Assembly: GCA_963783865.1 (NCBI GenBank)
Contig: CAWAPD010000003.1
Span: forward strand, 71,171 to 135,170
Origin: an uncultured Actinomycetes bacterium
GTDB lineage: Bacteria > Actinomycetota > Thermoleophilia > UBA2241
Length of the DNA stretch: 64,000 nucleotides
Direction of reading: 5' to 3'
In this document: positions 1 through 64,000 of the stretch, in pieces
Numbering within the stretch: position 1 is the first letter of the stretch
How the letters are laid out: the number at the start of each line of letters is the position of its first letter
The notes under the pieces: generated by a model
The model's input: the letters and a program-made list of their open reading frames with translations, nothing else
Databases searched by the model: none
What the model was told of the DNA's origin: nothing
Made by a program: the position numbers and the translations under genes

Positions 1-299
1 GGTACCTGCTGCTCGCCACCGGCCTGTTCTGCATCGGCGCCTACGGCGTGCTGGCGCGCCGCAACGTCGTGCTCATCGTCATGAGCCTCGAGCTGATGCT
101 CAACGCCGTGAACATCGCCCTCGTGGCCTTCGCCAACTTCGTCGACCTGCCCGAGTTCAGGCAGCGCGGCATCTACTTCGCGCTGTTCGTGATCACCATC
201 GCGGCGGCCGAGGTCACCGTGGGGCTGGCCATCATCGTCGCCAACTACCGCAACCGGCGCAGCGTGCAGACCGACGAGTTCAGCGAGATGAGAGGCTAG
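1..299 (+). CDS. nuoK: NADH-quinone oxidoreductase subunit K (5' partial; frame runs from position 3, stop TAG 297-299)
   Basis: Translation YLLLATGLFCIGAYGVLARRNVVLIVMSLELMLNAVNIALVAF... is a typical NuoK/ND4L sequence; it is followed immediately by nuoL. Confidence 0.85.
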   Translation, partial: YLLLATGLFCIGAYGVLARRNVVLIVMSLELMLNAVNIALVAFANFVDLPEFRQRGIYFALFVITIAAAEVTVGLAIIVANYRNRRSVQTDEFSEMRG

Positions 300-308
300 G
301 GGGGCGCG

Positions 309-2206
309 GTGCTCAAGACGGCCGTCACGCTGATCCCGCTCCTGCCGCTGGCCGGGTTCGTGGTCACGCTGCTGTTGGGCAAGCGCTTCATGGGCAGGCG
401 CGCCGACGTGCTGTCGCTCGCGATGGTCACGGTCTCGTGGGTGCTGAGCATGTACGTGGTCGCGCATGTGCTCGGCCATCGTGAGGAGGTCGTCAACTTC
501 AACCTCTTCACCTGGTTCCGGTCGGGTTCGTTCGTCGTGCAGTGGGGCTACTACGTCGACACGCTGACCGCGGTGATGCTCGTCGTGGTGAGCACGATCG
601 GCATGCTCGTCCACTACTACTCGATCGGCTACATGCGCGGTGACGAGGGCTACTACCGGTTCTTCGCCTACCTGAACCTGTTCATGTTCAGCATGTTCAT
701 CCTGATCCTGGCCAACAACTACCTGCTCGTGTTCCTGGCCTGGGAGGGCGTCGGCCTCTGCTCGTACCTGCTGATCAGCTTCTGGTTCCGCAAGAAGAGC
801 GCCTCGCAGGCGGGCAAGAAGGCCTTCCTCGTCAACCGCGTCGGCGACTTCGGCTTCACGCTGGGCATCTTCCTGATCTTCACGACGTTCGGGACGCTCC
901 AGTTCGCGCCGGTCTTCGTGCAGGCCGGGCATGCGAGCGCCGGCATCATGACGGCTATCTGCCTGTTGCTGTTCATGGGGGCGATGGGCAAGAGCGCCCA
1001 GTTCCCGCTGCACGTGTGGCTGCCCGACGCCATGGAGGGCCCGACCCCGGTCAGCGCCCTGATCCACGCGGCCACGATGGTCAACGCCGGCGTCTACCTG
1101 GTGGCGCGCTCATACCCGCTCTTCATCCACTCGCACAGCGCGATGCTGGTAGTCATGGGGATCGGCACGTTCACCGCCATCTACGCCGCGCTCATCGCCC
1201 TCACCCAGAACGACATCAAGCGCGTGATCGCCTACTCGACCGTCTCGTCGCTGGGCTTCATGTTCATGGCCCTGGGGGCGGGGGCGTGGGTCGCGGGTGT
1301 CTTCTACCTGCTCGCGCACGGCTTCTTCAAGGGCCTGCTGTTCCTCGACTCGGGCTCGGTGATCCACGGCATGTCGGGCGAGCAGGACATGCGGAAGATG
1401 GGAGGCCTGCGCAAGAAGCTGCCCATCACCTTCTGGACGATGCTGATCGGCGCCGTCGCCATGGCCGGGATCCCGCCGCTGTCGGGCTTCTGGGCCAAGG
1501 ACGAGATCCTCGGCGGCGCCTTCTCTCACGGCTACTACGTGGTGTGGGCCGTCGGCATCGTCGTCGCCTTCGTCACCGCCATCTACATGTTCCGTCTCAT
1601 CTTCATGACCTTCTGGGGCGAGAACCGCGCGTCCGACGAGGTCAAGGCGCACATCCACGAATCGCCCAAGGTCATGACGGTGCCGCTGATCATCCTGGCG
1701 GTGCCGGCGGCCTGCATCGGCCTGTTCGTCGGCTGGTCGCCCGAGAGCGGCTTCGTCCACCGGTTCCTGGAGCCGGCGTTCAGGGGCCTCGAGGGCGAAG
1801 GGTTCGCGTGGGCCGGCACGGGCGGCCTGCTGATGCTGATCTCGATCGCCGTGGTCCTCGCCGGCACCTACGTGGCCTACGTCATGTACGTGCGCCGCAG
1901 CGAGCTTCCGGCGCGGGCCGCGGAGCGGTTCCCATGGGCCTATCGCTGGTCGTTCAACAAGTTCTACCAGGACGAGTTCTACGAGAAGGCCGTCATCCGC
2001 CCGACGATCAGGTTCGCCGGCTGGCTGTGGACCTTCTTCGACACCAAGGTCATCGACGGCGCCGTCAACGGCCTCGCCTGGCTGTGGGAGCGCGCCGGGC
2101 GCGGCCTGCGGCCCTGGCAGACGGGCCGCGCCCAGAGCTACGCGATGAGCGTGCTCGTGGGCATGTTCGTCCTGTTCGTGCTGGTCAAGTTCTTCTGGGG
2201 GGCGTG

Positions 2207-2207
<1 letters not shown>
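309..2207 (+). CDS. nuoL: NADH-quinone oxidoreductase subunit L
   Basis: 632 aa polytopic membrane protein of the ND5/NuoL antiporter-like family (WEGVGLCSYLLISFW, HAATMVNAGVYL). GTG start at 309 with a GAGAGG RBS. Stop overlaps the nuoM start (ATGA). Confidence 0.9.
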
Positions 2208-3802
<1,595 letters not shown>

Positions 3803-5362
3803 ATGGGCGGCCCGATCCCGACGCCGCTCGAGGGCCAGGTGGCCGGCAACGCGTTCTGGCTGTTCCTGCCCGGCATCGTGACGGCGGCGACGGCGATCCT
3901 CGTGCTGCTGGTCGATGCCGTGCTGCCGCGCCGCCGGGCGGTGCTCGCCTGGGTGGCCGCGGCCGGCCTGGTCGCCGCCGCCGCCGTCGCTCTCGGACAG
4001 TGGATGACCTGGAAGGGCGGCTGGGCGCTGTACGGCGTCTTCACCGGCAAGCTCCGGTTCAGCGGGCGCGAGGCCGTCGCCGGCTTCCACAGCATGGTCT
4101 CGATGGACCAGTACGCGCTCTTCTTCGTCGTGCTGTTCTGCGTGATCGGCGTCGTCTCGATCATGCTGTCCGACGACTACCTCAAGCGGCACCGCACGCG
4201 GCCCGGCGAGTTCTACGCCCTGCTGCTGATGGTCGTGACCGGCATGATCGGCATGGCGGCGTCGACCGACCTGATCGCCCTCTTCGTCTCGTTCGAGCTC
4301 ATGTCGCTACCGACCTATGTGCTCGCCGGCTCCCTGAGCGGCGACCGACGGTCGGGCGAGGCGTCGCTCAAGTACTTCGTCAACGGCGCCTTCTCGTCGG
4401 CGATCCTCGTGTTCGGGATGGCGCTGCTGTACGGCCTGACGGGGGCGACGTCCTACGCGCAGATGCACGCCCAGGCCGGCTCGTTCCCGCTGACGAGCGG
4501 CCTCGGCGTCGCCGGCCTCGTGCTGGTGATCACCGGCTTCGGCTTCAAGATCGCCGCCGTCCCGTTCCACGGGTGGGCGCCCGACGTCTACGAGGGGGCG
4601 CCGACGCCGTTCACAGCCTTCATGTCGGTCGGCATCAAGGCCGCCGCCTTCGCCGGCCTGATGCGCCTGTTCGGCGTGGCGCTGATGCACGGCTCGCTGA
4701 TCTGGACCGACGCGCTCATCGTCCTCGCGGTGCTGACCATGGTCGTCGGCAACGTGCTGGCGCTGCCCCAGCGCAACATCAAGCGGATGCTCGCCTACTC
4801 CAGCATCGCCCACGCCGGCTACCTCCTGCTCGGCGTGATCGCCATGGGCCGTTCCCACTCCTCCGGGGGCGTGAGCGCCGTCCTGTTCTACCTCGTGGCC
4901 TACGCGTTCATGAACCTGGGCGCCTTCGGGATCCTGGTGCTGATCCGCAACCGGCAGGCCGAGTTCCACTACCGGCTCGACGAGATCGCCGGGCTCGCCA
5001 GGCGCATGCCGGTCGCTTCCCTTGCGATGACACTGTTCATGCTCTCGCTGACCGGTATCCCGCCGCTGGCCGGGTTCTGGGGCAAGTTCTTCATCTTCGC
5101 GGCCGCGGTCGACGCCCACCTGTGGTGGCTCGCAGTGGTCGCGGTCGTCATGAGCGCCGTGTCGGCCTTCTACTACCTGCGCGTCGTCTGGTACATGTAC
5201 TTCCGTGAGGCGGCCGGCGCCGAGCCCGCGCTCGAGCGCACGAGCGCCGGCATGCGGGGATCGCTGGCGGTGGCGGCGCTCGGGGTCGTGGTCATCGGGC
5301 TGTATCCGCAGCCGGTCATCGCCGCCGCCCAGAACGCGCTGCGTATCCTGCTCGGCGGCTGA
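3803..5362 (+). CDS. nuoN: NADH-quinone oxidoreductase subunit N
   Basis: 519 aa ND2/NuoN-like membrane protein. ATG immediately follows the nuoM stop TAG. Confidence 0.9.
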   Translation: MGGPIPTPLEGQVAGNAFWLFLPGIVTAATAILVLLVDAVLPRRRAVLAWVAAAGLVAAAAVALGQWMTWKGGWALYGVFTGKLRFSGREAVAGFHSMVSMDQYALFFVVLFCVIGVVSIMLSDDYLKRHRTRPGEFYALLLMVVTGMIGMAASTDLIALFVSFELMSLPTYVLAGSLSGDRRSGEASLKYFVNGAFSSAILVFGMALLYGLTGATSYAQMHAQAGSFPLTSGLGVAGLVLVITGFGFKIAAVPFHGWAPDVYEGAPTPFTAFMSVGIKAAAFAGLMRLFGVALMHGSLIWTDALIVLAVLTMVVGNVLALPQRNIKRMLAYSSIAHAGYLLLGVIAMGRSHSSGGVSAVLFYLVAYAFMNLGAFGILVLIRNRQAEFHYRLDEIAGLARRMPVASLAMTLFMLSLTGIPPLAGFWGKFFIFAAAVDAHLWWLAVVAVVMSAVSAFYYLRVVWYMYFREAAGAEPALERTSAGMRGSLAVAALGVVVIGLYPQPVIAAAQNALRILLGG

Positions 5363-5442
5363 GGCGCCGCCGCGCCGGCCCGGCCGTTCCGGTCCTGTAT
5401 ACTTCGCGGGGGCCGCTCCCGGCCCCCACGAAGGGAAACCTT

Positions 5443-6216
5443 GTGAAGATCCTGTTCCTCGGTGACGTGGTCGGCCAGCCCGGCCGCGACGCCGTGTTGC
5501 GGCACCTGCCACAGCTGATCGAAGAGCACGACGCCGACTTCGTCGTCGTCAACGGCGAGAACGCCGCCAACGGCGTCGGCATCACGTCGAAGATCGCCCT
5601 GCGCCTGCTGGCCGGCGGCGTGGACGTGATCACCACGGGCAACCACGTGTGGCGCCAGAAGGAGGTCTATCCCTTCCTGGCGGCCGACGACCGCATCGTG
5701 CGGCCGGCCAACTTCCCGGCCGCCAGCCCCGGCCGCGGTCTCACCTGCCGGCCCTCGCGCAGCGGCGAGCCGGTGGCGGTCATCAACCTCATGGGGAACC
5801 TGTACATCGACGCCGGCCTGTCGCCCTTCCGCATCGTGGAGCGGCTGGTCGAGGAGGCGGCGGCGCTGGCCGAGACGATCGTCGTCGACATGCACGCCGA
5901 GGCGACCAGCGAGAAGGTGGCCATGGGCCACCTTCTCGCTGGTCGCGTCACCGCCGTCATCGGCACGCACACGCACGTGCAGACGGCCGACGACGAGGTC
6001 CTGGCCCCCGGCACGGCGTATATCACCGACGTGGGCATGTGCGGCTCCCACGACTCGGTCATCGGGGTCAAGAAGGAGATCATCGTCCGCCGTTTCCTCA
6101 CCGAGATGCCGGCCCAGTTCGAGGTCGCCGACAGGGACGTGCGGCTGAACGGGGTGGTCGTGACCAGCGAAGGCGGACGCGCGATCGGCGTGCGGAGGCT
6201 TCTGCTACAGGATTAG
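5443..6216 (+). CDS. YmdB-like metallophosphoesterase (2',3'-cyclic-nucleotide phosphodiesterase family, TIGR00282-like)
   Basis: N-terminus KILFLGDVVGQPGRD...FVVVNGENAANGVGIT...GNHVW closely matches B. subtilis YmdB. GTG start with an AAGGGA RBS. Confidence 0.8.
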   Translation: MKILFLGDVVGQPGRDAVLRHLPQLIEEHDADFVVVNGENAANGVGITSKIALRLLAGGVDVITTGNHVWRQKEVYPFLAADDRIVRPANFPAASPGRGLTCRPSRSGEPVAVINLMGNLYIDAGLSPFRIVERLVEEAAALAETIVVDMHAEATSEKVAMGHLLAGRVTAVIGTHTHVQTADDEVLAPGTAYITDVGMCGSHDSVIGVKKEIIVRRFLTEMPAQFEVADRDVRLNGVVVTSEGGRAIGVRRLLLQD

Positions 6217-6316
6217 ACGAGGTACCATTTGGTCACCATCACCCCATGGAGGGCGGCCGATTGGGCGGCCGCCGAGGGCGGGTACTTGGTGATACGCGGT
6301 CAAGCGTGAGGGTCTG

Positions 6317-7828
6317 ATGGCTGGTGGGAGCGTCAAAGAGAAGACAGCATACGCCGTCGCGCAATCCTCCGTGCCTGCCTTCGAAGGCGAAGAGACTGCC
6401 TTCGCGCCGGCCGGTCGGCGGGTCTTCGTCACCGTCCTCGCCGACGTCGTGGCCATCCTTCTCGCCGACCTGCTCGCGATCGGCATCACACGCTGGCTGA
6501 CCGAGGCTCCGAGCGCGGGACGTGTGTTCGCCCAGTTCGACGTGGCGCCCAACGGCGGGGCGTTCGCCGTGCTCCTGCTGATCCCCTGGTGGTTGTTCGT
6601 GCTCTACTCCTTCGGGCTGTACCGGCAGGCGCAACGCAGCATCGGGGGGTCGAGCTTCGACGAGGCCATGCACGGCCTGACCGCCCTGACGGTCGGGGCA
6701 TGGCTGCTGACGCTGGCACTCCTGGTCGTCGAGGGCGACGACACGTCGCTCGGCTACGTCCTCGTCTTCTGGGCCGCGGCGGCCGTGACGATCCCCGCGA
6801 TGCGCTGGATCGCGCGTGCTGTTGTCTGGTCAGGCGACACTTTTGCGGAGCGCACGGTGATCATCGGCGCCGGCACCGTGGGCCACACCCTGGCGGCCAA
6901 GATCGACAAGCACCCCGAGTACCACCTGCGCCTCGTCGGGTTCCTCGACGACGGCGAGCCGCTGGGCCGGACCAACTCGTCGGTGCCGGTCGTCGGCCAC
7001 CTGTCCGACCTCGACGCGGTGATCCGCGAGAAGGAGGTCACGCGCGTCATCATCGCCTTCTCCCGCGCCCGCCACCAGCAGATCCTGAGCGTCGTGCGGA
7101 CCTGTGCGGAATACGGTGTGCGGGTGAACATCGTGCCGCGGCTGTTCGAGATCCTCAGCTCGCAGATGGCGCTTGACGACATCGAGGGCATCCCGCTGCT
7201 CGATGTCGCCAACGTCGAGCTCAGCCGGTTCAACATGCTCGTGAAGCGGGCGTTCGACCTGGTGGTCGGCGGCCTGATCTTCCTCATCACGCTGCCGGTC
7301 ATCGCCGTCCTGGCCACGCTCGTGAAGCTCGACTCGCCGGGTCCCGTGTTCTACCGGCAGCCGCGCGCGGGGCGCGGCGGGCGCGAGTTCCGCATCTTCA
7401 AGATGCGCTCCATGTACATCGACGCCGAGAAGCGGCGCAAGGAGCTGGCGGCGATGAACGAGTACTCGGGGCCGATGTTCAAGATCAAGGAGGACCCGCG
7501 GATCACGCGCCTCGGCGCCGTCATGCGGCGCTGGAGCCTCGACGAGCTGCCCCAGATCTTCAACGTCCTGTCGGGCGACATGAGCCTCGTGGGGCCACGG
7601 CCCCTGTGGGTCGAGGAGGCGAGGCAGTGCCGCGGCTGGACGCGCAAGCGGCTCGACATCACGCCCGGGATCACCGGTCTGTGGCAGGTCCTCGGCCGTA
7701 ACGACATCCCGTTCGACGAGATGGTCAAGCTCGACTATATGTACGTCACCGGCTGGACGCTGAGCTGGGACGTGAAGCTGCTGGCGCAGACCGTACCGGC
7801 CGTGCTCGGCCGGCGAGGCGCCTACTGA
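6317..7828 (+). CDS. Exopolysaccharide biosynthesis polyprenyl glycosylphosphotransferase (WbaP/EpsL-type priming sugar transferase)
   Basis: N-terminal TM segments, a CoA-binding-like middle region and a C-terminal bacterial sugar transferase domain (DSPGPVFYRQPRAG..REFRIFKMRSM...LDELPQIFNVLSGDMSLVGPRP). Confidence 0.85.
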   Translation: MAGGSVKEKTAYAVAQSSVPAFEGEETAFAPAGRRVFVTVLADVVAILLADLLAIGITRWLTEAPSAGRVFAQFDVAPNGGAFAVLLLIPWWLFVLYSFGLYRQAQRSIGGSSFDEAMHGLTALTVGAWLLTLALLVVEGDDTSLGYVLVFWAAAAVTIPAMRWIARAVVWSGDTFAERTVIIGAGTVGHTLAAKIDKHPEYHLRLVGFLDDGEPLGRTNSSVPVVGHLSDLDAVIREKEVTRVIIAFSRARHQQILSVVRTCAEYGVRVNIVPRLFEILSSQMALDDIEGIPLLDVANVELSRFNMLVKRAFDLVVGGLIFLITLPVIAVLATLVKLDSPGPVFYRQPRAGRGGREFRIFKMRSMYIDAEKRRKELAAMNEYSGPMFKIKEDPRITRLGAVMRRWSLDELPQIFNVLSGDMSLVGPRPLWVEEARQCRGWTRKRLDITPGITGLWQVLGRNDIPFDEMVKLDYMYVTGWTLSWDVKLLAQTVPAVLGRRGAY

Positions 7829-7852
7829 GGGCACGTCCGCCCGTCGCCGGCG

Positions 7853-9427
7853 GTGAGCCTGGTGGGAGACGATGCCGGCGACCGTGTGGCGACACGCACG
7901 GCGAAGGCAGCGGCCGACCACCCGCCCCCGAGGCGCTGGCAAGTGCCCAGTGAGGGTATGGGTGAAGGCATGACCATCCAGACAGACAGGCCCGCGCCGC
8001 GCGTGGTCGAGGCCGGGGGCAGCCGGATCGAGCTGTTCGTCGACGACCGCATCGCCCCCGACGCGCGTGCCCTCGACCAGCTCGCGGCGCTCAGCCGGCT
8101 GCCCCACGTCGTGTCGCCGGTGGTCGCCATGCCCGACATCCACTCCAAGGGCCGCAACCCGGCCCCCACGGGCATCGTCGTCGCCGTCGAGGGCGGCGTG
8201 GTGCCGCTGGCGCTCGACGCCGGTCTCAACTGCGGCATGCGCGTGCACGTGCTGGACGCCGTCGCCGACGAGCTTTCGGAGGAGCGCCTGCGGCAGCTGT
8301 TCGCCGCCCTCTCGGAGGCCGTGCCGACGGGATGGTGGCCCGAGCCGGTACTGAGCGATCCCGAGCTCGAGGGTGTCCTGCGGACCGGCGCGGCCTGGGT
8401 GGTCGACCGCCGGGACGGCCGTGGCGGACCGGTGGCCCGCATCGAGAACGGCGGCGCGATCCCCGACCCGAGCCCGCGCGAGGTCCTGACCGGGCGCGTG
8501 CGGCGGCGGGCGCTGCGCGGGCTCGGCGTCCTGGGCGCCGGCAACCACTTCCTGGAGCTGCACGTGGTCGACAGCGTCCTGCACGAGCACGCCGCCGCCC
8601 TCGGCCTCGAGGAGGGTCGCCTGCTGGCGATCCTTCACTCGGGCTCCGGCGTGGTCGGCAAGAACCTCGGGCTCTACTTCGGGGAGCGCGACGAGCTGCA
8701 CGGGCGCCGCAAGCGGCAGACCCGCGCCGAGAAGCTGGTCTACCACCTGTCGGCGCCCGGACCGCGAGGCGCCCGCCTGCAGCACTTCCGCAAGGAGTTC
8801 GCCTGGCTGGCCGCCGATTCGGTCGAGGGGCGGCGGTTCCTGCGGGCGGTCGCCGTGGCGGCCAACTACGGCTACGCCAACCGGGCCGCCATCGGGGCCG
8901 CCCTCGAGCAGGCCGTCGCCCGCACGCTCGGCCCGTCGGTCGGCGCGCCCCTGCTCTACGACGTCTCGCACGTCCTCGTCCAGCGTGAGCAGCATGCCGG
9001 GCGCGACCTGTTCGTCCATCGCCACGGGGCCAGCCGCGCCTTCCCGCCGAGCCTGATGCGCGCGTCGGGAGCCGACGCCCTGTTCGCCGTCACGGGGCAG
9101 CCGTTCCCGGTGCCGGGCTCGATGGGCGACCACAGCTACATCTGCGTCGGCAGCGAGGGCGCCGCCACGACCTATTTCTCGGCCAACCACGGGGCCGGCC
9201 GCACGCTCGACAAGCCGCAGGCGCGCGAGGCCTTCACCGCCGACGCCGTGCGCGAGCAGCTCTCGGACCGCGGCATCGCCCTATACCAGCACGGCGCCGA
9301 CCTGGGGCTGGCCGAACAGGCCCCGGGGGCGTTCAAGGACGTCGCCGCCGTGATCGACGTGATGCAGCGGCTCGACGTCGCCGTGCCCGTCGCGCGCACC
9401 ACGCCGCTCGCCACGATGAAGGGCTGA
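7853..9427 (+). CDS. RtcB-family (RNA 3'-phosphate ligase-like) protein embedded in the EPS operon
   Basis: RtcB signature motifs are present: AMPDIHSKG, LDAGLNCGM (metal-binding Cys), GAGNHFLELH, HRHGASRAF and SANHGAGR (the guanylylated His). The true start may be the internal GTG/ATG at MGEGMTIQ. Confidence 0.75.
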   Translation: MSLVGDDAGDRVATRTAKAAADHPPPRRWQVPSEGMGEGMTIQTDRPAPRVVEAGGSRIELFVDDRIAPDARALDQLAALSRLPHVVSPVVAMPDIHSKGRNPAPTGIVVAVEGGVVPLALDAGLNCGMRVHVLDAVADELSEERLRQLFAALSEAVPTGWWPEPVLSDPELEGVLRTGAAWVVDRRDGRGGPVARIENGGAIPDPSPREVLTGRVRRRALRGLGVLGAGNHFLELHVVDSVLHEHAAALGLEEGRLLAILHSGSGVVGKNLGLYFGERDELHGRRKRQTRAEKLVYHLSAPGPRGARLQHFRKEFAWLAADSVEGRRFLRAVAVAANYGYANRAAIGAALEQAVARTLGPSVGAPLLYDVSHVLVQREQHAGRDLFVHRHGASRAFPPSLMRASGADALFAVTGQPFPVPGSMGDHSYICVGSEGAATTYFSANHGAGRTLDKPQAREAFTADAVREQLSDRGIALYQHGADLGLAEQAPGAFKDVAAVIDVMQRLDVAVPVARTTPLATMKG

Positions 9428-9431
9428 CGCA

Positions 9432-10907
9432 GTGTACGAGCAGCTGCGGCGCCTGTTCCGCCACTCGGCCGCCTACACCGCGGGGAGCATGCTGAACAAG
9501 GCGTTCGCGTTCCTGCTCGTGCCGATCTACACGCGCAGCATGACGCGCGGCGACTACGGCGACCTCGCCTTGCTGGGCGCCGGCGCGGCCGTGCTCGCCG
9601 TCGCCTACGAGTTCGGCATCTCGTCGGCCGTGATGCGCTTCTACTACGACTACGACGACGAGGGCTCCCGGCGCCGCTACATCGGCTCGATGTGGCTGTT
9701 CGTGACGGTCGCCACCGGGCTCGTGACCCTCGCGCTGCTGTTCTCGGGACACTGGTTCCTCGGCGCTTTGTTCAAGGACATCCCCTTCTGGCCGTATGTC
9801 GGCTTCACCATCCTCTCGACGTTCCTGTCGGCGGCCAACGTCATCCCCTGGGTGCTGATCCGCATCCGCGAACAGTCGACCCGGTTCATCGTGCTCGTGC
9901 TGGGCCAGTCGGTGGTGCTGGCCATCGCCGTGCTCGTGTTCGTGGTCGGCCTGCACCTCGGACTGCTCGGCGCCGTGCTGGCGGTCTTCGTGCAATCGTG
10001 CGCGATCTACGTGTTCTTCACCGCCTACACCTTGCGCAACGCCTCGCTGCGCGGCGTGGCCTGGGCGTTCGTGGCCGGCTCGGTCAAGTACGGGATGCCG
10101 GTGCTGCTGCTGCAGGCGGGGTGGTGGGTCCTGGACGCGTCGGACCGGTTCCTGCTGCGCCACTGGCGCCCCGCGTCGATCGTCGCGCTCTACAGCGTGG
10201 GGTACGCCATCGGGCGCATCCTGATCATGGTCTCGCAGGCGATCAACCAGGCCTGGACGCCGTTCTTCTACGCCACGGTCAAGGAGAAGAACCCCGACGC
10301 CAAGCGCCTGTTCAGCTACACGGCCACCTACTACACGCTCGTGGTCAGCGCTCTCGGGCTGGTCGTCGTCGTGTTCGCCCGCGAGGCGGTGCTGTTCTTC
10401 GGCGGACACGCGTACCTGCAGGCCGAGCGGGTGACGCCCCTGATCATGCTCGCCGCGGTGATCCAGAGCATGTTCTACGTGCCGAGCCGCGGCATCTTCC
10501 TGCAGAAGCGCACCGGCCTGCTGCCGCTGATCCTCGGCGCCGGGGCTGCCGTCAACGTGGGGCTGAACCTGTGGCTGATCCCGGCCTACGGGATGATGGG
10601 CGCCGCGGTCGCGACCGTCGCCGGCTACGCGGTCGCCGTCGCGTTCACCTTCGTCGTCTCGCAGCGGCTGTACCCGATCGACTACCAGGTCGGCCGCATG
10701 GCGACGATCTTCGCCGTGCTGATCGCGCTGTCGACGGCCGCCACGCTGGTCCATCCATCGGTGTGGTACGTTGCCGTGCTGTGGAAGATAAGCCTGCTGC
10801 TGGCGGCGCCGGTGGCGCTGTGGGCGCTCGGTTTCTTCGAGGACGCCGAGATCGCCAGGCTGCGGCACCTGCTGGCGCGACGCCGGTCGGTGGGGGAGGC
10901 GACGTGA
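9432..10907 (+). CDS. Wzx-like oligosaccharide flippase (MOP/polysaccharide biosynthesis protein family)
   Basis: 491 aa with about 12-14 predicted TM helices. The N-terminus FRHSAAYTAGSMLNKAFAFLLVPIYTRSM is typical of Wzx/PST-family flippases. Confidence 0.75.
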   Translation: MYEQLRRLFRHSAAYTAGSMLNKAFAFLLVPIYTRSMTRGDYGDLALLGAGAAVLAVAYEFGISSAVMRFYYDYDDEGSRRRYIGSMWLFVTVATGLVTLALLFSGHWFLGALFKDIPFWPYVGFTILSTFLSAANVIPWVLIRIREQSTRFIVLVLGQSVVLAIAVLVFVVGLHLGLLGAVLAVFVQSCAIYVFFTAYTLRNASLRGVAWAFVAGSVKYGMPVLLLQAGWWVLDASDRFLLRHWRPASIVALYSVGYAIGRILIMVSQAINQAWTPFFYATVKEKNPDAKRLFSYTATYYTLVVSALGLVVVVFAREAVLFFGGHAYLQAERVTPLIMLAAVIQSMFYVPSRGIFLQKRTGLLPLILGAGAAVNVGLNLWLIPAYGMMGAAVATVAGYAVAVAFTFVVSQRLYPIDYQVGRMATIFAVLIALSTAATLVHPSVWYVAVLWKISLLLAAPVALWALGFFEDAEIARLRHLLARRRSVGEAT

Positions 10908-12289
10908 GCGGAGGCACTCGGGATGGAGGCAGGCCCGACGGCACGGGGCGGGGCGGTCCGCTGCGCCACGTCCTGATCCTCGTCCAGAACCTGTCCGTGC
11001 CGCTCGACCGGCGCGTGTGGAACGAGTGCCGCACCCTGACCGCCGCCGGCTACGAGGTGTCGGTCGTCTGCCCGCGGGGCCGCACCCACGACCGCCGGTT
11101 CGTCGAGACGGTGGCCGGCGTGCGCATCTATCGTTATTCGGCGCCGCGCACGCTGCCCGGGCTCGCCGGCTACATCTGGGAGTACGGCTACGCGCTCACG
11201 TGCACGCTCCTGCTCGCGCTGGTCGCCTACGCGCGGCGCCCGTTCCAGGCCATCCACGCCTGCAACCCGCCCGACCTGTTCTTCCTGATCGGGCGCTTCT
11301 TCGGCCGCTTCGGCGTGGCCTACCTGTTCGACCACCACGACGCCAACCCCGAGATCCTGGTGGCCAAGCGCGGCGGCACGCCCGGGCACGGGTTCCCGGA
11401 ACTGGTGGTCGACTGGGCCGAGCATGGCAACTTCACGACCGCCGAGGTGGTCGTCTCGCCCAACGGCTCGTACCGCGACATCGCCCTGGGCAGGGGCGGA
11501 CGGCGACCGGAAGACGTGTTCCTGGTGCGCAGCGCGCCGTGGCTCGAGGAGTTCCCGGCCGGCGGCCCGGCCGGGTTCGACCGGCGCGGGCACGAGTTCC
11601 TCGTCGGCTACCTCGGCGTGATGGGCGTGCAGGACGGCGTCGACGTGCTGGTCCGCGCAGCGGCCCTGCTCGTCGACGCCGGCTACGACCTGCTGCTGTA
11701 CCTGGCCGGCGGCGGCGAGTCGTACGACGAGGTCGCGGCGCTCGCCGCCGAGCTCGGCATCGCCGACCGCGTGCTCATGCCCGGCTACCAGGACCGCGAC
11801 CAGTTCGGGCCGCCGCTGCGCAGCGCCGACGTGTGCGTGGCGCCCGACCCGCCGGGGCCGTTCAACGACATCTCGACGATGAACAAGATCGTCGAGTACA
11901 TGGCGCTGGGGCGCCCGGCCGTGGCCTTCGGGCTGCCCGAGAACCGCGTGTCGGGCGGCGACGCGGTGGTCTACGCCGAGGAGCCGACGGCCGAGGGCCT
12001 GGCGACCGCGATCGGGGCCGTGCTCGAGCTCGGCCCCGAGCGCGAGGAGCTGGCCCGCCGCGGCCGTCGCCGGTTCGAGCAGGCGCTCGCCTGGGAGCAC
12101 TCGCAGGCGCCCCTCCTGGCCGCCTACGAGCGCCTGGAGGAGCGCATGCGGGAGGGGGCGCGAGAGGGTCAAGCTTCCACGGGTGCGCCCGAGGGCGACG
12201 GTGCGGGGGCGCCGGGCGCCTCGAGCGGCGGCGAGCGGGTCGAGGCGTTCGAGGGGGCGAGACGAGGCGTTCGAGGGGGCGGGCCGTGA
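10904..12289 (+). CDS. Glycosyltransferase family 4 (GT-B, group 1)
   Basis: GTG 10904 overlaps the flippase stop (GTGA). VLILVQNLSVPLDRRVWNE is a GT4 N-terminal domain. The C-terminal domain carries the E..E region (KIVEYMALGRPAVAF). Confidence 0.8.
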   Translation: MSGGTRDGGRPDGTGRGGPLRHVLILVQNLSVPLDRRVWNECRTLTAAGYEVSVVCPRGRTHDRRFVETVAGVRIYRYSAPRTLPGLAGYIWEYGYALTCTLLLALVAYARRPFQAIHACNPPDLFFLIGRFFGRFGVAYLFDHHDANPEILVAKRGGTPGHGFPELVVDWAEHGNFTTAEVVVSPNGSYRDIALGRGGRRPEDVFLVRSAPWLEEFPAGGPAGFDRRGHEFLVGYLGVMGVQDGVDVLVRAAALLVDAGYDLLLYLAGGGESYDEVAALAAELGIADRVLMPGYQDRDQFGPPLRSADVCVAPDPPGPFNDISTMNKIVEYMALGRPAVAFGLPENRVSGGDAVVYAEEPTAEGLATAIGAVLELGPEREELARRGRRRFEQALAWEHSQAPLLAAYERLEERMREGAREGQASTGAPEGDGAGAPGASSGGERVEAFEGARRGVRGGGP

Positions 12290-13359
12290 GTGACGCGTCG
12301 CCGGCAGGCGGCAGCAGGACGATCGTCGCGCCGCAGGCGACGACGGACCCGGGGGGCGCCGCGGCGCCCGCCGTGCTCACGACCGTCGACCTGGGCGACG
12401 TCGCCGTCGCGCTGGAGGCGCCGGCCGAGCTGGCCGGGTTCGTGCGCGAGCGCTTCGCCCTTGCGCCGCCCGGCGCAAGGCCCGTCGTCGCCTCGCGCGT
12501 CGTCGCGGGGCCGGCGCCGGCCGGCGGCGTGCGCCGCGGCCGGCGCATCGCCGAATCGGCCGGCCGGGTGTGGTGCCGCAGCTTCCCGGGGCTGCCGGAG
12601 CTGACGGTGGCGGTGGCGCGGGGCGCTGCCGGCGGCGCGCGGCCGGAGATCGACACGGAGGTCTACTTCGACCGGCCCGGCTGGGTGCGGCTGTACAAGC
12701 GCCTGGTGGCCGGCGTCGGCGCCGAGCAGACGTGGGAGCAGCTCTCGTTCTACGGCCTGCTGTTCCCGGCTCTGCTCGCCGCCGAGCGGCGGGGACGGTT
12801 TCCGCTGCATGCCGGCGCTGTGGCTCGCGACGGCCGCGCCCTGGTGCTCAGCGGCCTGCCCGGCTGTGGCAAGTCGACGGTGGCGGCGGCGCTCGAACGG
12901 CGGGGATGGACGCTCGCCTCGGACAACCTGGTGACCGTGTCGGCCGAGGAGGTCTGGCCGCTGCCCGAGCCGGTGCGACTCGACGCCGGTTCGCGGGCCC
13001 TGGCCCGTGTCGACGAGGGTGACGGGGCGGCGGCGACGTACGGGCGCACGGCGCGGCGCCTCGAGGCGCCGAGCCGTGCGCTCGCCGCCGCCGCCCTGGT
13101 GCTGCTCGAGCGCGGCGACCGCACGTCGCTGGAGGCGGCCGAGGTCTCGGCCGGACACCTGCTCGACCTCGGCCGCCTCGCCTACGAGCTGCACGCCTAC
13201 GACCTGTACCGCGCGTTCGCCCGGCTCGCCGTCGGCGGGCCGCCGGCCGTTGAAGAGGCGACCGTGGCCGCGTGGCTGGCGCCGCTGCGCACCGTACACC
13301 TGAGCGTGGCCGACGGCGAGGTGGACGCGGCCTGCGACCTGCTCGGGGAGCTGGCGTGA
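12286..13359 (+). CDS. HPr-kinase-C-domain-like P-loop protein (HprK-related kinase family)
   Basis: GTG 12286 overlaps the GT4 stop. The core LHAGAVARDGRALVLSGLPGCGKSTVAAALERRGWTLASDNLV matches the HprK C-terminal P-loop signature (lHa.av...G.gvLl.G.sG.GKS..al.L..rGh.LvaDD). Confidence 0.65.
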   Translation: MSDASPAGGSRTIVAPQATTDPGGAAAPAVLTTVDLGDVAVALEAPAELAGFVRERFALAPPGARPVVASRVVAGPAPAGGVRRGRRIAESAGRVWCRSFPGLPELTVAVARGAAGGARPEIDTEVYFDRPGWVRLYKRLVAGVGAEQTWEQLSFYGLLFPALLAAERRGRFPLHAGAVARDGRALVLSGLPGCGKSTVAAALERRGWTLASDNLVTVSAEEVWPLPEPVRLDAGSRALARVDEGDGAAATYGRTARRLEAPSRALAAAALVLLERGDRTSLEAAEVSAGHLLDLGRLAYELHAYDLYRAFARLAVGGPPAVEEATVAAWLAPLRTVHLSVADGEVDAACDLLGELA

Positions 13360-14315
13360 GCGGCGGGCTCTTCCTGTCGTGGGCGCCCTTCTCGCGCCGC
13401 ACCGAGACGCTGGCGCGCCGCTTCGGGCTCCGGGAGGCGTTCGTCGGCAGCCCCTGGCCCAAGCGCCCGCTGTACGCCCCGCTCAAGTACCCCGCCCAGG
13501 CGGCGCGCACGCTGGCGCTGCTGGCCCGCGAACGGCCGGCGAGCCTGTGGGTGATGGACCCGCCCCTGCCCGCCGTCGCGCTCGCGGCGGCCGTGGCTCG
13601 CCGCCGCCGCGTGCCGCTGATCGTCGACGTCCACACGGTCGACTTCTACGACCCCAAGTGGCTGGCGCTGAAGCCGCTCGAACGCCCCCTGCTGCGCGGG
13701 GCCGACGCCGTGGTCGTGACGAACCGTTCGCTGGCTCGGCGCGTGCTCGGCTGGGGCTGCGAGGCGTTCGTCCTGCCCGATCCGCTGCCCGAGCCGCCGG
13801 CGCTGGGCGAGGTGGCCGTCGTGCCCCGGTCGGCGACCGTGGTCGCCACGTTCTCCGACGACGAACCCTTGCACCTGCTGCCAGCGGTCGCCAAGCTGCT
13901 GCCGGACGTCGAGATCCGCGTCACCGGCGAGCCGCGAGGGCGCGACGCCGGCTGGCCCGCCAACCTGCGGGCGACCGGCTTCCTCGACGACGAGGTCTAC
14001 TGGCGCACGCTGGCCGCCTCGGCGGCGGTCGTGGTCCTGACCACGCGACCCGACACGCTGCTGTCGGGCGGCTACGAGGCGCTCGCCCTGCGACGGCCGC
14101 TGGTCGTCTCCGACCAGGCGGTTCTGCGCGAGTACTTCGGAGACGCGGCGATCTACGCCGGGGTCACCGCCGAGGAGGTCGCGGGGGCGATCGGCGAGGC
14201 GCTGGCCCGCGGCGACGAGCTCACGCCGAAGCTCGATGCGCTGGCCCTGCGCCGCGAGGCGGAGTGGAGCGAGGCGGCGGTCGCGCTCGCCAGGGTCGCG
14301 GATGGGCGGCGGTGA
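13356..14315 (+). CDS. Glycosyltransferase-like protein (GT-B C-terminal-domain type)
   Basis: GTG 13356 overlaps the upstream stop. The C-terminal half (VVVLTTRPDTLLSGGYEALALRRPLVVSD) resembles a GT1/GT4 donor-binding Rossmann domain. Confidence 0.5.
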   Translation: MSGGLFLSWAPFSRRTETLARRFGLREAFVGSPWPKRPLYAPLKYPAQAARTLALLARERPASLWVMDPPLPAVALAAAVARRRRVPLIVDVHTVDFYDPKWLALKPLERPLLRGADAVVVTNRSLARRVLGWGCEAFVLPDPLPEPPALGEVAVVPRSATVVATFSDDEPLHLLPAVAKLLPDVEIRVTGEPRGRDAGWPANLRATGFLDDEVYWRTLAASAAVVVLTTRPDTLLSGGYEALALRRPLVVSDQAVLREYFGDAAIYAGVTAEEVAGAIGEALARGDELTPKLDALALRREAEWSEAAVALARVADGRR

Positions 14316-16261
14316 GCGGGCTCGTCGCCATCGTCTCGCGCGCCGCCGCCGCGCGCGCCCGCGGCCCCGCCGCCCTCGCGCGGCTGGCCCACACGCCGGC
14401 GTTCGAGAGCGCCTGCGCCGAGGCCGGCCGGCTGTGGATGGGGGCCTGCGGACTGCCGGGGACGGCTTCAGTGGGCTCGCCGGCCCCCGCCGCCGACGCC
14501 GCCACGAGCACGCCCGTCGTAGCTGCCGTCGCAGGCCACATCCTCAACGGCGCCGCGCTGCGCCGAGAGCTCGGACTCGCGCCGGGGAGCGACGACGCCG
14601 GCCTCGTGGCGGCCGCGTACGCGGCCTGGGGGGCCGGCCTGTTCGGCCGCCTCGAGGGAAGGTTCGCCCTGGTCGTGCACGACGAGGCCGCGGACCTCAC
14701 CTTGGCGGGCAACGACCCGTATGGTGTCCTGCCGCTCGTGCGGACCTCCCTGGGCGACGACCTCCTGCTCGCCACCGAGGCGAAGGCCCTGACCGCCGAC
14801 CCCCGCTTCCCGGCGCGGCTGGACGAGGCCGCGCTGGGCAGGCAGCTGCTGTTCGGCCAGCAATACGGCGAGGCGACGCTGTTCGCCGGTGTCCTCGAGC
14901 TCGAGCAGGGTACCCACTTCGAGCTGCGTGGCGACAAGGCGAGCGCCGTCCGCCACTGGGACCCGCGCGCGGCCATCGGCCCCAGCCTGCGCGGGGAAGC
15001 GTATGTCGAGCGCCTGGTCGAGACGATCGCCGGGATCGCCGGTGAGGCGTTCGACGGCGAGGCGATCGCGCTTCCCCTTACCGGCGGCCTCGACTCGCGC
15101 CTGCTGGCGGCGGCCATGCCGGCCGCGGCGGGACCGATGGCGGCGACTTTCGGCGCGCCGGCCGACGACGACTGCCGGCGCGCGGGACAGGTCGCCGCGG
15201 CGCGGGGGCTGCCCTACCGCGTGGTCCCGTTCGAGACGGACTACGTGGCGCGACACGCGCTCGAGACGGTCTGGCTGACCGAGGGCCGTCAGAACCCCGT
15301 CGACAACATCACCGGCTGCCTCATGCCCAGCCTGCGGCCCGCCGCCGAGTTCGTCAGCGGCATCTCCGCCATGGCGCGCGGCCACAACGCGGTGCGCGCG
15401 CGACTCGTGCCCGATTGGGACCTGATCGGTGCGACCGACGCCGGGCTCGAGTCCTGGCTGCGGGGTTATGCCGCGCGGCCGAGCCTCGACGCGAGCCAGG
15501 TCGGGTCCCTGTTCGGCGACCGCGGCCGCGAGCTGATCGCGCTCGCCGGCGAGAGCTTCGACCGGGCGGTCGAGGGCACGCGGGGCATGCCCGCCCTCGA
15601 CCGCCTCGACCTCTACCAGGTGACCGAGCGCGTGGGCGGCTACAACTGCCCCGGGCTCAACCTGGCGTCGGTCTGGCTCGGCGCCAGGGCGCCGTACCTC
15701 ACGCGCCGCTGGGTCGAGGCCGTCTTCGCGGGCGACGTCCTGGAGGGGGTCGACGACCTGCCGCGCCTGCGAGCCATCCGCCGGCTCGACCCCCGCGTGG
15801 CACGCGTCCCATGGGTCCTCACCGGGCTGTCGCTTGGGGCCAGCGAGCCGGTGGTCCTGGCCGTGAGGCAGGCTGCGAGGCTCGTGCCAGCCGCCGCGGG
15901 GAACCCGGATCCGGGTACGGTGGGAGCCGGGAACCGAGGACGGCAGACCGGCGCCCCGCCGCGGCGGGGCGCGCCGGCCGCCCTCCGGCGCGCGGCCGCG
16001 ACCGCCAGGCACCGTCTGTATCGCCACGGTGAACGGCGCGAGGAGTGGCTGCGCACCGCCTCGCGACCCTGGGTCGAGGAGGTGCTGCTCGCGGAGCGGA
16101 CCGCGGACCGCGGGTCCATGCGGCCCGAGGCGGTGCGGCGCCTCCTCGACGAGCAGTGGGCGGGTCAGGACCGCTCCTCCGCCATCGGACAGCTCCTCAA
16201 CCTCGAGCTGTGGCAGCGGTTGTTCGTAGACGGCGACACTGCGCCCGAGGTCGCCCCGTGA
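14312..16261 (+). CDS. Asparagine synthetase B-like amidotransferase (EPS-associated, lacks the N-terminal Cys nucleophile)
   Basis: GTG 14312 overlaps the upstream stop. The PP-loop LTGGLDSRLLAAAM (SGGxDS) and class-II GATase-like N-domain are present, but the N-terminus reads VSGLVAIV rather than MCG. Confidence 0.7.
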   Translation: MSGLVAIVSRAAAARARGPAALARLAHTPAFESACAEAGRLWMGACGLPGTASVGSPAPAADAATSTPVVAAVAGHILNGAALRRELGLAPGSDDAGLVAAAYAAWGAGLFGRLEGRFALVVHDEAADLTLAGNDPYGVLPLVRTSLGDDLLLATEAKALTADPRFPARLDEAALGRQLLFGQQYGEATLFAGVLELEQGTHFELRGDKASAVRHWDPRAAIGPSLRGEAYVERLVETIAGIAGEAFDGEAIALPLTGGLDSRLLAAAMPAAAGPMAATFGAPADDDCRRAGQVAAARGLPYRVVPFETDYVARHALETVWLTEGRQNPVDNITGCLMPSLRPAAEFVSGISAMARGHNAVRARLVPDWDLIGATDAGLESWLRGYAARPSLDASQVGSLFGDRGRELIALAGESFDRAVEGTRGMPALDRLDLYQVTERVGGYNCPGLNLASVWLGARAPYLTRRWVEAVFAGDVLEGVDDLPRLRAIRRLDPRVARVPWVLTGLSLGASEPVVLAVRQAARLVPAAAGNPDPGTVGAGNRGRQTGAPPRRGAPAALRRAAATARHRLYRHGERREEWLRTASRPWVEEVLLAERTADRGSMRPEAVRRLLDEQWAGQDRSSAIGQLLNLELWQRLFVDGDTAPEVAP

Positions 16262-17496
16262 AGCTCCTCGTCCTCGGCCACAACGATTGGTGGGTGTGGG
16301 CGCGCCAGGACTTCTGCACGCGCAACGGGGCCCTGGTGCGGGCCCTCGCGCGGCGGCCCGAGGTCGAGCGCATCGTCGTCGTCGACTCCCCGCGCTACCG
16401 CACGCGCTCGCACCGCCCCGAAGAGCGCCGCGGCGAGGAGGTCACGGAGGTCGCGCCCCGCATCGTCGCCCTGCGCCACGCCTATCCGGTGCCGGCCCCG
16501 GCCCGTTCACGCGAGGGCTGGCGCCTCAACGACGCGCTCACGCGCCGCCGTCTGGTCGACGCCTGCCGGCGGGCGCTGGCCGGCGGCGACGGCGAGGGTG
16601 GGGACGAAGCCGGCGACGAGACGGTCGGGAACGGGCCGGGCGGCACGGACGACGTGGTCGTGTGGGTCGCCGATCCCAGGCTCGCCTGGGCGGGGATCGC
16701 CTGCGCCGGCGGCGACCTGCTCGTGTTCGACGCGATCGACGACTGGCGGTTCCACCCCTGGGCGGGCCACCGCCTGGTCGACGAGGGCTACCACGCGATC
16801 GCCGACGCGGCCGACATCGTGACCGCGGTAACGCCCACGCTGCTCGAGACGCTCGCTCCGCGCGGCCGGCGGCACTCCCTCTTCAACGCGATCGACCCGG
16901 CCGCGTGGGCCGGCGTGCGGGCCGATCCCGGCCCGCTCGCCGGCCTGCCGCGGCCGGTCGTCGGCTATGTGGGCACGCTGCAGGCGCGCATCGACCCGGG
17001 GCTCGTCGTCGGCCTCGCGCGCGAGATGCCCGAGGCGACCTTCGTCCTGGCCGGCCCGGCGTTCCGCGGGTTCGGGCTCGACCCGGGGTCGATGCCGCTC
17101 AACGTGCGCCTGCTCGGGCCGGTCCCCCACCCCAGGGTGCCGGGTCTGCTGACGGCGTTCGACGCCTGCTTCATGCCGCATCTGACCGGCGGGCTGGCGA
17201 CGACCATGGACCCGTTGAAGCTGTACGAGTACCTGGCCGCCGGGCGACCGGTCGTGAGCACGCTGGCGCCCCCCAACCCGATCCTGACGCCGCACGTGCG
17301 CGTGGCGGCCGACCCGGCGGCCATGGCGGCCGCGCTGCGCGAGGAGCTGGCAGGCGACGACGCCGCGCGCCGCGAGGCGCGGCGCGCGGCGGTCGGGACC
17401 GAGACCTGGGAGGCGCGGGCCGCCGAGGTCGTGGGCCTGCTGCAGGAGGGCCTGACGGCCAAGAGAGACACGCCGCCGGCGGGGGCGCGGACATGA
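16258..17496 (+). CDS. Glycosyltransferase family 1/4 (GT-B)
   Basis: GTG 16258 overlaps the AsnB-like stop. C-terminal GT-B domain (LDPLKLYEYLAAGRPVVST). Confidence 0.65.
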   Translation: MKLLVLGHNDWWVWARQDFCTRNGALVRALARRPEVERIVVVDSPRYRTRSHRPEERRGEEVTEVAPRIVALRHAYPVPAPARSREGWRLNDALTRRRLVDACRRALAGGDGEGGDEAGDETVGNGPGGTDDVVVWVADPRLAWAGIACAGGDLLVFDAIDDWRFHPWAGHRLVDEGYHAIADAADIVTAVTPTLLETLAPRGRRHSLFNAIDPAAWAGVRADPGPLAGLPRPVVGYVGTLQARIDPGLVVGLAREMPEATFVLAGPAFRGFGLDPGSMPLNVRLLGPVPHPRVPGLLTAFDACFMPHLTGGLATTMDPLKLYEYLAAGRPVVSTLAPPNPILTPHVRVAADPAAMAAALREELAGDDAARREARRAAVGTETWEARAAEVVGLLQEGLTAKRDTPPAGART

Positions 17497-18380
17497 GCGC
17501 TGCTGGCGATGCCGGCGTCTGGGCGATCGTCGCCCACTACGGCGACCCCGGGCCCACGCGGCGCTGCCTGCGGGCGTTGGGCGACGCCGTGCCGCCGGAG
17601 CGCCGCCTCGTCGTCGACAACCAGGGCGGGTTCGACGACGAGGCGGCGCTCGTGCTGCGGCCCGGCGCCAACATCGGCTTCGCCGGGGCGGCCGCCCTCG
17701 GCGCGCGCCGGGCGCGCGCCGAGGGCGGCCGTTGGCTCTGGTTCGTGAACAACGACGCCGAGGTGAGCGGCGACTGCCTCGGGGCGCTGCTCGAGGCCGG
17801 CGCCGCGGACGCCGCGGCAGGCTTCCTCAGCCCGGTGATCACCTATGGGGCGACCGACGAGGTGTGGTTCGCCGGCGGCTTCGTCGACGAGGGGTCGCTG
17901 CGCACCGGCCATACGACCGCCGTGCAGGGCGACCGCCCGTACCCGACCGGCTACGTGACCGGCTGCGCGATGCTCGTGCGGGGCGAGGTGGTCGACACCT
18001 GCGGCGTGCCCGACGAGCGCCTGTTCATGTACCTGGAGGACGTGGACTGGTGCCTGCGCGGCCGCCAGCGCGGCTGGCGGTCGCTGGTGGTGCCGGGGGC
18101 GCGGGCCGGCCACGACGTCGAGCGGCGCGACCGCCGCCGCGTGTTCTCGGCCCGTGCCGTGTACTACGTGACCCGCAACCGCCTGCTGGTGGCTCGCCGC
18201 TCGACCACCCCGGCCCGCGCCCTGCCGCCGGCCCTCGACTGGGCCGGCCGCCAGGCGCTCAAGGGCGGCGACGCGGGCGGCGTGGCCCGGGCGAGCCTCG
18301 CGCTCGCGGCCGGCCTGGCCGACGGCCTGGCCGGCCGCTCTGGTCGCGCCACCCCCGGGCTCGAACGTATGCTGGACTGA
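17493..18380 (+). CDS. Glycosyltransferase family 2
   Basis: ATG 17493 overlaps the upstream stop (ATGA). The pattern WAIVAHYGDP...VDNQGG..., a DxD-like LEDVDW and GT2 topology are present. Confidence 0.7.
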   Translation: MSAAGDAGVWAIVAHYGDPGPTRRCLRALGDAVPPERRLVVDNQGGFDDEAALVLRPGANIGFAGAAALGARRARAEGGRWLWFVNNDAEVSGDCLGALLEAGAADAAAGFLSPVITYGATDEVWFAGGFVDEGSLRTGHTTAVQGDRPYPTGYVTGCAMLVRGEVVDTCGVPDERLFMYLEDVDWCLRGRQRGWRSLVVPGARAGHDVERRDRRRVFSARAVYYVTRNRLLVARRSTTPARALPPALDWAGRQALKGGDAGGVARASLALAAGLADGLAGRSGRATPGLERMLD

Positions 18381-19801
18381 TGCGCGCCCTGCTGTCACGT
18401 GACCGCATGGTGTTCGCCGGCGCGTCGGCGATGCTGCTGCTGTTGCTGCTGGCCGTGGCGATGCGCTCCGTGCTGCTGGGCATCGCGGCGGCGGCGCTCA
18501 TCGGGATGCTGCTGCTCGTCCTGCCGCTGGCCGGCACCCGGCGCGGCAACGTCGTGCTCGTGTCGGCGCTGCTGGTGGTCACCTTCATCCTGCCTTCGTC
18601 CATCGTCTACGCGTACAGGATCCCGGCGCTGGGCGGCGGCATCACCGTCGTCGACTGCCTCTACGGGCTGCTGCTCGCCAGCTGGATCGTCTGGTTGCTG
18701 ACCGACGGCTCGATCCTGCCGTCGCGCCTCAACGTGCCCCTCCTGGTCTTCCTGGTGTGGATAGTGGCCGCGGCCGCCATCGGCCGCCAGCACGGCAACG
18801 ACCTCAAGCTGATCCTGCAGGACTTCCGGCCCCTGGCCTACTACGGGATGTTCTGGATCGTGGCCTCGATCACCACCCGGCGCACGCTGGACTGGTGGCT
18901 GAAGCTCCTCGGCGCCGGTCTGGTGCTCAACTTCCTGTTCGGCCTTGCGCTCACCGCGATGGGCGAGGGGCGCTCGACCGGGTTCGTGCAGGAGGGCGTC
19001 TCGCGCTTCCCGGCTCCCAACGACCACTTCCTCATGGGGTCGGTGCTCATCGCGGCGCTGCTGTTCACGTGGCCCCACGAGGGGCAGCGCCGGCCGCGCG
19101 TGCTCTGGGTCCTGCTCGCCCTGTGCCTCGCCGGCCTGGGGATGTCGCTGGTGCGGGGGTACTGGCTGGGGGTCGTCGCCGGCATGTTGTACCTGCTGCT
19201 GGTGATGCGCACCAGCGAGCGCATGCGCATGATCGCCGGTGTCACGATCACGGTGGCGATGCTCGCCAGCGCCGCGGCCGTCGTGCGCCCGGCGCTCGTC
19301 AGCTCGATCGCCACCAGGGGCGCGGCCGTGACGGCCGTGCAGGACCCGAACGTGCAGTGGCGGCTGATCGAGAACCGGGCGGTCCTGGCGCAGGTGCGGG
19401 CCCACCCGCTGACGGGCAACGGTCTGGGGCAGGAGTACCTGTTCGACTTCTCGGCGTACGGCGTCAAGCCCTACTACAAGTCGTACATCCACAACAACTA
19501 CCTGTGGCTGGCGCAGCGGATGGGCGCCGTCGGGGTCTGCCTGTTCGTCTGGGTCGTGCTCGCGTTCCTGTTCCCGAGGGAGCGGCTGAACGAGTTGCGC
19601 GAGCGCGCCGATCCCTGGCAGTGGGGCCTCATCGTCGGCTCGCGCGCGTTGATCGTCGCCGACCTCGTCGTGTCGGTCACCTCGCCGCAGTTCGTGTCGT
19701 CGTCGAACATCGTGCCGCTGGCGGTGATGCTGGCGATGGCGGAGGCCGCCCGGGTCCAGGCCATGCGGCAGGGGGAGCAGGAGCCGGCCGCCGTCGAGTG
19801 A
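18380..19801 (+). CDS. O-antigen ligase/polymerase (Wzy-like) family membrane protein
   Basis: ATG 18380 overlaps the GT2 stop. About 10-12 TM helices with a large periplasmic-type loop (YIHNNYLWLAQRMG, Wzy_C-like). Confidence 0.7.
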   Translation: MRALLSRDRMVFAGASAMLLLLLLAVAMRSVLLGIAAAALIGMLLLVLPLAGTRRGNVVLVSALLVVTFILPSSIVYAYRIPALGGGITVVDCLYGLLLASWIVWLLTDGSILPSRLNVPLLVFLVWIVAAAAIGRQHGNDLKLILQDFRPLAYYGMFWIVASITTRRTLDWWLKLLGAGLVLNFLFGLALTAMGEGRSTGFVQEGVSRFPAPNDHFLMGSVLIAALLFTWPHEGQRRPRVLWVLLALCLAGLGMSLVRGYWLGVVAGMLYLLLVMRTSERMRMIAGVTITVAMLASAAAVVRPALVSSIATRGAAVTAVQDPNVQWRLIENRAVLAQVRAHPLTGNGLGQEYLFDFSAYGVKPYYKSYIHNNYLWLAQRMGAVGVCLFVWVVLAFLFPRERLNELRERADPWQWGLIVGSRALIVADLVVSVTSPQFVSSSNIVPLAVMLAMAEAARVQAMRQGEQEPAAVE

Positions 19802-19803
19802 GG

Positions 19804-19850
19804 GCGCGAAGGGGGGCGGGGCGCCGCAGGCGCCCCGCCCCCCTTCGCGC
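19804..19850. terminator. Bidirectional intrinsic terminator (about 22-bp GC-rich stem, loop GCAG) between the convergent Wzy and lyase genes
   Basis: Perfect inverted repeat GCGCGAAGGGGGGCGGGGCGCC gcag GGCGCCCCGCCCCCCTTCGCGC. Confidence 0.7.
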
Positions 19851-19859
19851 CCCGCGTGC

Positions 19860-21206
19860 CTAGCGCGCGATCGAGTGCGTCAGCGTGACCGGCCCCAGCA
19901 GCTGCGACTCGTAGTAGTTGGCGCGGTTCCCCGAGTCGAGCACGTCCAGCAGGCGCGGGTCGCCGAGCTCGCTGTAGGCCTGGGCGAAGCGGGGCACGTC
20001 GACGCTGGCGTTGACCGAGTCGTACGGGTTGGGCGAGTGCAGGGCGTCGGGCCCGAAGAACTTCGCCAGGTACAGCCAGGTGGCGCGCAAGCGCTCGCGA
20101 TAGGTCGTCAGCGTCCCGTAGCCGAGGTTCTCGCCCATCTCTGCCAGCGTCGAGCCGAGGCGCGCGTTGTACGTGCAGTAATCGAGGGTGCCGCCGCGGC
20201 CCTTGATCGCCGACTTGTAGATGTGGGACTGCGGCGCCGGGGTGGTGCCCATCTTGTCGCCGTCGTTCTTCGACGTCAGCGAATGATCGAGCGTGTTGTC
20301 GACGCGCAGCACGTTGTCCTTGTCGCCGTAGACCCGGTACACCGTCGCCGTGTCGCCGACGTCGGCGGCCATGGCCGCGATCGCGGCGTCCATGAGCATG
20401 GAGAAGTCGCCGCCGATGATCGTGTCGGTATAGCGGATGGTGAGGCTCGAGTCCCAGCCATAGGCGATGCGCCGGGTGGACCCCGACCTGACGGCCTGGT
20501 CCCCGGAGGTCTCCTTCTCGCAGTTCCGCAGGGCGGCGATGAACTTCGTGAAGTACGCGGCGACCGCGGCCCGGTCGCCCGTGCTCCAGAGCGGCGAGTC
20601 GTACGTGAGGTCGTAGGCGTAGGCCAGCGAGAAGGCGCCCGGGGACTGCATCTGGCCGGTGTCGCAGGAGTCGTACGTCGTGAGGTCGGACGGCGTGTTG
20701 CCGTGCGCCCAAGCGAGGATGAACTGCCGCGCCTTGGCCGCGTACTTCTCGTCGCCGGTCAGCGCGTAGGCGATGGCGAGGTTGCGGGTGAACGAGCCGT
20801 CGGGCGTGAGGGTGTTGTCGAAGACGGTGTGGATGTCGGGGTCGCCGCCGCGGAAGGGGCCGGGGTAGACGTTGGGCGTCGCCGCCAGGGCCACCCTGAC
20901 GCGGCCGCCGAGGAACGTGGTCCAGGCGCCGTACTCGGGCTGGAGCTGGGCCGCGATGCGGGCCCTGATCCGGGCTGCCTGGTCGGCGGTCAAGATCAGG
21001 AACGGATGGACGGCGGGGAGCGCCGGAGCCGCCGCCGGCACGACCGGACGCGTCGCCGGGCGTGTCCATCTGGTCGTCGGGCCGTTGACGAACGGCTTCG
21101 GCAGCTTCAGCGTGCGTGACGAGGTGACGGCGGAAGCCGGCGCCGCCAGCGCCAGCAGCGCGAAGCACGTGACCGCGAGGAGCCCACCTGTCCGCCGGAG
21201 ACCCAT
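19860..21206 (-). CDS. Secreted polysaccharide lyase-like protein (alginate lyase/heparinase II/III superfamily-like)
   Basis: Signal peptide MGLRRTGGLLAVTCFALLALAAPASA. An alpha/alpha toroid-like region (FILAWAHGNT...) resembles alginate-lyase/heparinase families. Convergent with the EPS operon. Confidence 0.4.
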   Translation of the reverse strand: MGLRRTGGLLAVTCFALLALAAPASAVTSSRTLKLPKPFVNGPTTRWTRPATRPVVPAAAPALPAVHPFLILTADQAARIRARIAAQLQPEYGAWTTFLGGRVRVALAATPNVYPGPFRGGDPDIHTVFDNTLTPDGSFTRNLAIAYALTGDEKYAAKARQFILAWAHGNTPSDLTTYDSCDTGQMQSPGAFSLAYAYDLTYDSPLWSTGDRAAVAAYFTKFIAALRNCEKETSGDQAVRSGSTRRIAYGWDSSLTIRYTDTIIGGDFSMLMDAAIAAMAADVGDTATVYRVYGDKDNVLRVDNTLDHSLTSKNDGDKMGTTPAPQSHIYKSAIKGRGGTLDYCTYNARLGSTLAEMGENLGYGTLTTYRERLRATWLYLAKFFGPDALHSPNPYDSVNASVDVPRFAQAYSELGDPRLLDVLDSGNRANYYESQLLGPVTLTHSIAR

Positions 21207-21341
21207 ACGGGATGAGTCGGCACTCCCCGGGGGACCTTGAGGACGTACGGGCTAATGCGTTGCCCGCTCAGACGACGGACTCGCGGGCGACGGGACAGGC
21301 CGGCGGGAACGAGCGGCAGCCGCCACCCGGCGGCGACGGGA

Positions 21342-22895
21342 TCAGTAGTAGCCGGAGTAGCGGTAGGAGTCGCGGCCGGAGTGGGTCACGCCCGACACGA
21401 CGAGCCCGATGCTGCGGGCGGGTATTCGCTCGAGGAACTGCGCGATCTCGGTGAGCATGCGGCGCGTCGTGTCCTCGAGCTTGACCAGGACGATGACGCC
21501 GTCGACCACGCCCCCCATCGCCACCGCGTCGCCCACCGCGAGCATCGGCGGGGCGTCGACCAGGACGTAGTCGTTCTCGTCGCGCAGCCGGTCGAGCACC
21601 TCGCTGAGCTGGCGTGACGTGACGATCTCGCCGGGGTTGGGCGGCAGGGGCCCCGCGGTGAGCAGGCGGAGCTCGAGACCGTCGGGCCCCGACGGCGCCG
21701 GCGACCGCCGGGCGTCGCTGGTGGTCAGGACCGCGGGGTCTTCTCTGAACGTCATCACTCGCAAGGCCTCGTCGAGGGTCGCGGCGCCGGCCACGACCGA
21801 CGTGACGCCGAGGGTGTTGGGCACCTTGAAGTAGGTGTGCAGCGAGGGCCGCCGCAGGTCACCCTCGATCACGGCCACACGCTTGCCGGTGCGCAGCAGC
21901 GCGATCGCGAGGTTGGCGATCGTCGTCGACTTGCCCTGACCGGGCAGCGGGCTCGTGACGAGGATCGACTTGAGGTCGCGGTTGAAGTTCATGAAGTCGA
22001 TGTTGGTGCGCAGGCGCCGGTACGCTTCGGAGGTCGGGTTGCGGGGGTCCTCGAGGGTGACGATCCGGCCGTCGCCGCGCATCGAGCGCGGCAGCATGTC
22101 GATGGTGCCGAGGATCGGGATGGTGGTCAGCGACTCGAGCTCCTCGACCGTGTGGATCTTCACGTCCAGCGCCTCGCGCAAGAACGCCAGGCCGACGCCG
22201 AGGATGAGCCCGGCGAACGCCGCCAGGGCGGCGTCGCGCTTCGGCCGCGGGCTCGCCGGCGCCGACGGCGCCTGGGCTGCGTCGCCCACCGAGACGCCGC
22301 CGGTTGTCATCGTCCTGAGGATCTGGAGCTCGTTGGCCTGGGCCAGCAACGTGTCGTAGACGGGCGACGTCGGCTTGGTCGCCACGAGTTGTGCCTTGTT
22401 CTGTTTGATCGCCTCGTCGAGCGCCGACAGCTGCTGCAGCTTGCGCCACGCGACGAACTGATCGGCGAACGCGTTGGCGAGAGTAGCCGCCTGGCTGGGC
22501 GTGGGGCGCGTCGCAGTGACGTCGATGACGTTGCTGCTGGTGTTGGGGGCCGCGGTGACACTCTTCGCGAGCTGGCCCGCGGAGTCGCTCCAGCCGAGCT
22601 GCGTCTTGACCAGCTGTGCGATCTGGGGCGTGGCGATGAAGGTCGCCAGGGTGGAGACCTGCCGTTGGTCGACCGTCTGGCTGCCGAGGTTCGTGCCCAG
22701 CGCGGCGTTGACGGCCGTCGACTGGCTCTCGACCATGATGCGCGCGGAGGCGGCGTAGGTCTTCGCCTGGGACAGTGAGAGCACGAGCGAGATCGCCGGC
22801 ACCACGACGACGCAGGCGATGACGATGAGCTTGCGCCGCCAGAGGACCTGGAGGTAGTGCCTCAACTCGAATGTTGACTGTGTCTGCTGTCCCAT
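21342..22895 (-). CDS. Polysaccharide co-polymerase / BY-kinase (Wzc/EpsB-like tyrosine autokinase with an N-terminal Wzz domain)
   Basis: Two TM helices flank a Wzz-like periplasmic domain. Walker A LPGQGKSTTIANLAIAL, DxD, and a C-terminal Tyr cluster SYRYSGYY are present. Confidence 0.85.
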   Translation of the reverse strand: MGQQTQSTFELRHYLQVLWRRKLIVIACVVVVPAISLVLSLSQAKTYAASARIMVESQSTAVNAALGTNLGSQTVDQRQVSTLATFIATPQIAQLVKTQLGWSDSAGQLAKSVTAAPNTSSNVIDVTATRPTPSQAATLANAFADQFVAWRKLQQLSALDEAIKQNKAQLVATKPTSPVYDTLLAQANELQILRTMTTGGVSVGDAAQAPSAPASPRPKRDAALAAFAGLILGVGLAFLREALDVKIHTVEELESLTTIPILGTIDMLPRSMRGDGRIVTLEDPRNPTSEAYRRLRTNIDFMNFNRDLKSILVTSPLPGQGKSTTIANLAIALLRTGKRVAVIEGDLRRPSLHTYFKVPNTLGVTSVVAGAATLDEALRVMTFREDPAVLTTSDARRSPAPSGPDGLELRLLTAGPLPPNPGEIVTSRQLSEVLDRLRDENDYVLVDAPPMLAVGDAVAMGGVVDGVIVLVKLEDTTRRMLTEIAQFLERIPARSIGLVVSGVTHSGRDSYRYSGYY

Positions 22896-22910
22896 GTGCT
22901 CCCTAGTATC

Positions 22911-24356
22911 CTAGCGGTTCTTCCCCCGTTGCGGGGCGCCTAGTCTCGAAGTGTTGCGCAGGGGCTCCGCTGGCAGTCGCCAGAGCTCGACGAGGCTGAG
23001 CGCGAACGCCGCCGCCAGCAGGATGTTCCGGCCGATGACCACGAGCAGCGGGCCGGTCTCCATGTCGACGAACTTCCAGTAGTACTTCGGGAACTCGATG
23101 TGCGTGAGCACGAGCACCCCGATCAGCAGGCCGCCCAGCACCGGGCGGCGCACGATGACGAGCGCGATGGCCGGCAGGGTCCAGATGAAGTACTGGGGCG
23201 AGAGGACCTTGCCGAACACGAGAAAGGCGAGGACCAGCGCCAGGACGGCCAGCGGAACGTCCTGGGGCGTCGCGCGCAGCGTCTCGCGCCGGCGCCAGAT
23301 GAGCCAGTACACGAGCCCAAGGCCGGCGATCAACAGGACGCTGTCGGCCTTGGCCACGGCGTCGGTCCCCCTGGCGGCGATGAACTGGGAGCCGTAGCTG
23401 TTACCGGTCTCGATCCAGATCCAGCCGAACAGGTGGCCGATCCAGTACGGGGTCCCGGCCACGCTCTCGAGCTGCAGCGGGCGGTGCAGGTGATACGAGA
23501 AGACGTGCCAGAGGCCCTTGATCGCGGCGGTGCCGCGCACGGCGTAGTAGAGGAACGGGAGGATGGCCGCGAGCGTGAACAGGACGAAGGTCCAGATGAT
23601 CGTCCGCCGCCGCCAGGCGAGGACGAACACCAGCGGCAGCAGGATGACCGGCGTGAGCTTGAGCGCGAAGCCGATGCCGAGCACGAGCCCGGCCCACTCC
23701 CAGCGCCGGGCGGCCAGCAGCAGGAGCGCGGCCGCGAACACGCAGGCCACGACCGCGTCGTAGCGGTTGGCGGTGATGGCCCCGAGTGCGAGCACGAGGC
23801 CACCGTAGGCGGCCGCCACGATCCACGCCTGGCGGCCGCGCCAGAGCCTTGTCGCGGCCGCCGCCGTGAGGGCGCCGGCGGCCGTCGAGGCGATCATCAT
23901 CTCGAAGGCGAACTGGCGCGCGTAGGTCAACCAGCCGCCAGTGGTCGTCTCGGTGGCCGGCGTCATCCAGGCGCCGTTGCCGAGGACCTTGGCCGGCAGC
24001 AGGAACACCGGGACGGCCAGCGGCGGGTACTCGAGCGCGAGCTTGAGGTACGGCGTCTGCCCGTTGACCATCGACAGGGCGTACTGCCAGTAGATGTAGG
24101 TGTCCGAGACGTCGAAGAACTGGTAGGGCCACTCGTGGCCGCCGAACATGATGCGGTCGTAGAGGACGTACCACATCAGCCACCAGACAGCTGCCTGGAC
24201 GGCGACGGCGAGGCCGATGACGGCGATCAGGCGGACGGCGGACCAGGATGCGGCAGGCGCATCCTCTGTCGCGGCCGGCACGGCCACCGCGCCGGCCGCC
24301 TTGGTAGGGGGCGCGGCGGCGGCTGCGCCGCCGCGCCCCCTACGACTGCGACTCAC
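22911..24356 (-). CDS. Polytopic membrane protein, GT87/DUF2029-like (GT-C type mannosyltransferase-like)
   Basis: More than 10 TM helices and a Pro/Ala-rich N-terminus. Architecture resembles DUF2029/GT87 polyprenol-phosphate-sugar-dependent transferases. Confidence 0.45.
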   Translation of the reverse strand: MSRSRRGRGGAAAAAPPTKAAGAVAVPAATEDAPAASWSAVRLIAVIGLAVAVQAAVWWLMWYVLYDRIMFGGHEWPYQFFDVSDTYIYWQYALSMVNGQTPYLKLALEYPPLAVPVFLLPAKVLGNGAWMTPATETTTGGWLTYARQFAFEMMIASTAAGALTAAAATRLWRGRQAWIVAAAYGGLVLALGAITANRYDAVVACVFAAALLLLAARRWEWAGLVLGIGFALKLTPVILLPLVFVLAWRRRTIIWTFVLFTLAAILPFLYYAVRGTAAIKGLWHVFSYHLHRPLQLESVAGTPYWIGHLFGWIWIETGNSYGSQFIAARGTDAVAKADSVLLIAGLGLVYWLIWRRRETLRATPQDVPLAVLALVLAFLVFGKVLSPQYFIWTLPAIALVIVRRPVLGGLLIGVLVLTHIEFPKYYWKFVDMETGPLLVVIGRNILLAAAFALSLVELWRLPAEPLRNTSRLGAPQRGKNR

Positions 24357-24882
24357 GGAAGCTCCACAGCTTGTTGGCCACGAAGTTGACGGGCATCACC
24401 GTGACGATCGCCAGGAGCTGGCTCGCGAGGAGGCTGAGTCCGATCTGGGCATGACACAGCCAGAATACCGTGAGGTTGCCGGCGTAGGCGACCACGCTGA
24501 CGGTGAAGAACTTCGGCAGCTCCCGCGCGACGGGGTTGCCGGAACGGAACGTCCACCAGCGGTTGAGATAGTAGTTGGTGAACACCGACACGACGAAGCC
24601 GCAGAGGTTGGCCAGGTACCCGGCGGCGCGGGCGATGTCGCCGGTGTGCTTGAACACGATCTCGCCGCTGTAGTGGCGGACGTCGGCGAAGGAGTGGACG
24701 TCGCCGGCCACGGCCACCCACAGGAGCAGCGTGAGCGTGAACACGACGAGGTTCACGACGACGCCGCTGATGCCGACCAGCGCGAACTTCAGGAACTGCT
24801 TGACGCTCTCGTTCAGACCACGGTCCATGGCCATCCGGGTCGAGACGGAAGGATGCCCGGGCGGGCCGGGCAGGGCCATCAT
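24340..24882 (-). CDS. GtrA family protein (polysaccharide synthesis membrane protein)
   Basis: KQFLKFALVGISGVVVNLVVF...YYLNRWWTF is the GtrA signature. Four TM helices. The true start is probably the internal MAMDRG. Confidence 0.75.
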   Translation of the reverse strand: MMALPGPPGHPSVSTRMAMDRGLNESVKQFLKFALVGISGVVVNLVVFTLTLLLWVAVAGDVHSFADVRHYSGEIVFKHTGDIARAAGYLANLCGFVVSVFTNYYLNRWWTFRSGNPVARELPKFFTVSVVAYAGNLTVFWLCHAQIGLSLLASQLLAIVTVMPVNFVANKLWSFRESQS

Positions 24883-24982
24883 ACGTGAAGGGTGGGGGTC
24901 GACAAAGCCGCTACCTCCGCGCCCAGAGCGGCGCCATGAGCCGCCGCGGCGCCGAGAGCGGCGCCATGAGCCGACGCCCCGC

Positions 24983-25711
24983 TCATCCGCGTGAGGTCAT
25001 CCACGCCGCCACCGCTTCACGGGCGCCGGTGAAGTCGTCGAACGGGACGAACGCGATGCCCTCCTCGGCGCAGAGGCGGGCCAGCGTGTCGCGGGCGAAG
25101 ACCAGGCCGGCCTCGCGAGCCATGCACAGGTCCGAGACGCCGTCGCCGAAGACGACGACGGCGTCTCCCGGCCGGCGCAGATCGCGCGCGAGGCCGCCCT
25201 TGCAGCTGTCGGGGCCGCAGCGCGGGCAGTCGCCCAGCCGCCAGTCGAACTCGACGCGGTACGGCGGGCCCCCGTCCGCGCCCGAGCCGATCAGCTCGCT
25301 GGCGTGCAACTCGACCGGCGGCAGGGCGAACCGCCGCCAGACCTCCTCGATCGCCTCGCGCACGCCGGCGCTGACCACGACGACGCGGCCGCCGGCGGCC
25401 GTCACGGCGCCGGCGAAGCCGGCGAACCCCGGCCGTGGCTCGGCCGCGTCGACCATCGTCGCCAGCACCTCGCGGCGCGGCGCCGTGATCAGCCCCATCT
25501 GCCGGCTGAAGCAGGCGGCGTGGCTGAGCTCGCCGCGCCGCGACGCCTCCTCGAACGGCCACCAGGCGTCGCCGGTGAACCGCCGCAGCGCGACCTCGTT
25601 GCACTCGCGCGTGGTGATCGTGCCGTCGTAGTCGAGCAGCACGAGCAGCCGGGACCAGTCGGGGAGCGGGTCGGAGGGGGAGCGGGCGGGGGTGGCCGGA
25701 ACGGACGTCAT
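24983..25711 (-). CDS. HAD-superfamily hydrolase (HAD-IB/MtnX-like phosphatase)
   Basis: Motif I LLDYDGTIT. The C-terminal motif GDGVSD is a HAD motif IV variant. Confidence 0.65.
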   Translation of the reverse strand: MTSVPATPARSPSDPLPDWSRLLVLLDYDGTITTRECNEVALRRFTGDAWWPFEEASRRGELSHAACFSRQMGLITAPRREVLATMVDAAEPRPGFAGFAGAVTAAGGRVVVVSAGVREAIEEVWRRFALPPVELHASELIGSGADGGPPYRVEFDWRLGDCPRCGPDSCKGGLARDLRRPGDAVVVFGDGVSDLCMAREAGLVFARDTLARLCAEEGIAFVPFDDFTGAREAVAAWMTSRG

Positions 25712-25840
25712 CTCCCGGCCATTCTACATACGGGCGCCCGCGAGCGTCTGCTACAATCGGTGCCCGGAGCAGGCTCGAGGCTGCGCAGCCGCAGCCCGGG
25801 CGTCTGGAGCCGCCCCCCGCGTCAGGAGAGTGAGCAGCAC

Positions 25841-29104
<3,264 letters not shown>

Positions 29105-29117
29105 GGGGAACAAGGCG

Positions 29118-29828
29118 ATGAGCGACCGCGACGCCGTCCAGAGCGATCCGACCATCAAGCTCGTCGTGCAGCTGGCCGAGCCGGCCGCCGACGACCGCGT
29201 GCTCGACGTCGGCACCACCGTCGGCGCGCTTGCCTTTGCCCTGCACGGGATCGTGACCGAGGTCGAGGCGGTCGACGACCGCCAAGATACGATCGACGAG
29301 GCCCTGCGGCTGCAGTCGACGCTCGCCGTCACGGGCATCCGCTTCTCGCGCGCCGACCTCTACGCGCTGCCCTTCCCCGACGACGCGTTCTCGCTGGTCG
29401 TCTGCCGCAACACCATCCACCGCTTCCGCGAGCCGGTGGAGGCGCTGCGAGAGATGGCGCGCGTCATGCGCCCCGGCGGACGCCTGGTCCTGAGCGACGT
29501 GGTCGTCAGCGAGGCGCTCGACCGGCCGGTCAACGAGCTCGCCCGCCTGGCCGACTCGGGCCACCGCCGGCACTGCCTGCACGACGAGTTCGTGGACCAG
29601 TTCGAGAAGGCCGGCCTCAAGGTGACGGCCGAGAAGCAGGACCGCTCCACCGTCGACCTCGAGTTCTGGCTCGAGGCGGCGGCGGTCGACCACGGTCACG
29701 CCGGCATGGTGCGCGCCCGCCTGCAGGAGTTCCCCCTCAAGGTGCAGAGCGCCCTCGACCTGGTCGTCGCCGACCGGCTGGTGTCGTTCAGCTACGACGT
29801 GATCGCCTTCAGGCTCGAGCGGGCCTGA
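29118..29828 (+). CDS. Class I SAM-dependent methyltransferase-like protein (degenerate motif I)
   Basis: VLDVGTTVGALA (motif I-like), RPGGRLVLSD (post-I/II), Methyltransf_11-like fold. Confidence 0.5.
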   Translation: MSDRDAVQSDPTIKLVVQLAEPAADDRVLDVGTTVGALAFALHGIVTEVEAVDDRQDTIDEALRLQSTLAVTGIRFSRADLYALPFPDDAFSLVVCRNTIHRFREPVEALREMARVMRPGGRLVLSDVVVSEALDRPVNELARLADSGHRRHCLHDEFVDQFEKAGLKVTAEKQDRSTVDLEFWLEAAAVDHGHAGMVRARLQEFPLKVQSALDLVVADRLVSFSYDVIAFRLERA

Positions 29829-29829
29829 C

Positions 29830-30144
29830 CTACCCCAGCCAGTCGCCCAGCTCTTCGATCAGCTTCTGCTTGTTCAGGGCGCCGACGATGCGCCGCTTGA
29901 GCTGGCCGCCGTCGAAGGCGAGGAGGGTGGGGATGTTCATCACCTCGAAACTCTGCGCGACCTGCGGGCTCTCGTCGACGTTCAGCTTGACGAACGCCAC
30001 CTCCGGGTGCTGCGCGGCGATCTCGGCCAGGACGGGCTCGACCACGCGGCACGGGCCGCACCACTCCGCCCAGAAGTCGACCAGCACCTTGCCCGGCGCG
30101 TCGAGCACGGTCGTCTTGAAGGTGTCCTGCGTGACTGCGTCCAA
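29830..30144 (-). CDS. trxA: Thioredoxin
   Basis: WAEWCGPC active site. TTG start preceded by GGAGGGG. 104 aa. Confidence 0.9.
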   Translation of the reverse strand: MDAVTQDTFKTTVLDAPGKVLVDFWAEWCGPCRVVEPVLAEIAAQHPEVAFVKLNVDESPQVAQSFEVMNIPTLLAFDGGQLKRRIVGALNKQKLIEELGDWLG

Positions 30145-30211
30145 CGTTCCCCTCCGTGTGAAGTGACGGGCGCGGGGGCGGCGGCGCGGGCGCGCCGCCG
30201 CCCCCGCGCCC

Positions 30212-31279
30212 CTACTCGTCGCCCAAGCGGGCCTGCTGCCGGCCTTCGGCGTGCGCGTACGGGTCCTTCGCGACCTCTTCCGCGCAGTGCGTGGTCGTCG
30301 CCGCGGTCGGGCACGGGAGGGCGTCGAGGTACTTCTCGGCCTCGATCGCGGCCAGCGCGCCCTCGCCGACGGCGTTGGCGATCTGCTTGATGCGTCCGGC
30401 ACGGGCGTCGCCGCAGGCGAACAGGCCCGCGCGGCTGGTCATCAGCCGCTCGTCGGTCAGGATGTAGCCGCCCTCGGTCAAGTCGATCAGGTCCTTGACG
30501 AGGGCCGTGTTCGGCGTCTGCCCCACGTAGAAGAAGACGCCGTCGACCGGCAGGGTGCCGGTCGTGTGGTCGAGCACGTTCTCGGTGTCGACCCCTACGA
30601 CCTTCGTGTCGCCGTCGATGCGGTTGACGACCGTGTTCCAGACGAAGTGCATGCGGGGGTTGGCGAAGGCCCGCTCCTGGGCGATCTGCGCCGCCCGCAG
30701 CTCGTCGCGGCGATGGATGACGTAGACGTCGCTGGCGAAGCGAGCGAGGAAGAGGCCCTCCTCGACCGCCGAGTCGCCGCCGCCGATCACGGCCACGCGC
30801 TTGTCGCGGTAGAGGGCCGCGTCGCAGGTGGCGCAGTACGACACGCCGCGGCCGAGGAACTCGGCCTCGCCGGGCACGCCCAGCTTGCGGGCCTCGACGC
30901 CCGGCGAGAGGATGACCGCCCGCGCGTGGATCCGGTCCTCGTCGGTCACGACGACCCAGGTGTCGTCGGGCTGGGGCTCGATGGCCTCGACGGTCGTGAT
31001 CTCGCGCAGGTCGGCGCCGAACTGCGTGGCCTGCCGCTTCATCAGGTCGCCGAGGTCCCACCCGGAGATGCCGTCGGGGAACCCCGGGAAGTTCTCGATG
31101 CGTTCGGTGATCGCCATGATGCCGCCGGCCGTGTTGCGCTCGAGCACGACGGTGCTCAGGCGGGCGCGCGCCGAGTAGATGGCGGCGGTCATGCCGCCGG
31201 GCCCGGCGCCGACGATGGCGACGTCGTAGAGGTCGGCGCCCTCGGGCGTGCGGAGGGGCGGCGTCTGGCTGTCGGTCAT
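30212..31279 (-). CDS. trxB: Thioredoxin-disulfide reductase with a Cys-containing C-terminal extension
   Basis: GAGPGG FAD motif, CATC redox centre, GGGDSA NADPH motif. About 35 extra C-terminal residues include CPTAATTTHC. Confidence 0.9.
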   Translation of the reverse strand: MTDSQTPPLRTPEGADLYDVAIVGAGPGGMTAAIYSARARLSTVVLERNTAGGIMAITERIENFPGFPDGISGWDLGDLMKRQATQFGADLREITTVEAIEPQPDDTWVVVTDEDRIHARAVILSPGVEARKLGVPGEAEFLGRGVSYCATCDAALYRDKRVAVIGGGDSAVEEGLFLARFASDVYVIHRRDELRAAQIAQERAFANPRMHFVWNTVVNRIDGDTKVVGVDTENVLDHTTGTLPVDGVFFYVGQTPNTALVKDLIDLTEGGYILTDERLMTSRAGLFACGDARAGRIKQIANAVGEGALAAIEAEKYLDALPCPTAATTTHCAEEVAKDPYAHAEGRQQARLGDE

Positions 31280-32349
31280 CGGTCGGCTCCTTCACGTACG
31301 AGGCTCGGGGGGGCGCCGGCCCCGCCGGCGCCGAGCAGGCCTCGGGCGACCAGCTCCTCGGCGATCTGCACCGCGTTCAGGGCGGCGCCCTTGCGCAGGT
31401 TGTCGGCCACGACCCAGAAGACCAGCGAGTGCTCGGCGGTGTCGTCGGCGCGCAGGCGCCCCACGTAGACGGGGTCACGGCCCTGCGAGTCGATCGGCAT
31501 CGGGTATGCGGCGTCGGCGGGGTCGTCGACCACGACGATGCCGGGGAACGCCGCCATGAGCTCGCGCGCACGCTCGGGCGAGAGCGGCTCGCGGGTCTGG
31601 ACCCAGACCGACTCTGAGTGGGCGCCGAACACCGGCACGCGCACGCAGGTCGCCGTCACCTTCAGCTCGGGGTCGGCGAAGATCTTCTGCGTCTCGTCGA
31701 CCATCTTCTGCTCCTCCCTGGTGTAGCCGGAGGGCAGGAACGAGTCGATGTGGGGCAGCAGGTTGAAGGCGATCGGGTGCGGATAGAGGCCGAGGGTCGC
31801 CGGGCGACCCTCGGCCCACTCGTGGCTCTGGCGGTCGAGGTCGTCGACGCCGCGCTTACCCGAGCCCGACACCGACTGATAGGTGCTCACGACGACGCGG
31901 CGGATGCCGGCGGCGTCGTAGATCGGCTTGAGGGCGACGACCATCTGGATGGTCGAGCAGTTGGGCGTGGCGATGACGCCGCTGTGGCGCTCCAGGTGAT
32001 CGGGATTGACCTCGGGCACGACCAGCGGCACCGCCGGGTCGCCGCGGAAGGCGCTCGACTTGTCGATCACGACGGCGCCGGCGGCGACGGCGGCCGGCAC
32101 GAAACGCCGACTGGCGTCGCCGCCGGCGGCGAAGAAGGCCAGGTCGACGCCGGCGAATGAGTCGTCGCTCAGGACCCGGACGGTCAGCGGCTCGCCGTTG
32201 AAGGCGAGCTGCGCGCCTCGCGAGCGTTCGCTCGCGAGCAGCCGCAGCTCGCCCACCGGGAACCCGCGCTCCTCGAGGATCGCGCGCACGGTACCGCCGA
32301 CGACGCCGGTCGCGCCGGCGATGGCCACGGTGTACCGCCTGTCAGTCAT
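31276..32349 (-). CDS. asd: Aspartate-semialdehyde dehydrogenase
   Basis: [14 protein letters not shown](P) motif and active-site Cys in ATPNCSTIQ. Overlaps trxB and lysC (operon). Confidence 0.9.
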
Positions 32350-33601
32350 GTCGCACTCCGCGGTCTGCCACCTCGTGCGCGACGGCGCCGTTCTCGAGCT
32401 CGAACGCGTCGTGCAGCGCCTTGACGGCCTCCTCGACGCGGTCCTTGGCGATCACGCAGGAGACCTTGATCGGCGAGGTCGAGATCATCTCAAGGTTGAT
32501 GCCCAAGTCTGCCAGCGTCCTGAACATGAGCGCGGCCACGCCCGGATGGGTCTTCATGCCGGCGCCGATCAGCGAGACCTTGGCCAGCGCCTCGTCGGTC
32601 GCGTAGCCCTTGGCGCCGAGGTCGGCGACGATGCGCTCGAGCGCGATGCGCGCCTCGGGCAGGTCGACGATCGGCACCGTGCACGAGATGTCGGAGTGAC
32701 CGGCCTCGCCGACGTTCTGGATGATCATGTCGACGTTCACGTGCGCGTCGGCCAGGGCCGCGAACACGTGGGCCGCCACGCCCGGCCGGTCGGGCACGCC
32801 GCGGACGGTCACCTTGGCCTCGTCGGTCGTGTAGGTCACGCTGCTGACGATGGCCTGTTCCATGGATTCGTCTTCTTCCATCACCCAGGTTCCCTCCGCG
32901 TCGGAGAAGCTCGAACGACAGTGGATCACGACCCCGTAGCGCCGCGCGTACTCGACCGACCGCAGGGCCAGGACCTGGGCCCCCGAGGCGGCCATCTCGA
33001 GCATCTCCTCATACGAGACGCGGTCGAGCTTGTGGGCCGTGCGCACGAGGTTGGGGTTCGCGGTGTAGACGCCGTCGACGTCGGTGTAGATCTCGCACAC
33101 GCGGGCGCCGAGGGCGTGGGCCAGGGCCACCGCCGTGGTGTCGGAGCCGCCGCGCCCGAGCGTGGTCACGTCTTTGGCCGTAGAGACGCCCTGGAAGCCG
33201 GCGACCAGCACGATCCTGCCGTCGGCCATGGCCTCTTCGAGGCGCTTCGGCGAGATCCCCACGATCTTGGCCTTGGTGTGGCGTGTGTCGGTGACGATAC
33301 CCGCTTGCGAGCCGGTGAAGCTGACCGCCTCGCGGCCCAGCGTGTGGATGGCCATCGCCAGCAGCGCGCAGCTGATGCGCTCGCCGGTCGAGAGCAGCAT
33401 GTCCATCTCGCGCTCGGGCGGGCGCGGCGTGATCTCGTAGGCCATGGCGGTGAGCTGGTCGGTCGTGTCGCCGCGGGCCGAGACGACGGCGCAGACGCTG
33501 TCGCCGGCGTCGTAGGCGGCGACGATGCGCTGCGCCACGTTCAGGATCCGCTCGGTGTCGGCGACCGACGTGCCGCCGTATTTCTGCACCACGATGCTCA
33601 A
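32342..33601 (-). CDS. lysC: Aspartate kinase
   Basis: [12 protein letters not shown]-terminus and C-terminal ACT domains. Confidence 0.9.
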
Positions 33602-33703
33602 GGAAAAGGACCTCCAGACGAGTCTAGGAGTCTACCGCACCGGCTGAGGCGGCGAAACGGTCGCCGGGGCCGGCGCGGGCCGGCCGGGGGTGCTGCCGCC
33701 GGG

Positions 33704-34468
33704 CTAGGCCTTGCCCTCTTCGGAGGGCAAGGGCGCGATCGGCGGCAGCTCACGCTTGTGGCGGCTGGCGGAGCTGAGCCGCTCGATCTGCCCGGCGCCG
33801 GGCGTTCGCTCGCCGCTGAGGTAGCGGTCGAGCTCGTCGTAGGTGAGACCCATCTCGCCCTCGTCGGTCTGGCCCTCCCACAGGCCGGCCGACGGCGGCT
33901 TGTCGACGATCCGCCGCGGCACGCCCAGGTGGCGCGCCAGCTCGCGCACGCGCGTCTTGGTGAGGCTGCCCAGCGGCAGCAGGTCGACGCCGCCGTCGCC
34001 GTACTTGGTGAAGTAGCCGATGGCCAGCTCGCTGGCGTTACCGGTGCCGATCACGCGGTAGCCGAGGTGGTTGGCGAACGCGTACAGCGTGGTCATGCGC
34101 AGGCGCGGCTTGAGGTTGGCGCAGGTCAGGCGGTCGGCGGTCGGCACCTCGGCGCAGCACTCGTGGAGCTCAGTGAGCAGGGTGTGGTAGGTGGCCGTGA
34201 GGTCGACGGTCGAGACGGCGACGCCGAAGTGCGCGGCCGTGAGCCGCGCGTCCTCGGCGTCGCCCTCGGCGCTCTCGATCGGCATGATCAGGCCGAGCGA
34301 GTGCGCCGGGAAGGCGCGCTTGCACAGGGCGGCGACGACGGCCGAGTCGATGCCGCCCGACAGCCCGAACACGCAGCCGCTGCCGCCCGAGCCCTCGACC
34401 TGCTCCTTGAGCCAGGAGGTCAGGTGGGCGGCGAGCCGTTCCTGGGCGCTGTCGTCGCTCTTCGCCAT
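33704..34468 (-). CDS. nadE: NH3-dependent NAD+ synthetase
   Basis: PP-loop GLSGGIDSAV. 254 aa, NadE fold. Confidence 0.85.
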   Translation of the reverse strand: MAKSDDSAQERLAAHLTSWLKEQVEGSGGSGCVFGLSGGIDSAVVAALCKRAFPAHSLGLIMPIESAEGDAEDARLTAAHFGVAVSTVDLTATYHTLLTELHECCAEVPTADRLTCANLKPRLRMTTLYAFANHLGYRVIGTGNASELAIGYFTKYGDGGVDLLPLGSLTKTRVRELARHLGVPRRIVDKPPSAGLWEGQTDEGEMGLTYDELDRYLSGERTPGAGQIERLSSASRHKRELPPIAPLPSEEGKA

Positions 34469-34520
34469 GGCAGAGGGGAGTCTACCCCACTCGGCGCCGG
34501 TCGACGGCGCCGCCCGGCCG

Positions 34521-36959
34521 CTACCTTGCGATCAGCGTGTCGACGTAGACGGTGCGGGAGCCGGCCGGCGAGGGCTGCAGGGTCACCGACGCGATGCGTC
34601 TGAGCGCCAGCCCCCCGCGGTCGAGCCGGATGCTCAGGTGCGTCCAGGCGCCCGGCCGCAACAGGAACCGCAGCCGCGACACGTGGCCGGCCTTGTCAGA
34701 GACGCCGCCGTACAGGAACCAAGGGTGGACGTGGTCGGCCGTCGTCTCGGGGTCGTACACGTCGAGCTGGACCGAGGTGCGGCCGCGCAGGTCGCGGGTG
34801 CCGGCGCGGGGCTTCCAGACCGCCGCCGCCGCCCCGCGGAAGCTGAGCCGCACGCTGTGGTCGCCGAGGGTCGAGCGCGCGGCGGTGCGGGCGGCCGTAC
34901 CGCCGGGCAGCGTGAAGCCGGCCCGCTCCTCGAAGCCGTCGAGCAGGGCCGCCGGCGATCGCTTCAGCGCGACCGCGACCGTGCCGTCGCCGCTGCCGTC
35001 GATCGCGGTCCCCGTGTAGGCCGGGTGTCTGACCGTCAGTCGCCAGTCGGGCAGCGCTCCCTGCAGCGTGAAGGCGCCGGCCGCGTCGGTCGTGGCCGAG
35101 ACGACGCCGTCGCTCACCGTCGCGCAGCGCACCGGCGCGCCGCCGGCGGCGTCGCGGACCGTGCCGGTGATCGTCGTCGGGTACTCGCCCCGGCGGGCGC
35201 GCTCGATGTAGTCGGCCAGGTGCAGGCGGGCGGCGTCGTAGAAGGCCGGCGACCGGCTCCAGACCGGCATGTCGAGATAGCCCATCGGGTAGGCGCCGTA
35301 GCGGAAGTCCGAGGCGGCGGCGGCGACGCGCTTCGCGCACGCCGCCGCCGCCGCGGCGGCCGGCGAATCGGTGCGCATCCGCGAGGCGAGGTGCAGGTAC
35401 TCGTAGTCCTGGATGCCGTCGCGCAGCGACTCCATGCGCAGCGACGAGACCGGCGGCGCCCACGGGTCGTCCAGCCCCAGCGCGGGCTCGTAGCCGGGGT
35501 AGATCAGGCTCGCCTCCCCGTTGGCCACGTAGCCGTTCGTCCACGCATACGAAGCCGGGTTGAAATACGGGTCCCGGTAGCCGGCGCCGGTGAGCGGGTC
35601 GCCCCAGCGCGTCGTGCCCCAGTAGAGCAGGCCGCTGGCGTCCCAGCGCCAGGTCATCCACGGCATGGCGCGCTCTTCGGTCAGGGGCTCGTCGATCAGG
35701 TAGGTCGGGTACCGCTGCGGGTTCAACGTGGCGTACGTGTACCACCACACCGCGGCGCCGCCCTTGTGCAGGAGCGCCAGCCGGTCGGCGGCGGTGAAGT
35801 AGCGGTAGACGCTCGGGCACCAGATGTCGACGTCGTCGAACAGGAAGGAGTTGGCGGCGCGCCCGTCGGTCCTGGTGGTGCGCGGCCAGTCGGTCACGAG
35901 CAGCCGGGCGCGGAAGCCGAGCGCGTCAGCGGCGTCGTGCGCGATGCGCGCGACCGCCTCGGTCTCGCGCTCGGCCGACGCGCCCGGCTCGTCGTAGATC
36001 TGCAGCCGCGCCTCGTCGTCCCAGCGCTGCGCCCGGTACAGCGTGAACAGCTGCGTCAGATAGGTCCGCAGCCGGTCGGGGCTGGTGTCGGGGGCGAGCG
36101 GGTTCCAGGGCCAGTGGTCCTGCAGGGGGTAGACGGTGTCGCCGAACAGGCCGGGGTCGCCGCCGGCGCCAAGGTAGGGGGTCAGCGCCGGGACGAGGCC
36201 GGTGGCGTCCAGGTCGCCCGTCTGCTTCTCGACCGTCGGCATCGGCTTGAGCACGGTCGGAGCGATGCCGTGGTCGGCGAAGAAGCGGTAGTAGCCGTCG
36301 AGCAGCGTGGCCTGGTTGTCGGGCGTGTTGGGGACCGCCGCCGCCACGCTGCGCATGATCATGGCGGCGCTCAGCGGGAACGAGGTGTGCAGGCTGAGAC
36401 GCGACCAGCCGAAGTCGAACACGCGCAGCGAGACCGGCACCGTGGTCGTGGTCATGCCGTCGGCGACGTCGAGGGCGCCGGTGTAGGTGCCGGCCGGCGT
36501 GCCCGGCGGCACGTGGACCCGCACGTAGAACGTGTTCACGCCGGCCGGCAGGGCCACCGGCGCCCCGAACGTCGCCGGCAGCAGCGCGTCGGGATAGCGG
36601 CCGGCTTTGGCGCCGGCGCCGGCCGACGGCTGCGTCACGTCGACGTACCACTCGCGGAAGAGCTCGGCGTTCGCGCTCAGCAGCGGGTCGGTCGCCGGCG
36701 TCCAGGCGAGCGTCCACGAAGCCGGCGCCGAGCCGTCGACCACGACCTGGGCGGCCTGGTACTCGTTGCGCGCGGCGGCGAGCGTGATCGCGGTCGCGGT
36801 GGGTGCGGGAGTGGCGGCGGGCAGGACCTTCACACACGAGGGCGCCGTCCAGACGGCGGCGCCGGCGGGGGGCGCCGCGGCGAGCGCGGCGGCGAGCGTC
36901 AACGCCAGCGCCGCCGCGCCGAGACAGAGTGCGATGATGGCTGTGCCCGCTCGCTCCAC
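34521..36959 (-). CDS. Large secreted glycoside-hydrolase-like protein (DUF4091-like domain plus C-terminal beta-sandwich domains)
   Basis: Signal peptide. Central region (IYDEPGASAE...WCPSVYRY...WWYTYATLNPQRYPTYLIDEP...GLLYWGTTRW) resembles DUF4091. C-terminal carboxypeptidase-regulatory-like region. Confidence 0.4.
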   Translation of the reverse strand: MERAGTAIIALCLGAAALALTLAAALAAAPPAGAAVWTAPSCVKVLPAATPAPTATAITLAAARNEYQAAQVVVDGSAPASWTLAWTPATDPLLSANAELFREWYVDVTQPSAGAGAKAGRYPDALLPATFGAPVALPAGVNTFYVRVHVPPGTPAGTYTGALDVADGMTTTTVPVSLRVFDFGWSRLSLHTSFPLSAAMIMRSVAAAVPNTPDNQATLLDGYYRFFADHGIAPTVLKPMPTVEKQTGDLDATGLVPALTPYLGAGGDPGLFGDTVYPLQDHWPWNPLAPDTSPDRLRTYLTQLFTLYRAQRWDDEARLQIYDEPGASAERETEAVARIAHDAADALGFRARLLVTDWPRTTRTDGRAANSFLFDDVDIWCPSVYRYFTAADRLALLHKGGAAVWWYTYATLNPQRYPTYLIDEPLTEERAMPWMTWRWDASGLLYWGTTRWGDPLTGAGYRDPYFNPASYAWTNGYVANGEASLIYPGYEPALGLDDPWAPPVSSLRMESLRDGIQDYEYLHLASRMRTDSPAAAAAAACAKRVAAAASDFRYGAYPMGYLDMPVWSRSPAFYDAARLHLADYIERARRGEYPTTITGTVRDAAGGAPVRCATVSDGVVSATTDAAGAFTLQGALPDWRLTVRHPAYTGTAIDGSGDGTVAVALKRSPAALLDGFEERAGFTLPGGTAARTAARSTLGDHSVRLSFRGAAAAVWKPRAGTRDLRGRTSVQLDVYDPETTADHVHPWFLYGGVSDKAGHVSRLRFLLRPGAWTHLSIRLDRGGLALRRIASVTLQPSPAGSRTVYVDTLIAR

Positions 36960-37048
36960 GTCGCTCCCGTCATCGACGCCGTCTGCGGGAACTGTAGCCC
37001 GATGTGGGCCGGGACGCGACCGGCCGGTGGCGGCGCGAAGCCGCGAAC

Positions 37049-37091
37049 GGCGAAGGGGCGGGGGCGGCGCAGCCGCCCCCGCCCCTTCGCC
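37049..37091 (-). terminator. Intrinsic terminator 3' of glnA
   Basis: GGCGAAGGGGCGGGGGCGGC gcag CCGCCCCCGCCCCTTCGCC perfect hairpin. Confidence 0.65.
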
Positions 37092-37100
37092 ACGCTCTGC

Positions 37101-38426
37101 TCAGACGACCGAGTAGTACTTGTCGATCTCCCAGCGCGTGACCTGCTCGCGGTACTCGTACCACTCCTTCAGCTTGTTGGTGATGAAGCGGTCGAACACA
37201 TGGTCGCCGAGCGTGCGGCGCACCAGCTCGCTGTCCTGCGTCTCGCGGATCGCCTCGTAGAGGTTGTTCGGCAGCGCGCCCAGGCCCACGGCCTCGCGCT
37301 CGTCGGCCGTCATCTTGTAGATGTTGGGCTCGACCGAGGGCGGCAGCTCGTAGTCGTTCTCGATCCCATCGAGCCCGGCCGCGAGCATCACCGCGAACGC
37401 CAGGTACGGATTGGCCGCCGGGTCGGGGTTGCGCAGCTCGGCGCGCACGGTGCTCTCCTTGCCCTGGACGTAGAGCGGCACCCGGATCAGCGCCGTGCGG
37501 TTACGGTGCGCCCAGCTGATGTACACCGGCGCCTCGTAGCCGGGCACCAGGCGCTTGAAGCTGTTCACGTACTGGTTGAGCAGCGGGCAGATCTCGCGCA
37601 TGTGCTTCAGCTGACCGGCGATGAACCCCTTGGCGATGTCGCTGAGGTGGTCGGGGTCGGTCTCCGAGAAGAAAGCGTTGTCGTCGCCCTTGAAGAGCGA
37701 CTGATGCACGTGCATGCCGCTGCCGTTCTCGCCGTGCAGCGGCTTGGGCATGAAGGTCGCGTGCACGCCGTTGTGGGCGGCGACCTCCTTGACGATCAGG
37801 CGCGCGATCATGACCCGGTCGGCCATGACCAGCGCCTCGTCGTAATGAGGGTCGATCTCGTGCTGCGACGGGGCGACCTCGTGGTGCGACGCCTCCATCG
37901 GGATGTCGAGACGGTCGAGGGTGCGCATCGTCTGCTTGCGCAGGTCGTTCCCCAGGTCGGCCGGCAGCACGTCGAAGTAGCCGCCCTCGTCGATCACCTC
38001 GGGGGTGTCGCCGTCCTTGAAGTAGAAGTACTCGAGCTCGGGCCCGACGTAGAAGTCGAGCCCCATGCGCTTGGCCCGCTCGAGCTGGCGGCGCAGCACC
38101 CAGCGGGGGTCGCCCTCGAACGGCTTGTAGTCGCGGCCGAGCACATCGCAGAACACGAACGCCGTCTTCTCGTGGTTCTGCGACCAGGGGAGCAGCTTGA
38201 ACGTGCTCCAGTCGGGCATCGCCACGATGTCCGACTCCTCGATCTCGGCGTAGCCGCTGATCGAGGAACCGTCGAAGGCGGCGCCGGACTCGAGCACGCT
38301 GTCGAGCTGGCGGTCGGGGATCTCGACCATCTTCAGATTGCCGAGGATGTCGGTGAACCAGAGCTGGATGTGCTTCACATTCTGCTCGGTCACCTGCGCG
38401 CGGATGCTGGAGGCCTCGGGTGTCAT
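37101..38426 (-). CDS. glnA: Glutamine synthetase (type I family)
   Basis: GS beta-grasp and catalytic domains (HIQLWFTDILG, GSSI.G, MHVHQSLF). Start chosen at MTPEAS, which has a GAAAGGA RBS 8 nt upstream. The ORF track extends to 38474. Confidence 0.85.
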   Translation of the reverse strand: MTPEASSIRAQVTEQNVKHIQLWFTDILGNLKMVEIPDRQLDSVLESGAAFDGSSISGYAEIEESDIVAMPDWSTFKLLPWSQNHEKTAFVFCDVLGRDYKPFEGDPRWVLRRQLERAKRMGLDFYVGPELEYFYFKDGDTPEVIDEGGYFDVLPADLGNDLRKQTMRTLDRLDIPMEASHHEVAPSQHEIDPHYDEALVMADRVMIARLIVKEVAAHNGVHATFMPKPLHGENGSGMHVHQSLFKGDDNAFFSETDPDHLSDIAKGFIAGQLKHMREICPLLNQYVNSFKRLVPGYEAPVYISWAHRNRTALIRVPLYVQGKESTVRAELRNPDPAANPYLAFAVMLAAGLDGIENDYELPPSVEPNIYKMTADEREAVGLGALPNNLYEAIRETQDSELVRRTLGDHVFDRFITNKLKEWYEYREQVTRWEIDKYYSVV

Positions 38427-38681
38427 ACTGATCATCCTTTCGTGGCCTGGACAGTGACCGGTCATATGTATCATGCCGCGGCCCGAGGGACAACGCGGCG
38501 GGGTGCGGTCGGCGGCAGAGACGGGGGTCGAGCGTGGCGGCGCGGCGGCGGCGGCCCGGGGCCTAGGCTCGGATCGAGCCTAGAAATTCATTGCTTGCGC
38601 TCGGTCCGAAGACTATACTAGCGCGCGAAAGCGAGGGGCAGTTGCCGGCGGCATCCGCCGCCGGCCGAAAGGAGGGCGTGC

Positions 38682-38831
38682 ATGGCGACCGAGGCGTATT
38701 GCGTCAAGTGCCGTACGAAGCGCACCATGAAGGACGAGAAGAAAGTCACCATGAAGAACGGCAAGCCCGCCACGCAGGGCATCTGCCCGACGTGCGGCAC
38801 GAAGATGTTCAAGATCGGAGCCGGCAAGTAA
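38682..38831 (+). CDS. DUF5679-like small zinc-ribbon protein (49 aa; missing from the ORF track)
   Basis: MATEAYCVKCRTKRTMKDEKKVTMKNGKPATQGICPTCGTKMFKIGAGK, with a CxxC...CxxC ribbon. Strong RBS AAAGGAGGG. Flanked by a leader hairpin and two terminators. Confidence 0.7.
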   Translation: MATEAYCVKCRTKRTMKDEKKVTMKNGKPATQGICPTCGTKMFKIGAGK

Positions 38832-38854
38832 GCTTCCCCCCAAGCGAAGCTTCT

Positions 38855-38935
38855 GAGGGGCGGGCGGCCGAATGGCCGCCCGCCCCTTCTGTGCAGAGAG
38901 GGCGGGGGCCGGCCTGACGGGCCGGCCCCCGCCCT
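38855..38935. terminator. Pair of back-to-back intrinsic terminators (38855-38888 and 38895-38935)
   Basis: GAGGGGCGGGCGGCC gaat GGCCGCCCGCCCCTT and AGAGGGCGGGGGCCGGCC tgacg GGCCGGCCCCCGCCCTCT. They separate the convergent zinc-ribbon gene and the histidine kinase. Confidence 0.65.
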
Positions 38936-39053
38936 CTCCTCGTCCGGGGCCGCTGCGCCCCGGTCGTATGTCACCGGCGTCGGGGCACCAAGGCGTGACC
39001 GTGCGACTGCTGCCTACCGATCGATCAGGCGGCTCGCGGGAGCTGTCTCACCC

Positions 39054-40424
39054 TCAAGGAGAGGGTGAGACAGCCGCCAGGCGAACGGTCACCATCAATC
39101 CGCCACCGGCTGCGTCGCCGAGGGCCAGCGAGCCGCCGGACGCCTCGGCGAGCGCTCGCGCGATGGGCAGGCCGAGGCCGGTGCCGGGGCGCGACGCGTC
39201 GAGCCGCCAGAAACGGTCCAGGGCACGAGCCTTGAGGTCGCCGTCAAGACCCGGCCCCTGGTCGGTGACGACCAAGGAGTGCTCGTGGTGTCCGGGCGTA
39301 ACGCTCACCGTGACGGTGCTCCCGCGCGGCGACGCGTCGATGGCGTTGTCGATCAGGTTGTCGAGCATCTGCTCGACCCCGTTGGGGACGGCGGCGGCGA
39401 ACACAGGGCCGTCCGGCGCCGCAAGCGTCAGCGCGACTCTGGCCGTCCCGGCCACGGCCGACCAGGTGTCGACGCGGTCGCGCGCGACCTGCACGAGCTC
39501 GAAGGGTTCGGGCGCCGCGGTCTCTTCGGCGCGGGCGAGCTTGAGCAGGCCGCCGACCAGCTCGCTCAACCTTCCGGTCTCGTCCATCGCGGCCGCGAGG
39601 TCGTCGGACCTCGCCGCCGCGTCCTCGTCGCCCTGCAGGTTCTCGAGTCGCAGGCGCAGCGCCGTGAGCGGCGTGCGCAGCTGGTGCGAGGCGTCGGCCA
39701 CGAACGCGCGCTGCTCGGCGAGCAGCTGCTGCAGCCGGTGCGCCATGGTGTTGAGCGTGGCGCCGAGCGCGGCGATCTCGGCCGGCGCGCCGGTGTCGGG
39801 TTCGACGGCGGCGAGGTCGCCGGTGGCGAACCGTGCCGCCGTCGCCTCCAGCCGCCGCAGGGGTCGCGTCACCGAGCGGGCCACCGCCCAGCCGATGCCG
39901 GCCATCGCCACCAGCACGATCGCCGCCACGGCGGCGAGACCCAGCCAGAAGCGGTGCACGGCGGCCGTGACCTCGGCCGTGTCGAGCGTCACGCGTACGG
40001 CGCCCAGCACTTTGCCTCCCGACGCCACCGGAACGGCGACGTACAGGAGGTCGGCGTTCAGCGTGTCGGAGTGCCTGATCCCGGTCACACGGTCTCCCGC
40101 GAGCGCGCGTTTGACTTCGGGTCGGGTGGAGAAGTCGCGGCCGGTCGTGTCGCCCGTGTCGACCACCGAGGTACCGGTGGCGTCGGCCACCACCACGCGC
40201 GAATCGGTGCGCTGCGCGTACTTCGCGGCCACGGACGGGTCGGGCGCCGTGTGCTGCTCGAGCGCGTCCTCGTAGATGCTCGCCAGCGCGTTGGCGTCGC
40301 GCTCGACCCCGACGGTCAGCCGCGCGGTCTCGCGCTGCTGGTAGAAGCGGCCCAGCGGCACCTCGAGGACCAGAAGCACGATCGCGGTGATCGTGAGGTA
40401 GCCGAGCAGCAGGCGGCGGGTCAC
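39054..40424 (-). CDS. Sensor histidine kinase (HAMP-HisKA-HATPase)
   Basis: GTG start overlaps the response-regulator stop (GTGA). Two TM helices, H-box ADASHQLRTPLTAL, and an ATP-binding G-box. Confidence 0.85.
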   Translation of the reverse strand: MTRRLLLGYLTITAIVLLVLEVPLGRFYQQRETARLTVGVERDANALASIYEDALEQHTAPDPSVAAKYAQRTDSRVVVADATGTSVVDTGDTTGRDFSTRPEVKRALAGDRVTGIRHSDTLNADLLYVAVPVASGGKVLGAVRVTLDTAEVTAAVHRFWLGLAAVAAIVLVAMAGIGWAVARSVTRPLRRLEATAARFATGDLAAVEPDTGAPAEIAALGATLNTMAHRLQQLLAEQRAFVADASHQLRTPLTALRLRLENLQGDEDAAARSDDLAAAMDETGRLSELVGGLLKLARAEETAAPEPFELVQVARDRVDTWSAVAGTARVALTLAAPDGPVFAAAVPNGVEQMLDNLIDNAIDASPRGSTVTVSVTPGHHEHSLVVTDQGPGLDGDLKARALDRFWRLDASRPGTGLGLPIARALAEASGGSLALGDAAGGGLMVTVRLAAVSPSP

Positions 40425-41095
40425 AGGCGGGCGGCGTCGGCGACGAGGCGGAAGCCGACGCCGCGCACCGTCTCGATGGCCTCGGGCGCCAGCTTGCGGC
40501 GCAACGAGGCGACGTGGACGTCGAGGGTCTTGGTGGAGCCCCACCAGTTCTCGTCCCAGACGTCCTCCATGATCTTCTCGCGGGTGACGACGGCTTCGGG
40601 GTCGCGCGCGAGATACACGAGCAGGTCGTATTCCCTGGGCGTCAGCGTGACGCCGCCGCCGCCCCACGTCACAGCCCGCGTGCGGGTGTCGATCTGCAGC
40701 CGGCCCAGGTCGAAGCGGACGACCTCGGGAGTCTCGGCGCGCTCGCCGCCCGTGCGTCGCAGGACGGCGCGGATACGCGCCACGAGCTCGCGGAACCCGA
40801 AGGGCTTGACCACGTAGTCGTCGGCGCCGGCCTCGAGCAGCGTGACGCGGTCGATCTCCTCGGCCCGGGCGGTGAGGACGATGATCGGCACGCCGGACCG
40901 CGCGTGGAGCTCGCGGCAGACGGCGCTGCCGTCGAGGTCCGGCAGGCCGAGGTCGAGCAGGACGAGGTCGACCTCGCCGGCCGCCAGCGCCTCCGCGCCG
41001 GTGGCCGCCAGCTCGACCTCGAACCCCTCGCGCCGCAGGCCGGTCAGCAGCGGCTGGGCGATGCCTGGATCATCTTCGACGACGAGCAGTCGCAC
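40421..41095 (-). CDS. OmpR-family response regulator
   Basis: VRLLVVEDDP receiver domain (D..D, LDLGLPDLDG, T, K) plus a winged-helix C-terminus. GTG start preferred over the longer ORF-track start. Confidence 0.85.
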   Translation of the reverse strand: MRLLVVEDDPGIAQPLLTGLRREGFEVELAATGAEALAAGEVDLVLLDLGLPDLDGSAVCRELHARSGVPIIVLTARAEEIDRVTLLEAGADDYVVKPFGFRELVARIRAVLRRTGGERAETPEVVRFDLGRLQIDTRTRAVTWGGGGVTLTPREYDLLVYLARDPEAVVTREKIMEDVWDENWWGSTKTLDVHVASLRRKLAPEAIETVRGVGFRLVADAARL

Positions 41096-41259
41096 CTCGC
41101 TCGCTCCTCTCGCGGGTCGCGGTCCGCGGCCGTGGCCGTCGGCCGGGGCTTCGGGGTCGGCCTTTGCCAAATGTTAACCCGGGACTGGGCCGCCGTTGGC
41201 ACACAGGAAGGTACCGTACTCCCGGCACACGTGCGTCCGCCACATGAGAGGAGCCACCC

Positions 41260-41832
41260 ATGCGACACCGCACCGCCCTGATAACCGCCGGCCTGATCGC
41301 TGCCGTGATCCTGGCCGGAGCGGTCGCCATGGGCGCCAACATCGGCATCCTGAACGCCGCCGACTCGCGGCCCGTCGGGACGCTGTCGGCGGTCGCCCAC
41401 CTGCAGACCGGCCAGTCGAAGGCGGTCCGCGTCTACGCGACCGGGGCGCCGACGCCGGCGCAGCCTCAGAAGTACGTCATCAGGAAGGCCGGCAGCGTCA
41501 GCGTGACCGCCGGCAAGGCCGGTCTGCGGCTCGCCGACGTCGCGTCGAAGCGCGGCTGGACGTGGAGCCTGACGCAGACGTCGGACAAGAGGCTCACGAT
41601 CACCTTCAAGCATGGAGGGACGACCTACACGTTCGTCGCTCGGGTCGGCCGCCACGGGGCGATCCTCGCCCGGGTCGACCATCCCGTGACGCGCGTGACG
41701 CCGTCATCGTCGTCGGCCGTGGCATACTCGGCGCCGCCGGCGGCCGCCCCGGCTGTCGCACCGCCGGCGGCGCCCAGCCAGGGCGGCGAACCCGGCGACG
41801 GCGGCGACGGTGAAGGAGGAGCAGATGACTGA
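41260..41832 (+). CDS. Hypothetical exported/membrane-anchored protein
   Basis: N-terminal TM/signal (LITAGLIAAVILAGAVA), Ala/Pro-rich C-terminus. RBS GAGAGGAG. Confidence 0.4.
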   Translation: MRHRTALITAGLIAAVILAGAVAMGANIGILNAADSRPVGTLSAVAHLQTGQSKAVRVYATGAPTPAQPQKYVIRKAGSVSVTAGKAGLRLADVASKRGWTWSLTQTSDKRLTITFKHGGTTYTFVARVGRHGAILARVDHPVTRVTPSSSSAVAYSAPPAAAPAVAPPAAPSQGGEPGDGGDGEGGADD

Positions 41833-42208
41833 CGCACCCGCCCGCAAGGTCCGTCATCCCGCCCAGCGCACCCGCATCGCGGCGCTGGGCGTGGGGGCGG
41901 CCGTCATGGCCGGGCTCGTGAGCCAGATGGAGGTGGAGGGCGCGGCCAAGACGGCCGCCCCCGCGCCGCCGGCCCCGGGCCATAGCTCGAGCGCCGTGAA
42001 GAAGGCGGCGGCGAGGCACGCAGCCGCCCTCGCCGCCGCGCGCTCGAAGCCGATCGTGCTGACGCCGCACGCCGTCGTCCACACGGTGTCGGCGCCGTCG
42101 TCGGGCGGAGGCTACGTGTCGTCGGGTAGCTCCGGCTACGCGGCCGCGCCGGCCCCCGCCGCCGCCCCGGCTGCTCCGGTGGCGGCCACGAGCGCGAGCG
42201 CCCCCTGA
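41825..42208 (+). CDS. Hypothetical membrane-anchored low-complexity (Ala/Pro/Ser-rich) protein
   Basis: Start at MTDAPARK with RBS GAAGGAGGAG. One TM helix (IAALGVGAAVMAGLV). Overlaps the previous gene. Confidence 0.35.
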   Translation: MTDAPARKVRHPAQRTRIAALGVGAAVMAGLVSQMEVEGAAKTAAPAPPAPGHSSSAVKKAAARHAAALAAARSKPIVLTPHAVVHTVSAPSSGGGYVSSGSSGYAAAPAPAAAPAAPVAATSASAP

Positions 42209-42212
42209 TCCT

Positions 42213-43181
42213 GTGGTCGAGGTCGAGCCGACAGGCGTGAGCGTCGCGTCCTTCCGCGTGATGGCGAGCGCGACGCAGGTGATCCTGGTCGACGCGCCGC
42301 CGGGCGCCGAGGCGTATGCCCGGTGGCGGCTGGAGCAGCTCGAAGGTCGTTGGAGCCGGTTCCTGCCCGACAGCGAGCTGTCGCGCCTGAACGAGGCGCC
42401 GGGGGCGCTGCTGCGGGTGTCGGACGACACCGTGGCGCTGCTCACGGCCATGCGCGAGGCGCACGGCGTGACCGGCGGCCGTTTCGACCCCACGATGCTT
42501 GACGCGATCGTCGAGGTCGGCTACACGCTGAGCGTCGACGGGTCGGGCCGTCGCTCGCTCCCGCGCGCGGCGCGGCGGTCACGCGCACGTACGCGACAAT
42601 TCGGCAGGACCGTGCTGGACGTCGAGGTCGACCACGACCTCTCGGCGGTCGTCATGCCGGCCGGCCTGGGCCTTGACCCGGGCGGGATCGGCAAGGGCCT
42701 GGCCGCCGACATCGTGGTGATCGAGCTGCTCGCCGGCGGGACTGCCGGCGCGCTGGTGTGCGTGGGCGGCGACCTGGCGGCCGCCGCCACGCCCCCGGCG
42801 GCCGGCGGGTGGCCCGTCGTCGTCACCGACCCGTTCGACGCCGCCCGCTCGATCGCGAGCTTCGCGATCGAGGCCGGCGGCGTCGCCACCTCCAGCACGC
42901 GCTCGCGCGCCTGGACGACGCGCGGCGTGCGCCGTCACCACGCCCTCGATCCCGACACCCTGACGAGCTCCGAGACCGACCTGGCCACGGCGACGGTCGT
43001 CGCCCGGGCAGGCTGGGAGGCCGAAGCGCACGCCACTGCCGCCCTGCTCTGCGGCTCTGGCCGCGTCCTCGACTACCTCGCCCGACACGGCCTCGACGGT
43101 CTCGCCGTGAGTCTCGACGGCGCCGTCCTGGCCACTCCCGCCCTGCAAGACGCCGTCATCCCCGAAAGGAGCGTGGCGTGA
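42213..43181 (+). CDS. FAD:protein FMN transferase (ApbE family)
   Basis: ApbE motifs: DPGGIGKG and a C-terminal Mg/FAD-binding region. Confidence 0.75.
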   Translation: MVEVEPTGVSVASFRVMASATQVILVDAPPGAEAYARWRLEQLEGRWSRFLPDSELSRLNEAPGALLRVSDDTVALLTAMREAHGVTGGRFDPTMLDAIVEVGYTLSVDGSGRRSLPRAARRSRARTRQFGRTVLDVEVDHDLSAVVMPAGLGLDPGGIGKGLAADIVVIELLAGGTAGALVCVGGDLAAAATPPAAGGWPVVVTDPFDAARSIASFAIEAGGVATSSTRSRAWTTRGVRRHHALDPDTLTSSETDLATATVVARAGWEAEAHATAALLCGSGRVLDYLARHGLDGLAVSLDGAVLATPALQDAVIPERSVA

Positions 43182-43762
43182 GCCCAGAGACCCTCTGGTA
43201 CATCAGCCGGGCCGCGGGCATCGTCGCCTGGCTCACGCTGACGAGCTTGGTGCTGTTCGGCATCGTGCTCTCCACCGACCTTTTCCCGAAGTGGCGTCGC
43301 AGCGCGTGGCTGCTCGACGTGCACCGCTGGCTGGCCGGCCTGACGCTCTTCTTCTTCGCCGGCCACATCGGCACCCTGCTCGCCGACCCGCACGCCCACA
43401 TCGGCCTGCGGCAGGCGACCGTCCCCTTCGCCAGCTCCTGGCGGCCGACGGCCGTCGCCGCCGGCGTGATCTCCGCCTGGCTGCTGCTCGCCGTCGAGGG
43501 CACGGCGCTGGCCAACCGACGCCTGCCGAGGTGGCTGTGGCGCGACCTCCACATCGTCGGCTACTGGGTCTTCTGGGCGGCCTGCGTCCACGGCGCCTTC
43601 GCCGGCACCGACGCGACGCGACGCGTGTACATGGTCACCGCGATGGTCGGGATCGCGGCCGTCGTCTTCGCGGCCTCGTACCGGATCCTCGCGCGTGACC
43701 TGCCCAAGCGCCGGACCGCCCGCGGGCGCCAGCCGCGGCAGGCAGACGAGGCCCACGGCTGA
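43178..43762 (+). CDS. Ferric-reductase-like transmembrane domain protein (MsrQ/FRD-like di-haem membrane protein)
   Basis: GTG overlaps the ApbE stop. RBS AAAGGAG. Six TM helices with paired His residues (HRW...HIGTLL / HIVGYWVF..H). Confidence 0.6.
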   Translation: MSPETLWYISRAAGIVAWLTLTSLVLFGIVLSTDLFPKWRRSAWLLDVHRWLAGLTLFFFAGHIGTLLADPHAHIGLRQATVPFASSWRPTAVAAGVISAWLLLAVEGTALANRRLPRWLWRDLHIVGYWVFWAACVHGAFAGTDATRRVYMVTAMVGIAAVVFAASYRILARDLPKRRTARGRQPRQADEAHG

Positions 43763-43775
43763 CGGACCGGGCGGG

Positions 43776-43799
43776 GGCCGGCCGTCCGGCCGGCCCCCC
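43776..43799 (+). terminator. Intrinsic terminator after the ApbE-FRD operon
   Basis: GGGGGCCGGCC gtcc GGCCGGCCCCC. Confidence 0.6.
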
Positions 43800-43834
43800 T
43801 GCCTCGTGCTAGTATCGCCGCCGCTTGCTCTCGT

Positions 43835-43865
43835 AGCTCAGCGGAGAGAGCACAGACAACCTCGT
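43835..43865 (+). repeat. Partial copy of the tRNA-Arg 5' half (acceptor 5' strand plus D-arm); putative att-type direct repeat
   Basis: TTGCTCTCGTAGCTCAGCGGAGAGAGCACAG compared with TTGCCCTCGTAGCTCAGTGGATAGAGCACAG at 56818-56848 gives 28/31 identity. It does not continue into an anticodon or T-arm. Confidence 0.55.
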
Positions 43866-43919
43866 CTCGCTCGCCAACCGTCGCTGCTGACCCGTGCTGG
43901 TGTGGCTGAGTCCGTTCGC

Positions 43920-44411
43920 TCAGCCTCCGTTGGGAGCCGAGATCGTGCCCTTGAACTGGAAGTTCAACACGCCCTTGATGAAATCGCCGTAGCCGTCGAT
44001 GGTCCCCTTGCCGGTAGCGTTGCTGAACCGGCCCGTTCCCCCGGTCACCGTCCATTGACCGATCCCGCGGAGCACGCCCGGGGCCACCGGGATAGCGACG
44101 TCTTGGCTGGTCAGCGTGAGCGTGTCGCCGTTGGCCGCCGTATACGTCTCGGTGTTGATGTTGTCGAGCCCTCCGGGGATGCTGCTGTCCGGGCCTGTGA
44201 TGACCGCGATCCCATGGTTGGCGCCGCGCCCGAGATGACTGGAGATGCCGGTGCCGCTGAAGGCCACGGTGTCAGGGCCGGTGAAGGCGGCCGTGCCCGA
44301 ATACGACCCGTGAATGGGTACCTGATGGACTCCGGCACCAAGTGCTGAGCTCGCGGTCAGCCCAAGAGCCACGAGAGCGAGCAGCGCCGCGAAGATGAGC
44401 TTCCTGATCAT
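43920..44411 (-). CDS. Secreted hypothetical protein (Gly/Thr-rich beta-type)
   Basis: Start at MIRKLIFAALLALVALGLTASSALGAG (signal peptide) with a GAGGAGG RBS. No recognisable domain. Confidence 0.5.
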   Translation of the reverse strand: MIRKLIFAALLALVALGLTASSALGAGVHQVPIHGSYSGTAAFTGPDTVAFSGTGISSHLGRGANHGIAVITGPDSSIPGGLDNINTETYTAANGDTLTLTSQDVAIPVAPGVLRGIGQWTVTGGTGRFSNATGKGTIDGYGDFIKGVLNFQFKGTISAPNGG

Positions 44412-44462
44412 CGGCCTTGTCCTCCTCTGTAGAGCGAGGCGCAACCTGAAACGGACTCTCCG

Positions 44463-44837
44463 TACGTTTCCCGCCGGGGCGATGCAACCCAGTGACTGTG
44501 TGGCGCGTGGCGAACCCGAGGGACCGTATGCGGCGACAAGGCCGTCTACATCGACCCGATCAGCCGGCCTGGATCGCCCGGACCTCCCTGGCGCGCCGCC
44601 GAAAGGCCCAACGCGCTTAGCATCCGCATTAGTGCGTCATAGACCACTATTACGGTCGGTGTGAGTCTCCGGCGAGGAGCGGCGCCTCCGCCCTATCGAG
44701 AGGGCGACCATGAGCCTCATCGTACGAGACGCGGTGTGCGACTCCGACGCCTGCGAATCTGGATGCGACGCACACGAACACGTGCTTCTTGAGGCCGACC
44801 TATCAGGACCCGGGGGCCCCAGCGGAAGGGGCACGTC
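44463..44837 (+). repeat. Conserved upstream leader region, copy A (homologous to 51470..51723)
   Basis: Shared blocks TGTGTGGCGCGTGGCGAACCC, CATCGACCCGATCAGCC, CTGGATGCGACGC, GTGCTTCTTGAGGC, CAGCGGAAGGGGC. Copy A carries an extra insertion of about 100 nt. Confidence 0.6.
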
Positions 44838-45524
44838 ATGACGAGACTGGCAGGACCACGGCCACGCACGTCCGTCACGCTCGTTCTCGCGTCACTCGTC
44901 CTGCTGCCGGCGCTCACGCTCGCCGCCTGCGCCGGTAACCGTTCGGCGGCGGCCACTCCTCCCGCAGCTGTCGGGAGCCCTTCGACGGCGTCGGCGGCCG
45001 CCAGCAGTCCCCCGTCTGGCCATGCGGCGACCGCCTCGAGCATCGGCGACGGCGTCTATCGGGTCGGGACAGACATCCCCGCGGGCAGGTACAAGGGGAC
45101 CACGGTCAGCGACAGCGACGCGGGCGGCCTCTGGGGCCTCTGGCAGGTATCGAGCGACGCCAACGGCTCCAGCATCATCGCGAGCGACACCGCCACAAAC
45201 CTCACAGGCCAGTTCTACGTTCAGGTCAAGAAGGGCCAGTACCTCAAGCTTTCGGGTGTGGAGATCGTGAAGGCGCCAGTGGCAGCACCTACGAAGATGC
45301 GGTCGAGCGTCGGTGACGGCGTCTACCTGGTCGGGACCGACATCCCCGCGGGCAGGTACAGGGGGGAGCCGACGAATGAATTCGGGGGCAGCTGGAAGAC
45401 GTCACGCGACGCGAACGGCACCCTGGTCGTCCACTCAGCCCATCCAGCTAGGCCCTTCCACATCCACGTGAAGAAGGGCCGGTACCTCTATCTCATGGGA
45501 CTCACGCTCAGGCGAGTCAAGTAG
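44838..45524 (+). CDS. Lipoprotein with an internal tandem about 75-aa repeat (paralog A)
   Basis: Lipobox LTLAAC. Two copies of GDGVY.VGTDIPAGRY.G...W..S.DANG...VKKG.YL.L.G. Confidence 0.6.
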   Translation: MTRLAGPRPRTSVTLVLASLVLLPALTLAACAGNRSAAATPPAAVGSPSTASAAASSPPSGHAATASSIGDGVYRVGTDIPAGRYKGTTVSDSDAGGLWGLWQVSSDANGSSIIASDTATNLTGQFYVQVKKGQYLKLSGVEIVKAPVAAPTKMRSSVGDGVYLVGTDIPAGRYRGEPTNEFGGSWKTSRDANGTLVVHSAHPARPFHIHVKKGRYLYLMGLTLRRVK

Positions 45525-45552
45525 GCAAGAAGGCAAGAAGCCGCTCAAGACG

Positions 45553-45813
45553 TCAGACTCCCGTGCGCCGCACCCAGGTCAACGAGCTGGGCACCTCGGC
45601 GGGGCTCACCGCGCGCGGCGCCTGGCCTCGGCGCACGAGGTTGAAGCGCGCCTTCTTGCCGCCGCCGCCGCAACACTCGTAGGCGACCTCGGTGCCGTCC
45701 TCGGCGATCATCGTCGCCGCGACCCAGCACACCTGGTTGGAGCCCTCCGCGCACTCGACGACCTGCGCCGGCGTCATGCATCCCAGCTCCGTGCACTTCG
45801 ACTCGTCGTTCAT
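45553..45813 (-). CDS. Small Cys-rich protein encoded downstream of arsR (putative metal/arsenite-binding)
   Basis: 86 aa: MNDESKCTELGCM..VVECAEGSNQVCW...YECCGGGG. RBS AAGGACGGGGG. Sits on the same strand as arsR and downstream of it. Confidence 0.4.
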   Translation of the reverse strand: MNDESKCTELGCMTPAQVVECAEGSNQVCWVAATMIAEDGTEVAYECCGGGGKKARFNLVRRGQAPRAVSPAEVPSSLTWVRRTGV

Positions 45814-45835
45814 CTCGAGCCCCCGTCCTTTGGTG

Positions 45836-46183
45836 TCAGCCGCCGGTCAGATCCTGCAGGGCGCGCAGCGTCGCCGCGAACGCCTCGGTGTCGAGCGCGT
45901 AGAAGGTCCACTTGCCGCGCGTCTCCTCGGTCACCAGGCCGGCCTCTTTGAGCACCCGCAGGTGGTAGGACGTGCGGGACTGCCCGAGACCGAACTGCTC
46001 CTGGAACTCGCAGACGCAGATGCCGGCTGGGGTGCCCTCGCCGGGGACGTTGCGCGTGCAGAGGTCGGGCAGCTCGCAACAGTCCCGGCCCTCGGCGAGC
46101 ATGCCGAGCATCTTCAGGCGGATCGGGTCGGACAGGGCTTTGGCGGCCCGGGCCAGCTGCGTGACGTCGGTGGTGGCCGGCAT
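45836..46183 (-). CDS. arsR: ArsR/SmtB-family metalloregulator
   Basis: HTH LSDPIRLKMLGML and a Cys-rich sensing segment (CCELPDLC...CVC). Confidence 0.8.
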   Translation of the reverse strand: MPATTDVTQLARAAKALSDPIRLKMLGMLAEGRDCCELPDLCTRNVPGEGTPAGICVCEFQEQFGLGQSRTSYHLRVLKEAGLVTEETRGKWTFYALDTEAFAATLRALQDLTGG

Positions 46184-46288
46184 CCGTCCTCCCTCAGACC
46201 AAGAAACGCTGATATGGACTTGACATCAAAACCTCGTGATGTGAGCATCATACCACTGGAGTGTGATTTGACAACAGAGGGATGAGCC
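46184..46288. promoter_or_regulatory. Divergent arsR / arsM promoter-operator region
   Basis: TTGACA hexamers at about 46213 and 46268. Imperfect inverted repeat GTGATG-tgag-CATCAT, plausibly the ArsR operator. Confidence 0.4.
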
Positions 46289-47143
46289 ATGGCCGACGAC
46301 ACGACAGTCCGCGACGACGAGCTGAAGGAGCAGATCCGCGAGCGCTACGCCGAAAGGGCGCGGGAGGTCACCGAGTCGGCGCAGTCGGCGAGCTGCTGCG
46401 ACTCCGTCTGCTGCGGCGCCACGCCGCCGGTGGCCAACGACGAGCTCGCCCGCGGGCTCTACAGTGTCGAGGAGACCGGTGAGCTGCCCGATCAGGCGGT
46501 GCTGGCCAGTCTCGGGTGCGGCAACCCGACGGCGCTGGCCGAGCTGCACGAGGGCGAGGTCGTGCTCGATCTGGGCAGCGGCGGCGGGATCGACGTGCTG
46601 CTGTCGGCCCGTCGCGTCGGGCCGACCGGCAAGGCCTACGGTCTCGACATGACCGACGAGATGCTCGCGCTGGCGCGCGAGAACCAGCGCCGGGCCGGCG
46701 TCGCCAACGTCGAGTTCCTCAAGGGCGAGATCGAAGCCGTGCCGCTGCCCGACGTGTCGGTCGACGTGATCATCAGTAACTGCGTCATCAACCTTTCGCT
46801 GGACAAGGACAAGGTGCTCGCCGAGGCGTACCGCGTGCTGAGGCCCGGCGGGCGCTTCGCCGTCAGCGACATGGTCTTCAGGGGCGACCTCAGCCTGGTG
46901 CCCGACGAGATCATGCGCAGCGTCGAGGCGTGGGGCGGTTGCATCTCGGGGGCGCTCGAGGAGAGCGACTACGTCGCCCGCCTCGAGCGCGCCGGCTTCG
47001 TCGACGCCGAGGTCGTGGTGACCCAGGACTACCGCGAGACCTACGGCGCCGAGATCGAGCGGGCCTGCGGTGTCGGCCTGCCGGACGGCGTCACCCTGGT
47101 GGGCGCCTTCGTGCGCGCCGCCAAGCCGGCGGCGGCCAAGTAG
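46289..47143 (+). CDS. arsM: Arsenite S-adenosylmethionine methyltransferase
   Basis: Conserved As(III)-binding cysteines ([11 protein letters not shown], ...GCG..., SNCVINL) and SAM motif [11 protein letters not shown]. Confidence 0.8.
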
Positions 47144-47158
47144 GGCGGCGAGTCAGCG

Positions 47159-47959
47159 ATGCGCACCATCTCCATCGGCCGGCCGTTCGCCGTCTTCTCG
47201 GACGTGCACGGCAATCTGCCCGGGCTCGAGGCGATCCTCGCCGACGTCGACCGCCGCGGGATCGCAGACGTGCTCTGCCTCGGCGACCTCGTCGGCTACG
47301 GACCCTTTCCCGACGAGGTCGCCGCGCTCGTCCGCGACCGCGGCATCCCCACCCTGATGGGCAACTACGACCAGGGTATCGGCTTCTCCACCGGCGACTG
47401 CGGCTGCGTCTACAAGACCGACGAGCAGCGCGACGAGGGGGCGGTCTCGCTGACCTGGACCGACGCGGTGACCGGCGACGAGACGCGGGCTTACCTGCGC
47501 AGCCTCGAGGACCGCTTCGTGCTGGAGACGCCGGCCGGCGAGCTGCTCGCCGTGCACGGCAGCCCGCGGCGTATCAACGAGTACCTCTTCGAGGATCGTC
47601 CGGAGAGCGCCATGACCCGCATGGCCGAGGCAAACCCCTATCGCGCCATCCTCTTCGGCCACACGCACGTGCCCTATGCGCGCGAGGTCGCCCGCGGGGC
47701 GGCCGGCGAGACGACGTTGTTCGTCAACGTCGGCAGCGCCGGCCGCCCCAAGGACGGCGACTGGCGCGTGTGCTACGCGCTGGTCGACCCCGGCAGGCTC
47801 GCCGCCGGCGAGCCTGCCGTCGAGTTCGTGCGCGTCCCTTACGACTACGATCGCCTGACCGCGGCGCTCGCGGCGACCGACCTGATCACCGCGTTCGACC
47901 CTCCGCCACACCCGGCGAGCGCCGACCGGCGGGCGGCCACCGGCGGAGACACACGGTGA
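47159..47959 (+). CDS. Metallophosphoesterase family protein (YfcE/MJ0936-like)
   Basis: Motifs [18 protein letters not shown], and GHTH. Confidence 0.7.
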
Positions 47960-49134
47960 CCTCACACGACGGCGTCACGCGCAGGCTCTCGTTCCTCGAC
48001 CGCTACCTGACGCTCTGGATCTTCCTCGCCATGTTCGCCGGGGTGTTCCTCGGCTGGGCGTTCACCGGCCTGCCACAGTTCATCCAGCGCTGGTCGGTGG
48101 GCACGACCAACATCCCCATCGCCATCGGCCTCATCGTGATGATGTATCCGCCACTGGCCAAGGTGCGCTACGAGGAGCTCGGCGACGTCTTCCGCGACTG
48201 GAAGATCCTCGGCCTGTCGCTGGTGCAGAACTGGGTGATCGGGCCGATCGTGATGTTCCTGCTCGCGGTCGTCTTCCTGCACAACTACCCGGAGTACATG
48301 GTCGGCCTCATCATGATCGGCCTGGCGCGCTGCATCGCCATGGTCATCGTCTGGAACCAGCTCGCGAAGGGCGACACCGAGTACGCCGCCGGGCTCGTCG
48401 CCTTCAACAGCGTCTTCCAGGTCCTCTTCTACAGCCTCTTCGCCTGGATCTTCGTCACCAAGCTGCCGCCCCTGTTCGGCCTGCACGGCGTCGCCGTCGA
48501 CGTCTCCATCGGGCAGATCGCGAAGAGCGTGTTCATCTACCTCGGCATCCCGTTCGTCGCCGGCATGCTGACGCGCTACCTGGGGCTCAAGTACAAGGGC
48601 CGCGAGTGGTACGAGCAGAAGTTCATCCCCCGCATCAGTCCCCTCACGCTCATCGCCCTGCTGTTCACCATCTTCGTGATGTTCAGCCTCAAGGGCGACC
48701 TCATCGTCAAGCTGCCGCTCGACGTCGTGCGCATCGCCGTGCCGCTGCTCTGCTACTTCGTGATCATGTTCTTCGTGAGCTTCTTCATGGGCCGCCGCGT
48801 CGGCGCCGACTACTCGAAGACGGCCACGCTGAGCTTCACGGCCGCGAGCAACAACTTCGAGCTGGCGATCGCGGTCACGGTCGCCGTCTTCGGCCTGAAC
48901 TCCGGGCAGGCGTTCGCGGCGGTCATCGGCCCGCTGGTGGAGGTGCCGGTCATGATCGGCCTCGTGAACGTGGCGCTGTTGATGGGGCGCAGGTACTGGG
49001 GGATGACCGACGAGCCGCTGCCGGCGGCGGTCGAGGCAGGGTTGGAGGACGTCGCGTGCGACCCGCTCGAGGGCCGGCCGACCGGCGGCGTACGGACGAT
49101 CGAACCGGGACGAACGAGAGAGGCGAGCGAATGA
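47956..49134 (+). CDS. acr3: Arsenite efflux transporter, ACR3 family
   Basis: GTG overlaps the upstream stop. Ten TM helices. ACR3 signature MMYPPLAKV and conserved Cys in ...GLARCIAMV. Confidence 0.85.
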
Positions 49135-49394
49135 GCGACACGGACAAGGCGGTCCGGCACATCGACATCGAGTGGGGCCCGGCGATCGACGCCGCGGCCT
49201 GCACCGGTTGTGGGACCTGCATCGACTTCTGCCACCACGACGTTTACGCGTGGAGCGACGACCGGAGCACCGTGGTGGTCGCACGCAAGACGGACTGCGT
49301 GCCCGGCTGCTCCCACTGCGGCACGCTCTGCGAGGCGCAGGCGATCTCGTTCCCGACCTTCGAGGACATCAAGCGGGCGCGCCGCGGCGAGTGA
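49131..49394 (+). CDS. Small 2x[4Fe-4S] ferredoxin-like protein
   Basis: [11 protein letters not shown] and [12 protein letters not shown] cysteine clusters. ATG overlaps the acr3 stop (ATGA). Confidence 0.6.
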
Positions 49395-49431
49395 GCTCGC
49401 AGCGGATCCGCGAACAACGAAGGAGGAAGAC

Positions 49432-49968
49432 ATGAGCAAGCCCCGGGTGCTGTTCATGTGTACCGGCAACACGGCGCGCAGCCAGATGGCCGAGGCCTTC
49501 CTGCGCGCCTACGGGGGCGACCGCTACGAGGCCTACAGCGCCGGCTTCGAGCCGAAAGAGATCAACCCGCTGACGATCGCGGTCATGCAGGAACGCGGGT
49601 TCGACCTGGCCGGCCAGTACGCCAAGGGGCTGAGCGAGTTTCTCGGCAGGGTGCACTTCGGCTATCTCATCACGGTCTGCAGCCGGGCGGAGGCCGAGTG
49701 CCCCACCTTCCCCGGCATGGGTACGCGCGAGAACTGGTCGTTCGAGGATCCCGCCGCTTTCGAGGGGACACAGGAGGAGCGTCTCGAGAAGTTCCGTGAG
49801 GTCCGCGACGCGATCGAGACCCGCGTCCGCGAGTGGCTCGCAGGCGCACTGACCCCGCCGTTTCCTTCCTCTCGTCGCTTGATGACTTCAAGCACCTGCG
49901 AAGCGGTGAATGGGCACGGAGGGTGGGCGGGGCTCGACGAGGTCGTCTCGCTCGCAAGCCGCCGCTAA
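49432..49968 (+). CDS. arsC: Arsenate reductase, LMW-PTPase family
   Basis: P-loop [16 protein letters not shown], second Cys in [23 protein letters not shown]. Confidence 0.8.
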
Positions 49969-49993
49969 ACCCTTCCCGTGCCCATGGCCTTTC

Positions 49994-50482
49994 TCAGACG
50001 GCGATCTCCCCAAGCCGGGAGCCGGAACCTTGGACACGCGCCTCGATGAAGTCCTTGAAGCGCCCCAGATCCGCTGCCACCACCTCGTTCACCGCCGCCA
50101 GCATGTAGCTCTCATTCGCCATGAGCGCGGCTTCCGGCTCCCAGTCCATATGGAAGGTGACGCGACACGCCGAATCCCCGAGCGGCTCGAACGTGACGCG
50201 GCCCCCGTTGGGCTTCTCATCAGGCGTTGCACCGACGCTCTCCCAGGAGATGCGACTGTTCGGGACCTGCTCGGTGATCCGGGCGTCCCACTCGCGGGTC
50301 TCGCCCTCGACCGTGGCGACCTCGCTCCTGACCTTTGCGACCCAGTGGAGGCGGCTCTCGTCGATCTGCTCGACAGACGCGACCCCTTCCATCCACCGGG
50401 GGAAGGTCTCGAACTGGGCCCACTGGCCGTACGCGGTGGCGACGTCGACGTTCACGTGTACGGACTGTTCTACGGTAGGCAT
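49994..50482 (-). CDS. SRPBCC-family (polyketide cyclase / AHSA1-like) protein
   Basis: Bet v1-like pattern (HVNVDVATAYGQWAQFETFPRWM). Start at MPTVEQ with a GAGGAGG RBS. Confidence 0.6.
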   Translation of the reverse strand: MPTVEQSVHVNVDVATAYGQWAQFETFPRWMEGVASVEQIDESRLHWVAKVRSEVATVEGETREWDARITEQVPNSRISWESVGATPDEKPNGGRVTFEPLGDSACRVTFHMDWEPEAALMANESYMLAAVNEVVAADLGRFKDFIEARVQGSGSRLGEIAV

Positions 50483-50628
50483 GGAGTACGCCTCCTCATG
50501 TGACTCAAGGGCTACATTCGGCCGAGGCCGGGGGCGATGGATGCCTCGGCCTCGGCAGCTTCTCAATGGTTGCGCCCTTCAGGCCACGGACATGACGCAT
50601 GTCCGCGCGACCCGCGGTCCGACGCTTG

Positions 50629-51447
50629 TCACGCCGCCGGTCGCAGCTCGCTCCTGGGGGCGGCCGCGGAGGCGGGCGCGACGGACTCGACCGGCTCGAA
50701 GCCGAGCTGCTTCAGACCAGCAGGCCTGAAGCCCTTGACGACGAGGTAGACGCCCAGCGAGAACTCCCACACCGCGATCGGCAGTGCGGCGAGCCCTGAG
50801 ATCGGGGATCCATAGTGGTTGGCGCCGAACAACGTCGCGATGCTGGAAGCGAGAAGCAGGGGCGCTCCGATGAATCCGATCACGGGCAGGATGCGCGGCA
50901 CCAGGCGCGACTGGTAGAGCAGGGAACCCAGCAGTACGGCACTCACGGCCGGGAAGAGGCTCTGCCCGAGGACCATTGTCCAGTCATGCATGCTGATCAG
51001 CGCATGGCTGGTGGCCAGTGCACTCGTTCCGGTGCCGGCCCGCCGCAGGGCAACCACCGACAGGAGGGTGAAGACGCCGACGAAGATCATGGAGGCTTCC
51101 AGGGTGCGCACGCCGACGAAGCCCAGCGCCATCCCTTCGTTCTGCCGCTTGACCACCGGGTAGAGCGCCACGGCGGTGCCGATGCCGGCGAGGGCCACGA
51201 TCAGCTCCAGGGTGCCGCCGATGAACACGCGAGTGTCCGGGCCGGGGCCGAGGATGTAGTTCGCCCCACGCACCGCAGTGTAGAGAAACAGGGTCGGGAC
51301 CGAGACGAAGGTGATCAGGTAGAACACTCCCGCGGTCAGCGAGATCTTTCTCGTCGAAGTCCATGTTGATCGACTCCCTCCAAACGGCTCTTTGTCGAGC
51401 CGGGCGATTGCGACGATGCGCATACGAATATCTCGAAAACTCAGCAC
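50629..51447 (-). CDS. DUF4386-like polytopic membrane protein
   Basis: Seven to eight TM helices, no catalytic motifs. Start uncertain. Confidence 0.4.
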   Translation of the reverse strand: MLSFRDIRMRIVAIARLDKEPFGGSRSTWTSTRKISLTAGVFYLITFVSVPTLFLYTAVRGANYILGPGPDTRVFIGGTLELIVALAGIGTAVALYPVVKRQNEGMALGFVGVRTLEASMIFVGVFTLLSVVALRRAGTGTSALATSHALISMHDWTMVLGQSLFPAVSAVLLGSLLYQSRLVPRILPVIGFIGAPLLLASSIATLFGANHYGSPISGLAALPIAVWEFSLGVYLVVKGFRPAGLKQLGFEPVESVAPASAAAPRSELRPAA

Positions 51448-51469
51448 CCCGGCTTAGCAGGGGATGCCT

Positions 51470-51723
51470 GACCATGCCCTGTGTGGCGCGTGGCGAACCC
51501 AAGGGACCGTTCGCGGCGACAAGCCCGTTCACATCGACCCGATCAGCCGACCTGGGCCGCCCGGATCTCCCTGGCGCCGCCGAAGGGCCCAACACGTTAG
51601 CGTTCCGCACTAGTGAGCCATAGACGACTCCGACGCCTGCAAACCTGGATGCGACGCGCACGAAGAGGTGCTTCTTGAGGCAGACCTGTCAGAACTCGGG
51701 GGCCACAGCGGAAGGGGCGCGTC
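51470..51723 (+). repeat. Conserved upstream leader region, copy B
   Basis: See copy A. The shared blocks run over about 250 nt and end at the start codon. Confidence 0.6.
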
Positions 51724-52389
51724 ATGGTGAGACTAGCAGGACCACGACCACGCATATCCATCACGCGCGTTCTCGCGTCACTCGTCTTGCTGCCGGCGCT
51801 CACGCTCGCCGCCTGCGCCGGTAACCGTTCGACGGCCGCCACTCCCACCGCAGCAGTCGGGAGCCCGTCGACAGCACCGGCCGCCAGCAGTCCCTCGCCT
51901 GGCCATGCGGCGACCGCGCCGAACGTCGGCGACGGCGTCTATCTGGTCGGGACCGACATCCCCGCGGGCAGGTACAGGGGGACCGGGGTCAGCGACGCCG
52001 GCCTATGGCAGGTATCGAGCGACCCCAACGGCTCCAGCATCGTCGCGAGCGACACCACCACGACCACCACGGGCCAGTTCTATGTTCAGGTCAAGAAAGG
52101 CCAGTACCTCAAGCTTTCGGGTGTGGAGATCGTGAAGGCGCCAGCGGCAGCGCCTACGAAGATGCGGTCGAGCGTCGGCGACGGCACCTATCTGGTCGGC
52201 ACCGACATCCCCGCCGGCAGGTACAGGGGGGAGCCGACGTCTGACTGGGGGGGCTCGTGGAGGATATCGCGCGACGCGAACGGCACCCTAGGCGTCCATT
52301 CAGCCCATCCAGCTAGGCCCTTCTCCATCCACGTGAAGAAGGGCCGGTACCTCGACCTCATCGGGCTCACGCTCACGCGAGTCAAGTAA
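51724..52389 (+). CDS. Lipoprotein with an internal tandem repeat (paralog B)
   Basis: Roughly 80% identical to paralog A, same lipobox LTLAAC and the same two-repeat architecture. Confidence 0.6.
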   Translation: MVRLAGPRPRISITRVLASLVLLPALTLAACAGNRSTAATPTAAVGSPSTAPAASSPSPGHAATAPNVGDGVYLVGTDIPAGRYRGTGVSDAGLWQVSSDPNGSSIVASDTTTTTTGQFYVQVKKGQYLKLSGVEIVKAPAAAPTKMRSSVGDGTYLVGTDIPAGRYRGEPTSDWGGSWRISRDANGTLGVHSAHPARPFSIHVKKGRYLDLIGLTLTRVK

Positions 52390-52539
52390 GCATGCCCTGG
52401 AATCTCGATGGTGGAGTCATTCACCACGATGTTGCTGTCGCCGGTTACCAGGCGGCCGCGTTGACGAACACACACGCTGGTGACGCAAGGGGCCGCCTTC
52501 AGGCGGCCCCTTGCGTTCCGGACCCGTCCGAGCGCGCCG

Positions 52540-53172
52540 TCAGGGGTTCGCCCGCAGGTACTCCTCGATGCCCGACATGTCGCCCTGCTTGGCCCGATCG
52601 ACCAGCTCCTTGAAGTACGTGACCGATTCCTTCACGAAGCCGCCCGCCTCCTCGGGATCGCCGTCTCTGTGCAGCGGCATCAGCCTGATCTGGCGCTCGA
52701 CAGCCGCGATCGCCGCCTGCTCCCGAGCGGTGTCCTTCGCATCGTGCGCTGCCACCCACTCCCTGAGCCAGGCATTGGTCGACTGCCCCCAGGCAGCGAT
52801 GAAGCCGAACTTGCTGCCGAAGACCGCGTCGGCAGGCAAATCCGGCTCGGTCCACGTGGCGCCGGCCGGGAGCGGCATCCGCTGCTGGGCGGCATGGAAC
52901 TCGTTCAGCGCCGTCGGCCGGTCGGTGAGGTAGGAGAAGTAAGCCCAGGCCGCGGTGGGGAGAACCACGGCGAGCAGCGCGGCGACGAGCGCGACTCGCG
53001 CCACCTGCCGGCCCCGGGAACTCCGGGGAGGCGCAGAAGCCTGCCGTCGCTCCGAGACGGGCTCCGAGCGGAGGATCGCCTCCCGGGTGGCCTCGCGGAC
53101 GGCGGGGGAGGCGGGCGGCATGGTCCGCGCGGGGTCGGCAGCCGCGATGGTAGCCATGAGTCGATCAGTCAT
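52540..53172 (-). CDS. Anti-sigma factor (single-pass membrane)
   Basis: Overlaps the ECF sigma gene by 8 nt. One TM helix (VALVAALLAVVLPTAAWAYF) and a periplasmic domain. Confidence 0.55.
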   Translation of the reverse strand: MTDRLMATIAAADPARTMPPASPAVREATREAILRSEPVSERRQASAPPRSSRGRQVARVALVAALLAVVLPTAAWAYFSYLTDRPTALNEFHAAQQRMPLPAGATWTEPDLPADAVFGSKFGFIAAWGQSTNAWLREWVAAHDAKDTAREQAAIAAVERQIRLMPLHRDGDPEEAGGFVKESVTYFKELVDRAKQGDMSGIEEYLRANP

Positions 53173-53782
53173 GCCGGCCTCCTTGGGTCACCAGACAGGG
53201 ATGGCGGTTCGGCGCCTCCGGTTCTTGTACGCCCGATAGGGCATCGGGACCCGCCTCCGCGACCAGCGCGCGGAACCTGCGCCGGGCGCGATGCAGCCGC
53301 AGGGCGACGTTGGCCCGGGAGCAGCCGAGGACCACGGCCACGGCGCCGCGGTCCAGGCCCTCCCAGGCCACCAGCAGAAGGACCTCGCGGTCGGCTTCGG
53401 GCAGCCGCTGGAGGAGTTGCAGCACGCGGCCGCCGCTCTCGCCGGCGGCGACGAGCGGCGTGTCGGCTTCCTCGCGCGGCCGGGCCGTCGCTTCGGTCAG
53501 TTCCCGCTCCCGGCGTCGCCGCTCGCCCCGTTGGATGTTGAGGTGCGCGTTCCGCGCCACGGCGAGCAGCCAGGGAAGGGCGGCGTCGGCGGGAATGTCG
53601 CCGAGCCGCTTCCAGGCCACGAGGAATGTCTCCGCCACCACGTCGTCCGCGAACGCGGGGTCCCGTCGCCAGGCATACGCCCTGACAACCGCGTGATGGG
53701 CGTCGTAGAGGGCGTTGAACTCGCCCTCGCGGCGTTTCACGTGATCATGCATCTTCCTCCTTCGCTTCGCGGATGCTCTCAC
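53165..53782 (-). CDS. ECF (sigma-70 family, group IV) sigma factor; likely true start at the internal Met (53752)
   Basis: Region 2 (HAVVRAYAWRR...DVVAETFLVAWKRL) and region 4 HTH (EVLLLVAWEGLDRGAVAVVLGCSRANVALRLHRARRRF). Confidence 0.75.
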   Translation of the reverse strand: MRASAKRRRKMHDHVKRREGEFNALYDAHHAVVRAYAWRRDPAFADDVVAETFLVAWKRLGDIPADAALPWLLAVARNAHLNIQRGERRRRERELTEATARPREEADTPLVAAGESGGRVLQLLQRLPEADREVLLLVAWEGLDRGAVAVVLGCSRANVALRLHRARRRFRALVAEAGPDALSGVQEPEAPNRHPCLVTQGGRHD

Positions 53783-54079
53783 GCTCTAGTGTCCGCGGCG
53801 AGCCGGAGGATTTCAGGGACAGGCTCGATGGTGCCTGCGATCGGCACACGTAGACGACGTCGAAGTTGGCGAACGCGCGCGCCTATGGCCCTCGCACTGG
53901 GCGCCGCCACTCCCGGCAGGCTCGCCTGGCCGACCTTGGGGCCGCTGATGTCGTGGCCAAGGTTTTCGCGGGCTTCCAGCGGTTCCTCTACCAGCCGCAG
54001 ACGGCAGCCTGAGAGGGCCCGCTGTGGCTCACGCCGTCGGTCGGCGTGAGCAGATTCCCTCCGCTCCGCGCGACATGAT

Positions 54080-55384
54080 GTGTCCATGTCACACGATCGC
54101 CTCAGCGGCTTCGTCCGCCCCGCCAAGCGCCAGGGCAAGGCCGTCCGCGGCCTCTGGGAGCTGTGGGTCTGCCTCCCGCCCGAGCCTGCGCAGAGCAAGG
54201 ACGGCCTTCCCCCGCTCGACGCCAAGGGCCACCCGAAGATGCGCTACCCGAAGACCATGAAGTGCGTCGAGGCGCAGGGAAAGAAGGCCGCCGAGCGCCT
54301 GTTAGAAGCCTGCATCGCCGAGCTCGAACAGCACGGCTCGATCGACGTTGAGCGCCTCACCCTCACCGGCCTCCTCGACCGCTGGCTCGAGGCGACCTAC
54401 GGCGAGATGCGGGTGGCCACCAGGAACTCCTACGCGGGCATCCGACGCCTCCACGTCGACCCGGCCCTCGGCCAGGTCCTCGCCTGTCAGCTGACACGCA
54501 CCCAGCTCTCCGCCTACTACTCGGCCAAGATGCGCGGCAACGGGCACAAGCCCCTCGCCGAGACGACGGTCGCCCACCACCACTCGATGATCAAGGCCGC
54601 CTTCAACTGGGCGATCGATGAGGAGCTGCTCCAGGCCAACCCGGCGGCGCGGGTGAAGAGCCCGCCGGCGCTACGCCCCAAGGTGCGGCCGGTGTGGAGC
54701 ATGGAGGAGATCGCCCGCGTGGTGGTCAAGGCCCGCGGCCTGCAGGTCCACGCCGCTGGCGTGCTCGCGGGCTTCTCTGGGCTGCGCGTCGGTGAGATCG
54801 CCGGCTTGCGCTGGAGCGACCTTGACCTGGACAAGGGCTTCGTCTGCGTCTCGCGCACCGTCGAGGAGGACGAGGACAAGACCCTCATCGAGTACCCGCC
54901 GAAGAACGGCAAGGCACGGGTAGTGCCGCTGCCGGCCGCGGCCTGTGACGAGCTGCGCGCCGCCCTGCAGGCGCAGCGCGAGTACAAGCTGGCCCAGGGC
55001 AAGAGGTGGAACGAGGCCGGCCACGTGATCCCCAGGAAGGACGGTACGCCGATGGCACCGTCGTCCCTCAAGAGCCAGTGGTGGAACTGGGTGGCCCGCC
55101 AGAAGATCGACCCGCACCTGCCTCTCCACGGCCTGCGGGACTCGTTCGGTACCTGGGTGTACGAGACCTACGGCGTCAAGCAGGCCCAGGAGTGGCTCGG
55201 CCACGGCGATCCCGCCACGACACTCCGGCACTACGTGCGCCTGACGACGGCCGCCAGGGCGAAGGCGGTCGCGGGTCTCGACGAGGTGACGCGGGCTGCG
55301 CTGGAGGCGGCCGAAGAGCGGGCCGTGCAGGACGCGGCGCCGGTCCGCGACAACGTCGTCGCGCTGGCAAGTCGCCGCAGGTAG
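54080..55384 (+). CDS. int: Tyrosine-type site-specific integrase
   Basis: SAM-like N-domain. Catalytic R (GLRVGEIAGLRWSDL), K, HGLRDSFGT (H-x-x-R), W, HxxR, and the nucleophile Y in RHYVRL. Confidence 0.85.
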   Translation: MSMSHDRLSGFVRPAKRQGKAVRGLWELWVCLPPEPAQSKDGLPPLDAKGHPKMRYPKTMKCVEAQGKKAAERLLEACIAELEQHGSIDVERLTLTGLLDRWLEATYGEMRVATRNSYAGIRRLHVDPALGQVLACQLTRTQLSAYYSAKMRGNGHKPLAETTVAHHHSMIKAAFNWAIDEELLQANPAARVKSPPALRPKVRPVWSMEEIARVVVKARGLQVHAAGVLAGFSGLRVGEIAGLRWSDLDLDKGFVCVSRTVEEDEDKTLIEYPPKNGKARVVPLPAAACDELRAALQAQREYKLAQGKRWNEAGHVIPRKDGTPMAPSSLKSQWWNWVARQKIDPHLPLHGLRDSFGTWVYETYGVKQAQEWLGHGDPATTLRHYVRLTTAARAKAVAGLDEVTRAALEAAEERAVQDAAPVRDNVVALASRRR

Positions 55385-55601
55385 CCCCCTTCGGCGGCCC
55401 TTGAGCTCCATTTCCGACCGCAGCGAGTTCGACGGCCTCGCCGGCGAGCCAGAGACCGACGTGGTATCTCGTGGTTCTGGACCGCCACCAGACGCCGAGG
55501 CATCCACACGACCGCGCGTGAAGGCGCGGGCTGGCTCGCACGAGCCCGCCCCGTCTCACGGCCCTTCGGAAGTGTGCGCTCTGTCTACCGAGCCACGAGG
55601 G

Positions 55602-56465
55602 TCATGGTCGCAGCTCCCTTGTGACTGCGTCCAGGAAACTCACAGGCTCCCGACGCAGCAGCATTCTCAGGACATTGCTGTTGCCGCAGTACCCGTACTT
55701 GTCGTAGTGATCGAGCATGGCCTTCATCTCGAGACTGGCTTCTTGCCCAAGGCGGGCGGCAGCCGCGGCGGCGCCGGCGGCAGGAGTCAGCGACGTGACT
55801 CCGACATCCTTGCCTAGGGCCGTCGAAATGACCCGTGCCATCTCCATGATGTTCAGACGCTCGCTTCCCGCCAGCTCGTAGTTCGCGTATTCGTGGCCAC
55901 TCTCGAGCAGGACGGATGCTGCCGCTTCCGCGAGGTCCTCGAGGTCGATCGGAGTGAACCACTGCTCGGGACTGAAGCCCACTCTGAGCTGCATCCCGTC
56001 TTCGCTGAGGAATCTCAGAATCGTCTGGGAGTAGATGCACGGCTGAAGGACCGTCCACTCGAGAGGAGACTCTCGGAGTGCGAGTTCCACCTTTGCTTTC
56101 CTCTCGTGGTGGACCATGGACGGCGTCGCGGAGTGCATGACCGAGTGGTAGATCAGCCGCGCCAGGCCGGCGCGCTCAGCAGCTGCTATGACGTTTGCGC
56201 CGTACTGCTCCTCGCGTGCGTCGAACGCCGGCGGGATGTAGTAGGCCGCGTCCACCCCGGTGAAGGCCCGCGTCAGTCCCGCCATGTCCTCCAGGGCGAC
56301 TGCGCTGGCTTCGGACGCCTCTGGGACCCGGTGGACTTGGTCATCGCGGTGGACGAGCGCGCGCACTCTTGCGCCGTGGCTGGTGAGCGCCTGGACGATC
56401 CGCTTGCCCGTCTGACCTGCGGCGCCGACGACGGCGACCGAAGGTGTCCCTTCCTGGGGACTCAA
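55602..56465 (-). CDS. NmrA-like / atypical SDR NAD(P)-binding protein
   Basis: VAVVGAAGQTGKRIV Rossmann motif, NmrA-like fold. Confidence 0.65.
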   Translation of the reverse strand: MSPQEGTPSVAVVGAAGQTGKRIVQALTSHGARVRALVHRDDQVHRVPEASEASAVALEDMAGLTRAFTGVDAAYYIPPAFDAREEQYGANVIAAAERAGLARLIYHSVMHSATPSMVHHERKAKVELALRESPLEWTVLQPCIYSQTILRFLSEDGMQLRVGFSPEQWFTPIDLEDLAEAAASVLLESGHEYANYELAGSERLNIMEMARVISTALGKDVGVTSLTPAAGAAAAAARLGQEASLEMKAMLDHYDKYGYCGNSNVLRMLLRREPVSFLDAVTRELRP

Positions 56466-56820
56466 TGAACCCTCCTGTGGTTGGCGATGTCATGAGCCTC
56501 ACGACGGGTCATCACTGAGCGGTACCCGAGGCGCTGCGCTGATTCATCCTACCGCCATGCCCATCTCAAAGGTCACGACCGCCGGGCTGCTCGGCGTGAT
56601 CAGCACTGGTCCCGCCCGTCCTCGCTTCGGCCCTGGCCGTCTATTCGAGAGTGGGCGGCACCGGCTCACAAGCTCGCGGTGTGACGTAGCTGCCGGAGCC
56701 AGTGTCGCCCGGCTACCGGAGCCGCGCCGCGGGTTTCCTGCAGGTTTAGCAACCTATTAGCAACTCTGGTATCCTTGCCGGGACCGTTGCCGGGATAAAA
56801 TCCCTGCAAATCGGCACTTT

Positions 56821-56893
56821 GCCCTCGTAGCTCAGTGGATAGAGCACAGGTTTCCTAAACCTGGTGTCGCTGGTTCGATTCCAGCCGGGGGCA
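56821..56893 (+). tRNA. tRNA-Arg (anticodon CCT)
   Basis: Cloverleaf: acceptor GCCCTCG/CGGGGGC, D-arm GCTC-AGTGGATA-GAGC, anticodon stem CAGGT/ACCTG with loop TTCCTAA, T-arm TGG-TTCGATT-CCA. Discriminator A, encoded CCA follows. Confidence 0.9.
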
Positions 56894-57082
56894 CCACAAA
56901 GTCCCTGCTCATGGCGATTTCCAGTAGCGCGCATCCGCGCACCTATTTTCCGATTCGGCAGAATTGCCGACATTTTGCCGACGAGACCCCCAGGGATGCG
57001 TGAGTAACGGGCGATACGCCCCAGCACGCGTCCGAGCTATGATGAAGTACGGACGATCGCTTGGACCACACCCGATCGGGAG

Positions 57083-57952
57083 TTGGACACGTCGGCGAGA
57101 CATCTCTCTACACTCACCAGCAAGTGGGTAGCGGAAGGCATGGTGCCACAGGGAGTTCAATCAGGTATTGGGAGACGGATGAACGAAACGGATCTCATGA
57201 CGGAGCGTCAGAAGGAGCTCTGCTCCTTAGTCTGGTCTAGTCTGCCGGGTCCCCAGCCAGCGCCCAGAACAAATGAAGAGCGCTGGCATCGCGTAGTCGG
57301 TCCGGCGATGCTGGTCAAGGCGACAGCCACGGCTGAGAGCATGTTCCGCCTTCTGCCTGAGAGGCGGATGACCGACTCGCTGATCCTTCTGAGGGCGCTC
57401 TACGAAGGCGTCGTGAACCTGGCTTGGGTGGCGGTCAATCCGACCCATAGACTCAACAGGCTCTACACCGAGTTCCATACGTGGCATCTCAGAGAAGACG
57501 AGGACTGGGCCAAAGCGGGTCGCCCATTACTGACGCCGGATGACGTTCAGGAGTCGCAAGCGTGGATCGACACCCACAAGACGGGGCTTCCGCATATGGC
57601 GGACCGCGCCAAGAACGCTGACAGGTACTGGGCCGCTCGTCTTGCCGGATGGCATCCTGATGCTGCGAAGATGACCGACACCCGCTCCTGGTCATCGCTT
57701 CGCGGTCTGTACCGCTTCATTTACACCCGCGGAAGCCAGGCCACTCACTCACACCATCGCGGGCTTGATCCGTTCGTCACGGTCACGGACACAGTGTGCA
57801 CTCCCCATGCTGAGAAGGAGCCAGATTCACTTGTCGTGTGGGAGCTGGGGATTCGAGTCCTGCCCTTCGGCATCGGTCCAGCCGAGAGGACATTCGGTTG
57901 GCCATCCTACGACCGGGCCATGGACATCGTCGCCGCGCTTACTGACGGCTGA
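57083..57952 (+). CDS. Hypothetical protein (island cargo); true start probably the internal MNETDLM or MTERQKEL
   Basis: Lower-GC ORF adjacent to the tRNA. No recognisable motif. Confidence 0.4.
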   Translation: MDTSARHLSTLTSKWVAEGMVPQGVQSGIGRRMNETDLMTERQKELCSLVWSSLPGPQPAPRTNEERWHRVVGPAMLVKATATAESMFRLLPERRMTDSLILLRALYEGVVNLAWVAVNPTHRLNRLYTEFHTWHLREDEDWAKAGRPLLTPDDVQESQAWIDTHKTGLPHMADRAKNADRYWAARLAGWHPDAAKMTDTRSWSSLRGLYRFIYTRGSQATHSHHRGLDPFVTVTDTVCTPHAEKEPDSLVVWELGIRVLPFGIGPAERTFGWPSYDRAMDIVAALTDG

Positions 57953-57977
57953 CCGAAGCTTTGACGTACGCGGCGGT

Positions 57978-58418
57978 CTAGGCGCTCGCCCCTGCGGAGG
58001 CAACGTTGAACACCAGCCCCGCGATCAGCGCCGCCGCCTCTTCCTGCATCGCCGGGATGGCGTGCGAGTAGGTGTCGAGGGTGATCGACACCGTAGCGTG
58101 CCCCAGACGCTCAGAGACGACCTTGGGATGGATACCGGCCTGCAGAGCGAGTGTGGCATGGGTGTGGCGCAGATCGTGCAGTCGGATCTGCGGCAACATG
58201 GCCTTCTTGACCGCCCGCCGGAACTCCCGCGTGATCGTCTCGGGATCGAGGGCAGTGCCGTCCTCCTTGGTGAAGAGGTGCCCGCTGTCGGTCCAAGCAT
58301 CCTCCCAGTCTGACTGCTCATCGAGCTGGCGCTGCGCCTGAGCCTTCAGCACCTCAACTGTGTTCGGGTCCAACGCGATAACCCTTCTGCCCTTGGCCGT
58401 CTTGGGTTCCGAGACCAC
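57978..58418 (-). pseudogene. Truncated tyrosine integrase (C-terminal catalytic domain only)
   Basis: LHDLRHTHATLALQAG (HxxR) and LGHATVSITLDTYSH (catalytic Y) are present, but the N-terminal two thirds are absent. An unrelated in-frame fragment lies at 58440-58670. Confidence 0.65.
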
Positions 58419-59007
58419 GACCTCGCGGTTGCAGGGGATCAGCGCCCGGCGCCCACTCGGCCGAGATCATCGTCGAGTCGCACCCGGACCACGGTCAGGG
58501 ACTCGCCGACTTCGAGCCGGTGCAGTTCACCAACTGCGCCATCGACGGCCGCCCAATCACCGCGTTCCACTGGACGAAGGACAACCTGACCGGGGTGGAC
58601 AATGTCGTCATGACATCGACTTCAGCCCTGAGCGCCGGTGGCACCAGCTTCACCGTTACGCGCCGCTGATGAATCCCCGCATCCATGGCGGCGGCGACGG
58701 GTCAACGTCAAAGCGGGCTTAGACCAGGATACATTCACCGGCTGATGTAGGCACCAGGTCGTCCTCCTGTCAGACACGTCTCCAAGACCTGCGTGCTATC
58801 GACACGTGCTGCACAAAGGCGTTGGAGCCGACAAGCAACCGACCTCTCAGCGACTGTAGCGACCGACGCCCCAACGTCAGGCGACAGAGTAGCCTCTGGG
58901 ACGCTCCTTGTCTCTCACTATGGCTCGCCGCACAAGAGGAGGGCCGGCGATGCCGGCCCTCCCATTCGTCACGTGCCCGCTCCTCTCGTCGGGCTCCAGA
59001 AAGCTGG

Positions 59008-61101
59008 CTACTTCAATGCATTCACTTGCGGGATGAGCTGCTCAAGCGTCGCGCTCATCGCGTTTAGGCGCGAGTTGAGGTCCTGCAGGTCCTGATCGCG
59101 CATCGTCGTCAGCTGGGCGATCGTCGTGGCGTACGGCGGGCCAGCCTGAATCGCGTTGAACTGCGGGATCACGTCGAGCAGCGGCCACTGCGGGTTGCCC
59201 TGTGCCCCCCAGATGACGCGGTCGTAGCTGGGATCGAGGCGAGTCATCAGCTGCAGGTAGACGGGGTGGCTCACCATCAGGCCGATGTAGGTCCAGTCGA
59301 CTCCGCCGAGCGCACCGAGAGCCGTGCCCGGATCGTTGTCATTGAGCGCCTGGATGGCTGCGTCGAGGCACTGCACGTCGAGCAGCGCCTGGGAGTGGCG
59401 CCAGACGGTGGTCTCGAAGGGCGTCTGGCCGATGAAGGCCAGCCCGCTCGTCTTCTCGATCTGCCGCAGTGAGGTGTCCACCTTGGTGTAGTGGCCCGGC
59501 GGGATCGAGCCCCTCCTTGCCTCAAAGGCCGCACAGGCGTTCTGGTAGGAGGCGATGTCGCTCTCCACGCGGGTGATGGCTGCCGGATCGGCGCCAGCCT
59601 TGGTCAGGTCGTCGGCGACGACCGCTTTGGCCAGGTCGTCGGCCTGGGCCTTCATGTTGTAGGGCAACAGGCTGCCGTCGTTGAAGTGGCTATAGGCGCG
59701 GAAGAGGAACTTCGAGATGTTGGCGATCCACGGCCAGTTGAGCTCGTCCATCTGCATGTACTGCGAGTGGTAGCGGCCGTTGTCGGTAGCCGGCGGCACC
59801 GAGCCGATCGAGACGACGGGCACGCCCGCGGCGAAGAAGGTCCAGCCGTCGTTCCAGGTGCTCATCACGGTGCCGACGTGGCTGCCGTAGGTCAGCAGGC
59901 CGGCGTTGGCGGCGGCCTGGGCCTTCAGGTACGGCGCGAAATCGGGGCTCGTCAGGCTGAGCGGCACCGAGCCCGAGAAGTAGTCCTCGTTGAAGAAGGC
60001 GCGGATCTTGCCGGCCCAGTCGGGATGAGCGTGGGTGATGGCCCACCAGGCCCCGATGCACCAGTCGTTGTAGCAGTTGGTGTAGCCGAACTCCTCGCCG
60101 GTCGTGATCATGAAGCGCACGGTGTGCTGCGGACGATAGCCGCTCATCACCATGGCCTTGGCGATCGCCATCAGGTCGGAGACGCAAGCACCGTCGTCTG
60201 TGGGCGCCCAGAAGTGGGCGTCGTGGTGGGCGGCCCACAGCACGAAGCTGTTGTCGCAGCTCTTGCCGGGCAGGTCGCCGACGACGTTGTAGCCGGTGCC
60301 GCCGTCGGTCGCCATCCGGACGGTCTCGTCGAGCTTCATGGTGACGACCGGACCGACGTCGCCGGTCAGCTGGCTGCGCAGCAGGTCGCCGTCGTGCTGG
60401 GAGATGTAGACCGCAGAAGCATCGGAGAGGTCGAACTCGGAGTCGAAGCTCGCCAGCTCGTCAGTCTTGTAGGTCCAATAGGGCGGGGTGGTCGGTCCGA
60501 AGGTGAAGATGATCCCGGCCGCACCGCGGTGGGTCGCCTCTTTGGCTGGATCGTTCATCCAGAAGTTGGTCGGGTCGGCGTCAAGCATCACGATCTTGCC
60601 CGTTACACGGACGCCTTCTGCCGCCAACGCGTCGAAGGCCGCAGCCGTGCCTTCGTGGGCGTAGACGACCCGACCCGTGATGCCTCGGCAAGGCGTCGGG
60701 CGAATGCCGGCGAAGGTTGAGGCCACGAAGGTGCTCGCACCATCGGTGACACTCGCCGACTTGAAGGTGAAGGCGTCGACTGGGACCGGGTCGAGGTGCA
60801 CGTTTCTCAGGCCGATGGCGCGCATCTCGTCAGCCAGATAGCGGGCCCTGGCGTTGTCGGCCCATGTACCCGCCCAGAAGAACCCCCACTGCGGGTTGGT
60901 GCCCGGCATCGAGATCAAGTGGGTATCGACGCCCTGCGGGTAGCCGTGGGCGAAGAGCTGGTCGATGGCCTGATCGAAGGTCGGCTTGGGTGCGGCCTGC
61001 GCTGCAAGCGGCAGCAGCAGGAGTACTAGCACCGCGACCGAAAGAAACAGCAGGAGGGACTTCTTCATGATGACCCCCAAAAAGTCGGCGTGAGAGAACA
61101 A
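59008..61101 (-). CDS. Secreted M28-family zinc aminopeptidase with a PA domain; probable start at MKKSLLLF (61068)
   Basis: Signal peptide. M28 metal ligands HHDAHFW...DDGACVSD, TTGEEFG (EE), and a later His. Confidence 0.65.
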   Translation of the reverse strand: MFSHADFLGVIMKKSLLLFLSVAVLVLLLLPLAAQAAPKPTFDQAIDQLFAHGYPQGVDTHLISMPGTNPQWGFFWAGTWADNARARYLADEMRAIGLRNVHLDPVPVDAFTFKSASVTDGASTFVASTFAGIRPTPCRGITGRVVYAHEGTAAAFDALAAEGVRVTGKIVMLDADPTNFWMNDPAKEATHRGAAGIIFTFGPTTPPYWTYKTDELASFDSEFDLSDASAVYISQHDGDLLRSQLTGDVGPVVTMKLDETVRMATDGGTGYNVVGDLPGKSCDNSFVLWAAHHDAHFWAPTDDGACVSDLMAIAKAMVMSGYRPQHTVRFMITTGEEFGYTNCYNDWCIGAWWAITHAHPDWAGKIRAFFNEDYFSGSVPLSLTSPDFAPYLKAQAAANAGLLTYGSHVGTVMSTWNDGWTFFAAGVPVVSIGSVPPATDNGRYHSQYMQMDELNWPWIANISKFLFRAYSHFNDGSLLPYNMKAQADDLAKAVVADDLTKAGADPAAITRVESDIASYQNACAAFEARRGSIPPGHYTKVDTSLRQIEKTSGLAFIGQTPFETTVWRHSQALLDVQCLDAAIQALNDNDPGTALGALGGVDWTYIGLMVSHPVYLQLMTRLDPSYDRVIWGAQGNPQWPLLDVIPQFNAIQAGPPYATTIAQLTTMRDQDLQDLNSRLNAMSATLEQLIPQVNALK

Positions 61102-61289
61102 CTCGACGCTGCGTCACGGGCAACCTCCCTCCGTGGCGGCTCAGTCACCCAGGCCAGGGTCTTCGAGGGGTGGGCAGTCCGGCGGCTCACGATGAGGCGC
61201 GGACCCACCGACGTTCAGGTCAGGCGGCCGACTCGCTCACTATCCGAACAGTGTGCCGTACAATGTTCGCAACCTAGTGTTGAGGGCTT

Positions 61290-61931
61290 GTGATGTCAAG
61301 AGTTGGAAGACCCAGGATCCATCGCCACCTCAGCCGCGAGGCGATCGCACAGACCGGCCTGGCGCTCATCGACCGCGACGGCCTCGAGGCACTGAGCATC
61401 CGCAACCTGGGGAGCGAACTGGGCGTCGGCACGACCACCCTCTACGGCCACGTGCGCACCCGAGATGAGATCGTGAGCGACATCGTCGCCCTGCTGCTCG
61501 CTGAGGTCGACACGTCGGAGCGGCCCGGGGAGAGCTGGGACCAGGGCATACGTCGGCTGACGAACTCGGTGCGCGAGATGGCGCTGCGTCACCCGCGAGC
61601 CTTCCCGCTCGTCGCCGCCGCGCCGGTCGACGAGCCGCCGGTGCTCAACCACGCACGCAGGGTCGCCAGGGTGCAGATCGCGCAGGGCATGAGCGAGGCG
61701 CAGTTCATCGATTCCTGGAAGGTGGTCGATGGCTTCGTCACCGGGTTCCTGCTCATGGAGACGGCAGCGATCGTGCGGTCGCTGTCGAGCGAGGATCTGC
61801 CGTACTCGGCGGCGCAGGCCGACCGCTTCCAACACCTCATGACGGAGGTGCACTCCGCCAAGGCATACGAGGCAGCCATTGAGGTGATCATCGCCGGTCT
61901 GCAGAAGACGGAATTCGCCGCCGACTCCTAG
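61290..61931 (+). CDS. TetR/AcrR-family transcriptional regulator
   Basis: N-terminal HTH (GLEALSIRNLGSELGVGTTTLYGHV). Confidence 0.8.
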   Translation: MMSRVGRPRIHRHLSREAIAQTGLALIDRDGLEALSIRNLGSELGVGTTTLYGHVRTRDEIVSDIVALLLAEVDTSERPGESWDQGIRRLTNSVREMALRHPRAFPLVAAAPVDEPPVLNHARRVARVQIAQGMSEAQFIDSWKVVDGFVTGFLLMETAAIVRSLSSEDLPYSAAQADRFQHLMTEVHSAKAYEAAIEVIIAGLQKTEFAADS

Positions 61932-61950
61932 GGGTCTCGGTATGGCGACG

Positions 61951-61971
61951 CACAGGTCTCCAAGACCTGTG
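61951..61971. terminator. Perfect 9-bp stem / 3-nt loop hairpin between the convergent TetR and MFS genes (CACAGGTCT cca AGACCTGTG)
   Basis: Inverted repeat read directly. The core GTCTCCAAGACCTG recurs at 58778-58791. Confidence 0.5.
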
Positions 61972-61975
61972 CAGG

Positions 61976-63541
61976 CTACTGGTGCTGGGTGCGGTTGGAT
62001 CGCATCATCGCCGCCACGACGACGATCGCCGCTGCAGCGATGGCAGCTGCCACCTCGAAACCGCGCGAGAAGCCGACTGCCAGGGCATGGTGCGTCACTG
62101 CCGCGGGTGGACTGGCGTGGGGCGTCCCTGACGCGACCGATGCCCCAGCTTTGGCGGCCGCCGCAGCCATAACCTTCATCTGCTCGCGGAGGCTTTCTGC
62201 GACCGCACTCCAGGCCACCGTGCCCAGGACCGCCAGGCCGATCGAGCCGCCGATCTGGTTGCAGATGTTGAGCAGGCTCGAGGCAAGGCCCGAGTCTTGA
62301 TCTTGCACGCCGGCCAGCGCCGTCAGGTTGTTGGCCGGGAAGGTCAGCCCAAGTCCGGCCGCCAGGACGAGCATCGGACCGAGGATGTCACCCAGGTAGT
62401 CGCCGCCCACTGACAGACGCGACAGCCACAGCATGCCGGCCGCGACCAGCGGGGTTCCCACCAGCAGCAAGGGTCGCGTCCCCACGCGAGCCACCAGGCG
62501 CGAGCCGAGTGTCGCCGTCGCGATCAGGGCGACGGCCATCGGCAGGTAGGCGATTCCGGCGCGCAGGGCGCTGTAGCCCCAGACCTCTTGGAGGAAGATG
62601 GTCAGGAAGAAGAAGACCCCGAACATGGCGGTGACCACGCACAGCACGACCAGATAGGCCGCGCAGCGGTTGCGCGAGGCAAAGATGCGCAGCGGCATCA
62701 AGGGGTGGGTCGATTGGCTCTCGGTCCAGATGAAGCTCGCGATCAGCAGAATCGCCACAGCCAACGTGGCGACTGTGGTCGCATCTCGCCAGTGCGAGAC
62801 GCCCAGGCTGTCGGTGGCCGCATGTGAGATGCCGTAGACCAGCAGGGCCAGCCCGCCGGCGCCGGTCAACGCTCCGACGAAGTCGAAGCGTCCCTTCAGG
62901 CGCCGCGAGGGGGCGAACACTCTCGGCGCAAGCAGCGCGAGCGTGACCCCTATAGGCACGTTGACGAAGAAGATCCAGCGCCAGTTCACGTAGGTGGTGA
63001 GCAGCCCCCCGGCGAGGAGTCCGATCGACCCTCCGGCGGCACTGACCGCTGCGTAGACGCCCATCGCCCGGTCACGCGGTCGGCCCTCCGGGAAGGTGGT
63101 GGCCAGCAGCGCGAGCGCGGTGGGGGCGATGGCCGCGGCGCCGGCGCCTTGGGCGATGCGGGCCGCGATCAAGGCCCACTGCGAGGTCGCCAGGCCCCCG
63201 AGAAGCGACGCACCGGAGAAGACCAGGACGCCGCCCACAAACACCGACCGGCGTCCCAGCAAGTCGCCGAGACGTCCTCCGAGCAGCAGCAGACCCCCGA
63301 AGGTGAGGGCGTAGGCGTTGACCACCCATTCGAGGGTGTTGCCCGAGAAGCCCAGGGCGCGCTGTACGTGCGGCAGCGCGACGTTCACGATCGTCACGTC
63401 CAAGACGATCATGAGCTGGGCGAGAGCGATGACCGCAAGCGCGAGGCCAGGATGGGCGCTGTGGGGAGCTTCGGAGAAGGACGCGATGACGCCGCGGCTG
63501 AGATGTGAGGGCGGCTTGAGCGTGTGTGTGTCGGTCGTCAC
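61976..63541 (-). CDS. MFS transporter, DHA2 (14-TMS drug:H+ antiporter) family
   Basis: 14 predicted TM helices, motif A GRLGDLLGRR, LMIVLDVTIVNVALP. Confidence 0.8.
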   Translation of the reverse strand: MTTDTHTLKPPSHLSRGVIASFSEAPHSAHPGLALAVIALAQLMIVLDVTIVNVALPHVQRALGFSGNTLEWVVNAYALTFGGLLLLGGRLGDLLGRRSVFVGGVLVFSGASLLGGLATSQWALIAARIAQGAGAAAIAPTALALLATTFPEGRPRDRAMGVYAAVSAAGGSIGLLAGGLLTTYVNWRWIFFVNVPIGVTLALLAPRVFAPSRRLKGRFDFVGALTGAGGLALLVYGISHAATDSLGVSHWRDATTVATLAVAILLIASFIWTESQSTHPLMPLRIFASRNRCAAYLVVLCVVTAMFGVFFFLTIFLQEVWGYSALRAGIAYLPMAVALIATATLGSRLVARVGTRPLLLVGTPLVAAGMLWLSRLSVGGDYLGDILGPMLVLAAGLGLTFPANNLTALAGVQDQDSGLASSLLNICNQIGGSIGLAVLGTVAWSAVAESLREQMKVMAAAAAKAGASVASGTPHASPPAAVTHHALAVGFSRGFEVAAAIAAAAIVVVAAMMRSNRTQHQ

Positions 63542-63544
63542 AGA

Positions 63545-63636
63545 GCCTCTGGTTCGATGTAGTGTCTTGCAGGATATTCCCCAAAGAAAATATCACGCAT
63601 GTGGTAAACTGCAACCCAACCGACAGGGCAGGTGCC
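63545..63636. promoter_or_regulatory. Divergent MFS / MarR promoter with a candidate MarR operator
   Basis: AT-richer stretch with inverted repeat GATATTcc-N6-AAAATATC. Confidence 0.35.
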
Positions 63637-64000
63637 GTGACAGCCAGCGCAAGCGAGCAACGAGCGGTCCTCATCAGAGGGCTACTGATGGACCTTCTGA
63701 AGGTGGAAGCTCGCGTCCTTCCGGCTCTGGAGAAGCGGTTCGAGGCTCGCCTTGGGACCTCACTGGTGGAGCTCGATCTGCTCGGGGCGCTCATGCACGC
63801 GCCGGTTGGTCGGCTGAGGATGAGTGAGATCTCCACCGAGTTGACGATCAGCACGACCTCGGTGACGCGTCTTGTAGACGGCTTGGAGGAGCGCGGGCTA
63901 GTCGAGAGGGTTCTTTGGCCGGACGACCGCCGGGTCGTCTATGCGTCGCTGACCAATGAGGGTCGGCAGCTCTTGCGCCGTGCGCGCCCTGTCAGCGGTC
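63637..64000 (+). CDS. MarR-family transcriptional regulator (3' partial; alternative start ATG 63688)
   Basis: The translation ...LGTSLVELDLLGALMHAPVGRLRMSEISTELTISTTSVTRLVDGLEERGLVER... is a MarR winged HTH. Runs off the window end. Confidence 0.7.
   Translation, partial: MTASASEQRAVLIRGLLMDLLKVEARVLPALEKRFEARLGTSLVELDLLGALMHAPVGRLRMSEISTELTISTTSVTRLVDGLEERGLVERVLWPDDRRVVYASLTNEGRQLLRRARPVSG

Follow-up and report, generated by a model that had tools for sequence, protein, structure and literature searches.

Enzymes of the RtcB family are regarded as nucleic-acid enzymes throughout the literature searched. In P. horikoshii RtcB, the Arg238, Arg190, Gln194, and His242 contact the 5'-OH strand, and the Asn202 positions the attacking hydroxyl (PMC8051266). 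Paralogs with dedicated partners have been described, with RtcB2-PrfH acting in ribosome repair and M. xanthus RtcB1-3 in DNA/RNA capping, and the reaction of RtcB paralogs can stop once a phosphate end has been capped with GMP (PMC9304027, PMC10630183). A system of related logic, in the assembly of the cobalamin nucleotide loop, is that of CobU (a kinase and His-GMP guanylyltransferase), which yields Cbi-GDP, CobS, which forms the phosphodiester, and CobC, a His_Phos_1 phosphatase that completes the pathway (PMC8092220). No RtcB linked to polysaccharide loci, HPr-kinase-like proteins or biosynthetic clusters was found in the full-text literature searched, outside which the Burroughs and Aravind 2016 survey of contexts lies.

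Here we analyzed a 64-kb window (the whole stretch of DNA under study) that carries a divergent RtcB-like gene. This gene and its clade are set apart from canonical RtcBs by their neighbors: glycan genes and a P-loop phosphotransferase-like protein take the place of RtcA, RtcR, archease, or PrfH. The clade also differs from the specialized RtcB paralogs, which are still nucleic-acid enzymes, and the window lacks prfH. The position of an RtcB relative among glycan synthesis and export genes, next to a kinase-like neighbor, suggests that it probably acts on phosphates of secreted glycans rather than in RNA repair.

The polysaccharide locus of the window

The window contains a Wzx/Wzy-dependent polysaccharide locus, in which a priming transferase (PGT), a Wzx flippase, a Wzy polymerase, a Wzz/P-loop protein, and several glycosyltransferases lie in one cluster. 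On the forward strand, the locus is flanked by a YmdB-type metallophosphoesterase of the TIGR00282 family (5443-6216; PF13277 E 2e-99; 279.8 bits against a TIGR00282 cut-off of 254). Next comes a priming polyprenyl-phosphate hexose-1-phosphate transferase of the WbaP/WcaJ type (6317-7828, start at 6317 or 6371; Bac_transf E 7.5e-62 plus CoA_binding_3), which scores 403.5 bits against TIGR03025 (cut-off 296) and was also called by codon usage. This YmdB-PGT pair recurs in a sister locus (L004). The RtcB-like gene (7970-9427, forward strand, 485 aa from ATG 7970, in a frame open from 7853) follows the transferase, and a Wzx-type MOP flippase (Polysacc_synt, 9432-10907, forward strand; PF01943 51.7 bits) begins with a GTG 4 nt past the RtcB stop at 9427. 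No other flippase was found in the locus, and the N-terminus of this one aligns with the Wzx of L001, L004, and L006. An RtcB-family gene inside a polysaccharide locus, with the priming transferase upstream and the flippase 4 nt downstream, is what the original prediction had described, and both points were borne out.

The next forward-strand gene, a GT4 glycosyltransferase (10904-12289), is masked by a long spurious ORF (9692-12289) and was recognized by GC3 frame analysis, a gene call, and matches to Glyco_trans_1_4 (E 4.5e-17) and Glyco_trans_4_4. The forward strand continues with a ScmC-type PEPCK/HPr-kinase-like P-loop protein of 357 aa (12286-13359), a short GT4-like glycosyltransferase (13356-14315), an asparagine-synthase-like amidotransferase (GATase_7 plus Asn_synthase, 14312-16261), a GT1/GT4-like glycosyltransferase (16258-17496), a GT2 glycosyltransferase (17493-18380), and a Wzy-type polymerase (Wzy_C, 18380-19801). 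On the reverse strand lie an alginate-lyase-like protein (19860-21206), a Wzz/GNVR plus P-loop polysaccharide co-polymerase of the BY-kinase type (21342-22865), a GT87/GT-C-like membrane glycosyltransferase (22911-24287), and, at the edge of the glycan locus, a GtrA-family membrane protein (24340-24834). Equivalents of the amidotransferase are also found near RtcB in L001 and L006, and a lyase-like or Big_7/CHU_C secreted protein is found near it in L001, L003, L004, and L006.

No Wza/OPX outer-membrane export protein appeared among the general Pfam matches of 1-38 kb, and the locus contains no nucleotide-sugar synthesis gene. In the scan of 5200-13500, no promoter-like site was seen, and the five terminator-like matches fall either within coding sequences or ahead of the transferase start; the gap 7829-7969 and the RtcB-Wzx junction contain none. 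The Rfam scan returned one tRNA only. An anti-phage defense system was considered and gave no PADLOC matches. A lasso-peptide/RiPP reading of the HprK-like and AsnB-like genes of the window was likewise rejected, with no RRE, leader peptidase or precursor peptide among the Pfam matches; the lasso cyclase model against the Asn-synthase-like gene gave 37 vs 525 bits, and the AsnB and EPS amidotransferase models were stronger.

The RtcB-like enzyme and its clade

The frame 7853-9427 encodes a full-length member of the RtcB family (PF01139 E 1.1e-90, 305.4 bits against a cut-off of 27, profile positions 1-426 of 426), and among solved structures T. thermophilus TTHA1785 and P. horikoshii RtcB match it best (E 2e-57). 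The N-termini of the homologs favor ATG 7970, which is likely the true start judging from this alignment, and the gene callers chose GTG 7943 or ATG 7958. The gap to the priming transferase is therefore 141 nt with ATG 7970, or 114-141 nt depending on the start chosen, and the 24 nt given in the original prediction had to be abandoned as an ORF artefact arising from DNA of 70% GC. The protein falls below the NCBIfam equivalog cut-offs (NF007153, 135 vs 407 bits; TIGR03073 release_rtcB, 99 vs 272). Its AlphaFold model (pLDDT 92.3) superposes on P. horikoshii RtcB (4dwq_A) with TM 0.82/0.84 in a Foldseek search in which RtcB chains were the only significant matches, so that the structure prediction proposed earlier as a check returned an RtcB fold.

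We mapped the residues of the window protein one by one onto the published nucleic-acid contacts of the P. horikoshii enzyme (PMC8051266; Pho numbering used below). The likeness to canonical RtcBs (PH1602, TTHA1785, E. coli RtcB, and human RTCB) extends from the fold (TM 0.82-0.84, about 30% identity) to the active site. The Cys98 (8231-8233), His203, His234, His329, and the nucleophile His404 are retained, together with Asn202, Phe204, Glu206, the PGSMG loop, Arg408, and Lys480. The His404 lies in SANHGAGR (codon 9188-9190) and is invariant in 120/120 homologs; loss of this residue on careful alignment had been named as a finding that would speak against the original prediction. All Mn1 ligands (Cys98, His234, and His329) are present and invariant. 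For Mn2, Cys98 and His203 are kept and Asp95 is not, leaving the set incomplete. The Asp95 column is Gly in the window protein (8222-8224) and in 120/120 best homologs, and an Asp stands two residues upstream (codon 8216-8218; DAGLNCG in the window, DxGxNCG generally). The GTP site keeps Asn202, Phe204, Glu206, the PGSMG loop, and Lys480, with Tyr451 conservatively replaced by Phe. Among the four contacts to the 5'-OH strand, only Arg190 is kept; Arg238 is changed to Gly (8648-8650), Gln194 to Gly, and His242 to Lys. Furthermore, a subfamily-specific Lys, Arg, and Asn are found at 8147-8158. The earlier statement that all hallmark motifs are retained thus stands for the Cys/His metal ligands and the His of NHGAGR and fails for the Mn2 ligand, and the term "catalytically intact" was too strong, given the displaced Asp95 and the missing Arg238. 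The displacement of Asp95 could point to an altered or weak activity.

The motifs HxKxRNxxPTG, DxG(I/L)NCG, HGAGRxxDK, and F451 are common to 120/120 best homologs, and the first carries a 2-residue insertion and an invariant Lys-x-Arg-Asn beside His67. The clade thereby differs from canonical RtcBs in Asp95 to Gly, this insertion near His67, Arg412 to Lys, and Tyr451 to Phe. The Lys412, Arg408, and Lys480 are among the retained guanylylation or phosphate-end residues of the subfamily. Around 60 positions, including every remaining catalytic residue, are invariant across 36-65% identity. Phylogeny against canonical RtcBs, another check suggested with the original prediction, gave a separate clade: the subfamily and a degenerate sister clade are monophyletic against 39 canonical RtcBs in 200/200 NJ bootstraps. 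This sister clade lacks Asn202, PGSMG, Arg408, and Lys480, so GTP-dependent chemistry is not universal in the group. The Wzx-linked tier, to which the window belongs, has Gly in place of Arg238 in 19/19 members and lacks Gln194 and His242 in all, and the most distant members (tier 3) keep Arg238 in 71/75. By these sequence comparisons, the window gene belongs to an RtcB clade that is distinct and had not been described before.

Conserved neighborhood and the ScmC-type partner

The loci used for comparison came from several searches. A contig scan with the full-length alignment returned mostly canonical RtcBs, with only L009 and L010 relevant and the other 78 loci serving as negative controls, and a metagenome scan with the N-terminal alignment gave 23 contigs, mostly short; the pattern GQPxxxPGSM was not subfamily-specific. 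Among loci with full flanks, a ScmC-like gene lies ≤4 kb from RtcB in 12/13 subfamily loci and in 0/51 canonical ones (Fisher p = 4e-12), Wzx is near RtcB in 6/13 against 0/51, and GT4 is near canonical RtcB in 2/51. Any one of ScmC, Wzx, GT4, and APH is found in 23/27 subfamily against 3/79 canonical loci. These counts are drawn from loci that are not phylogenetically independent and some of which supplied the HMMs that scored the context. None of the 13 Pfam-annotated subfamily loci and no part of the 64-kb window contains rtcA, rtcR, archease, prfH, or Ro; an rtcA/rtcR context elsewhere, combined with evidence of a sole RNA ligase, was what the original prediction had set against itself.

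The adjacency of RtcB and Wzx is kept in L001, L004, L006, L008, and L092-L097, with a spacing of 1-4 nt or an overlap across the conserved loci; L008 has Wzx and no ScmC. Relatives of 42-65% identity show RtcB-Wzx-ScmC or ScmC-RtcB beside glycosyltransferases, and the neighborhood link persists at 37-65% identity with differing gene orders. A second order reads APH-GT4-HK-RR-GT4-His_Phos_1-ScmC-RtcB-GT4-DUF5666-MacAB, and the RtcB neighbors in a third clade include a sugar dehydratase, an aminotransferase, GT4, APH, and Wzy/PGT. L001 and L003 are minimal RtcB-Wzx-ScmC loci that carry no glycosyltransferase. A His_Phos_1 gene stands directly before ScmC-RtcB in L007, L115, and a JGI locus, and up to three APH kinases accompany one RtcB per locus. 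In the reverse test, both ScmC-like proteins from their own search (2/2) have RtcB directly downstream. Collectively, the genomic link of this RtcB clade to glycan genes is strong, and these observations support the view that the placement of the window gene is not an accident of one genome.

The partner in the window (12286-13359) has a PEPCK/HprK fold with a Walker A loop. In the ScmC-like proteins, a P-loop GxGK(S/T)T follows a conserved His and is accompanied by an ExR motif, and these three features are shared with HPr kinase/phosphorylase and ATP-PEPCK. ScmC (PF27840) is the precomputed Pfam match of the partner, which reaches 57 vs 200 bits against TIGR04352 (HprK-related kinase A) and stays under the gathering score of Hpr_kinase_C. 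The HprK "ADD" motif reads S(D/E)N, with the second Asp replaced by an invariant Asn, and unlike HPr kinase/phosphorylase the partner has no HPr/PTS context, nor a radical-SAM/PqqD context. ScmC-like proteins form 123 clusters at E <= 1e-30. A ScmC-RtcB fusion was found twice, in different clades (P0197 and P0255), and other fusions are ScmC-GT4, GT4-ScmC, GT2-ScmC, and ABC-exporter-ScmC. The ScmC-type protein is a near-constant, phosphotransferase-like partner of the RtcB clade. Such a partner, sometimes fused to RtcB and overlooked in the original prediction, makes the idea of phosphate-monoester activation and joining to a hydroxyl more concrete.

Proposed chemistry and its alternatives

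We give an even chance to the reading that the RtcB clade and its ScmC-type partner form a cytoplasmic two-enzyme phosphate-handling unit acting on an exported-glycan intermediate, not on broken RNA. For the chemistry of the pair, we infer the following scheme. The first step would be phosphorylation of a hydroxyl on the lipid-linked repeat unit or its substituent by the ScmC partner, a role that an APH-family kinase could take in the sister contexts. The conserved His of the RtcB-like enzyme, as residue conservation suggests, would take GMP from GTP and pass it to the phosphate monoester, giving an X-O-P-P-G intermediate. A second hydroxyl would then attack to form the phosphodiester with release of GMP, and the finished unit would be flipped by the translationally coupled Wzx. 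The scheme is the RtcB reaction with a sugar replacing the nucleotide, and its proposed logic resembles that of CobU/CobS, in which a P-loop kinase makes the monoester, His-GMP converts it to X-GDP, and a hydroxyl displaces GMP. In addition, the His_Phos_1 protein encoded before ScmC-RtcB in the sister loci matches the CobC model best (116 bits against a cut-off of 163). In contrast, CobU is unrelated in sequence or fold to RtcB or ScmC, and no corrinoid genes were seen.

The proposed product, sugar-phosphate-sugar or sugar-phosphate-alcohol bridges in wall or capsule polymers, is the same as that of TagF/LicD-type and Stealth-type transferases, which make phosphodiester links from CDP-alcohol or sugar-1-phosphate donors by transferring a pre-activated phospho-group. 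In the present scheme, by contrast, the acceptor would carry the phosphate from the outset, and activation would occur in situ via the enzyme-His-GMP; no TagF/LicD-type or Stealth-type transferases were detected in the locus. The original prediction had put forward, as speculation, phosphate-monoester activation in place of RNA repair. Its direction is partly supported by the conserved glycan context, the P-loop partner, and the lack of an RNA-repair partner, and its premise of intact catalysis was overstated. The fuller version, that the clade would be the first RtcB-type enzyme on a non-nucleic-acid substrate, which with its P-loop partner would phosphorylate a hydroxyl on a lipid-linked glycan unit, activate this phosphate as a GMP adduct, and close a phosphodiester bridge before export by Wzx or MacAB, is held tentatively, somewhat short of even confidence.

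The retained GTP site, His, metals, and Arg408 would all be equally needed by an RNA ligase, and basic residues persist close to the site (Arg190 together with the newly gained Lys and Arg), which counts against the glycan-phosphate reading. An ordinary RNA (or DNA) 3'-phosphate/5'-OH ligase, co-transcribed with envelope genes for stress-coupled repair or for ligation of a regulatory RNA that controls the polysaccharide, would account for these residues as well as for the full RtcB fold (TM 0.82), for the Arg238 of the distant members, and for the varied nucleic-acid activities known among RtcB paralogs (PMC10630183); the locus could then depend on a regulatory RNA event. We nevertheless consider such a ligase unlikely. 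ScmC-like and Wzx genes accompany the subfamily and none of the 51 canonical loci, where GT4 is rare as well, RNA-repair partners are missing from the window and the annotated subfamily loci, and RtcB ligation requires no kinase. Moreover, the enzyme is fused to a PEPCK/HprK-like protein that is itself fused elsewhere to glycosyltransferases and an exporter, the contacts to the 5'-OH strand phosphate are lost in the tier of the window (PMC8051266), and Asp95 is displaced in all members. A nucleotidyltransferase stopping after the second RtcB step, which would pass GMP from His to a sugar-1-phosphate that the ScmC-like or APH kinase had provided and so supply GDP-sugar to the GT4s in a salvage-type route, as kinase plus pyrophosphorylase pairs do, is quite unlikely in our judgment. 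RtcB enzymes do cap phosphate ends with GMP (DNA3'pp5'G; PMC8051266, PMC10630183), GT4 flanks RtcB in most sister loci where APH-family kinases are repeated, the loss of Arg238 and His242 agrees with an enzyme that has ceased to place an incoming strand, and the missing nucleotide-sugar gene points the same way. The coupling of RtcB to Wzx and the glycosyltransferase-less L001 and L003, however, fit a late lipid-linked step better than precursor supply, the hydroxyl-positioning Asn202 is invariant in the subfamily, and a single RtcB faces up to three APH kinases.

Modification of a protein or peptide instead of a glycan is very unlikely. In such a scheme, a Ser/Thr would be phosphorylated by the HprK-like partner in the manner of HPr kinase and of lasso-peptide kinases, after which the RtcB-like enzyme would either attach a sugar to this phosphate (phosphoglycosylation) or guanylylate it, and Wzx or MacAB would export the product. 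The nearest named families of the partner (HprK-related kinase A/B and the ScmC of a peptide-maturation cassette), the weak lasso-cyclase match of the nearby Asn-synthase-like gene, and the sister loci with small DUF5666 proteins, MacB-type exporters, and an APH with a weak LxmK (lanthipeptide kinase) match are consistent with it, but we saw neither a PqqD/RRE nor a leader peptidase or precursor peptide gene, the Asn-synthase-like gene matches EPS-type amidotransferases and AsnB better than lasso cyclase, and the neighbors in the window are all classical Wzx/Wzy polysaccharide genes. We regard it as highly improbable that the gene is a passenger or encodes a decayed enzyme, whether as a selfish or mobile RtcB-kinase cassette that inserts into variable polysaccharide loci or as a flippase scaffold without catalytic activity. 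Polysaccharide loci are recombination hot spots, the canonical Asp95 is gone, and GTP-binding residues are lost in the sister clade, all of which would suit such a passenger. The strong conservation of some 60 positions with the remaining catalytic residues, the preserved gene order with closely spaced or overlapping Wzx, and the fusions with glycosyltransferases argue against it, as do the lack of PADLOC defense matches and of mobile-element genes at the locus.

If the clade handles sugar phosphates, RtcB chemistry, in which a phosphate is activated by His-GMP, would extend to glycobiology. Phosphodiester-bridged surface polymers, with their influence on charge, adhesion, and immune recognition, would gain a new mode of assembly, and uncultivated bacteria such as KSB1, Calditrichia, Krumholzibacteriia, and Eisenbacteria-like lineages a new enzymatic route to phosphate-bridged polysaccharides. 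The reading, if true, would also give a role to several thousand metagenomic "tRNA-splicing ligase" annotations and to uncharacterized ScmC-like proteins, and the GTP-dependent ligase would be a tool to join phosphorylated sugars. Should the enzyme prove to act on RNA after all, a ligase of this kind built into, and fused to, glycan machinery would remain a surprise.

The RtcB-like protein and its clade

The open frame at 7853-9427 (+) encodes a member of the RtcB family (PF01139, E 1.1e-90, whole profile covered), with T. thermophilus TTHA1785 and P. horikoshii RtcB as the closest solved structures (E ~2e-57, ~30% identity). The original prediction named structure prediction as a check, and an AlphaFold2 model built with 20 homologs as input is confident (pLDDT 92.3, pTM 0.92) and matches the RtcB-GMP/Mn structure 4dwq with TM 0.82/0.84; the significant structural matches include none outside RtcB chains. 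By fold and core residues, the protein is an RtcB. Open frames in the window are long because the DNA is ~70% GC. Comparison of the N-termini of homologs (window protein MTIQTDRPAPRVV; database proteins P0002 MSVETVRSAPRVL and P0004 MTIEQDFLRPRL) places the start at ATG 7970, and public gene calls use GTG 7943 or ATG 7958. With the upstream stop at 7828, these starts leave a gap of 114-141 nt after the priming transferase gene rather than the 24 nt first claimed; the 4-nt gap to the following flippase gene is genuine.

The protein scores far under every NCBIfam RtcB cut-off. In a neighbor-joining analysis (64 sequences, 467 columns, 200 bootstraps) that included 39 canonical RtcBs, its subfamily and a more degenerate sister group (loci L108-L113) split from all 39 in 200/200 bootstraps, so the proposed phylogeny places the window protein in a distinct RtcB clade. 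The sister group (for example L110 5260-6714) keeps the metal Cys, all three His ligands, the nucleophilic His, and a displaced Asp, and is devoid of Asn202, PGSMG, Arg408, and the C-terminal Lys (P. horikoshii numbering here and below).

The window protein keeps Asp65, His67, Cys98, Asn202, His203, Phe204, Glu206, His234, His329, the PGSMG loop, His404, Arg408, and Lys480. The nucleophile His404 thus survives careful alignment, and the hallmark motifs are retained as predicted except for the Mn2 ligand Asp95, which is replaced by Gly, with an Asp standing two residues upstream (LDAGLNCG). A two-residue insertion in the His67 loop brings a new Lys-x-Arg-Asn, Arg412 is replaced by Lys, and Tyr451 by Phe; these changes are common to 120/120 best database homologs. 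In published RtcB, the 5'-OH strand is contacted by Asn202, His203, His242, Gln194, Arg190, and Arg238, and the E. coli counterpart of Arg238 is required specifically for the sealing step (PMC8051266). Gln194 and His242 are missing throughout the subfamily; Arg238 is Gly in the window protein and 19/19 closest homologs and is kept in 71/75 more distant 460-aa members. Judged by the residues retained and lost, the sites for guanylylation and for the phosphate end look intact, whereas the one holding the incoming nucleic-acid strand does not. Compared with canonical RNA-ligase RtcB, the window protein differs at the Asp95 position, in the 5'-OH strand contacts, and in equivalog scores, and it is found without the usual partners. 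An Arg/Lys-rich helical insertion after the His234 motif (window 8660-8830, residues ~245-292 counted from GTG 7943; …HGRRKRQTRAEK…) is longer in the subfamily than in P. horikoshii RtcB and weakly conserved in sequence across it, and could serve as a membrane, Wzx, or partner contact.

The polysaccharide locus in the window

Genes were called by codon usage and GC3 frame plot and annotated with Pfam and NCBIfam. The RtcB-like gene lies in a classical Wzx/Wzy polysaccharide locus, compact and mostly co-directional. On the forward strand, a WbaP/WcaJ-type priming transferase (6317-7828, TIGR03025 above cut-off) is followed by the RtcB-like gene (7970-9427), the Wzx flippase (9432-10907), a GT4 (10904-12289), an ScmC-type P-loop protein (12286-13359), a GT4-like protein (13356-14315), an Asn-synthase-like amidotransferase (14312-16261), a GT1-like protein (16258-17496), a GT2 (17493-18380), and Wzy (18380-19801). 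An alginate-lyase-like protein (19860-21206), a Wzz/P-loop co-polymerase (21342-22865), a GT87-like enzyme (22911-24287), and GtrA (24340-24834) lie on the reverse strand. High GC produced the long composite ORFs 9692-12289 and 11017-13359; the actual GT4 and ScmC-like genes lie in different frames with a 4-nt overlap.

Directly 5' of the priming transferase is a YmdB-type phosphoesterase (5443-6216 (+), TIGR00282), and the pair recurs in the homologous locus L004. In B. subtilis, YmdB acts as a 2',3'-cyclic-nucleotide phosphodiesterase and influences biofilm formation. That another enzyme of the cyclic-phosphate type adjoins a glycan locus containing an RtcB may be more than chance.

The rest of the window holds housekeeping genes (IleRS, Asd, aspartokinase, NadE, GlnA, a two-component pair), an arsenic-type cluster, and an integrase. 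The possible arsenic-handling cluster, at 46289-49134, comprises an ArsM-like SAM methyltransferase, a metallophosphoesterase, and an ACR3/SBF-family transporter. The phage-type integrase (54080-55384) lies ~1.4 kb from tRNA-Arg(CCT) (56821-56896), and GC falls to 0.62-0.65 beyond ~56 kb; this region may be an integrated element. Neither rtcA, rtcR, nor archease occurs in the window, and an RtcB profile search of its first 30 kb found no second RtcB.

The ScmC-like partner and its conserved neighborhood

Among relatives at 56-65% identity on public contigs, the order RtcB-Wzx-ScmC is repeated, inside a full EPS locus in L004 and L006 and nearly alone in L001 and L003, beside a secreted lyase-like or Big_7/CHU_C protein. 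L008 has RtcB-Wzx without ScmC. In L003 (11476-13079, long contig), the intervening Wzx appears as six separate ORF fragments by HMM matches, either a decaying gene or frameshift errors of long-read assembly. Relatives at 37-43% identity, KSB1 and Calditrichia MAGs among them, occupy a different but related locus, strongly conserved in L007, L089, L090, L091, L115, and a JGI locus: two or three APH-family kinases, GT4, sensor kinase, response regulator, GT4, His_Phos_1, ScmC-like, RtcB, GT4 or APH, one or two DUF5666, and an OEP/MFP/MacB (MacAB-type) exporter. Its gene content resembles a regulated pathway that makes a phosphorylated glycoconjugate for export. The sister clade is flanked on one side by ScmC-like, GT4, CapD-like dehydratase, and DegT aminotransferase genes and on the other by an APH-like kinase and a Wzy/PGT protein.

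Neighbors up to 4 kb from RtcB were scored with HMMs made from proteins of the loci. Among loci reaching 3 kb or more to each side, ScmC-like genes accompany 12/13 subfamily and 0/51 canonical RtcBs (Fisher p = 4e-12) and Wzx 6/13 and 0/51, and over all loci any of ScmC/Wzx/GT4/APH accompanies 23/27 and 3/79, counts drawn from interrelated loci, some of which gave proteins for the scoring HMMs. Eleven positive loci are independent of HMM building, and Pfam tables concur. RNA-repair neighbors are absent from the 13 subfamily loci annotated with Pfam. In the reverse direction, 2/2 ScmC-like proteins picked from their own homology search have RtcB directly downstream in the same long locus.

ScmC-like proteins of both context types align over their full length and share a conserved His, a GxxGxGK(S/T)T loop, and S(D/E)N and EPxRLD motifs; their profile matched HPr kinase/phosphorylase in the PDB (E 4e-5), and Hpr_kinase_C matches 7/9 members. 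These features assign the partner to the PEPCK/HprK-fold P-loop proteins and make it, in all likelihood, a phosphotransferase; where HprK has the second Asp of its 'ADD' motif, the partner has Asn. Across 1.84 billion representatives, 123 clusters of ScmC-like proteins were found at E <= 1e-30. By multidomain matches, database protein P0197 fuses ScmC-like to an RtcB with subfamily motifs, P0255 to a degenerate RtcB-like domain, P0188 and P0195 to GT4 (both orders), P0257 to GT2, and P0190 to an ABC exporter. The fusions link RtcB with the ScmC-like partner, which is in turn linked with glycan synthesis and export.

A possible phosphodiester chemistry on exported glycans

The window system combines an RtcB of a distinct clade, its guanylylation center intact and its strand-binding region altered, with a near-obligate phosphotransferase-like partner in a glycan synthesis and export neighborhood without RNA-repair neighbors. 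In our main reading, the ScmC-like partner or an APH kinase would phosphorylate a glycan intermediate, leaving a phosphate monoester that the RtcB-like enzyme would turn via His-GMP into X-PP-G; a hydroxyl would close the phosphodiester, and the neighboring Wzx would export the product. A small-molecule parallel to this logic is established in assembly of the cobalamin nucleotide loop, where CobU acts as both kinase and His-GMP guanylyltransferase, CobS performs the condensation, and CobC serves as phosphatase (PMC8092220). A His_Phos_1 gene with CobC as its best model sits before ScmC-RtcB in three sister loci. The glycan phosphate-joining role originally speculated is partly supported; its chemistry is inferred, and we consider the main reading an even call.

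What weakens it most is that distant members still carry Arg238, that Asp95 is displaced, and that the sister clade is degenerate. The retained Arg238 would fit a rival in which the protein is a genuine RNA ligase under shared control with envelope genes, against which stand the lost strand contacts and the neighborhood. Further rivals are a GMP-capping enzyme producing GDP-sugars, a phospho-linked modification of protein or peptide, and a passenger or scaffold.

Full-text literature searches found nothing relevant that connects RtcB to polysaccharides or exopolysaccharides, a flippase, HPr kinase, or biosynthetic gene clusters, and PADLOC has no model for any system component. The discovery of the partner sharpens the idea of RtcB-type chemistry acting on a glycan, and the fusions of ScmC-like domains to GT4, GT2, and an ABC exporter suggest that the uncharacterised ScmC/PF27840-like family is broadly a family of glycan-pathway enzymes, beyond peptide maturation.

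Follow-up and report, generated by a model that had tools for sequence, protein, structure and literature searches.

What does a P-loop protein with the motifs of an HPr kinase/phosphorylase (HprK) do in the middle of a polysaccharide gene cluster? The gene that raises this question lies in a 64,000 nucleotide stretch of DNA (here called the window) from an uncultured Actinomycetes bacterium, and the original prediction described its product as an HprK C-domain-like protein, translationally coupled between two glycosyltransferases, which together with a nearby RtcB-like gene suggested phosphate chemistry on the polymer. Raw lists of open reading frames are uninformative here because the window is about 70% G+C; in a codon-position GC plot, GC3 is high between about 12240 and 13320 in the frame opening at 12286, and with this backing the kinase-like gene (Table 1) is a real gene. 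By the same measure it belongs to an unbroken series of plus strand genes that runs from 6317 to 19801. Its GTG start codon at 12286 has GAGGGGG just before it and shares a GTGA with the TGA stop of the upstream GT4 gene, and its own TGA (13357–13359) overlaps the GTG start (13356) of the downstream GT4-like gene in a second GTGA. Its N-terminal peptide VSDASPAG is common to it and a homolog (P0002) that is 90% identical. The predicted coupling is thus present on both sides, but a place between two glycosyltransferases is specific to the window and two close relatives (L007 and L022); the conserved neighbors, discussed below, are others.

Pfam and NCBIfam annotation indicates that the region from about 6.3 to 25.0 kb is a Wzx/Wzy-type polysaccharide locus, flanked by housekeeping genes, with IleRS at one end and nuo genes and YmdB at the other. 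The G+C content and the GT87 and GtrA genes also indicate a probable actinobacterial origin. The YmdB-like phosphoesterase gene (5443–6216) upstream was considered as a possible part of the module and set aside, as it does not appear in what is visible of the other related loci. None of the annotated high-GC3 ORFs across the window is a PTS, RtcA, RtcR, archease, or PqqD gene, so that the lack of a PTS context noted originally holds; there is also no PrfH gene among the annotated window ORFs, and the window contains no radical SAM/SPASM neighbors. A lasso peptide or other RiPP cluster was considered and rejected for the window: PqqD/RRE, leader protease, and conserved small precursor genes were found neither there nor in the related high-GC loci, and for the AsnB-like protein the lasso cyclase model gives 38 bits, less than the models for asparagine synthase (TIGR01536, 81 bits) and EPS-type amidotransferase (63 bits).

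Table 1. Genes of the polysaccharide locus and motifs of the kinase-like protein (positions counted from the first nucleotide of the window)
Feature	Position	Strand	Evidence or remarks
Polyprenyl glycosylphosphotransferase (Bac_transf), initiating enzyme; start of locus	6317–7828	+	TIGR03025, 403 bits
RtcB-clade ligase gene, conserved partner; probable start ATG 7943, 494 aa	7853–9427	+	Pfam RtcB, 305 bits; synteny
Wzx-like MOP flippase	9432–10907	+	Polysacc_synt; ~10 hydrophobic segments
GT4 glycosyltransferase, upstream	10904–12289	+	Pfam
Kinase-like gene	12286–13359	+	357 aa; predicted cytoplasmic PEPCK/HprK-fold P-loop protein
LHAGAV motif (residues 174–179)	12805–12822	+	His175 invariant in 161/161 relatives
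Walker A P-loop GLPGCGKST (G190–T198)	12853–12879	+	
S212-D213-N214 "kinase-2" motif	12919–12927	+	Asn for second Asp; aligned to E. coli PckA G267-D268-D269
GT4-like glycosyltransferase, downstream	13356–14315	+	Pfam
AsnB-like glutamine amidotransferase	14312–16261	+	Pfam/NCBIfam; recurrent neighbor, also in L004 and L028
GT1-like gene	16258–17496	+	Same operon
GT2 gene	17493–18380	+	Same operon
Wzy_C polymerase/ligase-like gene	18380–19801	+	Same operon
Alginate-lyase-like, Wzz/BY-kinase-like, GT87, and GtrA genes	19860–24996	−	Divergent arm

The best NCBIfam profile for the kinase-like protein is HprK-related kinase A (HprK_rel_A, TIGR04352; E = 3.6e-16), which agrees with an HprK relationship, but at 59.1 bits it lies well under the 200-bit cutoff, and the match covers only residues 164–234 (model positions 89–161 of 280). 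Its matches to HprK_rel_B and ScmC (TIGR04249; 30.5 bits against a cutoff of 125) are weaker, and it is below the curated cutoff of every named HprK-related family. TIGR00679 and Pfam Hpr_kinase_C do not match it at E ≤ 0.01, Pfam PEPCK_ATP does not match it, and the Pfam copy searched gives only sub-threshold AAA and generic P-loop matches. The best match was not to an unrelated P-loop family such as a sulfotransferase, the finding that the original prediction had set against itself. Judged by these profiles, the protein is not a member of HprK/P, HprK_rel_A, ScmC, or PEPCK. An identical public protein carries the precomputed Pfam label PF27840 "ScmC," a model absent from the Pfam copy searched. 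The locus differs from the SynChlorMet cassette, the home of ScmC, in having neither its two radical SAM/SPASM genes nor PqqD; we know of no function for ScmC itself.

The relatives of the protein fall into a very small tight subfamily (six representatives at E < 1e-30 in an exhaustive profile search) and a wider, distant family of about 350 aa proteins that can be aligned end to end (305 at E < 1e-10 and 15,440 at E < 1e-3 by profile search); a profile search of genome contigs gave only distant relatives, and a metagenome scan gave one locus. Among 44 aligned family members, 43 match HprK_rel_A, 38 HprK_rel_B, 12 ScmC, six PEPCK, and five true HprK. Against the PDB the family profile finds ATP-PEPCK at 8e-6 and HprK at 2e-3, and the target aligns over 264 residues with PEPCK vs 118 with the HprK C-domain; all the remaining P-loop kinases in the comparison are below 7. 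The hhalign comparison with Escherichia coli PckA (92.8%, E = 4e-7) leaves the parts of the target outside residues 168–236 unaligned (357 vs 540 aa). The HprK identity originally proposed therefore stands at the level of the superfamily, but the whole chain is, by these alignments, closer to a minimal PEPCK than to the HprK C-domain alone. Like HprK/P, the protein appears to have a C-terminal P-loop catalytic domain of PEPCK-like fold; it differs in having, as was correctly predicted, no N-terminal HprK domain (Hpr_kinase_N) and no PTS/HPr/CcpA context; it has an additional β-rich domain at the N terminus, and its gene shares a polysaccharide locus with RtcB. It differs from ATP-dependent PckA in matching neither the full-length PEPCK_ATP model nor the OAA/PEP-binding residues. 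A fold search with its N-domain gave no RRE-like match. We therefore regard it as very probably a soluble, cytoplasmic, two-domain and minimal phosphotransferase-like protein of the PEPCK/HprK superfamily, and the family to which its sequence assigns it is an uncharacterized one of about 350 aa found in glycan-biosynthesis loci.

The motifs on which the HprK assignment was first based, LHAGAV, GLPGCGKST, and SDNLV (residues 212–216), are all present. A bare motif was tried as a diagnostic and rejected; it is not sufficient because ABC-transporter Walker-A sites dominate the PDB matches of the 86-aa core in a phmmer search. By hhalign, His175 corresponds to His232 of E. coli PckA, K196/S197 to K254/T255, and D213-N214 to D268-D269. 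The nucleotide-binding and catalytic core is intact and under selection: position 196 is Lys in 160 of 161 relatives and position 213 is Asp or Glu in 159, and the Walker A motif, His175, Asp213, Glu228, and Arg254 are strongly conserved. The sequence departs from the classical signature at Asn214, where the second catalytic Asp is expected. HprK is proposed to use the second Asp of its "ADD" motif as the catalytic base, and D269 of PckA is a metal ligand, a role that Asn can also fill; the equivalence of N214 to the HprK residue was drawn from ungapped colinearity to an HprK chain. Asn at this position may change phosphotransfer or eliminate it. Among the relatives, 117 have Asn at position 214, 29 Asp, and eight Glu, and this conservation of Asn indicates a selected function. 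The "DD" forms belong to more distant relatives of the lasso type, and one RtcB-linked relative (L009, below) also has the classical DD.

The genes that accompany the kinase-like gene were compared in about 11 distinct loci, picked in part for long contigs. The order RtcB, Wzx, (GT4), kinase-like gene is present in all six related high-GC loci with enough flanking sequence (the window, L002, L004, L007, L023, and L024), which include homologs at 45–49% identity in rearranged polysaccharide loci, and in every one of them the Wzx-like flippase gene lies between those for RtcB and the kinase-like protein; the upstream fragments of L023 and L024 are C-terminal parts of RtcB. The Wzx and kinase-like genes overlap by 4 nt in L002, L004 (25 contigs), L023, and L024. 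In the window and L007 a GT4 gene is inserted between them; this gene is missing from L002, L004, L023, and L024, and in L022 a dissimilar GT4 gene occupies its place. The triad is intact in L002 in spite of relocation of the glycosyltransferase block upstream, and L004 and L024 each have an additional flippase at another place in the locus. Thus, the conserved neighbors of the kinase-like gene are Wzx and RtcB and not the flanking glycosyltransferases. Between loci the kinase-like protein is 45–49% identical, RtcB 58–65%, and Wzx 62–66%, so the kinase-like protein diverges faster than its neighbors.

The pairing with RtcB is also found well beyond this group. In an Armatimonadia MAG (L009) a full-length relative (209 bits) overlaps the RtcB gene by 14 nt, and GT2 and DegT genes adjoin the pair. 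The search was also run in the other direction: a profile made from the linked RtcBs led to their clade, and three of its members, picked for long contigs, were examined, L026, L027, and L028, which come from Calditrichia (L027), a KSB1-like bacterium (L028), and unclassified MAGs. All three have a 356–371 aa, full-length family member encoded immediately upstream of RtcB (276, 251, and 300 bits, respectively, with the family profile). Besides the kinase-like gene and, after it, RtcB, the shared neighborhood of these loci comprises a GT4 or AsnB-like gene, one or more DUF5666 proteins, a sensor kinase with a response regulator, two GT4 genes, and an APH-like kinase; all three have an MFP/MacB-type ABC exporter, and an OEP gene is visible in L027 and L028. 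In the window's group the two genes of the pair stand in the opposite order to that of the other loci. The pair is therefore kept in three operon architectures and several phyla, and the suspicion that the RtcB-like gene is connected with the kinase-like gene is borne out. The partnership is not universal, because two full-length relatives, one in Binatia (L008, 289 bits, with nucleotide-sugar enzymes and GT4 nearby) and one in a polysaccharide and radical-SAM locus (L017), show no RtcB in their visible flanks. It nonetheless seems likely that the kinase-like protein and RtcB are functional partners.

The RtcB of the window belongs to an unusual clade. Compared with Pyrococcus horikoshii RtcB (1uc2) it retains Cys98, Asn202, His203, Glu206, His234, His329, His404 (the GMP-accepting His, in HGAGR), and Lys480. 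The RtcBs that the profile finds make up a coherent clade, in which (V/I/L)DxG(I/L/V)NCGMR stands in place of the canonical GYDINCG. Loss of the Asp95 metal ligand was considered and discarded: in this clade-wide motif the Asp is merely shifted by two residues, and only the L009 protein is without it. The window RtcB does not reach the cutoff of any NCBIfam RtcB model, PRK09588 and release_rtcB included. RtcB enzymes transfer GMP from GTP onto a phosphomonoester, which a hydroxyl then attacks.

How might these two proteins act together? The kinase-like protein would use ATP to phosphorylate a hydroxyl of a glycan intermediate at the cytoplasmic face of the membrane, most likely the undecaprenyl-PP-linked repeat unit under assembly by the neighboring glycosyltransferases. 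RtcB with GTP would then activate this phosphomonoester as X-O-P-P-G, in line with its known chemistry, and join it to a second hydroxyl, leaving a phosphodiester-linked substituent or bridge. The dedicated, translationally coupled, and co-evolving Wzx would export the modified unit, a role that the MacB/OEP exporter might take in the Gram-negative-type loci. The mechanism in full, in which the kinase makes a glycan phosphomonoester that RtcB activates and ligates with GTP, is put forward tentatively, at somewhat less than an even chance; that the PEPCK/HprK-fold kinase and the specialized RtcB clade constitute an unrecognized two-enzyme route to phosphodiesters in glycoconjugates, with RtcB guanylylating a sugar phosphate, is possible but doubtful. 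To our knowledge all characterized HprK-branch enzymes phosphorylate Ser of proteins or peptides and all characterized RtcBs act on nucleic acids, both of which count against a glycan substrate, and the APH/LxmK-like kinase, the AsnB-like protein (with its partial lasso-cyclase similarity), and MacB of the cross-phylum loci would fit a peptide product as well.

The substrate may then be a protein or peptide, with the kinase-like protein acting on Ser/Thr in the manner of HprK or the lasso kinases, either on a carrier or secreted protein that is then glycosylated or to regulate the flippase, BY-kinase, or initiating transferase; RtcB could in that case act on the phospho-Ser and give protein phosphoglycosylation. 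We consider this unlikely, though it has precedents. In lasso-peptide precursors the C-terminal Ser is a known target for phosphorylation by HprK homologs, and in pseudomycoidin a nucleotidyltransferase then attaches a hexose to the phosphate made by the kinase (PMC8498205), which supports what was said of such kinases at the outset. The target resembles the HprK-related kinases A and B and the lasso kinases (TIGR04352/TIGR04355; PadeK, ThcoK, SyanK, and pseudomycoidin kinase) in length and core, and a kinase that supplies the phosphate on which a second enzyme works would be the same plan. Distant "DD/DE" relatives indeed lie in lasso-like loci with PqqD, Transglut_core3, and NTP_transf_5 (around P0161). 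The target's locus differs from these in lacking PqqD, a leader protease, a transglutaminase-like protease, a lasso cyclase, a precursor, and NTP_transf_5; its partner is RtcB and its context Wzx/Wzy polysaccharide synthesis. The failure of the N-domain to match an RRE and the AsnB-like scores given above argue in the same direction, and the DUF5666 proteins of the cross-phylum loci resemble periplasmic accessory proteins rather than precursors.

Quite unlikely, in our view, is that the two proteins form a nucleic-acid end-healing and sealing pair whose place among glycan genes reflects co-regulation with envelope stress. We know of no characterized RtcB that acts on anything but nucleic acids, P-loop polynucleotide kinases commonly accompany RNA ligases, and the RtcB here is full length like those of the RtcBA-RtcR, PrfH-RtcB2, and archease-RtcB repair modules, with the nucleotidyl-His and the metal and GTP ligands kept. 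But a 5′-kinase would destroy the 5′-OH substrate of RtcB, the window has none of the usual companions (RtcA, RtcR, archease, or PrfH) among its annotated genes, and this RtcB differs from those of the repair modules in its clade motif, its sub-threshold scores, and its pairing with a PEPCK/HprK-fold protein in glycan loci. All of the roughly 11 loci are glycosyltransferase/export loci, in the related high-GC ones the two genes are separated by a translationally coupled flippase gene, and a defense role was rejected when PADLOC gave no match for three kinase-like proteins and three RtcBs. Finally, it is improbable that the protein is no kinase at all but a nucleotide-binding scaffold or regulator, or a phosphorylase- or phosphatase-type enzyme, that lost phosphotransfer through Asn214: the D-to-N change and the faster divergence would suit this, but the core residues are strongly conserved, Asn is itself conserved at 214 and able to bind metal, and the RtcB-linked L009 relative keeps DD.

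Of these readings we prefer the glycan phosphodiester mechanism. Full-text literature searches on RtcB with HprK, on RtcB with exopolysaccharide or glycosyltransferase, and on HPr kinase with polysaccharide biosynthesis gave nothing relevant, nor did searches on DUF5666 and ScmC; neither NCBIfam nor PADLOC has a model for the pair, and all of its members are publicly annotated as "hypothetical protein" or the generic "RtcB family protein." A kinase-RtcB module in glycan loci thus appears to be undescribed. RtcB is generally viewed as an enzyme dedicated to nucleic-acid ligation, and kinases of the HprK type are seen as acting on Ser in proteins or peptides; a conserved, often overlapping pair of the two in glycosyltransferase/export loci points to an unstudied shared function. 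The pair is a new, testable system even with a peptide or RNA as its substrate. If it acts on glycans, RtcB chemistry would reach beyond RNA and DNA, and phosphodiester substituents of some polysaccharides could be accounted for without CDP- or UDP-activated donors. The two genes would then be a marker for predicting phosphorylated exopolysaccharides, and the pair would represent a new, widespread chemistry for tailoring the surface polysaccharides of bacteria.

In the window, the GT4 gene upstream of the kinase-like gene has, at its 3′ end, a tandem duplication of 22 nt (repeat unit approximately TCGAGGGGGCG...GAGGCGT), which is absent from L007, a locus that is 90% related. Since 22 nt do not make up a whole number of codons, the final GT4 codons are in a changed reading frame; the sequence GTGAGTGA makes a stop available in either frame, so the GT4 gene overlaps the kinase-like gene by 4 nt in the window and by 8 nt in L007. 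An ENA metagenome contig, L001, encodes a protein identical to that of the window's kinase-like gene. Its downstream GT4-like and AsnB-like genes contain frame breaks (two and three tblastn pieces, respectively, with fragmented gene calls), unlike the window counterparts, whose ORFs are unbroken, and the breaks are probably indel errors of the L001 assembly.

Positions of features in the window and in related loci
Feature	Location	Strand	Remarks
YmdB-like metallophosphoesterase gene	window 5443-6216	+	Pfam 332 bits
Tandem duplication, GT4 gene	window 12221-12284		
Phage-integrase-family gene	window 54050-55384	+	
Lower-G+C stretch	window about 56000-60000		
GT4-like and AsnB-like genes	L001 11071-13976		counterpart of window 13356-16261
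Acetyltransf_6 (FemAB-like) gene following the kinase-like gene, and second flippase gene	L004 8913-11380; L024 2762-6347		
Four successive genes	L017 2532-6704 (also L018, L019)		∼335-357 aa each; Pfam matches none or only faint
Common neighbourhood	L026, L027, L028, about 1-17,500 each		

Directly 5′ of the initiating glycosylphosphotransferase gene, the window has a YmdB-like gene of the family that includes the B. subtilis 2′,3′-cyclic-nucleotide phosphodiesterase. The presence of a member of this family near RtcB, the conserved partner of the kinase-like gene, is intriguing, but the other related loci show no YmdB-like gene in the portions that are visible. The phage-integrase-family gene, towards the far end of the window, adjoins a stretch of lower G+C content (0.62–0.65 vs. 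∼0.70), and together they may represent an integrated mobile element.

Three loci of the same RtcB clade (L026, L027 and L028) have in common a multi-phylum neighbourhood for whose specific parts there are no curated NCBIfam names. An upstream set of genes for an APH/LxmK-like kinase, two GT4 proteins, a HisKA sensor kinase and an OmpR-type regulator (and His_Phos_1) is followed by the kinase-like gene, RtcB, and a GT4 or AsnB-like gene. DUF5666 protein(s) with a signal peptide and an MFP/MacB-type ABC exporter are encoded next, and among these three loci an OEP gene is visible only in L027 and L028.

In L017, a marine polysaccharide locus, the four successive genes adjoin genes for a radical SAM/SPASM protein and for "PFTS_polysacc". 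One of the four, at 237 bits, is a full-length member of the kinase-like family, and a second matches PEPCK_ATP weakly; the four may be tandem paralogs of this family. In the high-GC loci L004 and L024, a second Polysacc_synt flippase gene lies downstream of the Acetyltransf_6 gene, directly after it in L004 and separated from it by a DegT gene in L024. Thus, two flippases are encoded in each of these loci, with one of them dedicated to the RtcB/kinase module.

Follow-up and report, generated by a model that had tools for sequence, protein, structure and literature searches.

The window, i.e., the whole 64,000-nt stretch of DNA analysed, carries a single tRNA gene, a tRNA-Arg(CCT) recognised by ARAGORN on the plus strand (Rfam score 69 bits), and a partial copy of its 5' half that lies 13 kb upstream. 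The segment between the two holds accessory genes (Table 1), namely ArsR, ArsM, Acr3 and LMW-phosphatase ArsC, two paralogous Rv1352/Rv1906c-domain proteins, an ECF sigma factor, an NmrA-like gene and a complete tyrosine integrase; this gene content had been proposed in an earlier, sequence-only reading and is borne out by Pfam and NCBIfam. The ECF sigma/anti-sigma pair of that reading stands as regards the sigma factor, while the adjacent partner gene has no Pfam or NCBIfam family match and its product is, by position only, a possible anti-sigma factor. No Pfam or NCBIfam match was obtained for the leftmost cargo gene either, and the segment's matches in these databases include no virion, replication or DNA-transfer genes. 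The GC content is somewhat below that of the 5 kb to the left.

The integrase shows the catalytic motifs RVGE, HGLR, LGHG and RHY in its translation. Its relatives, 432–433 aa long and 76–91% identical, were seen only in MAGs of uncultured Thermoleophilia and other Actinomycetota, the identity to any phage or plasmid integrase searched is below 30%, and neither relatives nor att junctions were found in the viral contigs searched. Together with the NmrA-like gene, a P arm (supported by a motif scan and a P' arm profile match, E = 5.5e-8) and the tRNA gene, the integrase forms an intact unit at the right-hand end. Two integrase 3'-end remnants, here called rem1 and rem2, lie further to the left. 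The succession of an integrase remnant and a minus-strand SRPBCC gene, as at rem2, recurs in two of the related loci described below (L034 and L032), and homologues of the SRPBCC/DUF4386 pair with 67–87% amino-acid identity are found in 11 related arrays. The two copies of the leader motif with its Rv1352/Rv1906c-domain gene are about 89% identical.

Table 1. Features of the segment and of its borders (window coordinates)
Feature	Position	Strand	Evidence and remarks
Host ApbE/ferric-reductase-like operon	41260–43762		Genes identified by Pfam
G+C-rich hairpin ending the operon	43773–43798	+	Read directly from the sequence
Host-type promoter box GTGCTAGTAT, putative –10 element	43806–43815	+	11 nt upstream of the relic
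Putative relic of the original host tRNA-Arg(CCT) 5' half	43827–43855	+	nt 1–29, 3 mismatches; cut before the anticodon loop
Integrase 3'-end remnant rem1 (DNLVSLANRRC*)	43856–43890	+	35 nt, fused directly to the relic
Cargo gene, signal-peptide-like N-terminus	43920–44444	–	GC3 gene call; common with L044 (91–95% amino-acid identity)
Repeat copy 1: conserved leader motif and Rv1352/Rv1906c-domain gene (44838–45524)	44496–45524	+	NCBIfam NF053833
Arsenic cluster as a whole	45553–49968	mixed	Pfam and NCBIfam
Small ORF of the arsenic cluster		–	
ArsR	45836–46183	–	Pfam/NCBIfam
ArsM	46289–47143	+	NCBIfam, 326.7 bits (cutoff 263)
Metallophosphoesterase	47159–47959	+	Pfam/NCBIfam
Acr3	SBF domain ~48121–48711; ORF end 49134	+	Pfam/NCBIfam
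ArsC ORF	49210–49968	+	Pfam/NCBIfam
Integrase 3'-end remnant rem2, with internal deletion	49926–49968	+	In-frame tail of the ArsC ORF
Recurrent cargo pair SRPBCC (49994–50566) and DUF4386 (50629–51447)	49994–51447	–	Pfam
Repeat copy 2: leader motif and paralogous Rv1352/Rv1906c-domain gene (51724–52389)	51479–52389	+	
Possible anti-sigma factor gene	52540–53172	–	Overlaps the ECF sigma gene, downstream
ECF sigma factor	53165–53782	–	Pfam Sigma70_r2 and r4_2
Tyrosine integrase, full length, 434 aa	54080–55384	+	Pfam PF00589, E = 2e-21
NmrA-like cargo gene between integrase and P arm	55602–56465	–	Pfam
Element P arm	56675–56820	+	CTGCCGGAGCC / CTACCGGAGCC repeats, 56690–56723; TTAGCAAC pair, 56746–56764; A/T box TAAAAT, 56796–56801; CCCTGCAAATCGGCAC
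tRNA-Arg(CCT), functional	56821–56896	+	Anticodon loop TTCCTAA at 56852–56858, predicted crossover
Outside the segment: DUF5677 gene (+) and 146-aa C-terminal fragment of a second integrase family (57978–58418, –)	57083–58418	+/–	Pfam

The 5' copy of the tRNA and the left junction

The upstream copy matches nt 1–29 of tRNA-Arg(CCT) on the same strand with 26/29 identities, or 28/31 if two upstream T's are counted, and 0 of 100 dinucleotide-preserving shuffles gave such a match. The duplication reported by the sequence-only reading is thereby confirmed, except that the “TTG” which had been included in the repeat consists of two coincidental T's and nt 1 of the tRNA. The fragment begins at nt 1 and is therefore an end fragment, and there is no second copy of the 3' half of the tRNA anywhere in the window. 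The segment thus has the arrangement sought by Islander, with an intact tDNA at one end and a same-orientation terminal fragment of the same tDNA at the other, the 5' fragment being upstream of the tDNA as the Islander configuration rule requires; all the related arrays have the same layout.

The similarity to the tRNA ends at nt 29, before the anticodon loop, and is followed directly by rem1, which had been overlooked in the sequence-only reading; the integrase genes of two related loci (L001 and L023) close with 3' sequences 87% identical to it over 37–38 nt, with the stop codon in register. On its left side the copy adjoins host DNA, the hairpin and operon region being collinear with that of the loci L044 and L045 (89% identity). 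In L044 the left junction is the same as in the window and the 5' copy is kept, with two more substitutions, while the interior DNA is different and the interval measures 1.1 kb vs. 6.1 kb in the window. L045, in which both the segment and the tRNA are missing, retains CGTGCTACCAT at the position of the promoter box and its homology stops 4 nt short of the copy. As in the window, a GTGCTAnnAT box followed by 10–11 nt precedes the tRNA-Arg(CCT) genes without an element arm in nine metagenome loci; a consensus sigma-70 scan gave no match at the box of the window, so that its role as a promoter is putative.

With a host-type box ahead of it, host DNA at its border and no P arm, the left copy is best taken as the stranded 5' half of the original host gene. 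The exact 29-mer occurs in 0 of 185,579 species genomes, a result that counts against this origin; decay, and not a host allele, may therefore account for the three positions at which the copy departs from the working tRNA.

Related loci and the site of crossover

Related loci numbering about 70, from uncultured members of Thermoleophilia and other Actinomycetota, served for comparison. Relatives of the integrase are encoded upstream of tRNA-Arg(CCT), with the two genes on one strand, in L001, L002, another 20 MAG loci and 23 metagenome matches. In 46 sources, 27 5' fragments and 21 intact tRNAs share the strand of the integrase, and every time it is the intact tRNA that comes last, a trait of the family to which the 23 further metagenome matches, in the same orientation, also attest; the duplicated 5' half, which the sequence-only reading had pointed out, is thus genuine and not peculiar to this genome. 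A conserved arm of ~250 nt with tRNA nt 1–38 follows each integrase, and older 5' fragments are arrayed further upstream with a spacing, i.e., an element size, of 2.8–8.2 kb. In these fragments, tRNA nt 1–38/39 have the conserved P arm ahead of them and a non-tRNA P' arm behind, the P' arms being homologous to one another, and in eight loci the continuation from the P arm through nt 1–38 into a P' arm can be read directly: the attP of the element carries the 5' portion of the tRNA gene. The smallest unit, found in three loci, is made of the integrase, ~160 nt, the P arm and the 5' half, and the cargo between integrase and P arm varies by locus (e.g., an abhydrolase in L001).

The P arm of the window shares 81–87% identity with the DNA that precedes the tRNA or its 5' fragments in L001–L003, and the same arm lies ahead of 74 of the 111 tRNA copies sampled from metagenomes. 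P arms share a conserved A/T-rich box (TAAAAT, TATAAT or TAAAAC) ~19 nt upstream of tRNA nt 1, and their motifs can be interpreted as integrase arm sites and a promoter for the tRNA. Along with the 5' half of the regenerated tRNA-Arg(CCT), the element would then probably supply its predicted promoter, and the working gene is probably chimeric, its 5' half (nt 1–38) coming from the element and its 3' half being resident.

In keeping with such a chimera, the 5' half does not vary among the loci, but no fewer than six different T-arms are combined with it (GCTGG, GGCTG, GAAGG, GTAGG, GCAGG and GCTAG). As to the crossover, the 5' fragments end at ...GGTTTCCTAA(A), while the 3' fragments of a second type of element, which sit downstream of the tRNA in related loci, start at TTTCCTAAACCTGG, i.e., in the anticodon loop. 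The block of identity between attP and attB is bounded by this loop and, because the 3' fragments begin there, the loop is all that the two identity blocks have in common. The integrase relatives and the architecture of the fragments (tRNA nt 1–38 with its arm) therefore argue for a crossover within the anticodon loop; its exact position in the loop is approximate, as the host and element 5' halves are identical and no polymorphism maps the exchange point. The second type of element has left its debris just downstream of the segment (57083–58418), where the integrase fragment is 77–82% identical at the amino-acid level to integrases encoded downstream of the tRNA in three loci (L006, L007 and L029) and the upstream and downstream families are only ~28–30% identical.

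Origin of the segment and alternative explanations

The 13-kb segment is probably an old, largely immobilised array upstream of tRNA-Arg(CCT), built by a family of small integrative elements of Thermoleophilia-like Actinomycetota. The attP of these elements would consist, in this order, of the P arm (~250 nt, with repeated CTACCGGAGCC and TTAGCAAC motifs and the A/T-rich promoter-like box), tRNA nt 1–31, the loop TTCCTAA and a P' arm of ~150 nt with a second TTAGCAAC pair, and the tyrosine integrase would recombine it with the chromosomal tRNA gene at its anticodon stem-loop. Integration is expected to yield the series host promoter, host 5' half, P', element body, integrase, optional cargo, P arm, element 5' half and host 3' half, so ordered that the working tRNA would be transcribed from the element arm and the host promoter and 5' half be left stranded far upstream. 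Each new integration would take place beside the 3' half and arrays would consequently grow upstream, where older units would decay by deletion, the unit touching the tRNA being retained by selection for the tRNA. In the window, a deletion may have taken away the P' arm and brought nt 29 of the relic up against the 3' end of an integrase gene, leaving cargo genes and two integrase remnants between the host relic and the right-hand unit. This order of events is a reconstruction, and some observations count against the explanation: no element-type 5' fragment lies between the supposed units inside the window, neither arm contains a detectable consensus sigma-70 promoter, neither an excised nor a circular form was observed, and in L133 a tRNA with a “host-type” box is preceded by an integrase remnant. 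Furthermore, no related genome was found with the ApbE/ferric-reductase flank beside an untouched tRNA; metagenomes do contain tRNA-Arg(CCT) genes that have a host-type promoter and lack the element arm, and none of them has the left flank of the window.

The sequence-only reading saw in the same features the signature of a tRNA-targeting integrative element; the corresponding model would be a single, essentially intact 13-kb element still able to excise, with the 31-nt repeat pair as attL and attR. The pattern is indeed the work of tRNA-targeting tyrosine-integrase elements, and the presence of a single intact integrase, a single tRNA and a single 5' copy in the same orientation around accessory genes would suit this model, as would a GC content somewhat lower than in the 5 kb to the left, but the two tDNA copies are not the attL and attR ends of one element. 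The left copy stops at nt 29 where all other fragments of the family reach nt 38/39, it runs straight into an integrase remnant, the segment contains a second such remnant, the elements of the family measure 2.8–8.2 kb, and L044 has the same left junction with an interval of a different length. Motif and profile scans found no P' arm, i.e., no left arm of an element, in the window, and for this reason excision of the segment by attL x attR recombination should not be possible. A single intact element is accordingly improbable, although it is less so than the two explanations that follow.

It is very unlikely that the left copy is a tRNA pseudogene due to local duplication, or a chance similarity, and the integrase a bystander. 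The copy is short (29 nt) with three mismatches, its exact sequence is absent from reference genomes and tRNA 5' halves are conserved in general, all of which would be compatible with such an origin; the shuffling result, the normal distance of the copy from a box typical of intact tRNA-Arg(CCT) genes and the fact that integrase, arm and 5' half are found together, always in the same orientation, in about 70 loci speak against it. Least likely of all, by a small margin, is a classical 3'-half element whose 5' fragment was placed upstream by a later inversion or rearrangement, as an accident specific to this genome. Elements of the 3'-half type do use the same tRNA, with the debris of one just downstream, and the left junction is visibly rearranged, so that the rearrangement after integration suggested by the sequence-only reading holds for the left end, where the relic is fused to the integrase remnant. 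Against this explanation stand the family-wide occurrence of the 5'-half architecture, with none of the 27 fragments and 21 tRNAs reversed, and the distance between the upstream integrase and the downstream family.

Relation to known elements and implications

Genomic islands with a “reversed target orientation”, i.e., with a displaced 5' tDNA fragment, have reportedly been recognised before, and the anticodon loop is said to be one of the sublocations of integration into tRNA genes (“A” sites in Islander). Like the sites of that sublocation, the present identity block ends at the 7-nt anticodon loop with the symmetric anticodon stem flanking it; unlike them, it runs from the loop to the 5' end of the gene and not to the 3' end, the crossover being placed by sequence. 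The atypical crossover site suggested by the sequence-only reading is thus a standard one used in mirror orientation. Among actinobacteria, AICEs of the pSAM2/SLP1 type and temperate actinophages also target tRNA genes and have int near attP. The present elements resemble them in host, target and the closeness of int to attP, and differ in their size of 2.8–8.2 kb and in that no replication, transfer or virion genes were found in the segment. Islands with 5' fragments are described elsewhere (PMC4383910; PMC6563490) and share with the present case a tyrosine integrase, an intact tRNA at the downstream end, a same-orientation 5' fragment at the upstream end and the restoration of the 5' portion of the gene by the element; the present integrase differs in being of a distinct family. 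In the Islander catalogue, 159 of 3919 islands (~4%) have displaced 5' tDNA fragments (PMC4383910), and the duplication is thus less unusual than the sequence-only reading implied. The same catalogue lists 125 tandem arrays at tRNA genes in which the regenerated tRNA is reused and older units decay (PMC4383910). The arrays described here are alike in the repeated reuse of the tRNA and the decay of older units, each with its own integrase and fragment; by contrast, they build up upstream of the tRNA, while the second family builds classical arrays downstream in the same clade. The segment is a further case of a rare, already documented 5'-half mode of integration, instructive rather than new, and it does not overturn current understanding.

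It is possible, and we consider the chances to be even, that in Thermoleophilia-like soil and sediment Actinomycetota tRNA-Arg(CCT) is a two-sided hotspot, in which one integrase family replaces the promoter and the 5' half and an unrelated family the 3' half, both crossing over in the same 7-nt anticodon loop, with the tRNA then transcribed from mobile-element DNA in most sampled genomes (the 74 of 111 copies with the P arm). If so, the supply of host tRNA-Arg(CCU) would depend on the element, a built-in retention device that would explain the preserved right end of the array vs. the decay of everything to its left. By providing a tRNA with its promoter and 5' half, an element would take over the expression of a host gene, a plausible mechanism of retention which would account for the one-sided decay in the window. 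In practice, island finders and annotators working on the assumption that the fragment is a 3' one, downstream of the tRNA, will miss these arrays or set their borders wrongly, since in this clade the variable DNA sits upstream of the tRNA and sometimes on both sides. The integrase family is abundant in soil Thermoleophilia MAGs and its elements carry modules for arsenic resistance, ECF sigma factors, the SRPBCC/DUF4386 pair and anti-phage functions (Dcm-McrBC-Vsr defence genes), and is thus a path by which accessory genes move within a group that has been little studied; it may also provide an integrase whose 49-nt tRNA target is well defined.

The tRNA-Arg(CCT) gene and the copy of its 5' half

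The only tRNA gene of the window is tRNA-Arg(CCT), reported by ARAGORN and scoring 69 bits with Rfam, and its nucleotides 1-29 are copied on the same strand 13 kb upstream with three mismatches, a match that none of 100 dinucleotide-preserving shuffles reproduced. The duplicated 5' half claimed in the sequence-only reading is thereby confirmed, as is its list of genes between the two tRNA copies. No copy of the tRNA 3' half lies anywhere in the window. That the left copy (the relic) might be a complete but odd tRNA was rejected, because neither ARAGORN nor Rfam reports it, and an exact search for its 29-mer in 185,579 species genomes, which might have revealed a living host allele, gave no match.

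Features of the window and of related loci from MAGs and metagenomes (L handles; positions after a handle are those of that locus)
Feature	Position	Remarks
GC-rich stretch	12001-18000	6 kb at GC 0.755-0.784; the remainder of the window is clearly lower, at 0.61-0.75
Left tRNA copy (relic)	43827-43855	+ strand
First integrase remnant	43856-43890
Direct repeats of about 0.95 kb	44496-45524; 51479-52389	roughly 89% identical, 7 kb apart
27-nt motif GTGTGGCGCGTGGCGAACCCAAGGGAC	44498-44524; 51481-51507	also L023 15562, L026 684, L029 451, L032 16458, L033 9811, L037 3122
ArsR, ArsM, metallophosphoesterase, Acr3		between tRNA copies
LMW-phosphatase ArsC ORF	49210-49968	between tRNA copies
Second integrase remnant	49926-49968
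SRPBCC and DUF4386		between tRNA copies
ECF sigma factor with adjacent gene		between tRNA copies
Tyrosine integrase, full length	54080-55384	between tRNA copies
NmrA		between tRNA copies
tRNA-Arg(CCT)	56821-56896	+ strand
DUF5677 gene and 146-aa C-terminal integrase fragment	57083-58418	just 3' of the tRNA; fragment of the second integrase family, minus strand
PAS-domain gene	L045 2318-2677	compared with window 43800-43830; at the place of the relic and the whole array
Zinc-ribbon (N-terminal) protein, 124 aa	L003 8978-9352	minus strand; just 5' of the integrase; also in L019, L023, L026, L039
Integrase remnant 5' of tRNA-Arg(CCT)	L133 1246-2619
Second integrase family or tRNA 3' fragments	L006 15366-16610; L008 14343; L010 13106; L022 17899; L035 17785; L039 17657

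At the left junction the similarity to the tRNA ends at nucleotide 29, and the following 35 nucleotides encode DNLVSLANRRC and a stop codon. This first remnant, unnoticed in the sequence-only reading, matches the 3' ends of genes from the family of the window's integrase at 87% identity, the stop codon being in register. The second remnant is the in-frame tail of the ArsC ORF; from the integrase C-terminus it retains GLDEV and VVSLASRR, the intervening stretch being deleted. The ORF extends about 40 codons beyond the LMW-phosphatase domain and, since it reads through non-ArsC sequence into the integrase remnant, the annotated ArsC C-terminus would be a fusion artefact. As both remnants seemed to be cut at the same point, it was considered that the integrase might have caused a deletion by acting on a pseudo-site within the 3' end of its own gene; this was rejected because the second remnant is longer and carries an internal deletion, and it is also countered by the position of the relic junction at nucleotide 29, outside the anticodon loop.

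No P arm (the conserved element arm 5' of tRNA nucleotides 1-38) accompanies the left copy, which lies 29 nucleotides past the hairpin closing the host ApbE/ferric-reductase-like operon, with a GTGCTAGTAT box 11 nucleotides on its 5' side. From these surroundings it is read as the displaced host 5' half. A metagenome scan for the tRNA sequence gave at least 120 loci, with 111 copies classifiable; among the matches listed, 74 of the 111 have the element arm upstream, and in about 11 the tRNA is preceded by GTGCTAnnAT and a spacer of 10-11 nucleotides. The latter are taken, on the box, to have escaped invasion and kept the native type of promoter, which reads gctacaatcgccgccgt followed by G in one related locus (L048) and gctagtatcgccgccgctt followed by G in the window. 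An exception is L133, where the tRNA-Arg(CCT) has a "host"-type box, GTGCTACCAT, in place of the element arm, and an integrase remnant of 60% identity 800 nucleotides on its 5' side.

The integrase family and its attachment sites

Relatives of the integrase at 76-91% identity were found only in metagenomes and MAGs, the latter nearly all labelled uncultured Thermoleophilia or Actinomycetes, and no phage or plasmid integrase of the collections searched reaches 30% identity to it. Integrase pieces 83-87% identical occur in two MAGs labelled beta-proteobacterium (L015, CAWADK010000016.1) and Deltaproteobacteria (L036, JBLMXT010000106.1), for which a binning or labelling error is more likely than real cross-phylum transfer. 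In 46 sources the 21 intact tRNA-Arg(CCT) genes and 27 5' fragments all lie on the integrase strand, with the integrase always upstream and the intact tRNA always the last item, and 23 further metagenome matches have the same integrase-upstream, same-strand arrangement. The fragments, spaced by 2.8-8.2 kb, comprise tRNA nucleotides 1-38/39 and terminate in ...GGTTTCCTAA(A). They are preceded by a conserved arm of CTACCGGAGCC repeats, CCTGCAGATTTAGCAAC-TTATTAGCAAC, an A/T-rich box and CCCTGCAAATCGGCACAAT, and followed by mutually homologous non-tRNA sequence with a second TTAGCAAC pair (the P' arm). The minimal unit consists of the integrase gene, about 160 nucleotides, the arm and the 5' half (L003, L166, L167), and the gap between integrase and arm can hold cargo, namely NmrA in the window and an abhydrolase in L001. 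Consensus sigma-70 promoter scans of the P arm and of the region around the box next to the relic found nothing. Beyond the integrase, the only conserved backbone is one small zinc-ribbon protein, found at five loci and not in the window, a candidate excisionase or regulator.

Across hosts, at least six different T-arms follow the identical 5' half, as predicted for a chimera of an element 5' half with a resident 3' half. A second, unrelated integrase family, about 28-30% identical to the first, is associated with 3' fragments that lie downstream of the same tRNA and start with TTTCCTAAACCTGG; in related loci this integrase is full length, and the 3' fragments, which begin at the anticodon loop, are found further downstream, so that the same tRNA would be used from both sides. 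Because the 5' and 3' identity blocks overlap only in the anticodon loop, we infer that the crossover takes place there. The main interest of the case is that a common Thermoleophilia integrase family would take over the promoter and the 5' half of tRNA-Arg(CCT) which, with the mirror-image family, would make this gene a two-sided hotspot.

Relatives of the segment and its history

In L044, a relative sharing the left flank (ApbE 88% identical), the sequence runs collinear with window 41093-44366 (89% identity), including the relic (with two additional substitutions), the first remnant and the next minus-strand gene; a 1.1-kb alcohol-dehydrogenase gene then stands in place of 6.1 kb of the window, which L044 rejoins at 50520. 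Since the junction is shared and the interior differs, the left junction would be older than the split of the two genomes and the interior would have changed since. L045 (ApbE 90% identical) is collinear until four nucleotides before the relic and keeps the promoter box CGTGCTACCAT, after which comes the unrelated PAS-domain gene, which suggests a large deletion or other rearrangement at the same breakpoint. L045 lacks both the segment and the tRNA and does not count as an empty target site. Searches with the flank proteins for an empty site in this gene context returned L044, with the junction of the window, and L045, with no tRNA; none of the at least 120 metagenome tRNA loci listed has an ApbE/ferric-reductase neighbour.

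L034 and L032 also carry the module of an integrase remnant with minus-strand SRPBCC and DUF4386 genes. No P' arm was found in the window with a profile of 25 P' arms, whose sole match (E = 5.5e-8) was the P arm's own TTAGCAAC pair. The segment is probably a composite of several element generations, which would have been shrunk by deletion until only the tRNA-adjacent unit was intact, and the array would no longer be able to excise. Less probably, it would be one larger element that had acquired older remnants. Base composition is weak evidence for a foreign segment: GC is 0.64-0.72 inside it, 0.71-0.76 over the adjoining 5 kb on the left and 0.61-0.78 across the window.

The 0.95-kb repeats bracket the ars cluster, the second remnant and the SRPBCC/DUF4386 pair, and contain the two paralogous Rv1352/Rv1906c-domain genes (the repeats being 89% identical), each gene itself duplicated internally. 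The repeats may have originated by duplication or through recombination between two elements. A reading of the repeat starts (44480 and 51463) as degenerate P arms was dropped, the alignment being unconvincing. The motif GTGTGGCGCGTGGCGAACCCAAGGGAC adjoins, in seven sources, a CCCCG...CGGGG hairpin and a T run 5' of minus-strand DUF4386/SRPBCC genes, and could be a leader or promoter; a structured RNA in the leader 5' of DUF4386 received no covariation support from RNAalifold and no Rfam match.

Comparison with known tRNA islands and kind of element

Displacement of a 5' tRNA fragment on integration is rare but documented, with 159 islands with 5' fragments in Islander against 3760 with 3' fragments (PMC4383910), and a passage of PMC6563490 cites Zhao and Williams (2002) and several archaeal cases for it. 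The window has the defining features of the 5'-fragment tRNA islands with an anticodon-loop site and is a further example of this already known minority kind. To this extent the tRNA-targeting integrative element proposed in the initial reading stands, whereas a single bounded, excisable island does not.

No replication, transfer or virion genes were found among the Pfam/NCBIfam matches of the segment, and viral contigs searched with the att junction and the integrase gave no relatives. The cargo varies by locus, with ars genes, ECF sigma factors, alcohol dehydrogenases or SRPBCC/DUF4386 beside the integrase. The elements are small integrative islets. The closest integrase relative (91% identity; L166 and L167, Logan contigs SRR26562365_43986 and SRR32923645_14290) adjoins Dcm methylase, McrBC and Vsr, an anti-phage defence cargo, and both contigs end exactly at tRNA nucleotide 29, probably by an assembly break at the repeat.
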